Assembly (NCBI RefSeq): GCF_902652985.1 | Contig: NC_047022.1 | Span: 45,198,001-45,262,000, forward strand | DNA length: 64,000 nt | From: Pecten maximus | Lineage: Eukaryota | Direction: 5' to 3' | In this document: piece by piece, positions 1 through 64,000 of the stretch | Layout of the letters: each line of letters starts with the position of its first letter | How positions within the stretch are numbered: the first letter of the stretch is position 1 | The notes under the pieces: model-generated | What the model was told of the DNA's origin: nothing | The model's input: only the letters and a program-made list of their open reading frames with translations | The model's database searches: none | Program-made: the position numbers and the translations under genes

Positions 1-3000
1 GAAAGGCTTCATTTAACAGCTCTTCCGACCAAGTACGAGCTTTAAGAATATGTATTATGAGCTTCGTCTGAACATGATATTCAACATGCCATCGAAGGAC
101 ATCTTTTAGACTTGAATCATTGAACAATGCTCCCATAGTGTTCAAGTAGACAATGAACATCAGGTCTGCAAATGACTAAAGCCTGATGTAAGGCTTCCAC
201 TGAGTTGGTCAACTGACCATGCCTTAGATCTTCTCACAAACTGTACAACTTTTTGCGTGTCAGGAGCCCTTTTGACAGCCGCTATCAAAGCATCGTTTCT
301 GAATTTCCCTCCTTTTTCTTAGAAACTGGATGGTTTTCGAAAGACCCGGATTTTAATGCAGCACTCATCGCATCAGTGATCTGCCTCCGAGACCATTTGG
401 TTTTCAAAAAAACATATGCAAGCATTTAGGGACACGTTTGTTGAAGTCTATAAAGACTGCTGGGTTTTCGAGGGACTGTAACAATTCATCCAGAAAATCA
501 ATATCTATCGTAGAATCTGTGTCTGGACTTATTACTTTTTGATCATCCAGCCGTTTGGACACGTTCACCAAAGCTTCTTCTTTAAATTGTGCTCCACCTT
601 TGAAAAGGGTTTCCATGGTAGCACGAGATCCGCACATCACGGCTGCGTCAAGGACATCATGAAGCTGCACAGCGGTCCAAGGTTTGGTTGTCATTATTGC
701 TTCAACAACATTCTCCACTCCAGTGAGATTTGTTCCAGCCTTCCTGACAAAATCATCAATAGACGGTTGACCACCCGCCTTGGTGAGAACTTCTATATGA
801 TCTGTTTTATTTAGATGAATGGCTTCAGAGAGCATGGAGTTCAACTGAGCTGTATCGGTATTGGATGAGAAAAGGACGAAACGGAACATATCCAAGTTAC
901 AACTATGTAACGCATGTTGGACAACTCTCCCTTCAATATTTCCAAGAATCATTTTAATTGCAATGACGTCCGTTAAAATTTTGTGTTTTGATTCCAGAAT
1001 TATTTTCATCAGATAATGACAATGTTCTTTTAATTGTGGGGACTGAAAAATCGCATGAAGTATGGCAAAGTCCATTTCTTTGGCAGCTCTCGTCATATCT
1101 TCCATACACATGGTTAGGAGTTCTTTGGCGTTCGTGTTGATGTACGTTTTCTGTTTGATACACTGATCCCTTATCAACTGTACCTCGCATTTTGTTCTAC
1201 TCCTCTTAAGGGTGTCACGAATGTGATCTGGGGTATTGTCGCTGATGTATTTCTTTACTTCAGATTCTGCCCAAACATTCTTTGACAATACAAACTTGAC
1301 CAGCTTTTCATCGTTTGAACCGATTGCTAACTGAAGACATTTTTCAGTGAGGAACGCCCCTTTATTAAGAAGAATTGACATGGGTTCCAAACGTACATGT
1401 TCCAGGGCTCGTTGTAAAGCTCTCTGTAATGCTCTTGTGTAGGTCAAAATACCGTGTTCCTTGACAGTTAATTCGTCGAGTTTGAACTTGAAAAATGCTC
1501 TTAAGAAGAACACATTGTTTGCACAAGATTCTAGCAGACTGTTTGTGGTAGAATATGTACTCCCAGAATGAGCTTTTAAGAAACCCCTTTTATCGCTTTG
1601 TTTGGTGATATACTCGAAGAGACAATCCCCAAGCTTTTGATTACGGAACCGTGGAAAAGATTCCAATGTAATTCTATCGTAAATGTCCCCTTCCATGATC
1701 ATTTTGTACATTCGCTTTACAAGATGTCCAAAGCACTCAGCAGGCACATGCAAGGTGCATATGTCGTTTTGACCATCTTCCGTGACGTCCAGCAGTTCCA
1801 ATATCACGCGGTTGCTACATTTTTCTAAAATCATTTTTGGATTTTCCTTTCCAAACACCAGGCTAACACTATCTGCTATTGATTGATGACCAAAGGTGAA
1901 CACTGTGTTTCGTTTCGTTAGATATGTACGATCCAAGGCGTCAAGACTGTCTTTTAGTATGGTTAGTACGTTGTCGGTGTGAGGAACGCCACATACTTCT
2001 GCATAGACCTTCAAAGAGTCATAATCTTCTGGTGGCATTTTTAAACGGTTCAGCATTTTAGTATCTATAGTTTGGTCGTTTAAGAAGCAATATACTAGTG
2101 CAAAGTATTTGTGTGGTTCGGTGAGTCTCATTTTCTGTATCTCCTCTGTAAGCATGCGGTCAGGATTTCTGAAAAACTGCCCCCCTTTCGCCAAAAAAGT
2201 ATCATTATTGAAAAAGAGCTTACAAATTTGAGGAAAACCTATAGAAATATTTGATGGAAAACTAAAAGCCGCCAAAAATGAAAACAATGGGCTAAACGAC
2301 TTGTTGTTACCAAGTTGTCTTTGATTTGAATAGTTATTGAACATTTTTGTACGTTCTTTCATGGTCAATCTCTGGTCATCAGTCAAATCTACCGTTTTCT
2401 TTTCGGACAGAATGTGGTCACTTACCATCTCTATCAGTACACCCGACTCTCGTCTGGCATCTTTAAGTATATGTGTGCGAGAAGTCACTACCAAACAAAC
2501 TTTTCCCTCATGTAAACTTTGTAAAATTCTATCGAAGAATGGTTTCCACCCATTCAAAAGTCCTGTCTGATAGTTTGTTTTCCCAAAGATGTCATCTACA
2601 AACACAACGATATCACCTTTGTCATTCACAACATCACTCCAATCCTGGGGCACTGTTATGAGAACAGGTGTCTTTTGTTTGATATCATTGTCAAGGGTAC
2701 CGTCTCTCAGCTTTCTACATATTTCCCTACCCAGAGTTGTCTTCCCCTCTCCGGTGACCCCGGATATGATCACCATGTTATAGTCCTTGAGACGCTTGAC
2801 TACTTCTTCCTCAGCTTTGGTCCTGGTGACAAGTAAGTTGTCAGTTTCTTCGATGTGACGTTTTAACATTCCTTCCATATTACCTGAAAGCAGAAGATTT
2901 TGTACGTATAGCTACCTGCTGTCTCCAAAAATGTTTACGTTTTACCAACATGTTTCATGGATAGAATAATAATAAACATTGAAAACGTGTATACATCATG

Positions 3001-6000
3001 TTGTAAACAAACTCTTGACAACAACATCCTTCAGTTGCGATGCAAGCAAAATCAGGAACGCTTTCGCAGTGTTAAACTGTTAAACGCATAACTTCAAATA
3101 ATGTCCAATTTGTATAGGGTGTCTTGACCAGGGGATCATTGAGCGAGAGTGAGAATGTTAACTTTGCTGACCACGTCACATGTTGTGCTCTAATTGTCCA
3201 CACTTTCAGACTATCTAAAACCCATATTGTACTAATCTCAATAGATCCGAGTCTATCATATCTGCACAATCGACAAATGCTACACATCAATGAAAGTAAA
3301 CGTGTTAACAAGGAAAATTACAGTGATTATAACAAAGAAGTTTCTAGACGAGAAATGATCAACAACACAACTGTTAAATGTCTATATATGCCCCAGTAAT
3401 ATAGAGAGGAATCTGAAAAAAAACCCTCTGAGTCACGGCAATATGGGAAAAGTACAGGGACAATAACAAAGAAGTTTCTAGACGAGAAATGATCAACATA
3501 TACGAAGATGTTGAATGTCTATATATGCCACAGTAATATAGCAAGGAATCTGAAAATCCTGAGTCACCGGAATATGAGAGTACATCCACTGGAGAAACCA
3601 TGCGTTTTAACATCAATGTTTACCTTTTGTGCAGTCCTTTGGTACATCACATACACAATAGGGAGACAAATGCCAAAAGGACCTGGTATCCCCATGCCTG
3701 AGAGAATTATCGGAAAAATTCATTGGGTACTCGACGAAGCTCAGCGTATCAACCCCAATATAACTCAAACAATCTAGATATCAACTAAAAAAACCACAAC
3801 AAAGTGGTTGACGAAGACGATTTCAACTGTCGTTTTGTATAGTCGTCGTAAAATAAGGGAATGGACAGTAATAACAGCTACACGAACAGTGAAATGCCGT
3901 TTCATAAACTTGGTGATGACAGTGATATATTTGGGTAAGTTTACCTTCAAGCAAAAGTCTTTTGGGACTTTTGGTTACAACTTCTTCCTCCTTTTTCTTC
4001 TTTGTTTTCGGAATTTCGCTGTCGTTATTGGCAAGTACTACAACATAAAAAAATCTTTTTAGTCATCGCAGTATCCTTAATTCGTGCTAACATGAACATT
4101 TACTACTTTATCGGAGCTGTCATATTTCCAATTAGGAAATCACTTCATCTATTTCATCCATATGAAAGCATTACCTTATTATTTAAGGAAGATTCTTTCA
4201 CTCAGATCCTGTAATTCTTTCCTATGAAACATTTGCTGTTTAGGGAATTTCTTAAGATAGATAACGTCGATGAAACCTGAACCTAAGCATCAACTAGCAA
4301 ATTTGAAACCGACGAGGTACTGAATATTATCTCAATTGTTATCGATGCCCAAATGTCACGGTGATTTACTATTATTAAAGTTCCACTAACACATGTAATG
4401 TGTATAGATACTTGCACTGTGTATCGTGTGTAATGTTATTACAAGCCCCTATGTGAAATAATGTCATATGTACCTGTGTATATAGTTGTTATTGTGATGT
4501 ATGAGAGGTGAGCGCAAGGATTGGTTGAGAGAGTCACTTTTACCCCGCATGGCCCTATACCCGTGCACGTGGCAAACCTTACCTGGGCCCTGCACAGGTG
4601 AGTACAGCCCACAACGACTATAACTCCAGCACGAACCTACACGTATAGCACAAGCATGTGTGCTTTTAGGCCACAGTGATTCAAGGTAAGTTATTTCATG
4701 AAAAATTATATTTAAAAAAATATTAAGTTTATTTGAACTATTGACTATAGATCAATTATATCTAGTTGATATATTTGCATTCTGAATATCTTGCCGTTGT
4801 GTTAAACTTTATAACACTGCACATACCCGAGGTCCAGTTTCATGCGTTTAAAGTTAGCATAAACGTACTTTGTATAATGAATATTATATGTGCAATGCAA
4901 GAATTTGGGAGGGCTGTTTTTTCAACTACTATATATATTCCGTTTACTATATCTTAATCAATTTGTTCTATATTTTGTGATTGTATTTGTCTTCCTTGTG
5001 TGTTTTAGGTCATGGTAGCCGAGTGCTTTAGGTGTCCCGACAATTTATCACTAGCCCTCCACCTCTGGGTTGCGAGTTAGAAACCAACGTATATTATATA
5101 GTCACTACCGAACAAACTTTATTATCAAAGTGTAAATGTAATATGTATTACCTTGGGATAACTTTCTTGTGTTCTTTTTCTTAGTTGTCTGTGTCTTCTT
5201 TCTCTTCTTCGGTTTTGGAACATCGCAATCGTCCTTCTTACCTGTCGGTCACAAACCAAAAACGATTTATTTTATCTTTTGTTACTGTGAGTCACTCTTT
5301 CATCCGGATTGGTTGTAAACAACCGGAAGTTTTAATACCTTATCAACTTTTTATCAAAGGTTTAACAGAAATAATGGAGTTATTTAAAAGTGAACTTTTA
5401 CAATGGAATATAGAATACCAGTCAACTGGTTCCTTTAACAATAAATTGTTTGTGGTAGAAAATATCTTCGCGCTATATTATCATTGTTATCAATATTAGA
5501 ATAATATCATTTGATAGATATTGTTAACAATTGTTAATTAGATAGATTTTACAAGTTTGTATCATATCGTATTATACCTCAAGTTTGGTAAATATTCTAC
5601 AAACCTTCATTGATGATAGTCAGATTTCCCGTACATACATTGTCAGCTTGTTTCACTTTCATAGTCCCAACATTGGTCTCTTCTTTATATTTTCTTTTGT
5701 CAATATAATTGACGACCACTGGAATATATGTTCGATACATAATATAGAGCCTGAACCACTGCATATTACATTATAATATGAATACACAACTGAACTGATA
5801 TCACTCGCAGGGTGATAAGATACATGTAAATTTAAACAAGTAAGGTTAGATATTTAATTCACGACGAATTTGCACACCACCAAAATCGATTATGATTTAT
5901 CTAAGAAATTTTAGAACATTTTTCCAAAGAAAATATTTCGACATCTTACATTGATTAACAGTATTTGGGTTGGAAACTGTTCCAGATGAAGGTCCAGGTA

Positions 6001-8676
6001 TTGCTACTGCGCCTGCGCTCTCGCTTGTAGTACTACTTCCTGGGTGATTAGGATTACTAACAGGCAGAAGAGATTCCAAAACCTGACTGATCCTGTCGGC
6101 ACTGGCTGGGTTAACATTGCTGTAGCCTGCAAGGTAATACTTTATCTATAGAATTTCATTTTTATGCAATCAATGAACGTGACAACTTCCTATCCATACT
6201 GCTGATCGGGCTCAACTTTAGCAGGCACTTTATAGTGTTTGTTTTAAAAGCTCCCAAAATAACACCAGGGTTTTGCTCTCGCATAGGTTCCTGATTAAAT
6301 GGCATAACACTACCAGTAAAAATATAACAGAGACTTGTTTGTAATCAAAGTCGATAAACGGAGGTCAAAAGTTGAATGGCGAAGGGTTGGACTACTTTCG
6401 AAAAACAGGAGTACCGCAGGGTAGAACAATATACGCCCATCGAATAATGTATAGTGTTAGGTATTATCTTGCATTCCCCCCTCTACATAGGGAAGGGTAA
6501 CTACACCAATTTCACCCTTTATATAGGGTAGCTACCTCAGGTCACCCCTCTATATAGGGTAGCTACCTCAGGTCACTCCTCTATATAGGGTAGCTACCTC
6601 AGGTCACTCCTCTATATAGGGTAGCTACCTAAGGTCACCCCTCTATATAGGGTAGCTACCTCAGGTCACCCCTCTATATAGGGTAGCTACACCAGGTCAT
6701 CCCTCTATATACGGTAGCTACCTCAGGTCACCCCTCTATATAGGGTAGCTACCTCATGTTACCCCTCTATATAGGGTAGCTTCACCAGGTCACCCCTCTA
6801 TAAAGGGTAGCTTCACCAGATCACCCCTCTATATAGGGTAGCTACCTCAGGTCACTCCTCTATATAGGGTAGCTACCTCAGGTCACCCCTCTATATAGGG
6901 TCGCTACCTCAGGTCATCCCTCTATATAGGGTAGCTTCACCAGGTCACCCCTCTATATAGGGTAGCTACACCAGGTCACCCCTCTATATAGGGTAGCTAC
7001 CTCATGTTACCCCTCTATGTGGTAGCTACCTCAGGTCACCCCTTTATATAAGGTAGCTACCTCAGGTCACCCCTCTATATAGGGTCGCTACCTCAGGTCA
7101 CCCATCTATATATGGTAGCTACCTCCGGTCACCCCTCTATATATGTTAGCTACCTCAGGTCACCCCTCTATATAGGGTAGCTACATCAGGTCACCTCTCT
7201 ATATAGGTAGCTACCTCAGGTCACCCCTCTATATATGGTAGCTACCTCAGGCCTTCCCTCTATATAGGGTAGCTACACCAGGTCACCCCTCTATATAGGG
7301 TAGCTATCTCAGGTCACCCCTCTATATAGGATAGCTACCTCAGGTCACCCCTCTATATAGGTAGCTACACCAGGTCACCCCACTATATAGGGTAGCTACA
7401 CCAGGTCACCCCTCTATATAGGGTAGCTACCTCAGGTCACCCCTCTATATAGGATAGCTACCTCATGTTACCCCTCTATATAGAGTAGCTACCTCAGGTC
7501 ACCCCTCTATATAGGGTAGCTACCTCAGGTCACCCCTCTATATAGGGTAGCTACACCAGGTCACCCCTCTATATAGGGTAGCTACACCAGATCATCCCTC
7601 AATATAGGGAAGCTACACCAGATCATCCCTCAATATAGAGAAGCTAACTCAGGCCGTCCCTCTATATAAGGTGATTAAAATTCTATGCTGATACATTGAA
7701 TGTTCAGTGCGGTAGGCGGAAGGGATCGACCTAGGAATGGACGTACGGACATGTTTGACTTGTAAGGTGCATCGCAGTGCACAGAGAGGTTTGATAATGA
7801 AAACAAGTACATCTGCGTGATTATGGACGAACAGACAGACACGGAAGGAATTACGGTAAAACACCATAGATATATCATACACATTAGCGTTAGTTGTTCT
7901 TACCAAGTCTAACATTGACGCCAGTATTTTCTTCAGTAGGTTCAGCTGTGTTAGCCTGTAACGAAAGGACTGGTCCATATCAGAATAAACTTTTTATCAC
8001 AGTATGTTTACACAAGGGACGGTTACTATGACAAAATGTCTGATTTTCTTATATAAATACAAAACAAAAAACAAAACAAAAACATGTTATTGTTAAAATG
8101 AAATTTGTTTTACTATGTAATAAAAATAGAAATATAGTTTTATAAAGAGGGACATGCTATGATTATCATTAATTGTGTTTGTATATATCTTTCTCATTGA
8201 GTAAAATTCCACATTACTGCTTTTTGTAAGTTCTTGAATTAGCAGTTGTATATCGCAATAAAAATGAAAAGTACTATCTAATAGTGTCTCATTAGCCATA
8301 TACGGCTGCGTGTTGGTTATTTTAAAGTTTTAATGAAACTATATGTATTTTATACTTACAATGTAATGTATCAATACGTGCCACTTGATTAAACATATCT
8401 GAATCTTTATAAGAAGAAGTTTTCGATGTGTTACTTGAATAAACCTACCTGTTTATCGCTCTTTCCCGGTCCTGGGTTCGGCTCTATTCCTTGTATACGC
8501 AGGAGGAGATCAATGAATGTAACAGCCCCTTTGATGTCCAGTTTGTCGTGTGTGAGGTCACCCCGGACACTGGCGATCGCTTTACAGAGGTATTCGATGT
8601 TTGACAGGGCATCCTTCACTGTCCGAGGCACAAACTGACCAACCCGTGCACGGTACACCGCCAAATCCACGCCCAT
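1..8676 (-). CDS. STAND NTPase (nSTAND3-like)/ankyrin-like repeat protein, paralogue 1, with 2A-like N-terminal leader; 3' end runs off the window; apparent frameshifts in the first ~430 bp
   Basis: Seven coding exons with GT-AG ends and consistent phases: 8676-8449 (ATG in GCGGCCATGG), 7955-7904, 6126-5950, 5718-5605, 5241-5152, 4037-3945, 2883-<1. Walker A GVTGEGKTT and Walker B IVVFVDDIFG lie in ORF 404..2878. Relative to paralogue 2 there is a 1-nt deletion near 425 and further 1-2 nt indels between ~155 and ~340. Confidence 0.8.
404..2883 (-). CDS. Large NTPase/repeat exon of paralogue 1 (open portion)
   Basis: 824-aa ORF, colinear with and highly similar to ORF 16991..20890. Acceptor tttcag at 2884-2889. 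Confidence 0.85.
5013..5085 (+). mobile_element. tRNA-derived SINE head fragment
   Basis: A-box-like TAGCCGAGTG and B-box-like GTTAGAAACC at tRNA-like spacing; no complete cloverleaf. Confidence 0.5.
6517..7670. repeat. 30-bp minisatellite (CACCCCTCTATATAGGGTAGCTACCTCAGGT-like) in intron 2 of paralogue 1
   Basis: Direct tandem repetition. Unit contains the palindrome CTATATAG. Confidence 0.95.
8449..8676 (-). CDS. First coding exon of paralogue 1: 76 aa, ending in the 2A-like motif GIEPNPGP
   Basis: MGVDLAVYRARVGQF...FIDLLLRIQGIEPNPGPGKSDKQ, followed by donor GTAGGT. 71/76 aa identical to 25845-26072. Confidence 0.8.
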
Positions 8677-10510
8677 GGCCGCCTTAGACACAAATGTATT
8701 GGTCATTTACTATAACTTGATAAAATATGTTTTGATAGTTGAACATTTCTGTTGTTCCTGGATACCTGTACCATTGGAATTATTTCTATTATCTAAACGT
8801 TATCATATCATGTTCTGTCTTGATAGCTATAGTCAGGCATTTATCGTTTAGTTAAGCCTGTTTGTGATCTTAGCTTATCGACTAGTCTGGGCTCCTCGTG
8901 GTTCGGAAAAGAGAATTCTGTCATGGCGGCCTGACATTTGTGCAGGATACATCTTAAGGCTTTAGGCATGGGTTGTCTCACTCTGTAAGTAATTGTTGTT
9001 TGCTAAAACCATCTTTAGGATATTAATAACATTAATCTAGTCACAATTTGTTGCATAATTATGTTTACGTGTGTTTTCCCAATGCTGGCCACACATGTTT
9101 ACGTTAGACGGTACGATAGTTTATAAGTTAGTTTTGTTTATTGTAGGCCATATATGTGTCAGTTTTATAGCTAGACATGATTCTGTATATAGTTGATGCT
9201 CGTGCTAATCTGTATTTACGGTGAAGTTAGTATCAATTCATTGTAAGTCTATAATAATGATAGTTTGAGGTTCGTTAAGCACACAATGCTAGACAATTTG
9301 CCGAACACATGGTTCTATAAATAGCCATAGCTAGCTATATGCTACAGTGCATAAGTCGAGGTTTGTTGATATTTTGAACATTTCTATCCTGGATAAATGC
9401 ATGTGTAATACATGAAGAGTAACTAGTCATAACGACACTATAGGAATGTCTATTTAGTCTAGTCAATTTGATATTACTGGTATGTTATAAGGTTTATGGA
9501 TTAAAGCTATAGTTAGTGTTTATTGTTGTTGCAGGTTTCACCTACACTACAGTCTACATAGCTTGCATAGCTACACAGCTACACAGCTACATTATGTTCG
9601 TAACTACTTTGTACATATATATGAAACCTTTGGAGGTCTGTACCAGATCATTGGAATAAAGTTTGGACATTGGTGACACGTTCTGTGACTTTTTTATTAG
9701 GCATATGGCAGAACATATCATCAGGTTTTCACCACATTATTACAAAATAAAACAGAACGCTTTCAGCCTCAATATAGGGAACATCTTCGGGCATTGTAAT
9801 GGAACCTTTTGTTTCACTGATGTTTTTTTTTTAAAAACATTGATAATATAACCATTTTGGGCCCAACCTCCTTGAACAACTAGAAATAGAAATATTGATG
9901 GTTCTGTTTTTAAGGTAGATATGTGTGAGACATAGTCTAGTCACTTTTACTCAGAATATATTCCAAAACGTGACATACTTGCAACACATGTTATTTTCTG
10001 GTTTTTAAAATGTAGGGTTCTCTACATTATAACAGAGAGTCTACCTAAATCGATCTTGGGAAAATGACTTTTTGGCCTTCTATAAGATAAAGAAAATAAG
10101 ACAATATCACGTTTTTAGCCTTCTCTTAGGTACAACATCTAGCTTTTGTTTGATGATTGATAAAAGAATCTGTCTAGGAAGACATACTAAAATACAATTG
10201 TCAATTTATTCAACTGGGTTATTGGATTGTAAAAAAATCAGGCAAGCACGCACGTGTTATGTTTGTCATATATTTGTGATATACCATCTGTAACGTTTAA
10301 CTAAGAAAGGACTAGAAAATACTCAAAACTATTCGATTGCTTAATCCAAGATATATTATTATAACCTTCACTCCGATTTCTTATAAAGACGACATTATTG
10401 TGGTAATTTAAGCCAGCATATTCAGCAAGCAGATAATATATATACATGTATATCTATTTTTGTTGTTCAAATGATGAACCTTTTTAACGATATGATCAAT
10501 ATAATATATA

Positions 10511-12040
10511 CTGAAACGAAAAAGAAACGCAACATGGAAAATTGTGATTAATTTTGTATTAAATATACATATCTGTATAAAAATCGCGGAAATAAACATG
10601 CACCCTGCCTAACACCCATACCAATCTTCAAAATCACCCAAGTGTGACTAGAGACCTATGCACTTCCGGCGCGGTAAAAACATCAAAAACCGTGCCTGTA
10701 CAAACATATGCGTTCTTTTTTCATTCAAACCAGTATCAATTCATCACTAACATTGAGCCACATCATCGCCAATACTTTTGCAAACAATAATTCCTTTTAC
10801 AATTATGCCACGGTTATCAAAGGTTGATAGAGGACGTGCTATAGCGATGCTTCTGGCAGGGAACACGCAACTTCACGTCGCTCGACAATTCAGAGTTCAC
10901 AAATCGACTATTAGTCGATTAGTTTCACGTCTTAACGCAACAGGAAGAGTCGATGACCAGCCGAGATCAGGACGTCCACGCGTAACGTCGCGACGTCAAG
11001 ACCGGGTTCTTAGGTTGGCACACCTGCGTAACAGGAGATTAACGGCCGCTGAAACGGCAAGGAATACGATTGGTTATCATAACCGTCGAATTCATCCCCA
11101 AACAGTGATCAACAGACTGCTTGAGGCTAATTTGCGTGCAAGGCGACAGTACGTTGGTTTACCACTAACACCGCAACGTCGAGCACGTCGTATGCAATGG
11201 GCAACGGCACATATGCCCAGACGTTTTCCTATGAGACGTTGGAGGTCTATGCTCTTCACCGATGAATCTCGATTCACGTTATTTCGAGCAGATGGCCGTC
11301 AACGTGTGTACCGGCGTCGAGGCGAACGTTTTGCTGACGCCTGTGTTTTGGAACACGACCGATTTGGGGGTGGATCAGTTATGGTTTGGGCGGGAATCTC
11401 CCATGGTTTGAAGACGCCTTTGGTGATAGTCAATGGGAATTTAACGGCCGTACGCTATCGGGATGAGATCCTTAGGCCCAATGTTGTGCCGTTTGTTAGG
11501 CAGCATCATCTAACCTTTCAGCAAGATAACGCGAGACCACACGAGTCTGTAGAGACTTTCTTGCGACACAGAACATTGTTCCTATAGATTGGCCTCCATA
11601 TAGCCCCGACCTGTCCCCAATCGAGCATTTGTGGGATGAATTAGACAGAAGAATTCGAAATCGCCGTAACCCCCCCAAATACCCTCCCTCAGTTAGCAAA
11701 TGCACTCGTCCAAGAATGGAATAACATTCCAATACGGAAAGTCAATGCCCTGATGAACTCAATGCAACAAAGAATTAGAGATGTGATAACTGTTCGAGGA
11801 GGACACACACGATATTAGGTCACGGTTTCAAAACTGCTGCCATTTCAACTTGGATTCACGTAGGGTACTACCAATCATGACCTTCTAGCAAAGTGACCTG
11901 TTCTTAAAAATCTCTAAACATTTAAAGGATGTTACATCAATATTCAATATTAACTATTACATATGAAATTTAAACATAATGCTCATAAGTATTATTTTAT
12001 TAAACCTACAATTTGAAGTTGCGTTTCTTTTTCGTTTCAG
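10511..12040 (+). mobile_element. Tc1-family (DD34E) DNA transposon, full length, transposase disrupted
   Basis: Perfect 23-bp TIRs CTGAAACGAAAAAGAAACGCAAC / GTTGCGTTTCTTTTTCGTTTCAG flanked by TA on both sides. Confidence 0.92.
10805..11818 (+). pseudogene. Tc1 transposase with two frameshifts
   Basis: Paired-like HTH, GRPR, FTDESRF, GGGSVMVW and QQDNARPH, then a frameshift at ~11541. WPPYSPDLSPIEHLW continues in another frame; an extra C at ~11671-11676; ends GGHTRY-TAG. Confidence 0.9.
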
Positions 12041-12526
12041 TACATATGTTTAATGATTCATATAATGGTTGACTAGGACAAAATTTGAAGAAAATTAAAC
12101 GATAGATTTTTTCACAATTACTTTCCCAAGTTAACATCCAAATCGAAATTGACCATTTGTAACATCGCTATCGTAAAATTAATGGAGAAAAGAGCTTTTA
12201 TGATCTAAACTAAGTCCTGACTATCTTAAGAGGAATGACATCTCTCATTTAAAAGAAAAAAATATAGTGATACACAATAACACATTCTGATTCAGAGACA
12301 ATTTCTTTCAATATACAACTTATCACTTTGATCCTATTCTATGTCAAGGATGGTTGGTTTGAGACACCGTATCTCCATAACTGGTGATCAAAACTTATTT
12401 TACTTATTTCAGTTAACAAAATTGAAAGAAAATTAAACGATATAAAAATACATAGGAGTGCTGCTAAGGTTGGGGCCTTGGGGTCAGCCTTCAAAATATA
12501 AAAATATAAGCAATCTCCCCACATAG

Positions 12527-12577
12527 GGTGTGTGTGTGTGTGTGGTGGTGGTGGTGGTGGTGGTGGTGGGGGGGGGG
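12527..12577. repeat. Compound microsatellite (GT)n(GGT)nGn
   Basis: Directly visible. Confidence 0.9.
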
Positions 12578-14012
12578 ATCTCGCCACACAACTGACAAAT
12601 GTTACACATCTCATACTCTCTCATGATCACATAACAATAAGACAAACACCTTCCACTCATTCTCTCACCCAGTCTATCTATAAATGATCAATAGCAAACA
12701 CTTTTCTGGAAAAAAAGACCCAGGCATAAAATTAACAAATGCAAATGTAATGGCTAGAAATTAAGCAAACCCATGGCCAGATACACAAGTATAAATATAC
12801 ATGTGCTACATATATTTATCAACATCTTTCCTGATATCTTAAGAAATATGTCATTTTTGCCTATGAAAACCTGTACAGAAAACAAGTACATGAGCTGTTT
12901 AGCTTAAACCTTTCATATTATTAGACTACAAGTTGTATAAATTAGGAAATCGTTCAATATGGACTTCAAACAGTTCTAAATCAATCAGCTCCACAGGCAA
13001 CCTCGCGAGGTTAATAAATTTCATTGCATAATTGCAAACTTCAAAATTGAAAACATATGCCATGCTTCAATGCATATATTCTAAGCTACAACTTATTCAA
13101 TTATCAATGTTCGTCTTAGTGCAAAGATATTGGGTCTCCAATTTGTGTCTGTGTAAATATTGTTTAATACCGAATAGTTCGTTTCATTTATCATATCAAT
13201 CTATGTCTATTGCGAGAAGTAAAGCGAATGACTTATGTTATGTTGCATGTAAGATCTCAAACCTACCCCTGAAATATAATACAAGGTGTATTGTAGAGTT
13301 CATAACACACTGTATAAAATAATACTCTATAAAATTGAATACCCTGTATTTGTTATACAAAAATATATTGTGTTAGTAGGTCGATGATTGTACATCGCGC
13401 AAGTAAGGAAACCAAACAAAATGGCTGCTACCTTTGGTACCTTGAGAATATGTCAAATCTGAAAAAATCGGCCATTGAATGGTATTGTAAGGATTTCGAT
13501 GCTGTTATGATATATATGTTTCTTTTATACATTGTCGTTAGCTATCACTGTAACTATCCATTTCTACCAACCCAACAGATCTTCAAGTCACAAACCAAGT
13601 TTTCAGCCTACAGCTCCTCGCTCTCCTCCTCTTGGGTAATGCGTCAGCAGCATACACATTGTGTTTGGTCTGCGTTCGTGTGACTTTTGATGTATCGAGG
13701 ACGTAACTCCATAAACAAACCAATCAAGTTATACACCTAGCCAGGTGTCAAGGTCGTAATGACGTTAGCCGAGGCCTGTTCTTTTATGCGGCCAAAACGG
13801 TTCGCTGAGTTTTAATTGTTTTATTTTAGGCTTAAATCTTGATAGACCTGCAGTTATTAATACGGACCATAAAAGTCGTTGTCGATGCTCATTCAAAAGC
13901 ATAATACAATCACTAGATTCGTCATTATTTTGTAACGATCAACTCTGATCCAATCGGTCTTAACCGCTTGTACGCTATGCACGAAAGCAGCCCTGGTATT
14001 TTCTGAACTATT

Positions 14013-14033
14013 GTACTTTCGCTTTCGGTTTCA
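14013..14033 (-). promoter_or_regulatory. ISRE/IRF-E-like element upstream of paralogue 1
   Basis: Minus strand TGAAACCGAAAGCGAAAGTAC: three GAAA cores at 6-bp period, matching the GAAANNGAAA IRF consensus. Confidence 0.55.
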
Positions 14034-14609
14034 GATAAGCCCATTTCCATTTCCTACATTTGCATGAATGTATTGCTACTATGGTAGGAATAATGTTTGA
14101 AATAATTTACTGAATATTTTTTCTGACGTATTGTGACAATTCCTCTAGAACTGATGGCCTTTTAAAATTGTTTTATCTCTAATTTCCATTGACAGTTTAG
14201 GGTTTAACCCTAATCCTTGTTTACAGTTTAGGCATGTTTACAGTCGGTCTTTGCGTGATTATTCTTGTTGAACTAGGATCCAATATCTTCAGTTTGTGAA
14301 AATATTTAGTTTGACCACATTTTCAGGTGTTTGCGACGTTTTGACTTAATCTTCAGGTAATTGATATCTACTTTTTTGTGCAGCAATGTATAAATTGGAG
14401 AAATTATACTGGAAAGCTCACAGAGGGGCTATCTCACCACGAATCAACAACAAAATATTGAAAACGTTTTGTGGAAGCATTGTTTACTTTGTAATTACAC
14501 AACAATGTATATTTTAAAGCGCTATTCACTTTACTATATAGGAAAATAAAAGTTGAATACAAACAATTTGATCTTCTATTTGTCCCTTTTCTCTTTTCAA
14601 TAATCTGAT

Positions 14610-14856
14610 AACAAGTGGAGCCTACACAACTAGGGAGATTAGAAAAAGCTACACATGAAAAAAAAAAAACAAAAAACTCCAGTGCTCTTCAAGAAATTGT
14701 GAAAACAAGGACTGTTTACTGACGAACATACAAATAACATTGACTTAAGGGGTGTAGTCTTTTGTCTGTGAACGACAAGCGGACCACGGACGCGGGGCAA
14801 TTTGAATAGCCCACCATCATAGCCCCCCCCCCCCCCTATGATGGTGGGCTTATTAA
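14610..14856 (+). mobile_element. Possible Helitron/Helentron-type non-autonomous element remnant
   Basis: Ends in a strong hairpin (AGCCCACCATCATAG...CTATGATGGTGGGCT) preceded by a CGGAC-type motif. Family assignment is from resemblance only. Confidence 0.35.
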
Positions 14857-15479
14857 ATCCAAATTAGATAAAGATCAACAGTTTATAAGCTAGAACATAT
14901 AAACCGTTCTCAACTATCGCACAGTTATATTACAGCATCATTTACACTTGACAACATTTTCTATGTTAATATATTATTTTGATATTTCAAAAAAAATGTC
15001 ATAAACCGAATCTTACATGTGATTTGGCCAATACTATGATGTACCTCACGCTTAAACGCTCAAAACTTGTGGCAGATTAAATTAATTAATTATATACTAA
15101 TTAATACAACACACCATAGCCACACGAGCCTTTTTAAGTCACTATACAAATAGTACATCAGTTTCATCAGATTCCATTTACAACATTCAATTTTTAATCA
15201 GAACCACAAATTATAGAAGTAACCTTGAACATGTTTATTAGCATATGTAAATGTAATATTGTCAAAGGGTATATAGACACATAGTTTCAAAAGCTATAAA
15301 TGGTGAAAAGCGTTGAAGATCATTTTACATTATCTTATAAACAGGGGTATCTATAGCATTAATCTTGTTATTGAATGATAAAAATACAACACTGTTACTT
15401 ACATAATGATTTAAAATATAAGATTAGACGATAAGACAATATGTAGTAGACCATAAAGACTATACGTCAACAGAAAACT

Positions 15480-15980
15480 GGCAATAGGCGGAGTTATGTA
15501 GGCGGTAATCGTGTACCTTTCTAAAGCTAACAAAACACTGACTGTAGTCGATGAGACGAAATTTAACAATAGGCGGTGTATTGTAGGCGATAAGTCTGTG
15601 ACTTTCTAAAGCTGACATAACACTGACTATAGTCGGTGAGCGAAATTTAACAATAGGCGGAGTAATGTAGGCGTTAAGTCTGTGACTTTCTAAAGCTCAC
15701 ATAACACTGACTATAGTCGGTGAGACGAAATTTAACAATTGGCGGAGTAATGTAGGCGTTAAGTTTGTGATTATCTAAAGCTCACATAACACTGACTGTA
15801 GTCGATGAGACGAAATTTAACAATAGGCGGAGTAATGTAGGCGATAGGTCTGTGATTATCTAAAGCTGACATAACACTGACTGTAGTCGGTGAGACGAAA
15901 TTTAACAATAGGCGGAGTAATGTAGGCGATAAGTCTGACTTTCTAAAGCTGACATAACACTGACTGTAGTAGGTGAGAGC
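15480..15980. repeat. ~61-bp tandem repeat, ~8 copies
   Basis: Repeated AATAGGCGGAGTAATGTAGGCG...CATAACACTGACTGTAGTCG. Confidence 0.9.
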
Positions 15981-16404
15981 TAACTAACTAACTTACTTTC
16001 TAGACTTATTGTATAATGCATAGTGTTGTGTTGTAATCATATGTTTTCTTTATAACACAACTACTTTGATTCTGTTCTTTTAGATAATTCATACTGTATA
16101 TCATTCTTAATTCCTTAATGATAAAGGAAAAAATAGATAATACAAACATTTAGTATTATACTTTCATCTTGAAAATAAAGTTTGTATCACTTTTAAAACC
16201 AAAACTATTCCGACGATGTTAATTTTGAATGATAACTTGATAGTTCAAGTCATTTTCCTATGGTTTAGAAATTGGGTCTTTCCATATGATACTCATTGTA
16301 AAACGTCCCTTTAAGTTAAAAAGGATTTTGAAAGCTTCATTACTACATGCATATATTTTGCGACTTTGACATTTTTTATTCATCGTAAAAGAACAAAGAA
16401 AACA

Positions 16405-16790
16405 CATTATTGCCTTACATGAATCGAGCCCGGGTCTCCGGCGTAATGATATCCGGCTCTACCTTCTGAGCTAAAGAAACATGCTTCGTCAGATGTCGTA
16501 AGATGAGTGACAGAGACCGTATTTTTCACTGTGTATAAGCCACACCAACCCATTCCAACTACCCAAGTTTTCTTTAAATTTATGCAAATCACAGCATGAG
16601 AATCTCTATATCCCAATCGTTGGATTTTAGTTGGGTGCATTTGTGAAAGGGCAGAGAAAAAAATCATTCCTGTCGATCGCTATGACGTGAATCGAATCCG
16701 TGTCTCCGGCGTATAAGCAACGACTCAATCCCTGAGCTAAAGATGAATGTTCCATCAGCTGAGTGACGGAGAACGTTTTTAACGTTACGT
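16405..16790 (-). mobile_element. Degenerate pair of tRNA-like direct repeats, possible miniature LTR element
   Basis: Two copies of a minus-strand TTTAGCTCAG...GGAGAC.CGG.TTCGATTCA-like unit (~16420-16477 and ~16688-16743) separated by ~210 bp. Confidence 0.4.
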
Positions 16791-16990
16791 AGAATTCAAA
16801 CAGACGCGTTCTTTTTTTATTGGTATTACATGTCGAAGGTCTAGACTTTTAAAAAGTAGAACGTTGAAAAGGAATACTAATCTAACTGGTCAATACGAAA
16901 TATTATAGCATCACTGGTATTGCATGATATAAGTGTTTTAAATCTAGAATGGAGAGTTCAATGGTTCAAATGTAGAATAGCTTGTCTCAC

Positions 16991-19900
16991 CTATGTAATA
17001 AACCTTTGGATGTATGCCTCGAGTTTAGACTCTGACAGTAGTTTAGCCTTTTCCCTGGCATCTATAAGTAGATCCTGTGACAGAGACCCGGGACTTGTGA
17101 TCAGGAGTCTGATGATAGACAGGCGATGTGACGGTTTACATTTCTTCTCCAGTAGTTCCAACAAACATCGTCCTGACACCACCCCTCCGCACCTGAGAAT
17201 GCATCTAATCACCCTTATATCTCCCAATTTTACAGCACTCAACAAGGCTTCATTCTTCTCATCCGCATCCCACCCTCTTGCGTTCAATACAAACTGCACG
17301 GCAGGAAGTCTATCTGACAGTTTCCAGTTTTTGTGAATGACTCTTCGCAGGCTTTTTTCTGCAAACTCGGCCCCTTGTTCACAAAACAGTGTCAGTAGTT
17401 GAACACATCCGATTTCTAATGACTTTTGCAGTGCATTGTTCATCTGTTGTGTATCGTATTGACGACTTTTTATTAAGTACGTCACTAGAGCGTAAATATC
17501 ATATCCTTCAGTTTTATCAGTGATTGCGTATTCCAGACTTTGGTCACTGAACATTGCCCCGTGACCATATAGGTAGAATACCACCTCAGTATACCCGAGT
17601 CTCAAAGCTTTGTCAAGTGCCTTCATCAGCAACTCATCAGACCAGTGTCTGGATTCCCGTACTAGGCGGACCATTTTCAGCCTATCGTATCTTTGGTAGT
17701 TCCGAGTGTTTTCCATGGCATTTGATAAACTGTCGTCGTCGCAGGGAATGTGCATCTCGCTTAGCAATTTTTCAACGATTTCTGTGCAACCTTCTTGAAT
17801 TTCCTTATTTAGGAGAACAGCTAGGTCCTCATTTTTGCCTTCATCTTTTAAAGTTTGAACAACATTTCCCTTCAGCTGATCTATACCTCGTAGCATTAGA
17901 ACACATCCTAATTCTGATTCCTCAACTGTGGTAAGAAACGCAAGGACTGCGAGACTTCCTCTTTCACATGCAAAATGAAAGGCTTCATTTAACAGCTCTT
18001 GTGACCAAGTACGAACTGTAAGAATATATTTTATGAATTTCAACTGAATATGATGTTCAAGATGCCACCGAAGAACATTTTTCAGACTTGAATCATTGAA
18101 CAGTGCTCCCATAGTGTTCAAGTAGACAATGACATCAGGTCTGCAAATGACTAAAGCCTGATGTAAGGCTTCACTGAGTTGGTCAACTGACCATGCCTTA
18201 GATCTTCTCACAAACTGTACAACTTTTTGCGTGTCAGGAGCCCTTTTGACAGCCGCTATCAAAGCATCGTTTCTGAATTTCCCTCCTTTTTCTTTAAGAA
18301 ACTGGATGGTTTCGAAAGACCCGGATTTTAATGCAGCACTCATCGCATCAGTGATCTGCCTCCGAGACCATTTGTGTTTCAAAAAAACATATGCAAGCAT
18401 TTTAGGGACACGTTTGTTGAAGTCTATAAAGACTGCTGGGTTTTCGAGGGACTGTAACAATTTATTTAGCCAATGAATCCGTTCTTCAGGAGTCATTGTG
18501 TCGCTACTCTTTGTTAGTGGATCATCCAGCCGTTTGGACACGTTCACTAGAGCTTCTTCTGTAAACTGTGCTCCACCTTCGTAAAGGGTTTCCATGGTAG
18601 CAGATGATCCGCAGGTGACGGCTGCGTCAAGGGCATCATTTAGTTGTGCGGGTGTCCAAAGTCCTGTTTTCATAATCACTTCTACGACGCTTTCCACACC
18701 CCTTAAATTTGTTCCAGCCTTCCTGACAAAATCATCAATAGACGGTTGACCACCCGCCTTGGTGAGAACTTCTATATGGTCTGTTTTATTTAGATAGATG
18801 GCTTCAGAGAGCATGGAGTTCAGCTGAGCTGTATTGGTTGAGAAAAGGACGAAACGGAACATATCCAAGTCACAACAATGTAACGCATGTTGGACAACTC
18901 TCCCTTCAATATTTCCAAGAATCATTTTAATTGCAATGGCATCAGTTAGCATTTTGTGTTTTGATTCCAGAATTATCTTTATCAGACTATGGATATGTTC
19001 TTTTAATTGTGGGGACTGAAAAATTGCATGAAGTATGCCAAAGTCCATTTGTTCGGCAGCTCTCGTCATATCTTTCATACACATGCTTGGGAGTTCTGTG
19101 GCTTTCTTGTTGATGTACGTTTTCTGTTTGGTACACTGATCCCTTATCAACTTTACCTTGCATTTTGTTCTTCTCCTCTTCAGGGTGTCACGAATGTGAT
19201 CTGGAGTATTGTCGCTGATGTGTTTCTTTACTTCAGATTCTGTCCAAACATTCTTTGACAATACAAACTTGACCAGTTTTTCATCGTTTGAACCGATTGC
19301 TAACTGAAGACATTTTTCAGTGAGGAACGCCCCTTTATTAAGAAGAATTGACATGGATTCCAAACGTACATGTTCCAGGGCTTGTTGTAGAGCTCTCTGT
19401 AATGCTCTTGTGTAGGATAGAATATCGTACTCTTCGACAATAAAATCGTCGATTTGGAACTTGAAAAATGCTCTTAAGAAGGACACATTGTTTGCGCAAG
19501 ATTCTAGTAGACTGTTTGAGGCAGAATATATACTCCCAGAATGAGCTTTTAAGAAACCCCTTTTATCGTTCTGTTTGGTGATATACTCGAAGAGACAATC
19601 CGCAAGCTTTTGGTTACGGAACCGTGGAAAAGATTCCAATGTAATTCTATCGAAAATGTCCCCTTCCATGATCATTTTGTACATTCGCTTCACGAGTTGT
19701 CCAAAGCACTCAGCAGGCACATGCAAGGTGCATATGTCGTTTTGACCATCATCCGTGACATCCAGCAGTTCCAGTATCACGCGGTTGCTACATTTTTCTA
19801 AAATCATTTCTGGATTTTCCTTTCCAAACACCAAACTAACACTATCTGCTATTGATTGATGGCTAATGGTAAACAACGTGTTTTGCTTTGTCAGATATGT

Positions 19901-20856
19901 ACGATCTAGGGCGTCAAGGCCATGTTTAAGACTGGTTAGTACGTTGTCGGTGTGAAGAACGCCACACACTTCTGCATAGACCTTCAAAGTGTCATACTCT
20001 TCTGATGGCATTTTTAAACGATTCAGCTTTTTAGTATCTATAGTTTGGTCGTTTAAGAAGCAATATACCAGTGCAAAGTATTTGTGTGGTTCTGTGAGTC
20101 TCATCTGTTCTATTTCTTCTGTAAGCAACCGGTCAGGATTTCTGAAAAACTCTTCTCCTTTCTCGAAAAACGAATCATTAGCAAAGAAAAGCTTACAAAC
20201 CTGGGCATAGCCTATAGCAATATTTGATGGAAAACTCTTAATTGCAAAACTTTCAAGTAACATGCTACCAAAGCGGTCATTCTCCCTCTGTCTTAGATTA
20301 GAATGATTTTTGTAAATATTAACACGTTCTTCCTTGGTCAATCTGTGATCATCTGTCAAATCTACCGTTTTCTTTTCGGACAGAATGTGGTCACTTACCA
20401 TCTCTATCAGTACACCTGACTCTCGTCTGGCATCTTTAAGTATATGTGTGCGAGAAGTCACTACCAAACAAACTTTTCCCTCGCGTAAACTTTGTAATGT
20501 TCTATCGAAGAATGGTTTCCACCCATTCAAAAGTCCTGTTTGATAGTTTGTTTTCCCAAAGATGTCATCTACAAACACAACGATATCATCTTTGTCATTG
20601 ACAACATCACTCCAATCCTGGGGCACTGTTATGAGAACAGGTGTCTTTTGTTTGATATCATTGTCAAGGGTACCGTCTCTCAGCTTTCTACATATTTCCC
20701 TACCCAGAGTTGTCTTCCCCTCTCCAGTGACCCCGGATATGATCACCATGTTATAGTCCTTGAGACGCTTCACTACTTCATTCTCAGCTTTGGTCCTGGT
20801 GACCAAAATATTGGTCATTTCTTCGATGTGCCGTGTTAACATTGTCTCTGCATTCT
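16991..20856 (-). CDS. Terminal NTPase + repeat exon of paralogue 2
   Basis: 1299-aa ORF with Walker A GVTGEGKTT, Walker B VFVDDIFG, LVVTSR sensor, and C-terminal W..QL..AL..A...G repeats. Confidence 0.9.
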
Positions 20857-23800
20857 CTGGATAAATGAACACAAAAGAGCTCCGTTTCATTATTTAAGTT
20901 ATGTAAAGTAAATATAAATATAGAGAATATTTCGTGAGTCTCCTTTGACTGATGATATGTAAAATACAAATATATCTTGAAGGAGTTATAATATGTTAAA
21001 TATCGATGTAAGGTGTCATAATACTAAGTAGTATCAACAACAACCAGAATGCGTGTTTAATACATTGTTAAATTGATAATAACAGTATATGTAATTGATG
21101 TTACCTTCAAGTAAAATTCTTTTAGGATTTTTCTCCTTTGTTTCAGGTTGGTGATCGTCTTCATTTCCACCAGATGCTTCTGAAAATAAATACAGAGTAT
21201 AACGTTTGCCTTCTCGCTCAGTGTAAAGATAAATCTAATTTGTACAGGTGTTACATCTGTATTATAGTCTCACTTCGAATGAAAGGTTATTCGCAGTACA
21301 TTAAATTTGTCTCAGGAGCAACTCAATTCATCACCCCTTGGAATCGACCAACGTAACATTCAATCCTTATTTCAAATAGCCGCTAATACACATTTCCCCT
21401 GATAAATTGAACTTGAACTTGTGCAAGTCTAATATAAATAGTCCATCATTAGGATGCTCATCAAACAGTATTATTAAGACAAAATACGATAATGTAACGC
21501 ATTTACCATAAAGCAACAGAAAACATAGCATGATGTAATAAAAATAATAATTTTATCTTTATAACCAAAACGCTACGCAAGCTGCGCGGATGAATAATGA
21601 CTAGACTGTGTTCTGCGGTTGTCTCCTGCTTCGATTCGAACTGAATTCTAACTAATTCTAACCAGCTGTGCTAAAAAAATATGCCTGGCGTTCGATTGGA
21701 TAACTTTCTTTCTGGATATGACATCATAAATCAAGTTTCATATTCCATGAGCATCTCGTATTCAATCATGTGATCTATTAATGAATTATAAAACTGACAT
21801 AAACCATTCCTATTTATACCAACCTGTGTGTACAATCGTCTGTTCCCCTGTACATACATTTTCAGCATGTTCCATGTTCATCGTCTCAACCTTGATCTCT
21901 TCTCTGTATTTTCTTTTGTCAACATAATTGACAGTCACTGAAATATTTGTTCATCAAAATAAAAACGCATTGGCAAGCCTATGTTCTTATATATATGATA
22001 ATGTTACAGTGTTTATGGAGATGATGGAGATTTATTCAATAAATACATAAATAAGCAAGTAGAGTAAAGACAAATATTACTTATATACAGTTAAAGCGAC
22101 ACATTTTATAGAAAAAACAACACGGAAAGTTATAAGGTAAACTACTGCTATTCATAGCCGCCATAATAAAATAAAATAAAATCCATCCACTCCCTATATG
22201 AAAAAAGTAAATGGCGCCAAAAAAAGTGAAGTCAAAATACGACCATCGACGCTGCGTTTGGAGTTCCTTAAAAGAATCCAATATAAAGCAAGTAAAATTG
22301 GACATAAAAAGCGTTTTGTATTTGAAATACAGGTTCAGAAATTAACTTTAAGCATGATGTCAGTATTAATTCAGTTTCATACCCCTATATTAACATATAT
22401 CCCTTCTTGAGCATAGAAACCTGATTGCGAATGAATAAGCGTTTACCCAGTGAAAAAAAGACTCAGTGGATTAATAAGCGCGGAAATCGTTAACGTAACC
22501 ATGACATCGTCTCTTTGTGACGTTACGAAGCATCAACTAGACGGCGCCATTTTGAAAGGACTCGTCAACACAATTTTAGCGTTTTCTCCTGTTACCCGAC
22601 GTTCTCTGTATAAAAGCTGACGTCAAATGATTTTTTGCCTAAATTGAATTTGTGGAAATAGGTGCATATTTCACTTCTCCACAAGGTAAGATAACAACAA
22701 ATGGCTAAAGCGTGCATTCGACCACATCAGTATTAAATTTGTGTCAATATACGCTGTGTTGACAACCATAGTTAATAAGAGACAGAAATTGTAAATTGAG
22801 AATAGAATCTATATCAATTAATTTTAAACTTAAAAATAATATTATGTTAGCAACCTGCATGGTATTTCAACGATTTGTTTGATATCAATATATAGATCAC
22901 TATGCATTGAACGGTACATCGTTCAATCCCTATATGAAACTGAAAACATATTGACATCCATGCATAAATATAAACTGCTTACAGAGAACTGTATGTTAGC
23001 TGTTAAAAGATAATTAGAACCATTTCATCTTCAATATTAATCTACTTAAAACCTTACATTGATTTATAGTTGTTGGGATGGCAACTCCAGCAGAAACTCC
23101 GGTTATTGCTACTGCGCCTGCGTTCTCGCTTGTAGTACTACTTCCTGGCTGATTAGGACTACTAACAGGCACAAGAGATTCCATAAACTGACTGATCCGG
23201 TCAGCACTGACTGGGTTAGTATTGCTGTCTGCGAGGTAATAAACATATAATAAGAGTTAAGTCAGCTAGATGTTTACTTTGTATGTGATCACGTGTCTTT
23301 TTATTATTGTTTAAGGTTACGAATGCACTGATGAATTAAACCGGTGTGGTCCTTGTAGAGCAAGGGTACGTAATTTCGCACAGTGCGTAAATTCGCACAC
23401 CTGACGATTTTTTGCGTTTTTCCTCCAAGTGGTCGAGGACTGTGTTTTTTTGTTTAAATGATGACTAATGTCAACATTTAGTAAAACATTTGCCATTTAA
23501 AGTACTTTTTTCAGATTAAGTTCGTTTTGAAAACAAATTTTAACTGATACAACTCTCTTCCGATAAAATTGATACCGGATGATTAAATATTTTATCTAAA
23601 ATAATCCCAGTTGTTGATTGGCATGTGAATTTGCAAATATTTAAGGAAAAATATAATTTGATCAGATTATAAAAAAAACTTAATACAAATCCACCAAGTA
23701 TAACTAATAACAGCGCTGACCTGCTGACACTCCGTCATTTTCCCCGCCTTGTTTACATTACCTCTGTAGGGAGCGGTCATTATTTAAAGCAAACATGGCG

Positions 23801-26072
23801 GTAAATTGACACTTTCCAATTTTACATTATTTTGTTTTTAAAGATTTTTTTAATCATGGCATTGGGCTTAATCTTAGTTTAGGATGTTGTTTGTCTACAA
23901 AATGGTTAAAAACTATTTTTACTAACAAATATTTAAGAAGTTAGATGGGTGTGCGAAATTACGTTCCCGATCGACTTCAAACCCAGCAATAAACACAAGT
24001 TAACAACAGCTCCCATGCGCAGTGATACGTGTGCGCATATTCAGGATGCACACTTGTATGTTACGAAGCATTTGTACATCTAACAATGTGAGGTATTCTT
24101 TCTTGATTTGAAATTGATTTGATTGAAATGTATTTAAAAACATACCGAAAGTGTGCGAAATTACATATCCCCACTCTAGAGTTACAAATCAGCCTATTTC
24201 TAATTTCTGTTTATCTGTATTTCAAAAACTGACGTGGTCGTCATAAGGTTTCACAGTACAGAATGGAGTAATGTATGCTATATGAATTAAACCGGTGTGG
24301 TCCGTGTTACAAATCAGTTCAAATTTCATTTGCCGTGCACTTTTGCACTTCTAAACTGGCAATGTCAAACAATGGCATTTTAAGGAGTGAAATATTGAAA
24401 AAATACGTATTCATATCATATTTAAATCATATTTACATCATATTTATATCACACAATGTATTTCTACCACAATACGCTGTGTTTTTCCACTCTCAAGCAA
24501 TTGTATAAATGTGCCAACCTTTCGGTCTTTTGATTGGTCAATAATTCGAACTTTGACCCGAGCTGCAATTGTTATTGATTTTGAATTGTCATCAATAATC
24601 GTATCGAATCTGTACACCATATTTGCATACGCGAAATAAGACTTGACCACGTTTCCCTTTGATTCAAGCTGATATAATTGTGGTAGAAACAGGTCACACG
24701 ACTCGTGATTATTGGATATGAAATTTATTTCACACTCGTAAGTTATTATTTTTTTAAATTACAAAAGACACTCGCTAAAGTTCGTGTCTTTTGTAACTTT
24801 AAAAAAAAGTTACTCGTGTGAAATAAATTCCATATCCAACAACCACACGTTGTTCGTTGTGTAACCTCTATTTTTATTACATTTTTACCAGTGAAATATC
24901 AAAAATTATTCATTCTATAAAAGTGATATTTTTCACTAGTGAAGAATATCATATTTTTCACTAGTGAAAAATATCACTTTTGCTGATTTGACCAATCAAA
25001 TTAATGATTTGAAAATACCAAAATAATTGACCAATCAGAAAGCCTGACATATATGTCAGCACCTGGACAGGGGAAACTACTTTTTTTGCTGCGCACTCGT
25101 GAAAAATATCAAAATATTAGCCCCACTCGTGAAATATATTTGGTATTACTGAAGACACTGTTAGATATCCTCTATATATCATATTTATATCATATTTACA
25201 TCATATTTACATCATATTTATATCATGTTTATATCATACTTATATTTTATTTATATCATGTTTATATCATATTTATATCATATTTATATCATATTTATAT
25301 CATATTTACATCATATTTATATCATGTTTATATCATACTTATATTTTATTTATATCATATTTATATCATACTTATATTTTATTTAAATCATATTTACCAA
25401 ATGTGTTGTTGATGTCATTGTTGTCTTCAGCCTGTTCCTCTGTAAACAACTGTAACCACATGCTTTCATAAATGTCAAAAAAGTTTAATATAGTGTCAAA
25501 ATAATACTTAACCAATTAAAACGCTGGTACGATATTGTTACAGACCTTCCGGACTGAAATTCGTTTAAAATGAGTGACACCCATTGTCTCTGTGATTGAT
25601 CTATACACCTAGCCGAACTTCTCTATCGAATTAATTATAAATAATGGCATTAAAGTTTCCCATATTTAAAGCTTATACTGTGTAATATATAAAGATGTAT
25701 TTATATCCACCAAATGTAACATACCCCCATTATACTGCCAGAGAGTGGGGTTTACAATATTTTATTATTTAATGGGTTTTTTTTTACATGTAGGAAAGCG
25801 ATATTATAAAAGACATTCTAATGGTGTTACTAAAATAAACCTACCTGTTGATCTGGCTTTCCCGGTCCTGGGTTCGGCTCTATTCCTTGTATACGCAGGA
25901 GGAGATCAATGAATGTAACAGCTCCTTTGATGTCCAGTTTGTCGTGTGTGAGGTCACCCCGGACACTGGCGATCGCTTTACACAGGTATCCGGTGTTTGA
26001 CAAGGCATTCTTCACTGTCCGAGGTACAAACTGACCAACCCGTGCACGGTACACCGCCAAATCCACGCCCAT
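16991..26072 (-). CDS. STAND NTPase (nSTAND3-like)/ankyrin-like repeat protein, paralogue 2, intact, ~1501 aa, with 2A-like N-terminal leader
   Basis: Six coding exons: 26072-25845, 25449-25398, 23228-23058, 21937-21824, 21179-21105, 20856-16991. Lengths 228+52+171+114+75+3866 = 4506 nt, open frame, all GT-AG. Exon lengths 228, 52 and 114 are the same in paralogue 1. Confidence 0.85.
23358..24176. mobile_element. Non-autonomous TIR element (MITE-like) in intron 2 of paralogue 2
   Basis: Imperfect TIRs GAGCAAGGGTACGTAATTTCGCAC / GTGCGAAATTACATATCCCCACTC flanked by TA, with internal GTGTGCGAAATTACG subrepeats. Confidence 0.6.
25170..25395. repeat. AT-rich 11-bp tandem repeat (TATTTATATCA)
   Basis: Directly visible. 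Confidence 0.85.
25845..26072 (-). CDS. First coding exon of paralogue 2 with 2A-like motif
   Basis: ...FIDLLLRIQGIEPNPGPGKPDQQ, then donor GTAGGT; strong Kozak context GCCATGG. Confidence 0.8.
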
Positions 26073-26676
26073 GGCCGCCTTAGACACAAATGCGTTGAAC
26101 ATTATTAATTTCATTCACATATATATAAAAAAAATTGATTTAAAAAAAACATGTATCCACCTGCAGCATTGTGACAGAGACATATATATATAGACATATA
26201 TGTCTCTGATTGTGATATTTAACACCTAATGAAATTTGAAATAAATTCTGAATATTTTCTCACTCTCTTTCGACTTTGAATGCACGATAAACTTTGAAAT
26301 ATACTTCTTACCAACGCTTCCAACCTAGAAATATCAACCCAAGGTCATTTCTAAATAACCTTTGATATTTACTTCACGGCACTTTCACACACAATATTAG
26401 CACCATATCACTATTACGTACGCCTAATAATCTGTAACGGCCTAACAGAAACACCCTGCATCCTACCACTTCTTCATGGAAGTCATAACTTATCACAAAC
26501 GAAAATTGTTATAACGGTAGCGGCGTATCCGCTTGAACCAACATATTACTTCTTATGAGGTCACGGGGTACAGAATTCGCTATAAATGTATTAATATAGC
26601 ATAAATCTACTTTCAGATCTAAAGATTTCATTTGTTACTCAACAAACACACGCTGAACATTTACAGTTAAACTTAC

Positions 26677-26821
26677 GGGTTACTTCCCTGTTCTCCGAAA
26701 CTCAGCTGTCAGCATTCCTTGTCAGCGGATGTTCGATAAAGTGACGTAATGAGCCGTACTCAAAGTCAAGGTTACTTCCACGAATTCCCTGTACTCTTTC
26801 ATACTTTCACTTTCGATTTCA
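26677..26821 (-). promoter_or_regulatory. Putative promoter/5' non-coding exon of paralogue 2 with ISRE-like, kB-like and CRE-like sites
   Basis: Minus strand TGAAATCGAAAGTGAAAGTAT (26801-26821), partial kB GGGAATTCG (~26781-26789), TGACGTAA (26742-26749), donor GTAAGT at 26676-26671. Confidence 0.5.
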
Positions 26822-27341
26822 TACAAATGAATTAACAAAAGGTCTGAAACGATTTAAAAAGCAATTAAACATCAAACTTTATATGGTGATGCAGATCTGA
26901 TATACCGTTTCACGTATAGGCTTACATATTTTCGTGATCCCTTCCAAAAATATCATTAATGTTTATAACATGAAAGTGATGATACCTCGAACTCCAGTAA
27001 ACTGTTATGCAGCATTCACATTCTAATGTGTGAAGTAAGTTCGTTTTATATGTCCGTTTATACAAACAGAACAAGCGAAGTGGACATGATCCAAACTATA
27101 CTCGCTTTTGTGTATTTACTAAATAATTGTAGTAGCTTAACTTCTACGTTTAAATGATTAATATATTACTTTTGAAATTCTTTCTCTCTAAAAAAAAAAA
27201 AAAAAAAAAAAAACAAAAAACAATGATTTCATTTTCCCGTAAATAGGAAGAAAACAATTATTCAAAAAATAATTGTTTTGCATGTGATTTCCCGATAACA
27301 AGTATAATCATTTTCTGCCTATTATTAGACTTTAGTAAACG

Positions 27342-27756
27342 AAACTGTATATAATTAGGAAACAGTATATAATTAGGAAACTGTATATAATTAGGAAACT
27401 GTATATGATTAGGAAACTGTATATGATTAGGAAACTGTATATGATTAGGAAACAGTATACAATTAGGAAACTGTATATGATTAGGAAACAGTATATAATT
27501 AGGAATCAGTATATAATTAGGAAACTGTATAAAATTAGGAAACAGTATATAATTAGGAAACAGTATATAATTAGGAAACTGTATATAATTAGGAAACTGT
27601 ATATAATTAGGAAACAGTATATAATTAGGAAACTGTATATGATTAGGAAACAGTATATAATTAGGAAACTGTATATAATTAGAAAACAGTATATAATTAG
27701 GAAACTGTATATAATTAGGAAACTGTATATAATTAGGAAACTGTATATAATTAGGA
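27342..27756. repeat. 18-bp minisatellite (TTAGGAAACTGTATATAA)
   Basis: Tandem array; source of spurious ORF 27405..27785. Confidence 0.95.
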
Positions 27757-28099
27757 CGTTAAGACGTCGGACAAATGATCATTGACACCCACGTATTAAT
27801 GGTATTCAGTTTGTGAGTAAGCGTGACCGAATCGACTATTTTTAAAACACCTCGGAATACATAAGACAAAAGTGATTTTGAAAAAGCTCGCTCATCAGTA
27901 AACATGCTTCTTGATCTTATATAGTTATATCATCGTTTAACCTATTACTCGTTTTAGCATGACGCTTTGTTAATTGATACAAAGTATTGTACATTGTTTA
28001 TTTTTGTGATGAATTTGGCTTATATCTTTAAGGATGCACCAAATCCCATTTCAATGTTATGCATACAAATATAAATATTTTTTAATCAATCACATTTTT

Positions 28100-29065
28100 G
28101 ACAGGTGCAATCTTTATAAGGATATCTCTGACCCATAATAAACGTTTGTGACAGTTTCAATCATTATCAGGATAGTTCTGATCTATAATTAATGTTTTTG
28201 ACATTTTCGATCATTATAATGATATCTATAATATATAACTTACGTTTTTGACAGTTTCAATCATTATAAGGATAGTTCTGACCTAAAGTTAACGTTTGTG
28301 ACAGTTTCAATCATTATAAGGATATCTATTATATATAACTTACGATTTTGACAGTTTCAATCATTATAAGGATGGTTTTGATCTATAATTAACGATTTTG
28401 ACAGTTTCAATCATTATAAGGATGGTTTTGATCTATAATCAATGTTTTTGACAGTTTCAATCCTTATAAGAATAGTTCTGACCTAAAGTTAACGTTTGTG
28501 ACAGTTTCAATCATTATAAGGATATCTATTATATATAACTTACGATTTTGACAGTTTCAATCATTATAAGGATATTTTTGATCTATAATTAATGTTTTTG
28601 ACAGTTTCAATCATTATAAGGATATCTTTTACCTATAATTAATGTTTTTGACAGTTTCAATCACTATAAGGATAGTTCTGATCTATAATTAATGTTTTTG
28701 ACAGTTTCAGTCATTATAATATCAGTGATCTATAATTAACTTTTTTGACAGTTTCAATCACTATAAGGATAATTTTGATCTATAATTAATGTTTTTGACA
28801 GTTTCAGTCATTATAATATCAGTGATCTATAATTAACTTTTTTGACAGTTTCAGTCATTATAATGATATTTCTTACCTTTAATTAAAGTTTTTGACAATT
28901 CCATTCATTATAAGGATATATCTTACCTATAGTTAACGTTGTTGACAGTTGAATCATTATAATGATATCTCTTAACTTTTAATTAACGTTGTTGACAGTT
29001 TCAATCATTATAAGGGACCCTTAACCTTTAATTAACGATTTTGACTATTTCAATCATTATAATGA
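28100..29065. repeat. 50-bp minisatellite
   Basis: Repeated GACAGTTTCAATCATTATAAGGAT. Confidence 0.95.
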
Positions 29066-29394
29066 TAATGATCTGATGAAACTCGTGCCACTGGCTTCCG
29101 GTAGTGTGACGCGGTATCCGTTGATCTTTAATGCTTGTAAATATTATATTTATCTAATAATGTTAATGTTCATAATCAAAAGAAGTGCGGACTTTGTTGT
29201 TGTTGTTGTGATTACACGAAGGATTAGACAATAAACTACTATACAAGGGTCATTCTGAAGTTACTCTGTGTTTAACTCAACGCTATATTACTTTTTCTAT
29301 GTTAAAATCTCTCTAAGTATTGTGTTACAATATCCCTTTGATCACACACGTGTTCCCTTCCTTTGACGGACACTGTTGAAAGTTTGCATTGGTG

Positions 29395-29482
29395 TATATA
29401 ATGTCCAGTCTCGCTACACCAGTCACCACTCCGGCCAAGATCGAGTTGTCCAGTCTTCACCAACTATCTCTCAGACGTCAAG
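29395..29482 (+). promoter_or_regulatory. TATA box and non-coding first exon of the Gly-rich gene
   Basis: TATATAA at 29395-29401, Inr-like CCAGTC at ~29419, donor AAG|GTGAGT at 29482/29483. Confidence 0.5.
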
Positions 29483-29901
29483 GTGAGTCAGCCATTCAGC
29501 AGTTCCTATATCTATCCATACGGTAGACATATTAATTATGTTAAAGATAGAAACTGTAAGATGGTAGCGTTATGTGGTATGACTAGCACATCAAGCTGAA
29601 ACATTTGTCGGGAGACAATGGAGTTTATAGTGTTGTTCTGTTGTACTATTACGTGCAACATTCATATTTAGAAGTTACTGTTGTTCTTGTTATGATAAAC
29701 GTTGTATTCATTGGAATACCAGTCATAAAGAGCTACACGATATCTGAAGGATGATCATATTAATAAAACAATGGCGTATCTAATATTGGTTTACATTGTA
29801 CAGAAACAAATGTATCTAATTACGATTGTAGTACATTACTAGATACAGTATACGGAGAGTGGGGGATACTATAAAAAGATAAATCATTCCCAATTCAGAT
29901 T

Positions 29902-30850
29902 TTTGATGTATATTATAACATTTTATATTGTTGGTGTATATTATAACATTTTATATTGGTGATGTAGATTATAACATTTTATATTGGTGATGTAGATTAT
30001 AACATTTTATATTGGTGATGTAGATTATAACATTTTATATTGGTGATGTAGATTATAACATTTTATATTGGTGATGTAGATTATAACATTTTATATTGGT
30101 GATGTAGATTATAACATTTTATATTGGTGATGTATATTATAACATTTTATAATGTTGATGTATATTATAACATTTTATATTGGTGATGTAGATTATAACA
30201 TTTTATATTGTTGATGTAGATTATAACATTTTATAATGTTGATGTATATTATAACATTTTATATTGGTGATGTATATTATAATATTTTATATTGGTGATG
30301 TAGATTATAACATTTTATATTGTTGATGTATATTATAACATTTTATAATGTTGATGTAGATTATAACATTTTATATTGGTGATGTAGATTATAACATTTT
30401 ATATTGGTGATGTAGATTATAACATTTTATATTGTTGATGTATATTATAACATTTTATATTGGTGATGTAGATTATAACATTTTATATTGGTGATGTATA
30501 TTATAACATTTTATATTGGTGATGTATATTATAACATTTTATATTGGTGATGTATATTATAACATTTTATATTGGTGATGTATATTATAACATTTTATAA
30601 TGTTGATGTAGATTATAACATTTTATATTGGTGATGTAGATTATAACATTTTATATTGGTGATGTAGATTATAACATTTTATATTGGTGATGTAGATTAT
30701 AACATTTTATATTGGTGATGTATATTATAACATTTTATATTGGTGATGTATATTATAACATTTTATATTGGTGATGTAGATTATAACATTTTATAATGTT
30801 GATGTATATTATAACATTTTATAATGTTGATGTATAGTATAACTTTATAA
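29902..30850. repeat. 28-bp minisatellite (TGATGTAGATTATAACATTTTATATTGG)
   Basis: Tandem array. Confidence 0.95.
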
Positions 30851-30969
30851 TATTTAAAGGTAAAGTCTACAAGTAGTATCTAATATTAAGATCATTACGC
30901 GACATTTCACTACAGGAGACTAACACAATGTATCTAGTGTACATCACTAATTAATATGTTTGATTTCAG

Positions 30970-32336
30970 ATGAATGCCTTGTGTACTTGTATTGCCACGA
31001 TCCTACTGGCTGTCCTCGTTAACGCAGGTACGTCACTTCACTCGTCCTCACGACACTCAGAGGATCAAGTATTCCGCTCAATGATTATAGTTCAGAAAGA
31101 AATATGATACTTTCAGGCCATTCTTTATCTAAATACTGAAATAATGAGGGTACAACTACAACAGGAAATTCAAATCTTTATCTTCGGATCACCAAGCCAT
31201 AGTGCATATATAACAAAGTAACAGATTTGTCGATGGAAGACACATATAAATGCATTGGAATATGATTTTGTTTCCAAATGAATTGATATTATTTTAACAG
31301 GTTACCCTTACCTATGATGTACAATGACATGTTCCCTATAGTTTTCCTCTCCATTCATAGTTAATTAAACGTTTGTTATCTAATGATTATGCTGTAAAGT
31401 TTACTGATGAAATCCTAACGTTGCAGGAGTATTCGGCGAGAACCTAAGTAATAAGGCACTTTTTAACTCCCGCTTGGGACGATATTGACAGTACAATCCC
31501 TGACAAAGCACGTGTTCTCTCCAGGATTACACGGGCTTACTCCTGTTGGTCTTTTATCAGAGGGTCATTCTTTAGTTCATAGTTTACCATTGTTTCACCA
31601 ATTTTGAATTTGATTCTCTCATCTTTCTGTGTTACAGGTGGGATGGGAGGTGGCCACGGAGGGGGCCACGGAGGGGGCCATGGTGATGGAGGCTGGGGTT
31701 ATCCCAGTATAATGAACGGTTACTCCGGTAGATGGGGTGATTACGGTAGGAGAGGCTACCAAGGAAACATGGGAGACTATTACTATCGTGGTGGTATGGG
31801 GGGACATGGCGGTTCGGGTGGCAATTATCCTATGTACGGTGGAATGGGTGGGATTGGAGGTGGATACGGTAGTAATTATCCTATATACGGTGGAATGGGT
31901 AGTGGATACGGTGGAATTGGAGGTGGATACGGTAGCAATTATCCTATGGGTGGTGGATACGGTGGGATGGGAGGTGGATACGGTAGTAATTATCCTATGT
32001 ACGGTGGAATGGGTGGTGGATACGGTGGGATGGGAGGTGGATACGGTAGTAATTATCCTATGTACGGTGGAATTGGTGGTGGATACGGTGGGATGGGAGG
32101 TGGATACGGTTGGATGAATGGAGGATATGGTGGAATGGGTATTGGACAGAGTGGAATTAGCGGCGGAAATGGTGGAATTGGTGGCTGGCGCGGTGGAATT
32201 GGTGGCGGGCACGGTGGAATTGGCGGTTGGCGCAGTGGAATTGGCGGCGGCCACGGTGGAATTGGCGGTATCAGTGGAATCCGAAGTATAGGGGGAATAC
32301 GACGCCACTCTGGAATGGGAGGACGTAAGGGCGGAC
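30970..32336 (+). CDS. Secreted Gly/Tyr/Met-rich structural protein (shell-matrix/periostracum/byssus-like); terminal exon unresolved
   Basis: Exon 30970-31027 encodes signal peptide MNALCTCIATILLAVLVNA (phase 1). Exon from 31638 encodes GGGYGSNYPMY repeats, GGIGGW repeats and a basic GRKGGR end. Donor GTAAGT at 32337. Confidence 0.8.
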
Positions 32337-32376
32337 GTAAGTTATTATCAATATCAGTGCATGACAGCTATGTTCT

Positions 32377-33295
32377 CAATCGCAACTTCTCGTACAATTC
32401 CGTCAAAGCTCGGAATCATATCTCGAACGTAGGCCGGCGCAGTGATATGTTGTGAATGTCAACATTTCCTTCGCCGGATGTAACTGGTTCACTCGGTCCG
32501 AGATACTTCCGCAAAACAACATCCCTGGTGCACATAACTGTTCGAGTTCTCTGTCCAAGTTTTTAAGAAAACTATCATCCTTTGTACAGTCAAGGCAGTC
32601 ATCAAGCACAGATCCGACGTCAAAGTCATTACTAATACCAAAAGATACAGGTGGTTTTCTATACGAGTGGTCAAACAAAAGATCATTGTCACTGCCGGGC
32701 TCACAGTTTTCTTTATCATCTTTAGGAGTAGGTTGAGTAAACTGTATTCTGCGTTTAGAACTAGATTTTCTTTCTATAGGCCTAACATCATCACTGATTT
32801 TCAACCTCTTTAACTTCTCTACAGACCTTTCTAATCTCTCTGCTACTGTCAATTTCAGAGCTGATGGTGGAGTTTTCGCACATCTTTTAAAGTCAGCTGA
32901 TTTATTTAAATTAGAAACACACTCGACAGCAACTTGACGAAATTTAGAAAACTTATCAAGAAAAACGATACAAGAATCACAAATGAAAATGTTATCAAAT
33001 AAAGAGCTGGGAATGTCTAGAGAAATCAACTGGGATAGAACGGTATGCACATTCAAATTTCTGGCCTTGTTGTTATTGAGATTATGCAAACGCTTTTGCT
33101 CACTGGCACAGGTAACACATTTTCTAATTGTACGTACTATGTTTTTCCTTGGCGTATCCATAGCCGCATGGGCGCTGACATCTTGTTTCTTCGGTACACC
33201 TCGGTCTGACCCTTAACACCAGACGATACCGAATGCGGCCTACGTTCGAGATATGATTCCGAGCTTTGACGGAATTGTACGAGAAGTTGCGATTG
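32377..33295 (-). mobile_element. Internally deleted DNA transposon with 60-bp perfect TIRs and 9-bp TSD (AcademH- or Mutator-like)
   Basis: TIRs at 32377-32436 and 33236-33295. TSD CTATGTTCT at 32368-32376 and 33296-33304. Confidence 0.9.
32403..33161 (-). pseudogene. Truncated transposon ORF with N-terminal C4 (ZAD-like) zinc finger
   Basis: CVTC...ICDSC, basic FKRCAKTP and SKRRIQF patches, DHSY. Frame ends inside the TIR; no catalytic domain. Confidence 0.6.
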
Positions 33296-33444
33296 CTATG
33301 TTCTTTGTTATGAAGTACTCTGACGCAAGGGAAAGTCAAAACCACCGTCCATCAGAATAGGCACAATTTATGTCAAGATCCTTCAAATATTATTGCTGTG
33401 AATCCAAAGTAATGAATAAGTCCGACCTACGTCACAGCGGGGAT

Positions 33445-35966
33445 TTATAATTACTTGAGGATGGACTACCTACGTTATAACGGGGTATTTATCTGGTAGG
33501 ACGGTACAGACTAGGTATAATTACTTTAGGAAGGGTTACCTACGTTATAACGGGGTATTTATCTGGTAGGACGGTACAGACTAGGTATAATTACTTTAGG
33601 AAGGGTTACCTACGTTATAACGGGGTATTTATCTGGTAGGACGGTACAGACTAGGTATAATTACTTTAGGAAGGGTTACCTACGTTATAACGGGGTATTT
33701 ATCTGGTAGGACGGTACAGACTAGGTATAATTACTTTAGGAAGGGTAACCTACATTATAGCGGGGTATTTATCTGGTAGGACGGTACAGACTAGGTATAA
33801 TTACTTTAGGAAGGGTTACCTACGTTATACCGGGTTATTTATCTGGTAGGACGGTACAGACTAGGTATAATTACTTTAGGAAGGGTTACCTACGTTATAC
33901 CGGGTTATTTATCTGGTAGGACGGTACAGACTAGGTATAATTACTTTAGGAAGGGTTACCTACGTTATAACGGGATATTTATCTGGTAGGACGGTACAGA
34001 CTAAGTAAAATTACTTTAGGAAGGGTTACCTACGTTATAGCGGGGTATTTATCTGGTAGGACGGTACAGACTAGGTATAATTACTTGAGGAAGGGTTACA
34101 TGAGTTATACCGGGGTATTTATCTGGTAGGACGGTACAGACTAGGTATAATTACTTTAGGAAGGGTTACCTACGTTATAACGGGGTATTTATCTGGTAGG
34201 ACGGTACAGACTAGGTATAATTACTTTAGGAAGGGTTACCTACGTTATAGCGCGGTATATATCTGGTAGGACGGTACAGACTAGGTATAATTACTTTAGG
34301 AAGGGTTACCTACGTTATAACGGGGTATTTATCTGGTAGGACAGTACAGACTAGGTATAATTACTTTAGGAAGGGTTACCTACGTTATAGCGGGGTATTT
34401 ATCTGGTAGGACGGTACAGACTAGGTATAATTACTTTAGGAAGGGTAACCTACGTTATACCGGGGTATTTATCTGGTAGGACGGTACAGACTAGGTATAA
34501 TTACTTTAGGAAGGACTACCTACGTTATAGCGGGGTATTTATCTGGTAGGACGGTACAGACTAGGTTTAATTACTTTAGGAAGGGTTACCTACGTTATAC
34601 CGGGGTATTTATCTGGTAGTACGGTACAGACTAGGTATAATTACTTTATGAAGGGTTACTTACGTTATAACGGGGTATTTATCTGGTAGGACAGTACAGA
34701 CTAGGTATAATTACTTTAGGAAGGGTTACCTACGTTATAGCGGGGTATATATCTGGTAGGACGGTACAGACTAGGTATAATTACTTTAGGAAGGGTTACC
34801 TACGTTATACCGGGGTATTTATCTGGTAGGACGGTACAGACTAGGTATAATTACTTTAGGAAGGGTTACCTACGTTATAACGGGGTATTTATCTGGTAGG
34901 ACGGTACAGACTAGGTATAATTACTTTAGGAATGGTTACCTACCTTATAACGGGGTATTTATCTGGTAGGACAGTACAGACTAGGTATATTTACTTTAGG
35001 AAGGGTTACCTACGTTATAGCGGGGTATTTATCTGGTAGGACAGTATAGACTAGGTATAATTACTTTATGAAGGGTTACCTACGTTATAACGGGGTATTT
35101 ATCTGGTAGGACGGTACAGACTAGGTATAATTACTTTAGGAAGGGCTACCTACGTTATAGCGGGGTATTTATCTGGTAGGACGGTACAGACTAGGTATAA
35201 TTACTTTAGGAAGGGTTACCTACGTTATACCGGGGTATTTATCTGGTAGTACGGTACAGACTAGGTATAATTACTTTATGAAGGGTTACTTACGTTATAA
35301 CGGGGTATTTATCTGGTAGGACAGTACAGACTAGGTATAATTACTTTAGGAAGGGTTACCTACGTTATAGCGGGGTATATATCTGGTAGGACGGTACAGA
35401 CTAGGTATAATTACTTTAGGAAGGGTTACCTACGTTATACCGGGGTATTTATCTGGTAGGACGGTACAGACTAGGTATAATTACTTTAGGAAGGGTTACC
35501 TACGTTATAACGGGGTATTTATCTGGTAGGACGGTACAGACTAGGTATAATTACTTTAGGAATGGTTACCTACCTTATAACGGGGTATATATCTGGTAGG
35601 ACAGTACAGACTAGGTATAATTACTTTAGGAAGGGTTACCTACGTTATAGCGGGGTATTTATCTGGTAGGACAGTATAGACTAGGTATAATTACTTTATG
35701 AAGGGTTACCTACGTTATAACGGGGTATTTATCTGGTAGGACGGTACAGACTAGGTATAATTACTTTAGGAAGGGCTACCTACGTTATAGCGGGGTATAT
35801 ATCTGGTAGGACGGTACAGACTAGGTATAATTACTTTAGGAAGGGTTACATGAGTTATACCGGGGTATTTATCTGGTAGGACGGTACAGACTAGGTATAA
35901 TTACTTTATGAAGGGTTACCTACGTTATAACGGGGTATTTATCTGGTAGGACGGTACAGACTAGGT
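33445..35966. repeat. 70-bp satellite, ~36 copies
   Basis: Unit CGGGGTATTTATCTGGTAGGACGGTACAGACTAGGTATAATTACTTTAGGAAGGGTTACCTACGTTATAA. Confidence 0.97.
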
Positions 35967-36649
35967 AAAAGGAAAATAAAGTGACACATGGCGATTTCGT
36001 TTTGTTATATATCTTCTGTCAAGAAAGTGGCAAAAAGATCGGGTATAACTAACTTAAATGTTTCTTCCTAACAAACAATAAAATGAATACAATGGACCTT
36101 GACAATACCATATGATGATATTTAAAAATCCATATCCACATTCAAGTTTCGTGGATAACTGAACAAATACGACTGCTCTATAGATAGCAAAATTGTCTCA
36201 TTTGAAGAAGAAATGTTAAACAAATTCTGACAACGATTTCTGATATGACATTTATTTGTAGTATTTTGTACTTTGAAATCCAAATGTTGAGGGTATTAAT
36301 GATTGCATGTGTATGTATTGTACGATTCAGAAACAAATACACAGTAAACAATTGCCTATAATGATCCCTAAAGCGGACATTACTGTACAGCGTAGCTTTT
36401 TGTCAGCCACGGAAACATAAATGAGCCTTCTTGGACTGAATTAACGGAGAGGTATACAGTTGTTTTCTACGGCAATGCTGAAAAATTCAGATAAATAAAG
36501 AACAATGCGCAGTATTTATGTGATATTTTGGTGAAAGATAATTATACATAATACTTTTGTATTGAAGACAACTTCTTGATATATTTAATCTAAATCCTTC
36601 CCCGATATTTCATTGCAGGTACTTATTAACCTGGAGATGAAATGGCATA

Positions 36650-37068
36650 TGTACAACCGACCTTAACCCTCCATTTACACAGCTGTACAACCGACCTTTA
36701 ACCTCTACATTGTACACAGCTGTAAAGTGACCTTTACCCTCTACAGTGTATACAGCTGTAAAGTGACCTTTAACCTCTACAGTGTACACAGCTGTAAAGT
36801 GACCTTTAACCTCTACATTGTACACAGCTGTAAAGTGACCTTTAACCTCTACAGTGTACACAGCTGTAAAGTGACCTTTACCCTCTACATTGTACACAGC
36901 TGTAAAGTGACCTTTACCCTCTACATTGTACACAGCTGTAAAGTGACCTTTAACCTCTACATTGTACACAGCTGTACAACCGACCTTTAACCTCTACAGT
37001 GTACACAGCTGTACAGTGACCTTTACCCTCTACAGTGTACACAGCTGTAAAGTGACCTTTAACCTCTG
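36650..37068. repeat. 39-bp minisatellite
   Basis: Repeated CTCTACATTGTACACAGCTGTAAAGTGACCTTTA. Confidence 0.95.
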
Positions 37069-37535
37069 CCTACAGCAGCCGTAGATTTCATTGTATCTTT
37101 TCATACAAATAAATTTTTGATTCTTTATCTGTGTTTAGTCGAATTTGATAAACATGTTAACAGTCTAAAAATGTATCATTTGTTTGTGACGTCAGGATTT
37201 AATATGCACCAAAGACCATCTTAACAGAGAAAGCCCAGGTGGATCTTTATAGGTCTGTCAATCTTAACACGTTATTTCTCTATTTTTACATTGAATGAAT
37301 TCTTTATTTAGGTGTATACAGCATACGATCTGATAGTGTACCAATTTAATTTATTTTCTGTGGAAAAATGTTAACCAAAACGTCTCGATTCTGAGTTGGG
37401 CTTAAGATTGAGTCAACATAGGTATTCTCTGTTGACATACATGTATCAGTATTAACCAAGTGTAAACTCTTTACGAATGATTGAATTTCTGGTCAACACC
37501 ACCTTTATGAGTTGAGTTTTGTTCCAACTGACTAT

Positions 37536-37748
37536 TGTCATTCCGTTAAGAACAAACTGTGGTCTTCTTACGTGAGTGATTAACAGCGACCTGGCAAAGT
37601 TCCTCATGTCATTCCGTTAAGAACAAACTGTGGTCTTCTTACGTGAGTGATTAACAGCGACCTGGCAAAGTTCCTCATGTCATTCCGTTAAGAACAAACT
37701 GTGGTCTTCTTACGTGAGTGATTAACAGCGACCTTGCAAAGTTCCTCA
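37536..37748. repeat. 71-bp unit, 3 copies
   Basis: Near-identical tandem copies. Confidence 0.95.
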
Positions 37749-38572
37749 GTTTCACATATAAACACAAACATTTTATTGGCCTTATCGATGGGATACTATA
37801 AAAACTCCATACTCTTCTTCATTAGTCATTTCCCCAAATGTCTATATACAAAGTAAGCAACTATGACAGCAACAATCCAAGCTATATGATAATTGTAATT
37901 ATTTCAATTTCCCAATTGTTCATTTTCTCTTGGAAAAAAAAGAAAAAGAAAAAAACGGGGTTCCCAGAGATGCAAGTTGATGTAGACCACGTAAAGGTTT
38001 TATGAACGACATGAAGTGGCGATATGACGTTCGACGTGTTGGATGTGTGTCGAAAAACCTAGTTATATTCCAATGTGACCACCCTAACTTTGACCTTGAG
38101 CTAACCCGGATATGACGTAGATTACCGGTGTCGTTCATGGAGTAGAAGACGCTAACCATCCCAGAACACCTGGTCTTACTCCCATTGTACCGTTTCAATC
38201 GGTCCATTACAAAGCTAGGCTTGGTTCCTGTTATACGTGTTATATTTATTGCTGAGAACTTTTCTGAATGTTTGGCTTCCTACGTCAATGTCCATGCAAG
38301 TATAACAAATTTGTCTCTCTCGACATCGCGGTAGTTGTAACTCCACAGACATTTAAAACTCATTGTTGCTGTTACTAAAATGGCTGTGCTGTATATGTGT
38401 GTTTCTAATATACAAACTATTTTAATAACAAGAGATTAGTCTTTCTTCTATAATTTTTATTAGGATTTATAACATCATAAGAAATCATTATAACATGACT
38501 CCCCAAATTGTAATCCTTATTAACTATGCTATGAGAGAGGAAATGCACTCAGTACTAAAATATTGATCTGCT

Positions 38573-39236
38573 TTGTATATCTATTTGGGCCAGTTATATG
38601 CTGAACTAGACTTGTATATCTATTTGGGCCAGTTACATGCTGAACTAGACTTGTATATCTATTTGGGCCAGTTACATGCTGAACTAGACTTGTATATCTA
38701 TTTGGGCCAGTTACATGCTGAACTAGACTTGTATATCTATTTGGCCCAGTTACATGCTGAACTAGACTTGTATATCTATTTGGCCCAGTTACATGCTGAA
38801 CTAGACTTGTATATCTATTTGGGCCAGTTACATGCTGAACTAGACTTGTATATCTATTTGGGCCAGTTACATGCTGAACTAGACTTGTATATCTATTTGG
38901 CCCAGTTACATGCTGAACTAGACTTGTATATCTATTTGGGCCAGTTACATGCTGAACTAGACTTGTATATCTATTTGGGCCAGTTACAAGCTGAACTAGA
39001 CTTGTATATCTATTTGGGCCAGTTACATGCTGAACTAGACTTGTATATCTATTTGGGCCAGTTACATGCTGAACTAGACTTGTATATCTATTTGGGCCAG
39101 TTACATGCTGAACTAGACTTGTATATCTATTTGGGCCAGTTACATGCTGAACTAGACTTGTATATCTATTTGGGCCAGTTACATGCTGAACTAGACTTGT
39201 ATATCTATTTGGGCCAGTTACATGCTGAACTAGACT
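38573..39236. repeat. 39-bp minisatellite, 17 copies
   Basis: TTGTATATCTATTTGGGCCAGTTACATGCTGAACTAGAC. Confidence 0.97.
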
Positions 39237-39603
39237 ATCTGAATCGGGTATAAAATGGAATGTTACTATGTTTACTATTTCAATATTCCCCGATTCTATC
39301 ATAACTTTCTAAGATTAAAATTTAACAGCAGAAGGTAGGTAGCTATAATCACATACATTTTTTAATAACATTGTCCACGTGCTAATTTTACGTGAATCTG
39401 AAAAAAAACTAATTTAGGCATTAGGCACAACTAACCCATCCATTGATGGTAATCTCTCTCTAGAAATGGTTTATCATATTTAATGTCAATTAACAAAGTA
39501 TGTATCAATAAGTAAAAGTCTGATTAAATGATTATAAATCAACACTGTGCGAGGAGTAAAAATGTGAATAAAATTTGAATTATAATCAACAAAGGTGAAC
39601 AAT

Positions 39604-39787
39604 ACAGTTCAGACTAGTGAACAGAAAAACAGTTCAGACTAGTGAACAGAAAAACAGTTCAGACTAGTGAACAGAAAAACAGTTCAGACTAGTGAACAGA
39701 AAACAGTTCAGACTAGTGAACAGAACATAAAGATTAGAATTACGTAGAAATATAATATAAAGATTAGAATTACGTAGAAATATAATT
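39604..39787. repeat. Short ~25-bp and 30-bp tandem repeats
   Basis: ACAGTTCAGACTAGTGAACAGAA x5, followed by a 30-bp duplication. Confidence 0.85.
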
Positions 39788-39979
39788 TATCAGAAAATAA
39801 AACTGTGTAATCACACAATTGATTAAATTAGTGTAAATAAAATATCACAACAATCTTACAACGTCGTAAAACACTACAAAAATACACGACCAAGATATAT
39901 GATCAATAGTTCAACATCACAACTCATAACAAACGTTCATGCAAAAAGAGCTTGCCGGATGTCTTAAAAATTTACAGGA

Positions 39980-40425
39980 TGACATACATCAGATGTAAAG
40001 TACTATATAGATCTTCTCCAATGACATCCATCAGATGTTAGGTGGATCATCCTCAATGACATCCATCAGATGTTATGTACGAGATGGATTTTCCCCAATA
40101 ACGTCCATCAGATGTTATGTACGAGGTGGATTTTTCACAATAACATCCATCAGATGTTATGTACGAGGTGGATTTTTCCCAATAACATCCATCAGATGTT
40201 ATGTACGAGGTGGATTTTTCACAATAACATCCATCAGATGTTATGTACGAGGTGGATTTTTCACAATAACATCCATCAGATGTTAGGTGGATCATCTCCA
40301 ATGACATCCATCAGATGTTATGTACGAGGTGGATTTTTCACAATAACATCCATCAGATGTTATGTACGAGGTGGATTTTTCCCAATAACATCCATCAGAT
40401 GTTAGGTGGATCTTCTCCAATGACT
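39980..40425. repeat. ~39-bp minisatellite
   Basis: Repeated AACATCCATCAGATGTTATGTACGAGGTGGAT. Confidence 0.9.
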
Positions 40426-41387
40426 TACGTTTTTAGTACTATTCGGTTGTTAGGTAAGAATAACACTACTTTAAACACACGACATGAGTAGATAGACAAC
40501 AGAAAGTTCACAAGCAGTACTTTGATATACAATAACCCAACAGGAATGAAGATATATTTAAGTAGGTTAGGGACAACTACTGACACAATCAAAAACACCA
40601 ATTGTATGACATATTTTCACAAACGCCCGTATTCCAAACACATAAACGCCCCGAAACCCTTTGGCTTTCAACCACAACTGGAAATAAGTTTATCAATATT
40701 TTGAAGAAGTACACCGACGACAACTATAGTATCATTCTCATGAATGTTCATATCATTCTGAGGTTTCTTTATACTATGGCGAGAAGCACATTTAGCTTGT
40801 TTATCATAAAATGACTATAAAATGATCCCATTAAAGTTAAGGGCAAGATTAATGTCCAAGTCTAATAACCCGGATGTGACCTAATACTGTATCACAACTG
40901 AAAGGTTTATAAGTCTCTGTATCATATAATGAACAATATATGGAATCACTACTTTTCAGCTTTCGTAACCGAAATATATATAACTGAAAGAGTCTGCATT
41001 TAGGAGGTCAAGAGGTCAAAAAGTAAGTGTGAGACTTAGATCGGGTAAATCAGTAGATCACATACCTGAATCAAAAGTATTTAAAGTTTAGATAAAGCGA
41101 CAACAGCTATCAGGTTTATAGGAATGAGAATTTGTCTTTAAAAATGTCACACTGCTATCCCCAACGTATAACCATAACGTTAAAAAAAGTTTATGGAATT
41201 TGGAATTTTGCGAATTTTTCAAAAACGTTGATTTAAATCTGGTAAAATTGTATCCATATCAGAGACGTATGTACTAGAACTATTTATTATATATAGGTAT
41301 CTGTCTACACTGTTCGTTGGCTGAAACAGCTCTGTCTAAACGTTGGTTGACTGGATACTACCATACAATCCTGTATAGCTAGACTGT

Positions 41388-44300
41388 TTAGTAGTAATCC
41401 TCAAACGGCATGTTGCCGTGCCTGTTGTGTTGGTGAGTAACACCGTACACCTTGTCTCTCTGTAAATGTCCAAATACAGAATACACTGGCTTTCTATATT
41501 GCGACGTCATGAAGTTGGAGAACGGGTATAGATTTTCTTCACGTGGAAGTGACAGACGGTTGATACCACGTGCGCGCGTGGCCTCGGTGGGGGGTCTGCC
41601 CTGGGTAAGGTATTTTGGCGACACTGGCCAATCCTTGGCGTCCTTGGTCCACCGACTGACAGCCGACGTACCCACATTGTACTGCCAGGGCTGACTGCAC
41701 GGCTCGTGCCTATCCGAGCGTTTGGGAAGCTCCCGGCGTTGGAGTGTCGGGTAGCCGTTGTCGTACCATTTGTCGGTCCAATGCTGAGGAAGAAACGAGT
41801 GTATGAAATTAAGAAATCTCATACATTCACGAAGGCGCCTAGTAAAGGAAGTCACTCATTGCCTCTACTACAAGTGTGTATAACTTAACATGTAAAACCC
41901 TACAGAGCTAAACCTGAGTGCATGAGAGCAGCTGTACGATATTTCCAAGTAATGATGTCTAATGTCAGATTCCACACTTTCTTTTAGTTTGTACATAATG
42001 ATTTCTCCCTTTTAAGTTTGTACATAATGATTTAGGTGGACATACCTGGTAAGTAATTTCTTCCTTTTAAGTTTGAACTTAATGATTTTGGTGGACCTTT
42101 AGTTTGTACATAATGATTTAAATGGACATATCTGGTGAGAAACTCTTTCTCCTTTTTAGTTTGTACATAATGATTTAGGCGGACATAACTGGTAAGAAAC
42201 TATCTCCCTTTTAGTTTGTACATAATGATTTAGGCGGACATACCTGGTAAGATAATGATTTATGCGGACATACCTGGTAAGATAATTATTAAGGTAGACA
42301 TACCTGGTAAGATAATGATTTATGTAGACATACCTGGTAAGATAATGATTTAGGTAGACATACCTGGTAAGATAATGATTTAGGGGGACATACCTGGTAA
42401 GATAATGATTTAGGTAGACATACCTGGTAAGGTAATGACTTAGGTAGACATACCTGGTAAGATAATGATTTAGGTAGACATATCTGGTAAGGTAATGATT
42501 TAGGGGGACATACCTGGTAAGATAATGATTTATGTGGACATACCTGGTAAGATAATGATTTAGGTAGACATACCTGGTAAGATAATGATTTAGGTAGACA
42601 TACCTGGTAAGGTAATGATTGAGGTAGACATACCTGGTAAGATAATTATTAAGGTAGACATACCTGGTAAGATAATGATTTAGGGGGACATACCTGGTAA
42701 GATAATGATTTATGTGGACATACCTGGTAAGATAATGATTTCGGAAGACATACCTGGTAAGATAATGATTTAGGAGGACATACCTGGTAAGGTAATGATT
42801 GAGGAGGACATACCTGGTAAGATAATTATTAAGGTGGACATACCTGGTAAGATAATTATTAAGGTGGACATACCTGGTAAGATAATTATTAAGGTGGACA
42901 TACCTGGTAAGATAATTATTAAGGTAGACATACCTGGTAAGATAATGATTTAGGGGGACATACCTGGTAAGATAATGATTTATGTGGACATACCTGGTAA
43001 GATAATGATTTAGGTAGACATACCTGGTAAGATAATGATTTAGGGGGACATACCTGGTAAGATAATCATTAAGGTGGACATACCTGGTAAGATAATGATT
43101 TATGTAGACATACCTGGTAAGATAATGATTTATGTAGACATACCTGGTAAGATAATTATTAAGGTAGACATACCTGGTAAGATAATGATTTAGGGGGACA
43201 TACCTGGTAAGATAATCATTAAGGTGGACATACCTGGTAAGATAATGATTTATGTAGACATACCTGGTAAGATAATGATTTATGTAGACATACCTGGTAA
43301 GATAATTATTAAGGTAGACATACCTGGTAAGATAATGATTTAGGAGGACATACCTGGTAAGATAATGATTTATGTAGACATACCTGGTAAGATAATGATT
43401 TAGGTAGACATACCTGGTAAGATAATGATTTAGGAGGACATACCTGGTAAGATAATGATTTAGGAGGACATACCTGGTAAGATAATGATTTAGGAGGACA
43501 TACCTGGTAAGATAATGATTTAGGTAGACATACCTGGTAAGGTAATGACTTAGGTGGACATACCTGGTAAGATAATCATTAAGGTAGACATACCTGGTAA
43601 GATAATAATTAAGGTAGACATACCTGGTAAGATAATGATTTATGTAGACATACCAGGTAAGATAATGATTTAGGGGGACATACCTGGTAAGATAATGATT
43701 TAGGGGGACATACCTGGTAAGATAATGATTTATGTAGACATACCTGGTAAGATAATGATTTATGTAGACATACCTGGTAAGATAATGATTTAGGAGGACA
43801 TACCTGGTAAGATAATCATTAAGGTAGACATACCTGGTAAGATAATGATTTATGTAGACATACCTGGTAAGATAATGATTAAGGTAGACATACCTGGTAA
43901 GATAATGATTTAGGAGGACATACCTGGTAAGATAATCATTAAGGTAGACATACCTGGTAAGATAATGATTTATGTAGACATACCTGGTAAGATAATGATT
44001 TATGTGGACATACCTGTAAGATAATGATTTATGTAGACATACCAGGTAAGATAATGATTTAGGTAGACATACCTGGTAAGGTAATGATTTAGGGGGACAT
44101 ACCTGGTAAGATAATGATTTAGGGGGACATACCTGGTAAGATAATGATTTAGGTAGACATACCTGGTAAGATAATGATTTATGTAGACATACCTGGTAAG
44201 ATAATGATTTATGTAGACATACCTGGTAAGATAATGATTAAGGTAGACATACCTGGTAAGATAATGATTTAGGAGCACATACCTGGTAAGATAATCATTA

Positions 44301-47300
44301 AGGTAGACATACCTGGTAAGATAATCATTAAGGTAGACATACCTGGTAAGATAATCATTAAGGTAGACATACCTGGTAAGAAACTCTCTCTCTTTTTAGC
44401 GTTGTGTATTTATCTGGACTATCTCTCCTACAATAGAAAATCCATCATGTAATTAGTTACTTCTCAGTCAATGTCAGTATCTCTGGCATTGTGTACCTCG
44501 ATTATAAAATCATCTGAGTTATAACGTCAATGAATCAGACGGTGACTACGACATTACTTAATAGATGGGGGAAGGAAAGTAATTAGCTGTAGGAATGCCA
44601 GTTACAAGTTGGGAAACCTAAAGGAAGGTCTCCACTCGGCAACATGGATGACAAACTGACACAGTACTGGTGGGACAAACTGACACAGTACTGGTGGGAC
44701 AATCTGACGCAGTACTGGTGGGACAAACTGACGCAGTACTGGTGGGACTAACTGACGCAGTACTGGCGGGACAAACTGACGCAGTACTGGCGGGACAAAC
44801 TGACGCAGTACTGGCGGGACAAACTGACGCAGTACTGGCGGGACAAACTGACGCAGTACTGGTGGGACAAACTGACGCAGTACTGGCGGGACAAACTGAC
44901 GCAGTACTGGTGGGACAAACTGACGCAGTACTGGCGGGACAAACTGACGCAGTACTGGCGGGACAAACTGACGCAGTACTGGCGGGACAAACTGACGCAG
45001 TACTGGCGGGACAAACTGACGCAGTACTGGCGGGACAAACTGACACAGTACCGGTGGGACAAACTGACACAGTACCGGTGGGACAAACTGACGCAGTACC
45101 GGTGGGACAAACTGACACAGTACCGGTGGGACAAACTGACACAGTACTGGTGGGACAAACTGACACAGTACTGGCGGGACAAACTGACGCAGTACTGGTG
45201 GGACAAACTGACACAGTACTGGTGAGACAAACTGACACAGTACCGGTGGGACAAACTGACGCAGTACTGGTGAGACAAACTGACACAGTACCGGTGGGAC
45301 AAACTGACGCAGTACTGGCGGGACAAACTGACGCAGTACTGGTGGGACAAACTGACACAGTACTGTTGGGACAAACTGACGCAGTACTGGTGGGACAAAC
45401 TGACACAGTACTGGTGAGACAAACTGACACACTTCTAGACATGGAAGAAGGTTATACGACAGCGGGCCTTTGGGAGATATTTCCTCCTCCATCATGAAAA
45501 TTTCCGTCAGACATTAAGCTTGTGTCCAGTAGGTGTCTGTGGTTCATCTGTAGTTATGTGAAGCTGTGAGGAAACTGTGAGGAAAGGTGTGAGGAAGTAA
45601 GACAAAACGAGCATGTGATACGATACTGCTATATAGAAGAGAGATGGCAGAAATGAAAGCTCATGGAGGTTGGGGAGTTCTGAGTCAGTCTGAAGGGTCA
45701 TTGGAATGAACCATTTAGCCATGTATAACACTGAACAGATATCTAAAGGACTTTTGGGCAACAAGTAGTATTTGTATAATGATAGTTTTTGTCCTGTTAA
45801 AGTCCAAGACTAGAAAACAATAGAAACCTATTACAAATGCATCTACTACATAAACTGATCTATTCCTCGAGCTCCGTTTGCTCCAAAATTGTAGAATATA
45901 AAAAACAAACAAACAATCTAAACGGCTGTAAAATCTTGGCATTTTACAAAATATTTGTTTTTAGCTTCACCGGTTATGAGTAAGCGGGAGCTAATGCTGT
46001 ACCCCCGGCGTCGGACCCCACTTTAAGTTTTTGGAAAGCTTAGCTTGTAAGTCTAAAAGTATACACCTCACAACCTTCTAACTGTGTTCATAAATTCATT
46101 AGAGGTATGGGAGTGATGTTATGGCAAAATCACACAGAAAACAAATTGAGATTTTTTTTCGCATTTTACCGTTTTGTGGACTTGTAGCACCAAACTCACT
46201 TTAAAGTTTTTCGGGGTAAGTATAAAAGTAAACACCTCACCCTTAATCTAATGTGGTTATTCATTCAGTAGAGGTCTAGGAGTGATTTATATCAAAATCA
46301 CGCAGAATTTTTCTTCCATTTTACCATTTAAAGGAATTATTTTTTTGGTACCTAAACCCACTTTGAAGGTTTGGGGTTAGTTTTTGGAAAGCTTGTAACG
46401 GTCCAAAAGTATACATCTGACACCCTTCTTATCTGGTTTATACATGTATTCATTAGAGGTCTAGGAGTGATATCATTTGTGAAGCACAATTTCAAAATGA
46501 CATACTTATACATGCATAAAAAATGAGTGCATAGTGTGATCGCTGCTGCCGGTGAGCTTCTCAATCACTGATTGCACTTGCAGTTTTACGTCTTTGTAAC
46601 ACCCATGTCAAACGTGACGAACTAAATTACTCTTCTTATTTTGTGCACATGTTTATGTGTGTGAAAGCCTGAGGAGACCTTGCTGGTACTATAGGGTTTT
46701 CCCCAACTCCTGGAAACCTCAGGCTTCCCTTTCTTTCTGTATTACTAAACTGATTCAAAATGTATTTACTTCTCTCTTCATCTTTATAATCAACTGACGT
46801 ATGTATGTGCATTTATAGTTGTCAATTAATCATATTCGATTTGTATTTGTGACTACAATGTCCATTCTTGTAACGCTTCAATTTTGGGAAAATAAAGAAA
46901 TAAAAGTACTGAAAAGCTAGGCAAGCCAGGGCAACAACAGTTTTATTATGCTGTTCCATCGAAATGAGGTGATGTCAGTTATAAGTTATTTGGAATTAAG
47001 AAAGCAAAAAAGATATTACACACGAAGATACATGTACACACACATGTATCATAAATTAGGATACTGCGTGAGTTGACAACAGCTTTTTTTTATTACGCTG
47101 ATCACCAGCATGAAACTCTGACAGTTATCACAATTATGAGATGAGAGAGGGCAGAGGAAGAGACATTGGCGTCGCCCGGGAAACTAAAACCTTGAAATAC
47201 TATATCGACCCTCCACCATAAAATTATCCCCGAAGATGTCAACCACAGAAGAAAGTGTCACTCTGGCTTCTCACACATTTTGGCATGTCTTATATTTGAC

Positions 47301-47691
47301 AATACGATGTAAACAAGAAACGTAACTCGTACTGGTTGACGTCAGTGTATGTGTATGTACGATCGATTTTTATTAGATCATCTAATAAATTGACATTTTA
47401 TTATATCATTGCATATACGTGTCAAACCTTTGTATACATAATCATTACACATTATAAGTTATATACAATTAAGTAAAAGTAATAACAAATACACCTGACG
47501 ACTACAGTATACTGTATATACATATATATATTGTACATGTCTATGTCTACATATAGAATACAAACGCGTAAAATTACTTTGACTCACCTGAACATCTCCT
47601 GTGAGCTCGGGTACCTCGGCACGGTGGGCGGATAGTTGACATGGTAGGGAGCTTTCGCCTGATGGCCGTTGAAAAACAAAGTATCCCCCAT
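41388..47691 (-). CDS. Uncharacterised 184-aa Pro/Tyr/Arg-rich protein, possibly ciliary/flagellar
   Basis: Exons 47691-47588 (MGDTLFFNGHQAKAPYHVNYPP..., phase 2, GTGAGT), 44427-44373 (RDSPDKYTTLKRERVSYQ, GTATGT) and 41783-41388. Total 555 nt, open. Confidence 0.7.
41975..44380. repeat. 30-bp satellite containing the exon-2 splice donor
   Basis: Unit GACATACCTGGTAAGATAATGATTTAGGTA; minus strand reads TCTTACCAG|GTATGTC. Confidence 0.97.
44650..45431. repeat. 24-bp minisatellite (GACAAACTGACGCAGTACTGGCGG)
   Basis: Tandem array; open in several frames. Confidence 0.97.
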
Positions 47692-47955
47692 TTCTTTCCG
47701 GTGTATCAATAAGTCTATGTGTCAGCCCAGTTGCCACCCCTGCGTGTGTCGCTTATATCATTACAAACAGCAGGTGCCCGTTACAAATGGCTAGTCGGTT
47801 AGAAGGGTAACTTCTCCTTAACAACGTAAAAACATATTTAATTGTTTTCAAATAATTATATGTAGGTAAAAATACGCTTTAATACGTGATGCATATGTAA
47901 AATAATGAAAACGTAATACACTTACCAAACGGTAACTAAGGATCAATTTACTAAC

Positions 47956-47970
47956 GTTGCTAAGGGAAAC
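47956..47970. promoter_or_regulatory. RFX X-box-like site in a bidirectional promoter
   Basis: GTTGCTAAGGGAAAC, imperfect palindrome resembling GTTGCCATGGCAAC, roughly midway between ATGs at 47691 (-) and 48224 (+). Confidence 0.5.
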
Positions 47971-48223
47971 AGAGACAGTTATCCGCCTTTCGTGCTAACT
48001 TGTACTAGGTTGGGGTGTCAACGATAAATGATTATAAATAACGAATAATTAATTGATAAATCACACATTAAAACACGAGTGAATCGTGGATAATTACGTT
48101 ATGTCAGTAGTAAATCACTAAATGTCGACTGTTATTGTGTGAAGAACGTAAGCGACCTCAGTGCGTACCCGTGATGGCTTCCACTACCCAGTTTCTGTCA
48201 ATACCAGCCAGTCAGCCTAAGCA

Positions 48224-51200
48224 ATGGTAAGTCTGTGGTCATATGTATACCTATGTAAATATCTGGTTTTATGCTTAGAAACCAACTTGATTTATTTGTA
48301 GGGAAAAATGTAAAAAAAATCAATTATGACCGAACACTAAATCGATTTGTACTGCATATGAGTAAGGTTACATTGTAAATATACCTGACAAGAGACAAAT
48401 AATAATAATAATATCAAGCACGCATCAGGATAAGTAAGAGGAATGGAGACATAAGATTATAATGTTAATAGACATTATTTTAAACAAAACATTTGTACGA
48501 GTTACTGTGACAAATGCACTCTAACCTTTGAGATCTGTCACAGTTTACAGAAGAGTTACTTGTACAGGAATATTATTATATTTATTCTAATTTCATATTG
48601 TGAATAAAATATGAATAAAACAAATGTCTATACCGTCTAGATCTGCTTACCTCCCAACAGATTTAATTCGCTATTTTGTAACCCTGGTAAATACTAGCCG
48701 CAATATACCGCTCAGCTAGAGAGATCTTCTCTTTAGCTCGATCGGTTGAGCGGGAGACTAGTAAGCCAGTGGTCCCGGGTTCGATCCTTAACGGAGGCAG
48801 TGATTTAAATTTATATAATTCCTGTGCTCTGTTACAATGGCGCCCATGTAGGGACCCGGGAAAAATACTCAGGAATGCTCCACAAGCATCGCTGTTACCC
48901 CTGGAAACTCGAGGACAAGTTCTTTCCTTGAGGGGGAGTATGTAACCCTGGTAAATACTAGCTGCAATATACCGCTCGGCTAGAGAGATCTTCTCTTTAG
49001 CTCGATCGGTTGAGCGTAAGACTAGTAAGCGAGAGGTCCCGGGTTCGATCCCTAGCGGAGGCAGTGATTTAAATTTATATAATTCCTGCGCTCTGTTACA
49101 ATTTTATTAGTTGCACCATGGAGTCTTAAAATTTCAATACGGAATAGTGACATACATTTATATGAAAGTTGTATGTAGTGATACAGTCGCCTTCAAGCTT
49201 CGTGCTAGGGGGAATTTCCCTTTAGCCCCGTCAGTAGAGTGGCGGACGAGTAAGCCTAGGTCGTGGGTTCAAACCCCAGAGGAGGCACACTACTTGCTTT
49301 CCTGTTAAACGTTGGTGTTATTGACCACTCCATGTGGATGCTATAGGAGGTTAACATTTGGTGCCATTGACCACTCCATGTGGATGCTATAGGAGAATGA
49401 GAGGCTTCACTGGAGATAATACCTGGGTTATATTAACTAATGAGTGTTCAGGGACAACAGTCATTTGTAAAGAGGGGAGTAGTATGGCAGATTTAAAATG
49501 TAAAATAGTGTTCATAGTGATGTGGTAGCTGTCCTCATTTCTCGCTAGGAGGAATTGCCCTGTAGCTCATGCCATAAAGTGTCTGACCAGAAAGTTGAGG
49601 GTCGCGGGTTTGCATCCTGATTGAGGCAAACAACACGCTTTCCTGTTACATTTGGTGCCATTGACCAGTACAAGTGGAGGCTATATGAGAATGAGAGGCT
49701 TTGATAGAGAGAATGAGAGGCTTTGATAGATAACTAACCTGAGTTGATGAGTGTTCGAGGGCAAACACATCTGAAAAGGGTGGAGTAGAGTGGCGGGCTT
49801 TGTGTACACTGTGCATAGTGATATGGTCTACAGCTTTTCACTAGCTCAGTAGAGTGGCGGACCAGTAATATTTAATAAAGCAACATGTACAGTTAACATT
49901 ACGTAGTTATGTACACATCCTGTTCGTATTTATTAGTCCCTGGCTGTGCTGAAGCCCTGTCTGTAGAAACTTGTAAATATATATATTTGTATTGGGTCCC
50001 CCTCATGTGAGAAGATATATATACATATTATGTTTGTCAATTAGTAAATCCAGGTGTAAACAGGAACAATAGGCATGTAGTCACTCCCACGGTAAGACCC
50101 CTCATGTTTACTCCAACATTAAGACCCCTCATGTTTACTCCAACATTAAGACCCCTCATGTTTACTCCAACATTAAGACCCCTCGTGTTTACTCCCACGG
50201 TAAGACACCTCGTGTTTACTCCCACGGTATGACCCCTCGTGTTTACTCCCACGGTAAGACCCCTCGTGTTTACTCCCACGGTAAGACCCCTCGTGTTTAC
50301 TCCCACAGTAAGACCCCTCATGTTTACTCCCACGGTAAGACCCCTCGTGTTTACTCCCACGGTAAGACCCCTCGTGTTTACTCCCACGGTAAGACCCCCG
50401 GTGTTTACTCCCACGGTAAGACCCCTCGTGTTTACTCCCAAGGTAAGACCCCTCGTGTTTACTCCCACAGTAAGACACCTCGTGTTTACTCCCACGGTAA
50501 GACCCCTCGTGTTTACTCCCAAGGTAAGACCCCTCGTGTTTACTCCCAAGGTAAGACCCCTCGTGTTTACTCCCACGGTAAGACCCCTCGTGTTTACTCC
50601 CACGGTAAGACCCCTCGTGTTTCTCCCACGGTAAGACCCCTCGTGTTAACTTCCATCGTGAAACCCCTCGGGCACTTTCATCGGGGTCAGCAAGAGAAAT
50701 TTATAGAAGTTTATATAACCTGTTTCATAACTTTATTTTATTGAAAAAATGTTAAATGTGAAAACAAAATCAGAATTGAGATATAAAGTCATATTCATGG
50801 TACCAATAAATAGTGTCTAGAATGCAATGACTTTCCATCTCAGTTCTAATAGAGAAAATAATATCTGATAGTCTTAAAGCGTCACCTGATCACAGCATAA
50901 AACCTATAAAAATATATGGTATCAACACCAAATAGTCTTCAATTTTCTCTATTCTGACATTCTTGAACTTCAAAGAGAAAAGAAAAAAGTGTAAAATACC
51001 CACTAAAATATAATGATGTTATTGTTAGTGACGATGTTGTTGACTGATGATTTGCCTTATATTTTTTATTAGGCAGGCTGATCTCTACTCCTGGAAGAGG
51101 TACCACTCCAGTAGTCCAGATATAGCACATGTGAGTCATTGCAATTTTGTATGTATAACATCACATGAAAAAATGTCAAAAAAAAAAAAAAAAAATGCAA

Positions 51201-54189
51201 CAAACTTATTCAAAGTACCTGGATTACTTTTTGTTTATATGGGTTACTCACAAAAGTATTTATCACACCATTAACCGATTAGATTGATTCATATAATGCA
51301 GTAGTTGAACACAAGCAGTTCATTTTTCCTTTTGGTGATTTTTAAGGAAGTTATGTCCCTTTACCAAGATTGGTGGTGCACAATTTATATTACAAATAAT
51401 TGCTCATACTTGCCAACTTTCCCGATTTAGTCGGGAATTTCCCGATTCCAGACTCCCTGCCCCGTCTCCCGATCGTATAGATAAAACATAGTGTATTCTC
51501 CCGATTTTGGAGAATATGTCTTGATAACCCCGTATGGAGCCCCTATTCATCTTGTTAGTTTGATTTAGGCCTATGACAGGTAACGCTTGCTGGCTAGTGA
51601 AAGACGTGTGGGGCATTGGTCTGTGAACTGACCTGCTTACAGACCGTAACGAAATTCTGACACTTCACTGACTGCAAGGGTGACAATACCCCGATAAATA
51701 AACAATTAATTAAAACCAATTAAGCTGAGGACGCGTGGTGATGGTTTTGTAGCAGGTCAGTCATGGTTGATTAAACGCTTGTAAATGGCTTCGTATACTG
51801 CCTTTGATGTCAAGCGCATAAACGACCTCTACTTGACAGTATATCTCGGACAGAAAAAGTGAAAACAACACTGGCAATGTTATCAACGGAGTATCAAATT
51901 TGACAGATTACTTATTGAAATTTTAACTACATTTAAACATTGGCTGATCTTTAGATAATTAGCACAAGGAAATAAATTCACAATAACGACCATATAGACC
52001 GAAGGCCTGGTTACCGGTAGGTAACGTCGTTTCAATCACCGTAGCATCAGCATACTTAGTTTCAATTAGCAGAGACTTATTTTGGCAGAAACTTTCCCAA
52101 TTCACATTTTGAAAGACAAAAACATGTCCACAAATACTCACTTTCTTAAACTAAATACTGTCATGTTGAAACTTTGAATTTAAGTACATATGTATCAGTC
52201 CCCACCTACAAAGTACTGAGTTGTAAGCCTAAATTGATTACAACTGCTGGTACAGCCCTTTTTTTTTTTTTTTTTTTGAAATTTCATTCAGATATTATAT
52301 TGTACTCTAGATATTTATCGTGACATTTTAGGTATTTTCTTTTGAAGTTTACTGCTGGAGAGAAATTAAAGCTTGATAGAAGGTGATATCATTGTGATAA
52401 TTTGCATTTAATTGACTGACATCTATCTTACAACATAATTTTCATAACATATCTACCTGGTGAGTTAAATCATTTCCAGAAATAATTAAAAATGATGTAA
52501 TTTTGCAGCTATTTTTTTGTAACATGTTGCTTATATAATTATCTTTCCAAACTTGAATAAAAAAGATCATTGGCCAAGCTTGAAATAAGTTTTCCCCCCC
52601 TTTTTTTCAGTGAGGGAAGGAAGTTTAAGTGTTCATGCAAGGAATTTATTTTCCAATAGCAAATTATCTCCCCTTAGTTTTTGTTTGCTAAATGTGTCGC
52701 GCGTGAAATGTGTTTTCCGGTCAAAAATGTCGCTCACGCACTTTCTCCCCCATGAGAATTTTAAAAAGTTGGCAAGTATGATTGCTATATAGCTGTAATT
52801 AAGTGCTAGTTTTAGAATCTACTTTGAAATACCTATCAAATGCTGTATGACCATTATACTCTCTCCTGATAACAGAATGGCTGGCAGAAGTGGGGTGGAC
52901 CCCATCCTGACTGGTATGCCAGGAAGTCGTCCTCACAACACCCGGACTGGTTCAACAGGAACATCAATACCATCAGGAGATGTAAATTAGTTTTACAGAC
53001 AGCAGTTTTAGATCCTGCTATCATATAATTTGTCTCGTCGCCCACCAACATTTATTTAAGGAGAGAACTTTCAATAGACTATGCCTGCATGATGTTAAAT
53101 TCTATTGATGGTTCTTTTCTGTCAAAAAAAAAATTTGTTCAAATTCAAAAATTCTAATTATCCCATAACTTCCGGTACATACTGACAAGTTCCTCTCTTC
53201 TACATAAGGATCACCACAGTTAAGATGTTTTTTCAGATATGAATCCATCAACAATAGCATGTATATTACAACCTATATTTAGATATTTTTATAATGACTT
53301 GGAATCAAGTCTGAAGTTTAAAACCTGTCTAATGATTCAGTTGTAGTATTGTCTAAAACCTGTCTAATGATTCAGGTGTAGTATTGTGTAATGATTCAGG
53401 TGTAGTATTGTGTAATGGTTCAGGTGTAGTATTGTGTAATGATTCAGGTGTAGTATTGTGTAATGATTCAGGTGTAGTATTGTCTAATGATTCAGGTGTA
53501 GTATTGTGTAATGGTTCAGGTGTAGTATTGTGTAATGATTCAGGTGTAGTATTGTGTAATGATTCAGGTGTAGTATTGTGTAATGATTCAGGTGTAGTAT
53601 TGTCTAAAACCTGTCTAATGATTCAGGTGTAGTATTGTGTAATGATTCAGGTGTAGTATTGTGTAATGATTCAGGTGTAGTATTGTGTAATGATTCAGGT
53701 GTAGTATTGTGTAATGATTCAGGTGTAGTATTGTCTCAAACCTGTCTAATGATTCAGGTGTAGTATTGTCTAATGATTCAGGTGTAGTATTGTCTAATGA
53801 TTCAGGTGTAGTATTGTCTAATGATTCAGGTGTAGTATTGTCTAATGATTCAGGTGTAGTATTGTCTAAAATGATTCAGAAAATACATCCCAATCCTGTA
53901 ATTGTGTTTCACAGCTGATTACAAAAAGGTCAACTGGCACTATGAGCGGCCATCCAAGCCAACAAGTCGGACGCACGATGACTTTGTACCCTACACAAAC
54001 GAGGTGATGCAGAAGGATGTCCTACGCCCAATGCCCCATAACAAGTCGTACCAGGGCAGGTTCACTTTTAAACAGCCATACCCTATGGAGATTCCCATGC
54101 CCAAGTGGGGTCTGTACAATCCACCTCACTATGAAGAACCAATCAGAATCGATCATTTCCCTCCTATTAAGTACGACGGATACAAGTGA
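48224..54189 (+). CDS. Uncharacterised 127-aa Pro/Tyr/Trp-rich protein, possibly ciliary/flagellar
   Basis: Exons 48224-48226 (ATG|GTAAGT), 52876-52981 (NGWQKWGGPHPDWY...) and 53915-54189 (DYKKVNWHYERP...YDGYK). Total 384 nt, open. Confidence 0.7.
48678..49100 (+). mobile_element. Miniature non-autonomous LTR retrotransposon (TRIM) with tRNA-like LTRs (Ajax-like)
   Basis: LTRs 48678-48836 and 48941-49100 (TGTAAC...GTTACA), PBS TGGCGCCCATGTAGGGAC, PPT GAGGGGGAGTA, 5-bp TSD ATTTT. LTRs contain TAGCTCGATCGG and GGTTCGATCC boxes. Confidence 0.88.
49160..49870 (+). mobile_element. Degenerate tandem array of a second tRNA-LTR miniature element family
   Basis: tRNA-like units ending TTCCTGTTA(CA), followed by PBS-like TGGTGCCATTGACC and PPT-like GAGGGGAGTAG; repeated about 2.5 times. 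Confidence 0.6.
50082..50670. repeat. 27-bp minisatellite
   Basis: ACTCCCACGGTAAGACCCCTCGTGTTT. Confidence 0.95.
51405..52780. mobile_element. Non-autonomous TIR element (hAT-like ends) with 6-bp TSD
   Basis: TIR CATACTTGCCAACTTT / AAAGTTGGCAAGTATG; ATTGCT at 51399-51404 and 52781-52786. Confidence 0.75.
53325..53878. repeat. 24-bp minisatellite (TAATGATTCAGGTGTAGTATTGTG)
   Basis: Tandem array. Confidence 0.95.
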
Positions 54190-56027
54190 GAAATGGACAG
54201 GATATTTATTTGTGTTGTAAAAAAGCAGGATATTCGTGATCAGCTCCCAAATGATGTCCAATTGTCGTGGAGTTTATGTAACATTTAAAAACTGTCAATG
54301 TTAATTATTAATCAGTAACGATGTGTTTAGGATGTCATTAAAGATACACAGTTCTACTTTTGATAAATTAATACTAGATTACGCCAAAACCAAAATTTTT
54401 ATTGATCAACATTTTATAAGGACAACTTAAACAGCATCTGTCTTAAAAAAATTATGTTAATGATAGCAAATCCTGCATGTATAAGTTCTGATATATAGTA
54501 TATGTGATATTTTATGTAGGTTTTATTTTATGTAGGGTTTTGTGATAATTGCATCATGTATGTCATAGATTGTATGATTGGATTAGAAAGATTTAAAATA
54601 GAAACAGTATGTTTAAATGAATAGTAAACTCATGGTTAAAATGAATTTAGAATAGATAGTAAACCTGTGGTTTCATTCAATATAAGATTAATAGTAAACT
54701 TATGGTTTAATTCAATTTAAGATAACTTTCCTATTTTGAATGATATACAAGATTTGTAATGTTTGTATATATGGCCACATCATCTGTTGGATATATCTTT
54801 CTAATACCTGTTTTTACTGAGTTTTGTTAATTTTACAGCTTTGAGACTGAATATTTATCACAAATAACCAACCTGGTTATTGAACTTCACTATCTACAGT
54901 ACAAATAACTGATGTGATTTTTTTTTTCTGTGCAACTTCCACTTCCAAGCTTAGGTGTTGAAAATGTGAATACAAAAGTTATTAAGTCTACCAGAGACCT
55001 ATATACTATTTAATATAGGTCTCTGAGTCTACACACTTCAAAAATCCTCAGAGAAATTCTCAAGTTTTACCTAAAGGATATATTATTTATGGTACCAAGA
55101 TTTAAATTTTTCTTTTCAAATTCCAGTCAACATTTCATTTCAATAGAACACAAATTGATTTGGTTCAATATTTTATAAACTGCTTTTATGAAAAGGATTC
55201 TCAATGATGACATTCTGTGTCTATAAATAGCTCTATGATGATATTCTACCTGTGTCTATAAATAGCTCTTTGATGACATTCTACCTGTGTCTATAAATAG
55301 CTCTATGATGACATTCAACCTGTACTTTCACTTTGTTTGATACACACCTGTTACTTTTATTGACACCTGTCTTTGTTTTTGTGTCCCTAGTCTAATAATT
55401 AATTTACCTTTATACATATATCTATTTATATATTAATACAAATTCTATTTCTATTGTGTGACTATTCATTTAATATTATATCAAATTTACGTAAATATTT
55501 TTTTATCTCTCTTAATATTCGACAGATTTTTATATTATTTGTGTGACGATCTATTCATTAAGATTAATCTTTAACATAGATATATATATATGTTATCTAT
55601 TAAAATTGGACAGATTTTGTTTGTCTAATTTTCAATATAAAGTATTTTTCATCTCTATTACGTTGTCCTGCTGCCTCCAGAATTTCAGGTCGAAATTATT
55701 TATTGGAAATTAGATTGTTGATCCCTCAGTTTTGTTCCTGGTGAAACCTACAACCAGATTGTTAGAGTTAACTTTTGTTTTTGTTTTTGTTGAGTCATGA
55801 TTATTGATATTTATTTCTACATGTAAGTGTGCAGTCTTAGAAATGGTGATCTAACTGAAATAACCTGTTCATGGCTTCGTTTCTATGTACTGTTTAGGTG
55901 TAGCACAGACTGCAAAGATGTATGTTAAAGTACACTATTAACATTTAAATTCTGGTAAATAGAGGTACTTAATTTTGTGAAGGGTCTATTTTTACAGCTG
56001 CTAGTGCATATGAAGATCAAATTTGTT

Positions 56028-56371
56028 GTTACATTGGTAAGATAAGATATGGTGTTACATCGGTAAGATAAGATATGGTGTTACATCGGTAAGATAAGAT
56101 ACGGTGTTACATCGGTAAGATAAGATATGGTGTTACATCGGTAAGATAAAATATGGTGTTACATCGGTAAGATAAGATATGGTGTTACATCGGTAAGATA
56201 AGATATGGTGTTACATCGGTAAGATAAAATACAGTGTTACATCGGTAAGATAAGATATGGTGTTACATCGGTAAGATAAAATACAGTGTTACATCGGTAA
56301 GATAAGATATGGTGTTACATCGGTAAGATAAGATATGGTGTTACATCGGTAAGATAAGATATGGTGTTACA
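56028..56371. repeat. 26-bp minisatellite (GTTACATCGGTAAGATAAGATATGGT)
   Basis: Tandem array. Confidence 0.95.
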
Positions 56372-57802
56372 GTGATAGTTACAAAGTTTTATGTCCCAAA
56401 CATAACAGGGGACTGCTATCAGCCTTGTTCCTCATTAACACGCTGAGAGTTTGATAAATCTTTTATTTCCACAACTTAAGTCATTTATTCAAAAGTGTCT
56501 GATAAAACAAAATTACCAATGATTCCTTTAGTGCTGTTTTTGATTCTCAAATAGATGATTTGAAATGTTGGTAATGTATCCAATAGTTTCGAAGAAGCTC
56601 TGTAATTTAGTTTACATTGAACTTCTTTGCCTACTAACAGTTTTGTAGAACAGTATGTTTACGCATTTTTAATTTTGTAAGGATGTTTTACCTACACTCA
56701 GTACCCATCACTGCTACTATTTATTGTTTATCTCCAGAATATCTGCAATCATCTTTTTATCATTGTTGTTTAACGAGTTTATCATCAACACTGTAATGCA
56801 ACTTTGTGAACATTGTTTTAAACTTTATAGTTTTGTTTTAACTCAAGTGTTAATTTTATTTTTTGATTGTTTTGACGTTATTAGAAGAGAAAAATATTGA
56901 ACATTCCTGACTTGGTACTTGCCTACAACTGTAGTTAAAGAAACTGTTGTTTATTTTATCGTTGTGTTTTGATTACTTTTGATTGTATTGTTAGCTTTCG
57001 ATAGTGAAGGGAAACACTTACAAACCTTCAGTCTGCTTCACATGATATGGATCAAGGGTTTGTTGAAAATCTTTGTGAAAATGTCAAGGTATATACATAA
57101 ATAGCTTTTCTAAACATCAACTTAATTAAAAGTTTATTTTCACCTAAGGGATCACATACTGAGTATTTTTAATTGATACAGTCTGAAATACCTACAGGGA
57201 AATTTGAAGAATGGTGTACCAGGTATTATAAATATATCGATTACTTATCTCATCACTATCACCTGGCAATTGAGGCAGACCTCCTTAAAGGTGGTAATTA
57301 GGTAGTGCTGTAATCTAGAATCCAGTAAATATATAGATTATTAGTTAACAAATATTCATATATTGCTTTATTGATCAGTAAAATAATTCAATAATAAAAA
57401 TGATTTTATTCATATATTTGTTTATTTTATTTGGTCTCAATCCTACATAAATGTCTGAAAGTTTCAGAAAACTTAACAATAAAATGAAAAAACAATCGGC
57501 TTACATAATGTATGTTTAAAATTCTGTCATGATTCACAGAGAGAACTCTAACACCTTATCATCTTATCCGACAAGCATTCTCCGCCTCTCCAAACATCTT
57601 ACACTTAAACATTGATCATCCAAGATTTCTCTTTCTTCTCGTCTATGCAGTTTGTTATGTGTTAAGATGATTTTATAGGCAAAAAGTCTGTAAGATAAGA
57701 TAATTTATATGAACACTGGTGACCTCTTTTCTCCTGTGTTGGTGTGTGATAAAGTATTAAAAAACACTGGAAAGTCCTCATCTCCCTGAAGGTAGAAACG
57801 AC

Positions 57803-60800
57803 TCAGAACATGGACCATCTCTCTTCCTCAAGGGGATCGTCCCCAATAAGGTAATCATCACAGTCAAACCCGTCAAGTTCAGGATCACCCCATTCTGTGT
57901 CGGATGTGATTTCGGCCCCGGCGGCCATGACAGACTGGTAGTGTTTCATCCCTGGTGACACTGCTTCACTCTCTAACTCCTCCTCCTCCTCATCACTACT
58001 GCTCTCTTCTGTAAAAACATGTTATAATCATTCAAGTCATCCACAAGGCCCGTGATAACCCTGGTATAAGGTTCATCAACGTAACGTACAGGTACACTAC
58101 AACACATTGTCTCTAAGTCAGGTCTCCATGTCAACATAAAATACAGGTACACTACAACACATTGTCTCTAAGTCAGGTCTCCATGACAACATACAATACA
58201 GGTACACTACAACACATTGTCTCTAAGTCAGGTCTCCATGTCAACATAAAATACAGGTACACTACAACACATTGTCTCTAAGTCAGGTCTTCATGTCAAC
58301 ATACGATACAGGTACACTACAACACATTGTCTCTAAGTCATGTCTCCATGTCAACATACAATACAGGTACACTACAACACATTGTCTCTAAGTCAGGTCT
58401 CCATGTCAACATACAATACAGGTACACTACAACACATTGTCTCTAAGTCAGGTCTACCTGGAGTACGATTGAAGTCTTACCTGGTGGTAACATGACCTCC
58501 CAGTCTACCTGGAGTACGATTGTAGTCTTACCTGGTGGTAACATGATCTCCCGGTCTACCTGGAGTACGAGTGTAGACTTACCTGGTGGTAACATGATCT
58601 CCCGGTCTACCTGGAGTACGATTGAAGTCTTACCTGGTGGTAACATGATCTCCCGGTCTACCTGGAGTACGATTGAAGTCTTACCTGGTGGTAACATGAT
58701 CTCCCGGTCTACCTGGAGTACGAGTGTAGACTTACCTGGTGGTAACATGATCTCCCGGTCTACCTGGAGTACGAGTGTAGACTTACCTGGTGGTAACATG
58801 ATCTCCCGGTCTACCTGGAGTACGATTGAAGTCTTACCTGGTGGTAACATGATCTCCCGGTCTACCTGGAGTACGATTGAAGTCTTACCTGGTGGTAACA
58901 TGATCTCCCGGTCTACCTGGAGTACGAGTGTAGACTTACCTGGTGGTAACATGATCTCCCGGTCTACCGGGAGTACGATTGAAGTCTTACCTGGTGGTAA
59001 CATGATCTCCCGGTCTACCTGGAGTACGAGTGTAGACTTACCTGGTGGTAACATGATCTCCCGGTCTACCTGGAGTACGATTGAAGTCTTACCTGGTGGT
59101 AACATGATCTCCCGGTCTACCTGGAGTACGAGTGTAGACTTACCTGGTGGTAACATGATCTCCCGGTCTACCTGGAGTACGAGTGTAGACTTACCTGGTG
59201 GTAACATGATCTCCCGGTCTACCTGGAGTACGATTGAAGTCTTACCTGGTGGTAACATGATCTCCCGGTCTACCTGGAGTACGAGTGTAGACTTACCTGG
59301 TGGTAACATGATCTCCCGGTCTACCTGGAGTACGAGTGTAGACTTACCTGGTGGTAACATGATCTCCCGGTCTACCTGGAGTACGAGTGTAGACTTACCT
59401 GGTGGTAACATGATCTCCCGGTCTACCTGGAGTACGAGTGTAGACTTACCTGGTGGTAACATGATCTCCCGGTCTACCTGGAGTACGAGTGTAGACTTAC
59501 CTGGTGGTAACATGATCTCCCGGTCTACCTGGAGTACGAGTGTAGACTTACCTGGTGGTAACATGATCTCCCGGTCTACCTGGAGTACGAGTGTAGACTT
59601 ACCTGGTGGTAACATGATCTCCCGGTCTACCTGGAGTACGATTGAAGTCTTACCTGGTGGTAACATGATCTCCCGGTCTACCTGGAGTACGATTGAAGTC
59701 TTACCTGGTGGTAACATGATCTCCCGGTCTACCTGGAGTACGAGTGTAGACTTACCTGGTGGTAACATGATCTCCCGGTCTACCGGGAGTACGATTGAAG
59801 TCTTACCTGGTGGTAACATGATCTCCCGGTCTACCTGGAGTACGAGTGTAGACTTACCTGGTGGTAACATGATCTCCCGGTCTACCTGGAGTACGATTGA
59901 AGTCTTACCTGGTGGTAACATGATCTCCCGGTCTACCTGGAGTACGAGTGTAGACTTACCTGGTGGTAACATGATCTCCCGGTCTACCTGGAGTACGAGT
60001 GTAGACTTACCTGGTGGTAACATGATCTCCCGGTCTACCTGGAGTACGAGTGTAGACTTACCTGGTGGTAACATGATCTCCCGGTCTACCTGGAGTACGA
60101 GTGTAGACTTACCTGGTGGTAACATGATCTCCCGGTCTACCTGGAGTACGAGTGTAGACTTACCTGGTGGTAACATGATCTCCCGGTCTACCTGGAGTAC
60201 GATTGAAGTCTTACCTGGTGGTAACATGATCTCCCGGTCTACCTGGAGTACGAGTGTAGACTTACCTGGTGGTAACATGATCTCCCGGTCTACCTGGAGT
60301 ACGAGTGTAGACTTACCTGGTGGTAACATGATCTCCCGGTCTACCTTGAGGTGAGGCATTGACAGGTTATACATGTTTAATGTTATGCTGCTGCCTGATG
60401 TGTCTAGGTGTTCCGGCTCCACAGACGTGCCTGTTGGAATCGAACATTAGTAACTGTATGTATGAACAGTTATATGTAGAAGCTACCTCCTTTTCCCTTC
60501 TTTCACTCTTCCTTCAAAACATTTAATAACTTTATATAACATTATATAGCAGGAGCAACCTGCAATTGTAATAATCCAAAATGGCCATATTCTTTGTCAT
60601 CCATAAAGTTCTTTCAATCAGGCTTGTATGCACAACTGGATACCAAGGGGAACTTCTAAATTCAGGGAGAATGACCCTTTGTAGCCATGTAGAAATTATC
60701 CTGTACAGAAAGTATCAGTTTAATCGGAAAAAATAAACTCAAGTTATTGAATGGAAATAATTTTCTATATTTAGCAACAGTGACCTTGATCTTTGACACA

Positions 60801-63218
60801 CAAAAGCAATCCGAAGCAAGCATTTTCAAAAAGAAAGCACTGTATAAAGTTTGCACTCAATTGGCCCAAAGGAAACCCATATTACTGAAAGGAAACTGAT
60901 TTTCTATTTACATGTATATTAACAGCAACCTTGACTTCTGACCTTTGATGTTGAAAAGTAATCCCAGCAAGAACTTCCAATAAGGAAGCACTGTACAGTG
61001 TTTGAGGTAGATCACTTTGAAGCAGGGGGGGGGGGGGGGGGGGGGGGTTGAGGCCCCAAAACCTTTTCACCATGGGTGTCTTTGATGAAAATACTAGTAC
61101 AATTCCTTTGATTGAAAATTTGCTTTAAGAACACGGACTGTAATCATGAATATCTCAAGTGCCACTTGTTCATGAAAATATGAAATACCTTGATTACATG
61201 TGATACCCATATAGGTGAAGCAGCTAACACGGACTGTAATCATGAATATCTCAAGTGCCACTTGTTCGTGAAAATATGAAATACCTTGATTACATGTGAT
61301 ACCCATATAGGTGAAGCAGCTAACACCTTAAATCTATACACTAACACTTATCTTATTGTCAGATTAAAACAAGAGTTCCACGGAATATACACTAACACTT
61401 ATCTTATTGTCAGATTAAAACAAGAGTTCCACGGAATATACACTAACACTTATCTTATTGTCAGATTAAAACTAGAGTTCCACGGAATATACACTAACAC
61501 TTATCTTATTGTCAGATTAAAACAAGAGTTCCACGGAATATATACTAACACTTATCTTATTGTCAGATTAAAACAAGAGTTCCACGGAATATATACTAAC
61601 ACTTATCTTATTGTCAGATTAAAACAAGAATTCCACAGAAATGGATGTTGCCTGCAAAGAAAGTTGGGTTATCGTAAGAAAACAAGTTTTCTATCTAAGT
61701 AACAGTGACCTTGACCTTCAGACCTGAAAAGTAATCCCAATCAAGTACTTTTGGTAAGGTAGATCTGTGATAAGTTTGAGTTTGATAGGTCAAGGGAACT
61801 GGAGTTATGGCACGGAAACCTCTGCGCAGGTGATGCCGCAACTGCCAACACTGACGCCAACAAAGTGATATCTATATATTTTCATACCATTTTCATTTTT
61901 CTAATTGATTCCCATTAATAACAATAGTTGCTCTACTTACCCCCAAGGACAATGGTGAGAAGTTTGGAATTTTCGCTCTACTTACCCCTAAGGACAATGG
62001 TGAGAGGTTTGGAATTCTCACTCTAGTTACCCCCCAGGACAATGGTGAGAAGTTTGGAATTCTCCCTGTACTTACCCCCCCAGGACAATGGTTAGAGGTT
62101 CTAGTTACCCCCCAGGACAATGGTGAGAGGTTCTAGTTACCCCCCAGGACAATGGTGAGAAGTTTGAAATTCTCCCTGTACTTACCCCCCCAGGACAATG
62201 GTGAGAAGTTTGGAATTGTCACTGTACTTACCCCCCAGGACAATGGTGAGAGGTTCTAGTTACCCCCCAGGACAATGGTGAGAGGTTTGGAATTCTCACT
62301 CTAGTTACCCCCCAGGACAATGGTGAGAGGTTTGGAATTCTCCCTGTACTTACCCCCCAGGACAATGGTGAGAGTTTGGAATTCTCACTGTACTTACCCC
62401 CCAGGACAATGGTGAGAGGTTTGAAATTCTCCCTGTACTTACCCCCCAGGACAATGGTGAGAGTTTGGAATTCTCACTGTACTTACCCCCCAGGACAATG
62501 GTGAGAGTTTGGAATTCTCGCTGTACTTACCCCCCAGGACAATGGTTAGAGGTTTGGAATTGTCACTCTACTTACCCCCCAGGACAATGGTGAGAGGTTT
62601 GGAATTGTCACTCTACTTACCTCCCATGACAATGGTGAGAGGTTTGGAATTCTCGCTGTACTTACCCCCCAGGACAATGGTGAGAGGTTTGAAATTCTCC
62701 CTGTACTTACCCCCCCAGGACAATGGTGAGAGGTTTGGAATTCTCACTCTACTTACCCCCCCAGGACAATGGTGAGAGGTTTGGAATTCTCACTCTACTT
62801 ACCCCCCAGGACAATGGTGAGAGGTTTGGAATTCTCACTCTAGTTACCCCCCAGGACAATGGTGAGAGGTTTGGAATTCTCACTGTATTTACCCCCCAGG
62901 ACAATGGTGAGAGGTTTGGAATTCTCACTCTACTTACCCCCCCAGGACAATGGTGAGAAGTTTGGAATTGTCACTCTACTTACCCCCCAGGACAATGGTG
63001 AGAGGTTTGGAATTCTCACTCTACTTACCCCCCCAGGACAATGGTGAGAAGTTTGGAATTGTCACTGTACTTACCCCCAAGGACAATGGTGAGAGGTTTG
63101 GAATTCTCACCAGTGTGTGTAGCTATAAACCTTTCCACACTCTGGTTACTGATGTCAAAGTTACCACTGAGGTCAAGAAGCTCAAGGTCATAGCAAATGT
63201 CAGCAAAAGTCATCATGG
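57803..63218 (-). CDS. Last three coding exons of a leucine-rich-repeat (F-box/LRR-like) protein; 5' part presumably beyond the window
   Basis: Exons 63218-63075 (FADICYDLELLDLSGNFDISNQSV...LTIVLG), 60430-60317 (GTSVEPEHL...IMLPP) and 58008-57803 (acidic tail ending EEERWSMF-stop). All phase 1, GT-AG. No F-box is seen in the window. Confidence 0.7.
58087..58455. repeat. 55-bp minisatellite
   Basis: TACAGGTACACTACAACACATTGTCTCTAAGTCAGGTCTCCATGTCAACATA. Confidence 0.95.
58453..60346. repeat. 51-bp satellite, ~37 copies, containing a splice donor
   Basis: Minus-strand unit GTAGACCGGGAGATCATGTTACCACCAG|GTAAGTCTACACTCGTACTCCAG, with two main variants. Confidence 0.97.
61129..61635. repeat. ~97-bp duplication followed by a 51-bp unit x6
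   Basis: Directly visible. Confidence 0.9.
61930..63111. repeat. ~45-bp satellite containing a splice donor
   Basis: Minus-strand unit GTGAGAATTCCAAACCTCTCACCATTGTCCTGGGGG|GTAAGTA. Confidence 0.95.
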
Positions 63219-63394
63219 CTGAAATAGCAATGAGTTAAAGAATTTTGTAGAATTATGGACTTTTTTAGTTACTTCATCACAAATAAAATAAACATCCAAT
63301 ACTATTGTAATCAGGACGCCTTCTGGTTCTTTTCTATTTGATAATTAAAAATGTCTATATTCATCATGTCAGTAATAAAAAATTCAGGAATCAA

Positions 63395-64000
63395 GGGGCC
63401 ATAACTCTATAGAGAAATGAACAAAGGGCCATAACTCTATAGAGAAACAAGAAGCCCCTGGGCCTTAACGGTCATCTGACTCTAAATTAAAGACCCTTAT
63501 AATATTGTAGTATGCATTCTCTGCAGGTTTAGTGGCACTGTTGGCCATGGTGGCCATCTTGGATTTCTGACCTACCTTAAACATAATAACACTTGGCCAT
63601 GACCATCTCAGGATCATTTCTGGTAAGTTAGAGCCAAATCCCACGCCGTGGCTGCCATTTCAAAAGTTTTTACAAGGCCGAAAAATAACAAAACTTTGTT
63701 GGCTCCCCTTCCTTAACATCCTCACCAATTTCCAGCTCAATCGCACCAGTGGAACTGGAGAAGAAGTTTAAAATGTGTTTTTCAAGATGGCTGCCATGGC
63801 AGCCATCTTGGATTTCTGACTGACCTGATAAATAACAAAACTTGGCCAGAAACATCTCAGGATCATTTCTGGTAAGTTAAAGCTGAATCCCACTGGTGGA
63901 ATTTGAGAAGAAGTTTGAAATAGGTATTGTTCAGGAAAACCATGATTGCGCAATCATTTTACAAAATGGCCACCATGGCTGCCATGTCAAAGTTTTTACG
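63395..64000. mobile_element. Interspersed repeat with internal duplications (Helitron-type non-autonomous element suspected)
   Basis: Repeated GGCCATAACTC, CAGGATCATTTCTGGTAAGTTA and ATGGCTGCCATGGCAGCCAT motifs; family not established. Confidence 0.35.

Follow-up and report, generated by a model that had tools for sequence, protein, structure and literature searches.

A putative G-type StopGo element closes the conserved leader of scallop nSTAND3-ankyrin genes

The nSTAND3-ankyrin genes that carry the leader described here are tandem genes in the scallop genome, and the motif that closes their ~70-residue leader is probably a selectively maintained G-type StopGo/2A element (glycine at p12, proline at p15, and a leucine-rich upstream stretch). 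Within the window, the whole stretch of 64,000 nucleotides of Pecten maximus DNA that was analyzed, the minus strand at 8467–8490 in the leader exon of paralogue 1 codes for the core octapeptide GIEPNPG/P (p12–p19), which corresponds to residues 63–70 counted from the ATG at 8676. The original prediction had placed a 2A-like motif at this position without naming the strand, and its numbering (residues 54–70) is right given a start at ATG 8676. We infer that the nascent FIDLLLRIQGIEPNPG stretch would hold the ribosome, that the bond between Gly69 (codon 8472–8470) and Pro70 (codon 8469–8467) would not be made, and that a 69-residue leader peptide would be released. Translation would then resume with a Pro-initiated protein comprising a disordered, Lys-rich linker of ~165 residues followed by the NTPase and repeats, which agrees with the arithmetic predicted earlier (69 residues released, and a second product that begins PGK). 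The efficiency of skipping and the role of the released leader are likewise inferred.

On the minus strand, 8431–8706 reads ...KGAVTFIDLLLRIQGIEPNPGPGKSDKQ, followed by the donor CAG/gtaggt. RNA contigs from three studies covered 8467–8490 without differing letters. The NPGP-coding pattern occurred four times in the 64-kb window against an expectation of 0.45. Paralogues 1 and 2 account for two of the four matches, each in its leader exon, and the other two (48771 and 49035) sit in a repeat full of stop codons. A chance match was thereby ruled out as the source of the motif. Immediately upstream of the core is a Leu-rich, predicted helical context, KGAVTFIDLLLRIQ (residues 49–62; 8491–8532, minus strand), in which the block G.V.FI(G/D).LLL is conserved. 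An AF2 model of the leader, built from a 12-row alignment and of low confidence (pLDDT 59.5, pTM 0.30), contained three helices, one of them at residues 46–61. A Pfam search of the leader alone matched no family.

Exon structure, with all exons on the minus strand, was defined from RNA contigs. Leader exon A (8449–8683, 235 nt) consists of 7 nt of 5'UTR and 76 codons and ends at a CAG/gt donor in phase 0, its borders being set by contig joints and contig ends. RNA contigs start matching at 8683, right behind an ag acceptor at 8685–8684, which places the upstream ATG at 8706 in an intron and makes the ATG at 8676 the real start. This start codon (8676–8674; context gcggccATGG) opens MGVD and with it the N-terminal block MGVDLAVYRARVGQFV (8629–8676), whose conservation is evident from the homologue alignment and its low dN. 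Five small in-frame exons separate the leader exon from the large NTPase exon. Exon B (7904–7955, 52 nt, ANTAEPTEENTGVNVRL) runs from phase 0 to phase 1 and is placed by its open frame and by GT..AG joints 7954/8448 and 6125/7903. Exon C (5950–6126, 177 nt) is low-complexity and Ser/Pro/Asn-rich, has an alternative acceptor that yields 6062–6126, and has a homologous exon in paralogue 2 at 23053–23238. Exon D (5605–5718, 114 nt) includes a conserved NVCTGNLTII stretch, which is also present in the homologous proteins P0002 and P0003. Exon E (5152–5241, 90 nt) is Lys-rich and NLS-like (KPKKRKK), and exon F (3945–4037, 93 nt) is Lys/Glu-rich. Exon G (404–2883, phase-1 acceptor at 2883 placed by a joint) encodes an nSTAND3 NTPase and helical repeats (PF20720, E 1.1e-25). 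The downstream product is thus an nSTAND3 P-loop NTPase with ankyrin-like repeats, with PF20720 matches of 90.6 and 90.7 bits against a curated cut-off of 27.2 and the P-loop GVTGEGKTT. The expectation of a 2A/StopGo-type motif in the opening coding exon of a STAND "receptor" gene was borne out, the motif lying at the end of that exon. In paralogue 1, a 1-nt deletion near 427 leads to a premature stop (404–406) at which exon G ends, and the 3' half is frameshifted over a stretch at about 157–430, damage here being defined by indels relative to paralogue 2.

GT..AG joints in RNA contigs from four studies connected exons A-B-C, C-D-E-F, and D-E-F-G. The exons were translated singly, and frame continuity was deduced from their lengths (52, 177, 114, 90, and 93 nt) and phases; these lengths preserve the frame, and every exon is open. 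One could object that open reading frames by themselves are weak proof, that no exact paralogue 1 contig runs from the leader to the NTPase exon, and hence that the motif is a chance match or its exon foreign to the NTPase gene. RNA contigs on exon A showed variants of paralogues 0 and 2 rather than of paralogue 1. Overlapping spliced contigs, strong purifying selection, and full-length orthologues annotated in three further scallops lead us to consider that objection extremely improbable. The full-length models from those scallops (1527–1612 residues) couple the leader to nSTAND3.

Further copies were present in the same genome. Paralogue 2 has a leader exon at 25845–26079 (minus strand) with the same motif at 25863–25886; this exon is 95.3% identical to exon A, while the flanking introns are unalignable. 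Its large exon (16991–20856, minus strand; acceptor 20856 predicted from sequence and phase only) is intact and encodes nSTAND3 and ankyrin repeats according to Pfam. A blastn search missed exons B and E of paralogue 2, owing to their short length and low complexity. The same leader exon recurs outside the window, ~9 kb beyond its start, and another chromosome has a 60%-identical copy that reads LLLLAQGVEPNPGP.

A profile search of 1.84 billion proteins returned 49 matches to the leader, and the homologues were, by source name, all from bivalves (Pecten, Mizuhopecten, Ylistrum, Argopecten, Ruditapes, Mercenaria, and Mya). The leader consists of ~70 residues with two conserved blocks, MGVDxxYRxRIGxF and FIGxLLLxAG(I/V)EPNPGP. 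It heads nSTAND3, death-domain, PARP14-type RRM, URGCP GTPase, Ig, and SLOG proteins. As judged from these protein sequences, it is a movable module fronting at least six unrelated immune-type domain architectures in bivalves. Our literature search found nothing specific on 2A leaders of bivalve or mollusc host genes, or on an assay of any member of this family.

The leader also has a counterpart in mobile elements. A multi-copy APE-type LINE in the same genome has an ORF1 that starts MGVSVTTWRVRIGTF...GCIETNPGP, and, downstream of it, an ORF2 that carries Exo_endo_phos and RVT_1 domains. Comparison of the LINE ORF1 leader with the host leaders gave an hhalign probability of 96%. The ORF1 had no Transposase_22 Pfam match, and its label reflects its position before the APE/RT ORF2 together with coiled-coil and RRM-like sequence. 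This homology makes exchange of the leader between retrotransposons and host genes probable. We rejected the possibility that the paralogue 1 locus is itself a LINE copy, since its exon stops at a splice donor and is spliced to host exons; only the separate LINE loci (L021/L036) yielded APE and RT domains. The likeness to APE-type non-LTR leaders (Odon et al. 2013, PMC3708506) lies in homology to a LINE ORF1 N-terminus, and reported ORF1p cases likewise have the motif 40–80 residues from the N-terminus, before a coiled coil (preprint 10.64898/2026.06.17.732966). The scallop leader differs in being an ordinary spliced host exon without APE or RT domains. The 2013 survey was queried with GD(V/I)ExNPGP, so G-type leaders were undetectable by it (PMC3708506).

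Homology to a LINE ORF1 leader would also be expected if the exon had been captured from the 5' end of a LINE ORF1 and its NPGP no longer recoded. The leader would then be kept for another property, for example a hydrophobic helix, membrane association, or N-terminal lipidation. In favor of such lipidation, the scallop N-terminus, MGVDLAV, fits the PROSITE myristoylation pattern. Most clam leaders break that pattern (MGVDIQT has Q at the critical place), and with Q or E at this position in most of them, N-myristoylation is a weak lead only. The conservation data point away from an inactive relic. N, P, G, and P are invariant across the 12-sequence leader alignment, one clam homologue (P0015) has NSGP, and conservation of the leaders ends exactly at the Pro. 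The chromosome-8 and chromosome-3 copies have diverged to saturation in dS. Their dN is lowest in the core of the exon, at 0.08, with 0.12 for the N-terminal block, 0.63 for the middle, and 0.82 for the part that follows the motif. A fixed core amid saturated synonymous sites indicates that the core is kept by purifying selection on the peptide. A halt of conservation at Pro, together with the lowest dN in the core, fits a function centered on the skipped bond, and we regard the inactive exon as unlikely.

Glycine at p12 had been suggested to weaken the motif, since it replaces the aspartate of the consensus, and this suggestion was not supported. In ~45 homologous leaders, p12 is G, N, or C and never D, so G63D is not a "repair". 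Conservation of NPGP in orthologues had been set beforehand as a check, and these ~45 leaders keep xG(I/V)ExNPGP. Of the natural StopGo cores, two are common, and G(V/I)EPNPGP is one of them. GIEPNPGP matches the expanded core (D/G/C/N)(V/I)ExNPGP as given in PMC12846837; in RNA viruses, G at p12 is as common as D and pairs with P at p15, and L-rich upstream motifs ending (A/G/S)G at p12 form a recognized class (PMC12846837). The upstream context here, LLLRIQ-G with p15 = P, has the Leu run and the P but, in scallops, Q at p11, where that class has A, G, or S. A natural peptide with G replacing the core D separated with 97% efficiency in HEK293T cells, in which only 139 of 1,969 non-canonical viral peptides were highly active (preprint 10.64898/2026.09.24.754024). 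In P2A and F2A, every D12 substitution lost good activity, which argues that G works only in the right context.

Two known systems supply comparisons for that context. RNA-virus "motif 5" (Li et al. 2026, PMC12846837) likewise has G(V/I)EPNPGP after a Leu-rich stretch ending in p12 G, and the clam and consensus leaders, LLLxAG(I/V)EPNPGP, match it exactly. It differs in being an internal separator in viral polyproteins, and it lies outside the motifs assayed in that paper; the scallop leader has Q at p11, where clam leaders have A, S, or G, and is located in a spliced host gene. Class B 2A (Rao et al. 2025, PMC12338488) shares the identical G-I-E-P-N-P-G-P, but demands Trp at position 16 from the terminal Pro, a strict register, and acidic residues before G (EEG). 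The scallop leader has Gln before G and is Leu-rich upstream as in class A, and we rejected Class B membership because all four Pecten copies carry Ile at position 16 and Phe at 17.

The same Leu-rich context allows a different outcome, in which the helix and NPGP would stall the ribosome and curb production of a potentially dangerous STAND protein through poor restart or quality-control removal of the stalled chain, with little useful second product. Eukaryotic 2A-like peptides with at least three upstream leucines often cut protein output without clean separation (preprint 10.64898/2026.06.17.732966). In that work, the "reduction" class of Snell and Matreyek is tied to at least three leucines at −19 to −10, and it takes in at least half of the tested ankyrin-like, death-domain, and LINE ORF1p/ORF2p peptides in each group (10.64898/2026.06.17.732966). 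In the scallop leader, leucines occupy all three positions from −13 to −11, and Odon et al. also suggested down-regulation of the downstream product. The "reduction" class comes, however, from one preprint and from human cells. Moreover, the strictly conserved N-terminal block (dN 0.12) would be superfluous for a simple stall element, and viral polyproteins (P0008, P0026, and P0030) repeat the G(I/V)EPNPGP core as a separator. Such throttling of output is, in our estimate, rather unlikely, though it is the alternative that we weigh most heavily against separation of the products.

The best-studied cellular StopGo case is the sea-urchin NLR family. Recent reviews describe StopGo as used only rarely in cellular genes. 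The Strongylocentrotus purpuratus NLRs (Roulston et al. 2016, PMC4981915) resemble the scallop genes in having a cellular StopGo-type motif at the N-terminus of expanded innate-immune STAND genes, in a genome that also has non-LTR retrotransposons with 2A-like leaders (PMC4981915). The parallels originally drawn with sea-urchin NLRs and non-LTR retrotransposons were apt (PMC4981915, PMC3708506). The sea-urchin element consists of a 26-residue hydrophobic signal sequence with a GD(V/I)ExNPGP core on NACHT-LRR proteins (PMC4981915), whereas the scallop leader has 69 residues, a second conserved N-terminal block, and a G-type core on nSTAND3-ankyrin proteins, and the bivalve leader fronts five further architectures in other bivalves. 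A signal-sequence leader of the sea-urchin type (~26 residues) was rejected for the scallop on the basis of the length of 69 residues and a hydrophobic run broken by D56 and R60. On this comparative evidence, the bivalve loci are a second, separate set of putative cellular StopGo leaders that resembles the sea-urchin case.

By analogy with the sea-urchin NLRs (PMC4981915), the leader might serve dual targeting. Failed skipping would send the fused protein to the secretory pathway, with its hydrophobic stretch acting as a signal or anchor sequence, and successful skipping would leave the product in the cytosol. Clam leaders do have an unbroken hydrophobic run, e.g., VLFIGVLLMIAGV, and some (P0015, P0019, and P0035) have an extra hydrophobic segment. 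In the scallop STAND leader, by contrast, Asp and Arg break the hydrophobic stretch (FIDLLLRIQ), which is some 50 residues away from the N-terminus. The NTPase of the downstream product is of a cytosolic type, and the Lys-rich exons that precede it are NLS-like. We consider dual targeting very unlikely here.

Skipping at Gly69-Pro70 is the preferred reading, and one G-type leader under selection is shared by several unrelated immune-type families and a LINE ORF1. This makes the leader a system for asking what cellular StopGo is for (product separation, output throttling, or targeting), whether host genes take such leaders from retrotransposons, and whether the L-rich/G-type class works. A more speculative extension, to which we give little credence, is that a domesticated LINE ORF1 5' module before many bivalve defense genes (nSTAND3, death-domain, PARP14-RRM, URGCP GTPase, Ig, and SLOG) acts as a translation-coupled switch. 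If so, StopGo efficiency, which depends on ribosome and release-factor state, would determine the balance of free active versus leader-fused or aborted protein; infection, ribotoxic stress, or retrotransposon activity could register directly in immune-protein synthesis, and the 69-residue peptide, once released, could itself be functional. In annotation, Pro70 instead of Met1 would be the first residue of the mature NTPase protein, and a Pecten maximus RefSeq protein opens with a sequence of the leader family.

The original prediction placed a StopGo/2A motif at 8467-8490, and this site was correct: GIEPNPGP is encoded at 8490-8467 on the minus strand, inside an open frame (8431-8706, minus strand) that reads MTNTFVSKAAMGVDLAVYRARVGQFVPRTVKDALSNIEYLCKAIASVRGDLTHDKLDIKGAVTFIDLLLRIQGIEPNPGPGKSDKQ and runs on into gtaggt. 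Its residue numbering also fits a start at the ATG at 8676 (context gcggccATGG); the ATG at 8706 is intronic, because RNA contigs start matching at 8683. Against an expectation of 0.45, the window contains four matches to the NPGP-coding pattern. The leader exons of paralogues 1 and 2, the tandem nSTAND3 genes, account for two of them, and the remaining two (48771 and 49035) lie within a stop-codon-rich repeat. A chance match or a mis-assigned exon is scarcely credible as an explanation of the motif.

RNA contigs from four studies were placed on 2760-8755, and GT..AG joints on the minus strand were used to define the exons, all of which are on that strand. Exon A, which encodes the leader, spans 8449-8683, with acceptor ag at 8685-8684 and a CAG|gt donor. 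RNA-contig joints delimit exons B (7904-7955, 52 nt), D (5605-5718, 114 nt), E (5152-5241, 90 nt) and F (3945-4037, 93 nt), as well as the start of the large exon G, which extends from 2883 downwards. Exon C (5950-6126, 177 nt) has an alternative acceptor at 6062. With exon A ending in phase 0, the phase becomes 1 after exon B and stays there through exons C to F, whose lengths are all divisible by three. Exon G has a phase-1 acceptor, and the frame is therefore continuous from leader to large exon. All exons, each translated separately, were open in this frame. Exons were read singly and continuity was taken from the phases, with no joined spliced model used in any search.

The chain from leader to NTPase was assembled from overlapping contigs (A-B-C, C-D-E-F and D-E-F-G), and one paralogue-2-like contig matched exons A, C and D before joining into the large exon. 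None of the RNA contigs on 2760-8755 matched paralogue 1 across the whole region. Those on exon A bore variants of paralogue 2 or the variants 8606T and 8629T of paralogue 0, a third tandem copy ~9 kb beyond the window start, so paralogue-1-specific expression is not established by them. A very high-copy repeat at 4960-5159, in an intron of the gene, had a summed contig depth of ~200,000 and many loose ends with sequence resembling tRNA (GTGGCCAAGTGGTTAAGG), and a tRNA-derived SINE is its probable identity. The repeat around 48771 and 49035 resembles it.

In the genome (918 Mb, 3,983 contigs), the leader was found in four host-gene copies: a tandem set of three on chromosome 8, two of them inside the window, and a fourth on chromosome 3, which has 60% identity and reads LLLLAQGVEPNPGP. 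A profile of the four, searched against 1.84 billion proteins, gave 49 matches, whose source names were bivalve only (Pecten maximus, Mizuhopecten, Ylistrum, Argopecten, Ruditapes, Mercenaria and Mya); one P. maximus protein among them opens with a leader identical to that of the chromosome 3 copy. Homologous leaders share a first block, MGVD(I/L)xxYRxRIGxF, and a second, GxVxFIGxLLLx(A/S)G(I/V)E(P/S/Q/L)NPGP, with a variable stretch between them, and are not conserved beyond the final Pro. Full-length scallop orthologues of 1527-1612 residues carry both leader and nSTAND3. Elsewhere among the bivalves, the leader stands at the start of death-domain, PARP14-type RRM, URGCP GTPase, Ig and SLOG-like proteins.

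Conservation of exon A was unusually high. Between paralogues 1 and 2 it is 95.3% identical, with flanking introns unalignable beyond about 20 nt, compared with 90.9% for the large exon and 83-84% for exons C and D. Between the chromosome 8 and chromosome 3 copies synonymous sites were saturated, and dN was 0.08 in QG(I/V)EPNPGP, against 0.12 for the N-terminal block; it rose to 0.63 in the middle and to 0.82 after the motif. In the core, synonymous differences affect four of the eight codons, and the sole amino-acid change is I to V. An active StopGo leader is the most likely reading, and we hold it with moderate confidence; it would release a peptide of 69 residues and make an nSTAND3 protein that begins with Pro. 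That the motif is an inactive relic, retained for some other property of the leader, appears rather unlikely, and dual targeting very unlikely. The main rival, which we consider possible at a clearly lower level than an active leader, is that the element mainly throttles synthesis; many of the Leu-rich eukaryotic 2A-like peptides assayed in one study lower protein abundance with no clean separation (Snell and Matreyek, preprint 10.64898/2026.06.17.732966).

The original prediction also suggested that G in place of D may weaken activity. This is not supported by viral G-type cores (Li et al. 2026, PMC12846837) or by a natural peptide with G at p12 that gave 97% separation (Baral et al., preprint 10.64898/2026.09.24.754024), and the proposed G63D mutant would shift the peptide out of its natural class. 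Among viral octapeptides, G at p12 was found in 1,207 vs. 908 exact D matches, p12 = G goes with p15 = P, and the core was expanded to (D/G/C/N)(V/I)ExNPGP; functional D12G variants had, as the authors note, already been confirmed (Li et al. 2026, PMC12846837). Within P2A or F2A, no substitution of D12 was tolerated (Baral et al., preprint 10.64898/2026.09.24.754024). Motif 5, an L-rich upstream class ending in (A/G/S)G at p12 and itself not assayed (PMC12846837), is matched exactly by the clam leaders, whereas the scallop leaders differ in having Q at p11. Class B, with core EEGIEP(N/H)PGP and a required Trp at position 16 (Rao et al. 2025, PMC12338488), was ruled out for the scallop motif, where position 16 is Ile. 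In three polyprotein-like sequences from Logan and JGI contigs (P0008, P0026 and P0030), G(I/V)EPNPGP recurs internally at three or four sites, and they look like viral polyproteins using the G-type core as a repeated separator.

In profile comparisons, the host leaders matched both a LINE ORF1 leader and the ORF1-like protein P0029 at 96-97% probability over the full leader length; the leader is therefore common to host genes and a LINE ORF1. By this comparison the retrotransposon link holds as homology; transfer may have gone in either direction. The family-profile search of the genome recovered no fewer than four identical copies of an element with an ORF1 beginning MGVSVTTWRVRIGTF...LLLVTFGCIETNPGP and a downstream ORF2 that has Exo_endo_phos and RVT_1 domains. 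This multi-copy APE-type LINE (L021-L024 and L036; C6:22626000-22635999 and other contigs) has an ORF1 StopGo leader with C at p12 (GCIETNPGP). The search also recovered many LINE ORFs with a canonical LLLLLSGDIE(S/C)NPGP directly before an endonuclease domain. In the abundant LINE family concerned, spread over many contigs (L009-L020 and L025-L034), LLLLLSGD(I/V)E(S/C)NPGP lies ~100 residues into the ORF and directly precedes an endonuclease-like start (FVHLNVQSIKQK).

StopGo motifs at the N-terminus of immune STAND genes and of LINE proteins are already known. The sea-urchin NLR case was described by Roulston et al. 2016 (PMC4981915), and 2A-like peptides occur on death-domain, ankyrin-like and LINE ORF1p/ORF2p proteins (Snell and Matreyek, preprint 10.64898/2026.06.17.732966). 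In the searched literature, which did not extend to the large published peptide tables, no description was found of the long two-block leader, the G-type core on host genes, the spread of the leader over at least six bivalve architectures or its homology to a LINE ORF1 leader; those tables may list these bivalve peptides without comment.

In the product of the large exon, an nSTAND3 P-loop NTPase (PF20720, E about 1e-25) precedes helical repeats, which are scored as ankyrin repeats in paralogue 2, the intact copy. The linker between leader and NTPase has about 165 residues and is low-complexity and Lys-rich, including KPKKRKK. Compared with paralogue 2, a single-nucleotide deletion near 427 in paralogue 1 leads to a stop at 404-406 (minus strand); further indels lie at 337, 320, 198 and 157, beyond which the reading frame is regained. 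The parts of paralogue 1 that encode leader, linker and NTPase are undamaged. It is a truncated gene or else a copy in decay, unless the damaged stretch is spliced out as an intron. The exon D stretch NVCTGNLTIIN is kept in scallop orthologues as FVNTGEQTIIH (P0002) and NVCTGEQTIIH (P0003). If the stretch were a short amyloid-type signalling motif, its place ahead of a STAND NTPase would match known fungal and animal designs.

Elsewhere in the window, a Tc1/mariner-type transposase fragment with HTH_Tnp_Tc3_2 and related HTH domains (10778-11587, plus strand) is located ~2 kb upstream of the paralogue 1 leader exon. A 252-residue ORF at 32403-33161 (minus strand) has a zf-AD (zinc-finger associated) domain barely over the Pfam cut-off. 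A Gly/Tyr/Met-rich repetitive ORF of 283 residues with GGMGGGYGSNYPMYGG units, at 31604-32455 (plus strand), could be either a gene for a structural protein or a minisatellite that looks coding. The right-hand half of the window has many long minisatellite arrays, which produce spurious open frames on both strands; arrays were located at 25053-25412, 27405-27785, 36610-36969, 38529-39302, 40070-40405, 44000-45497, 50037-50744, 58443-60422 and 61286-61702.
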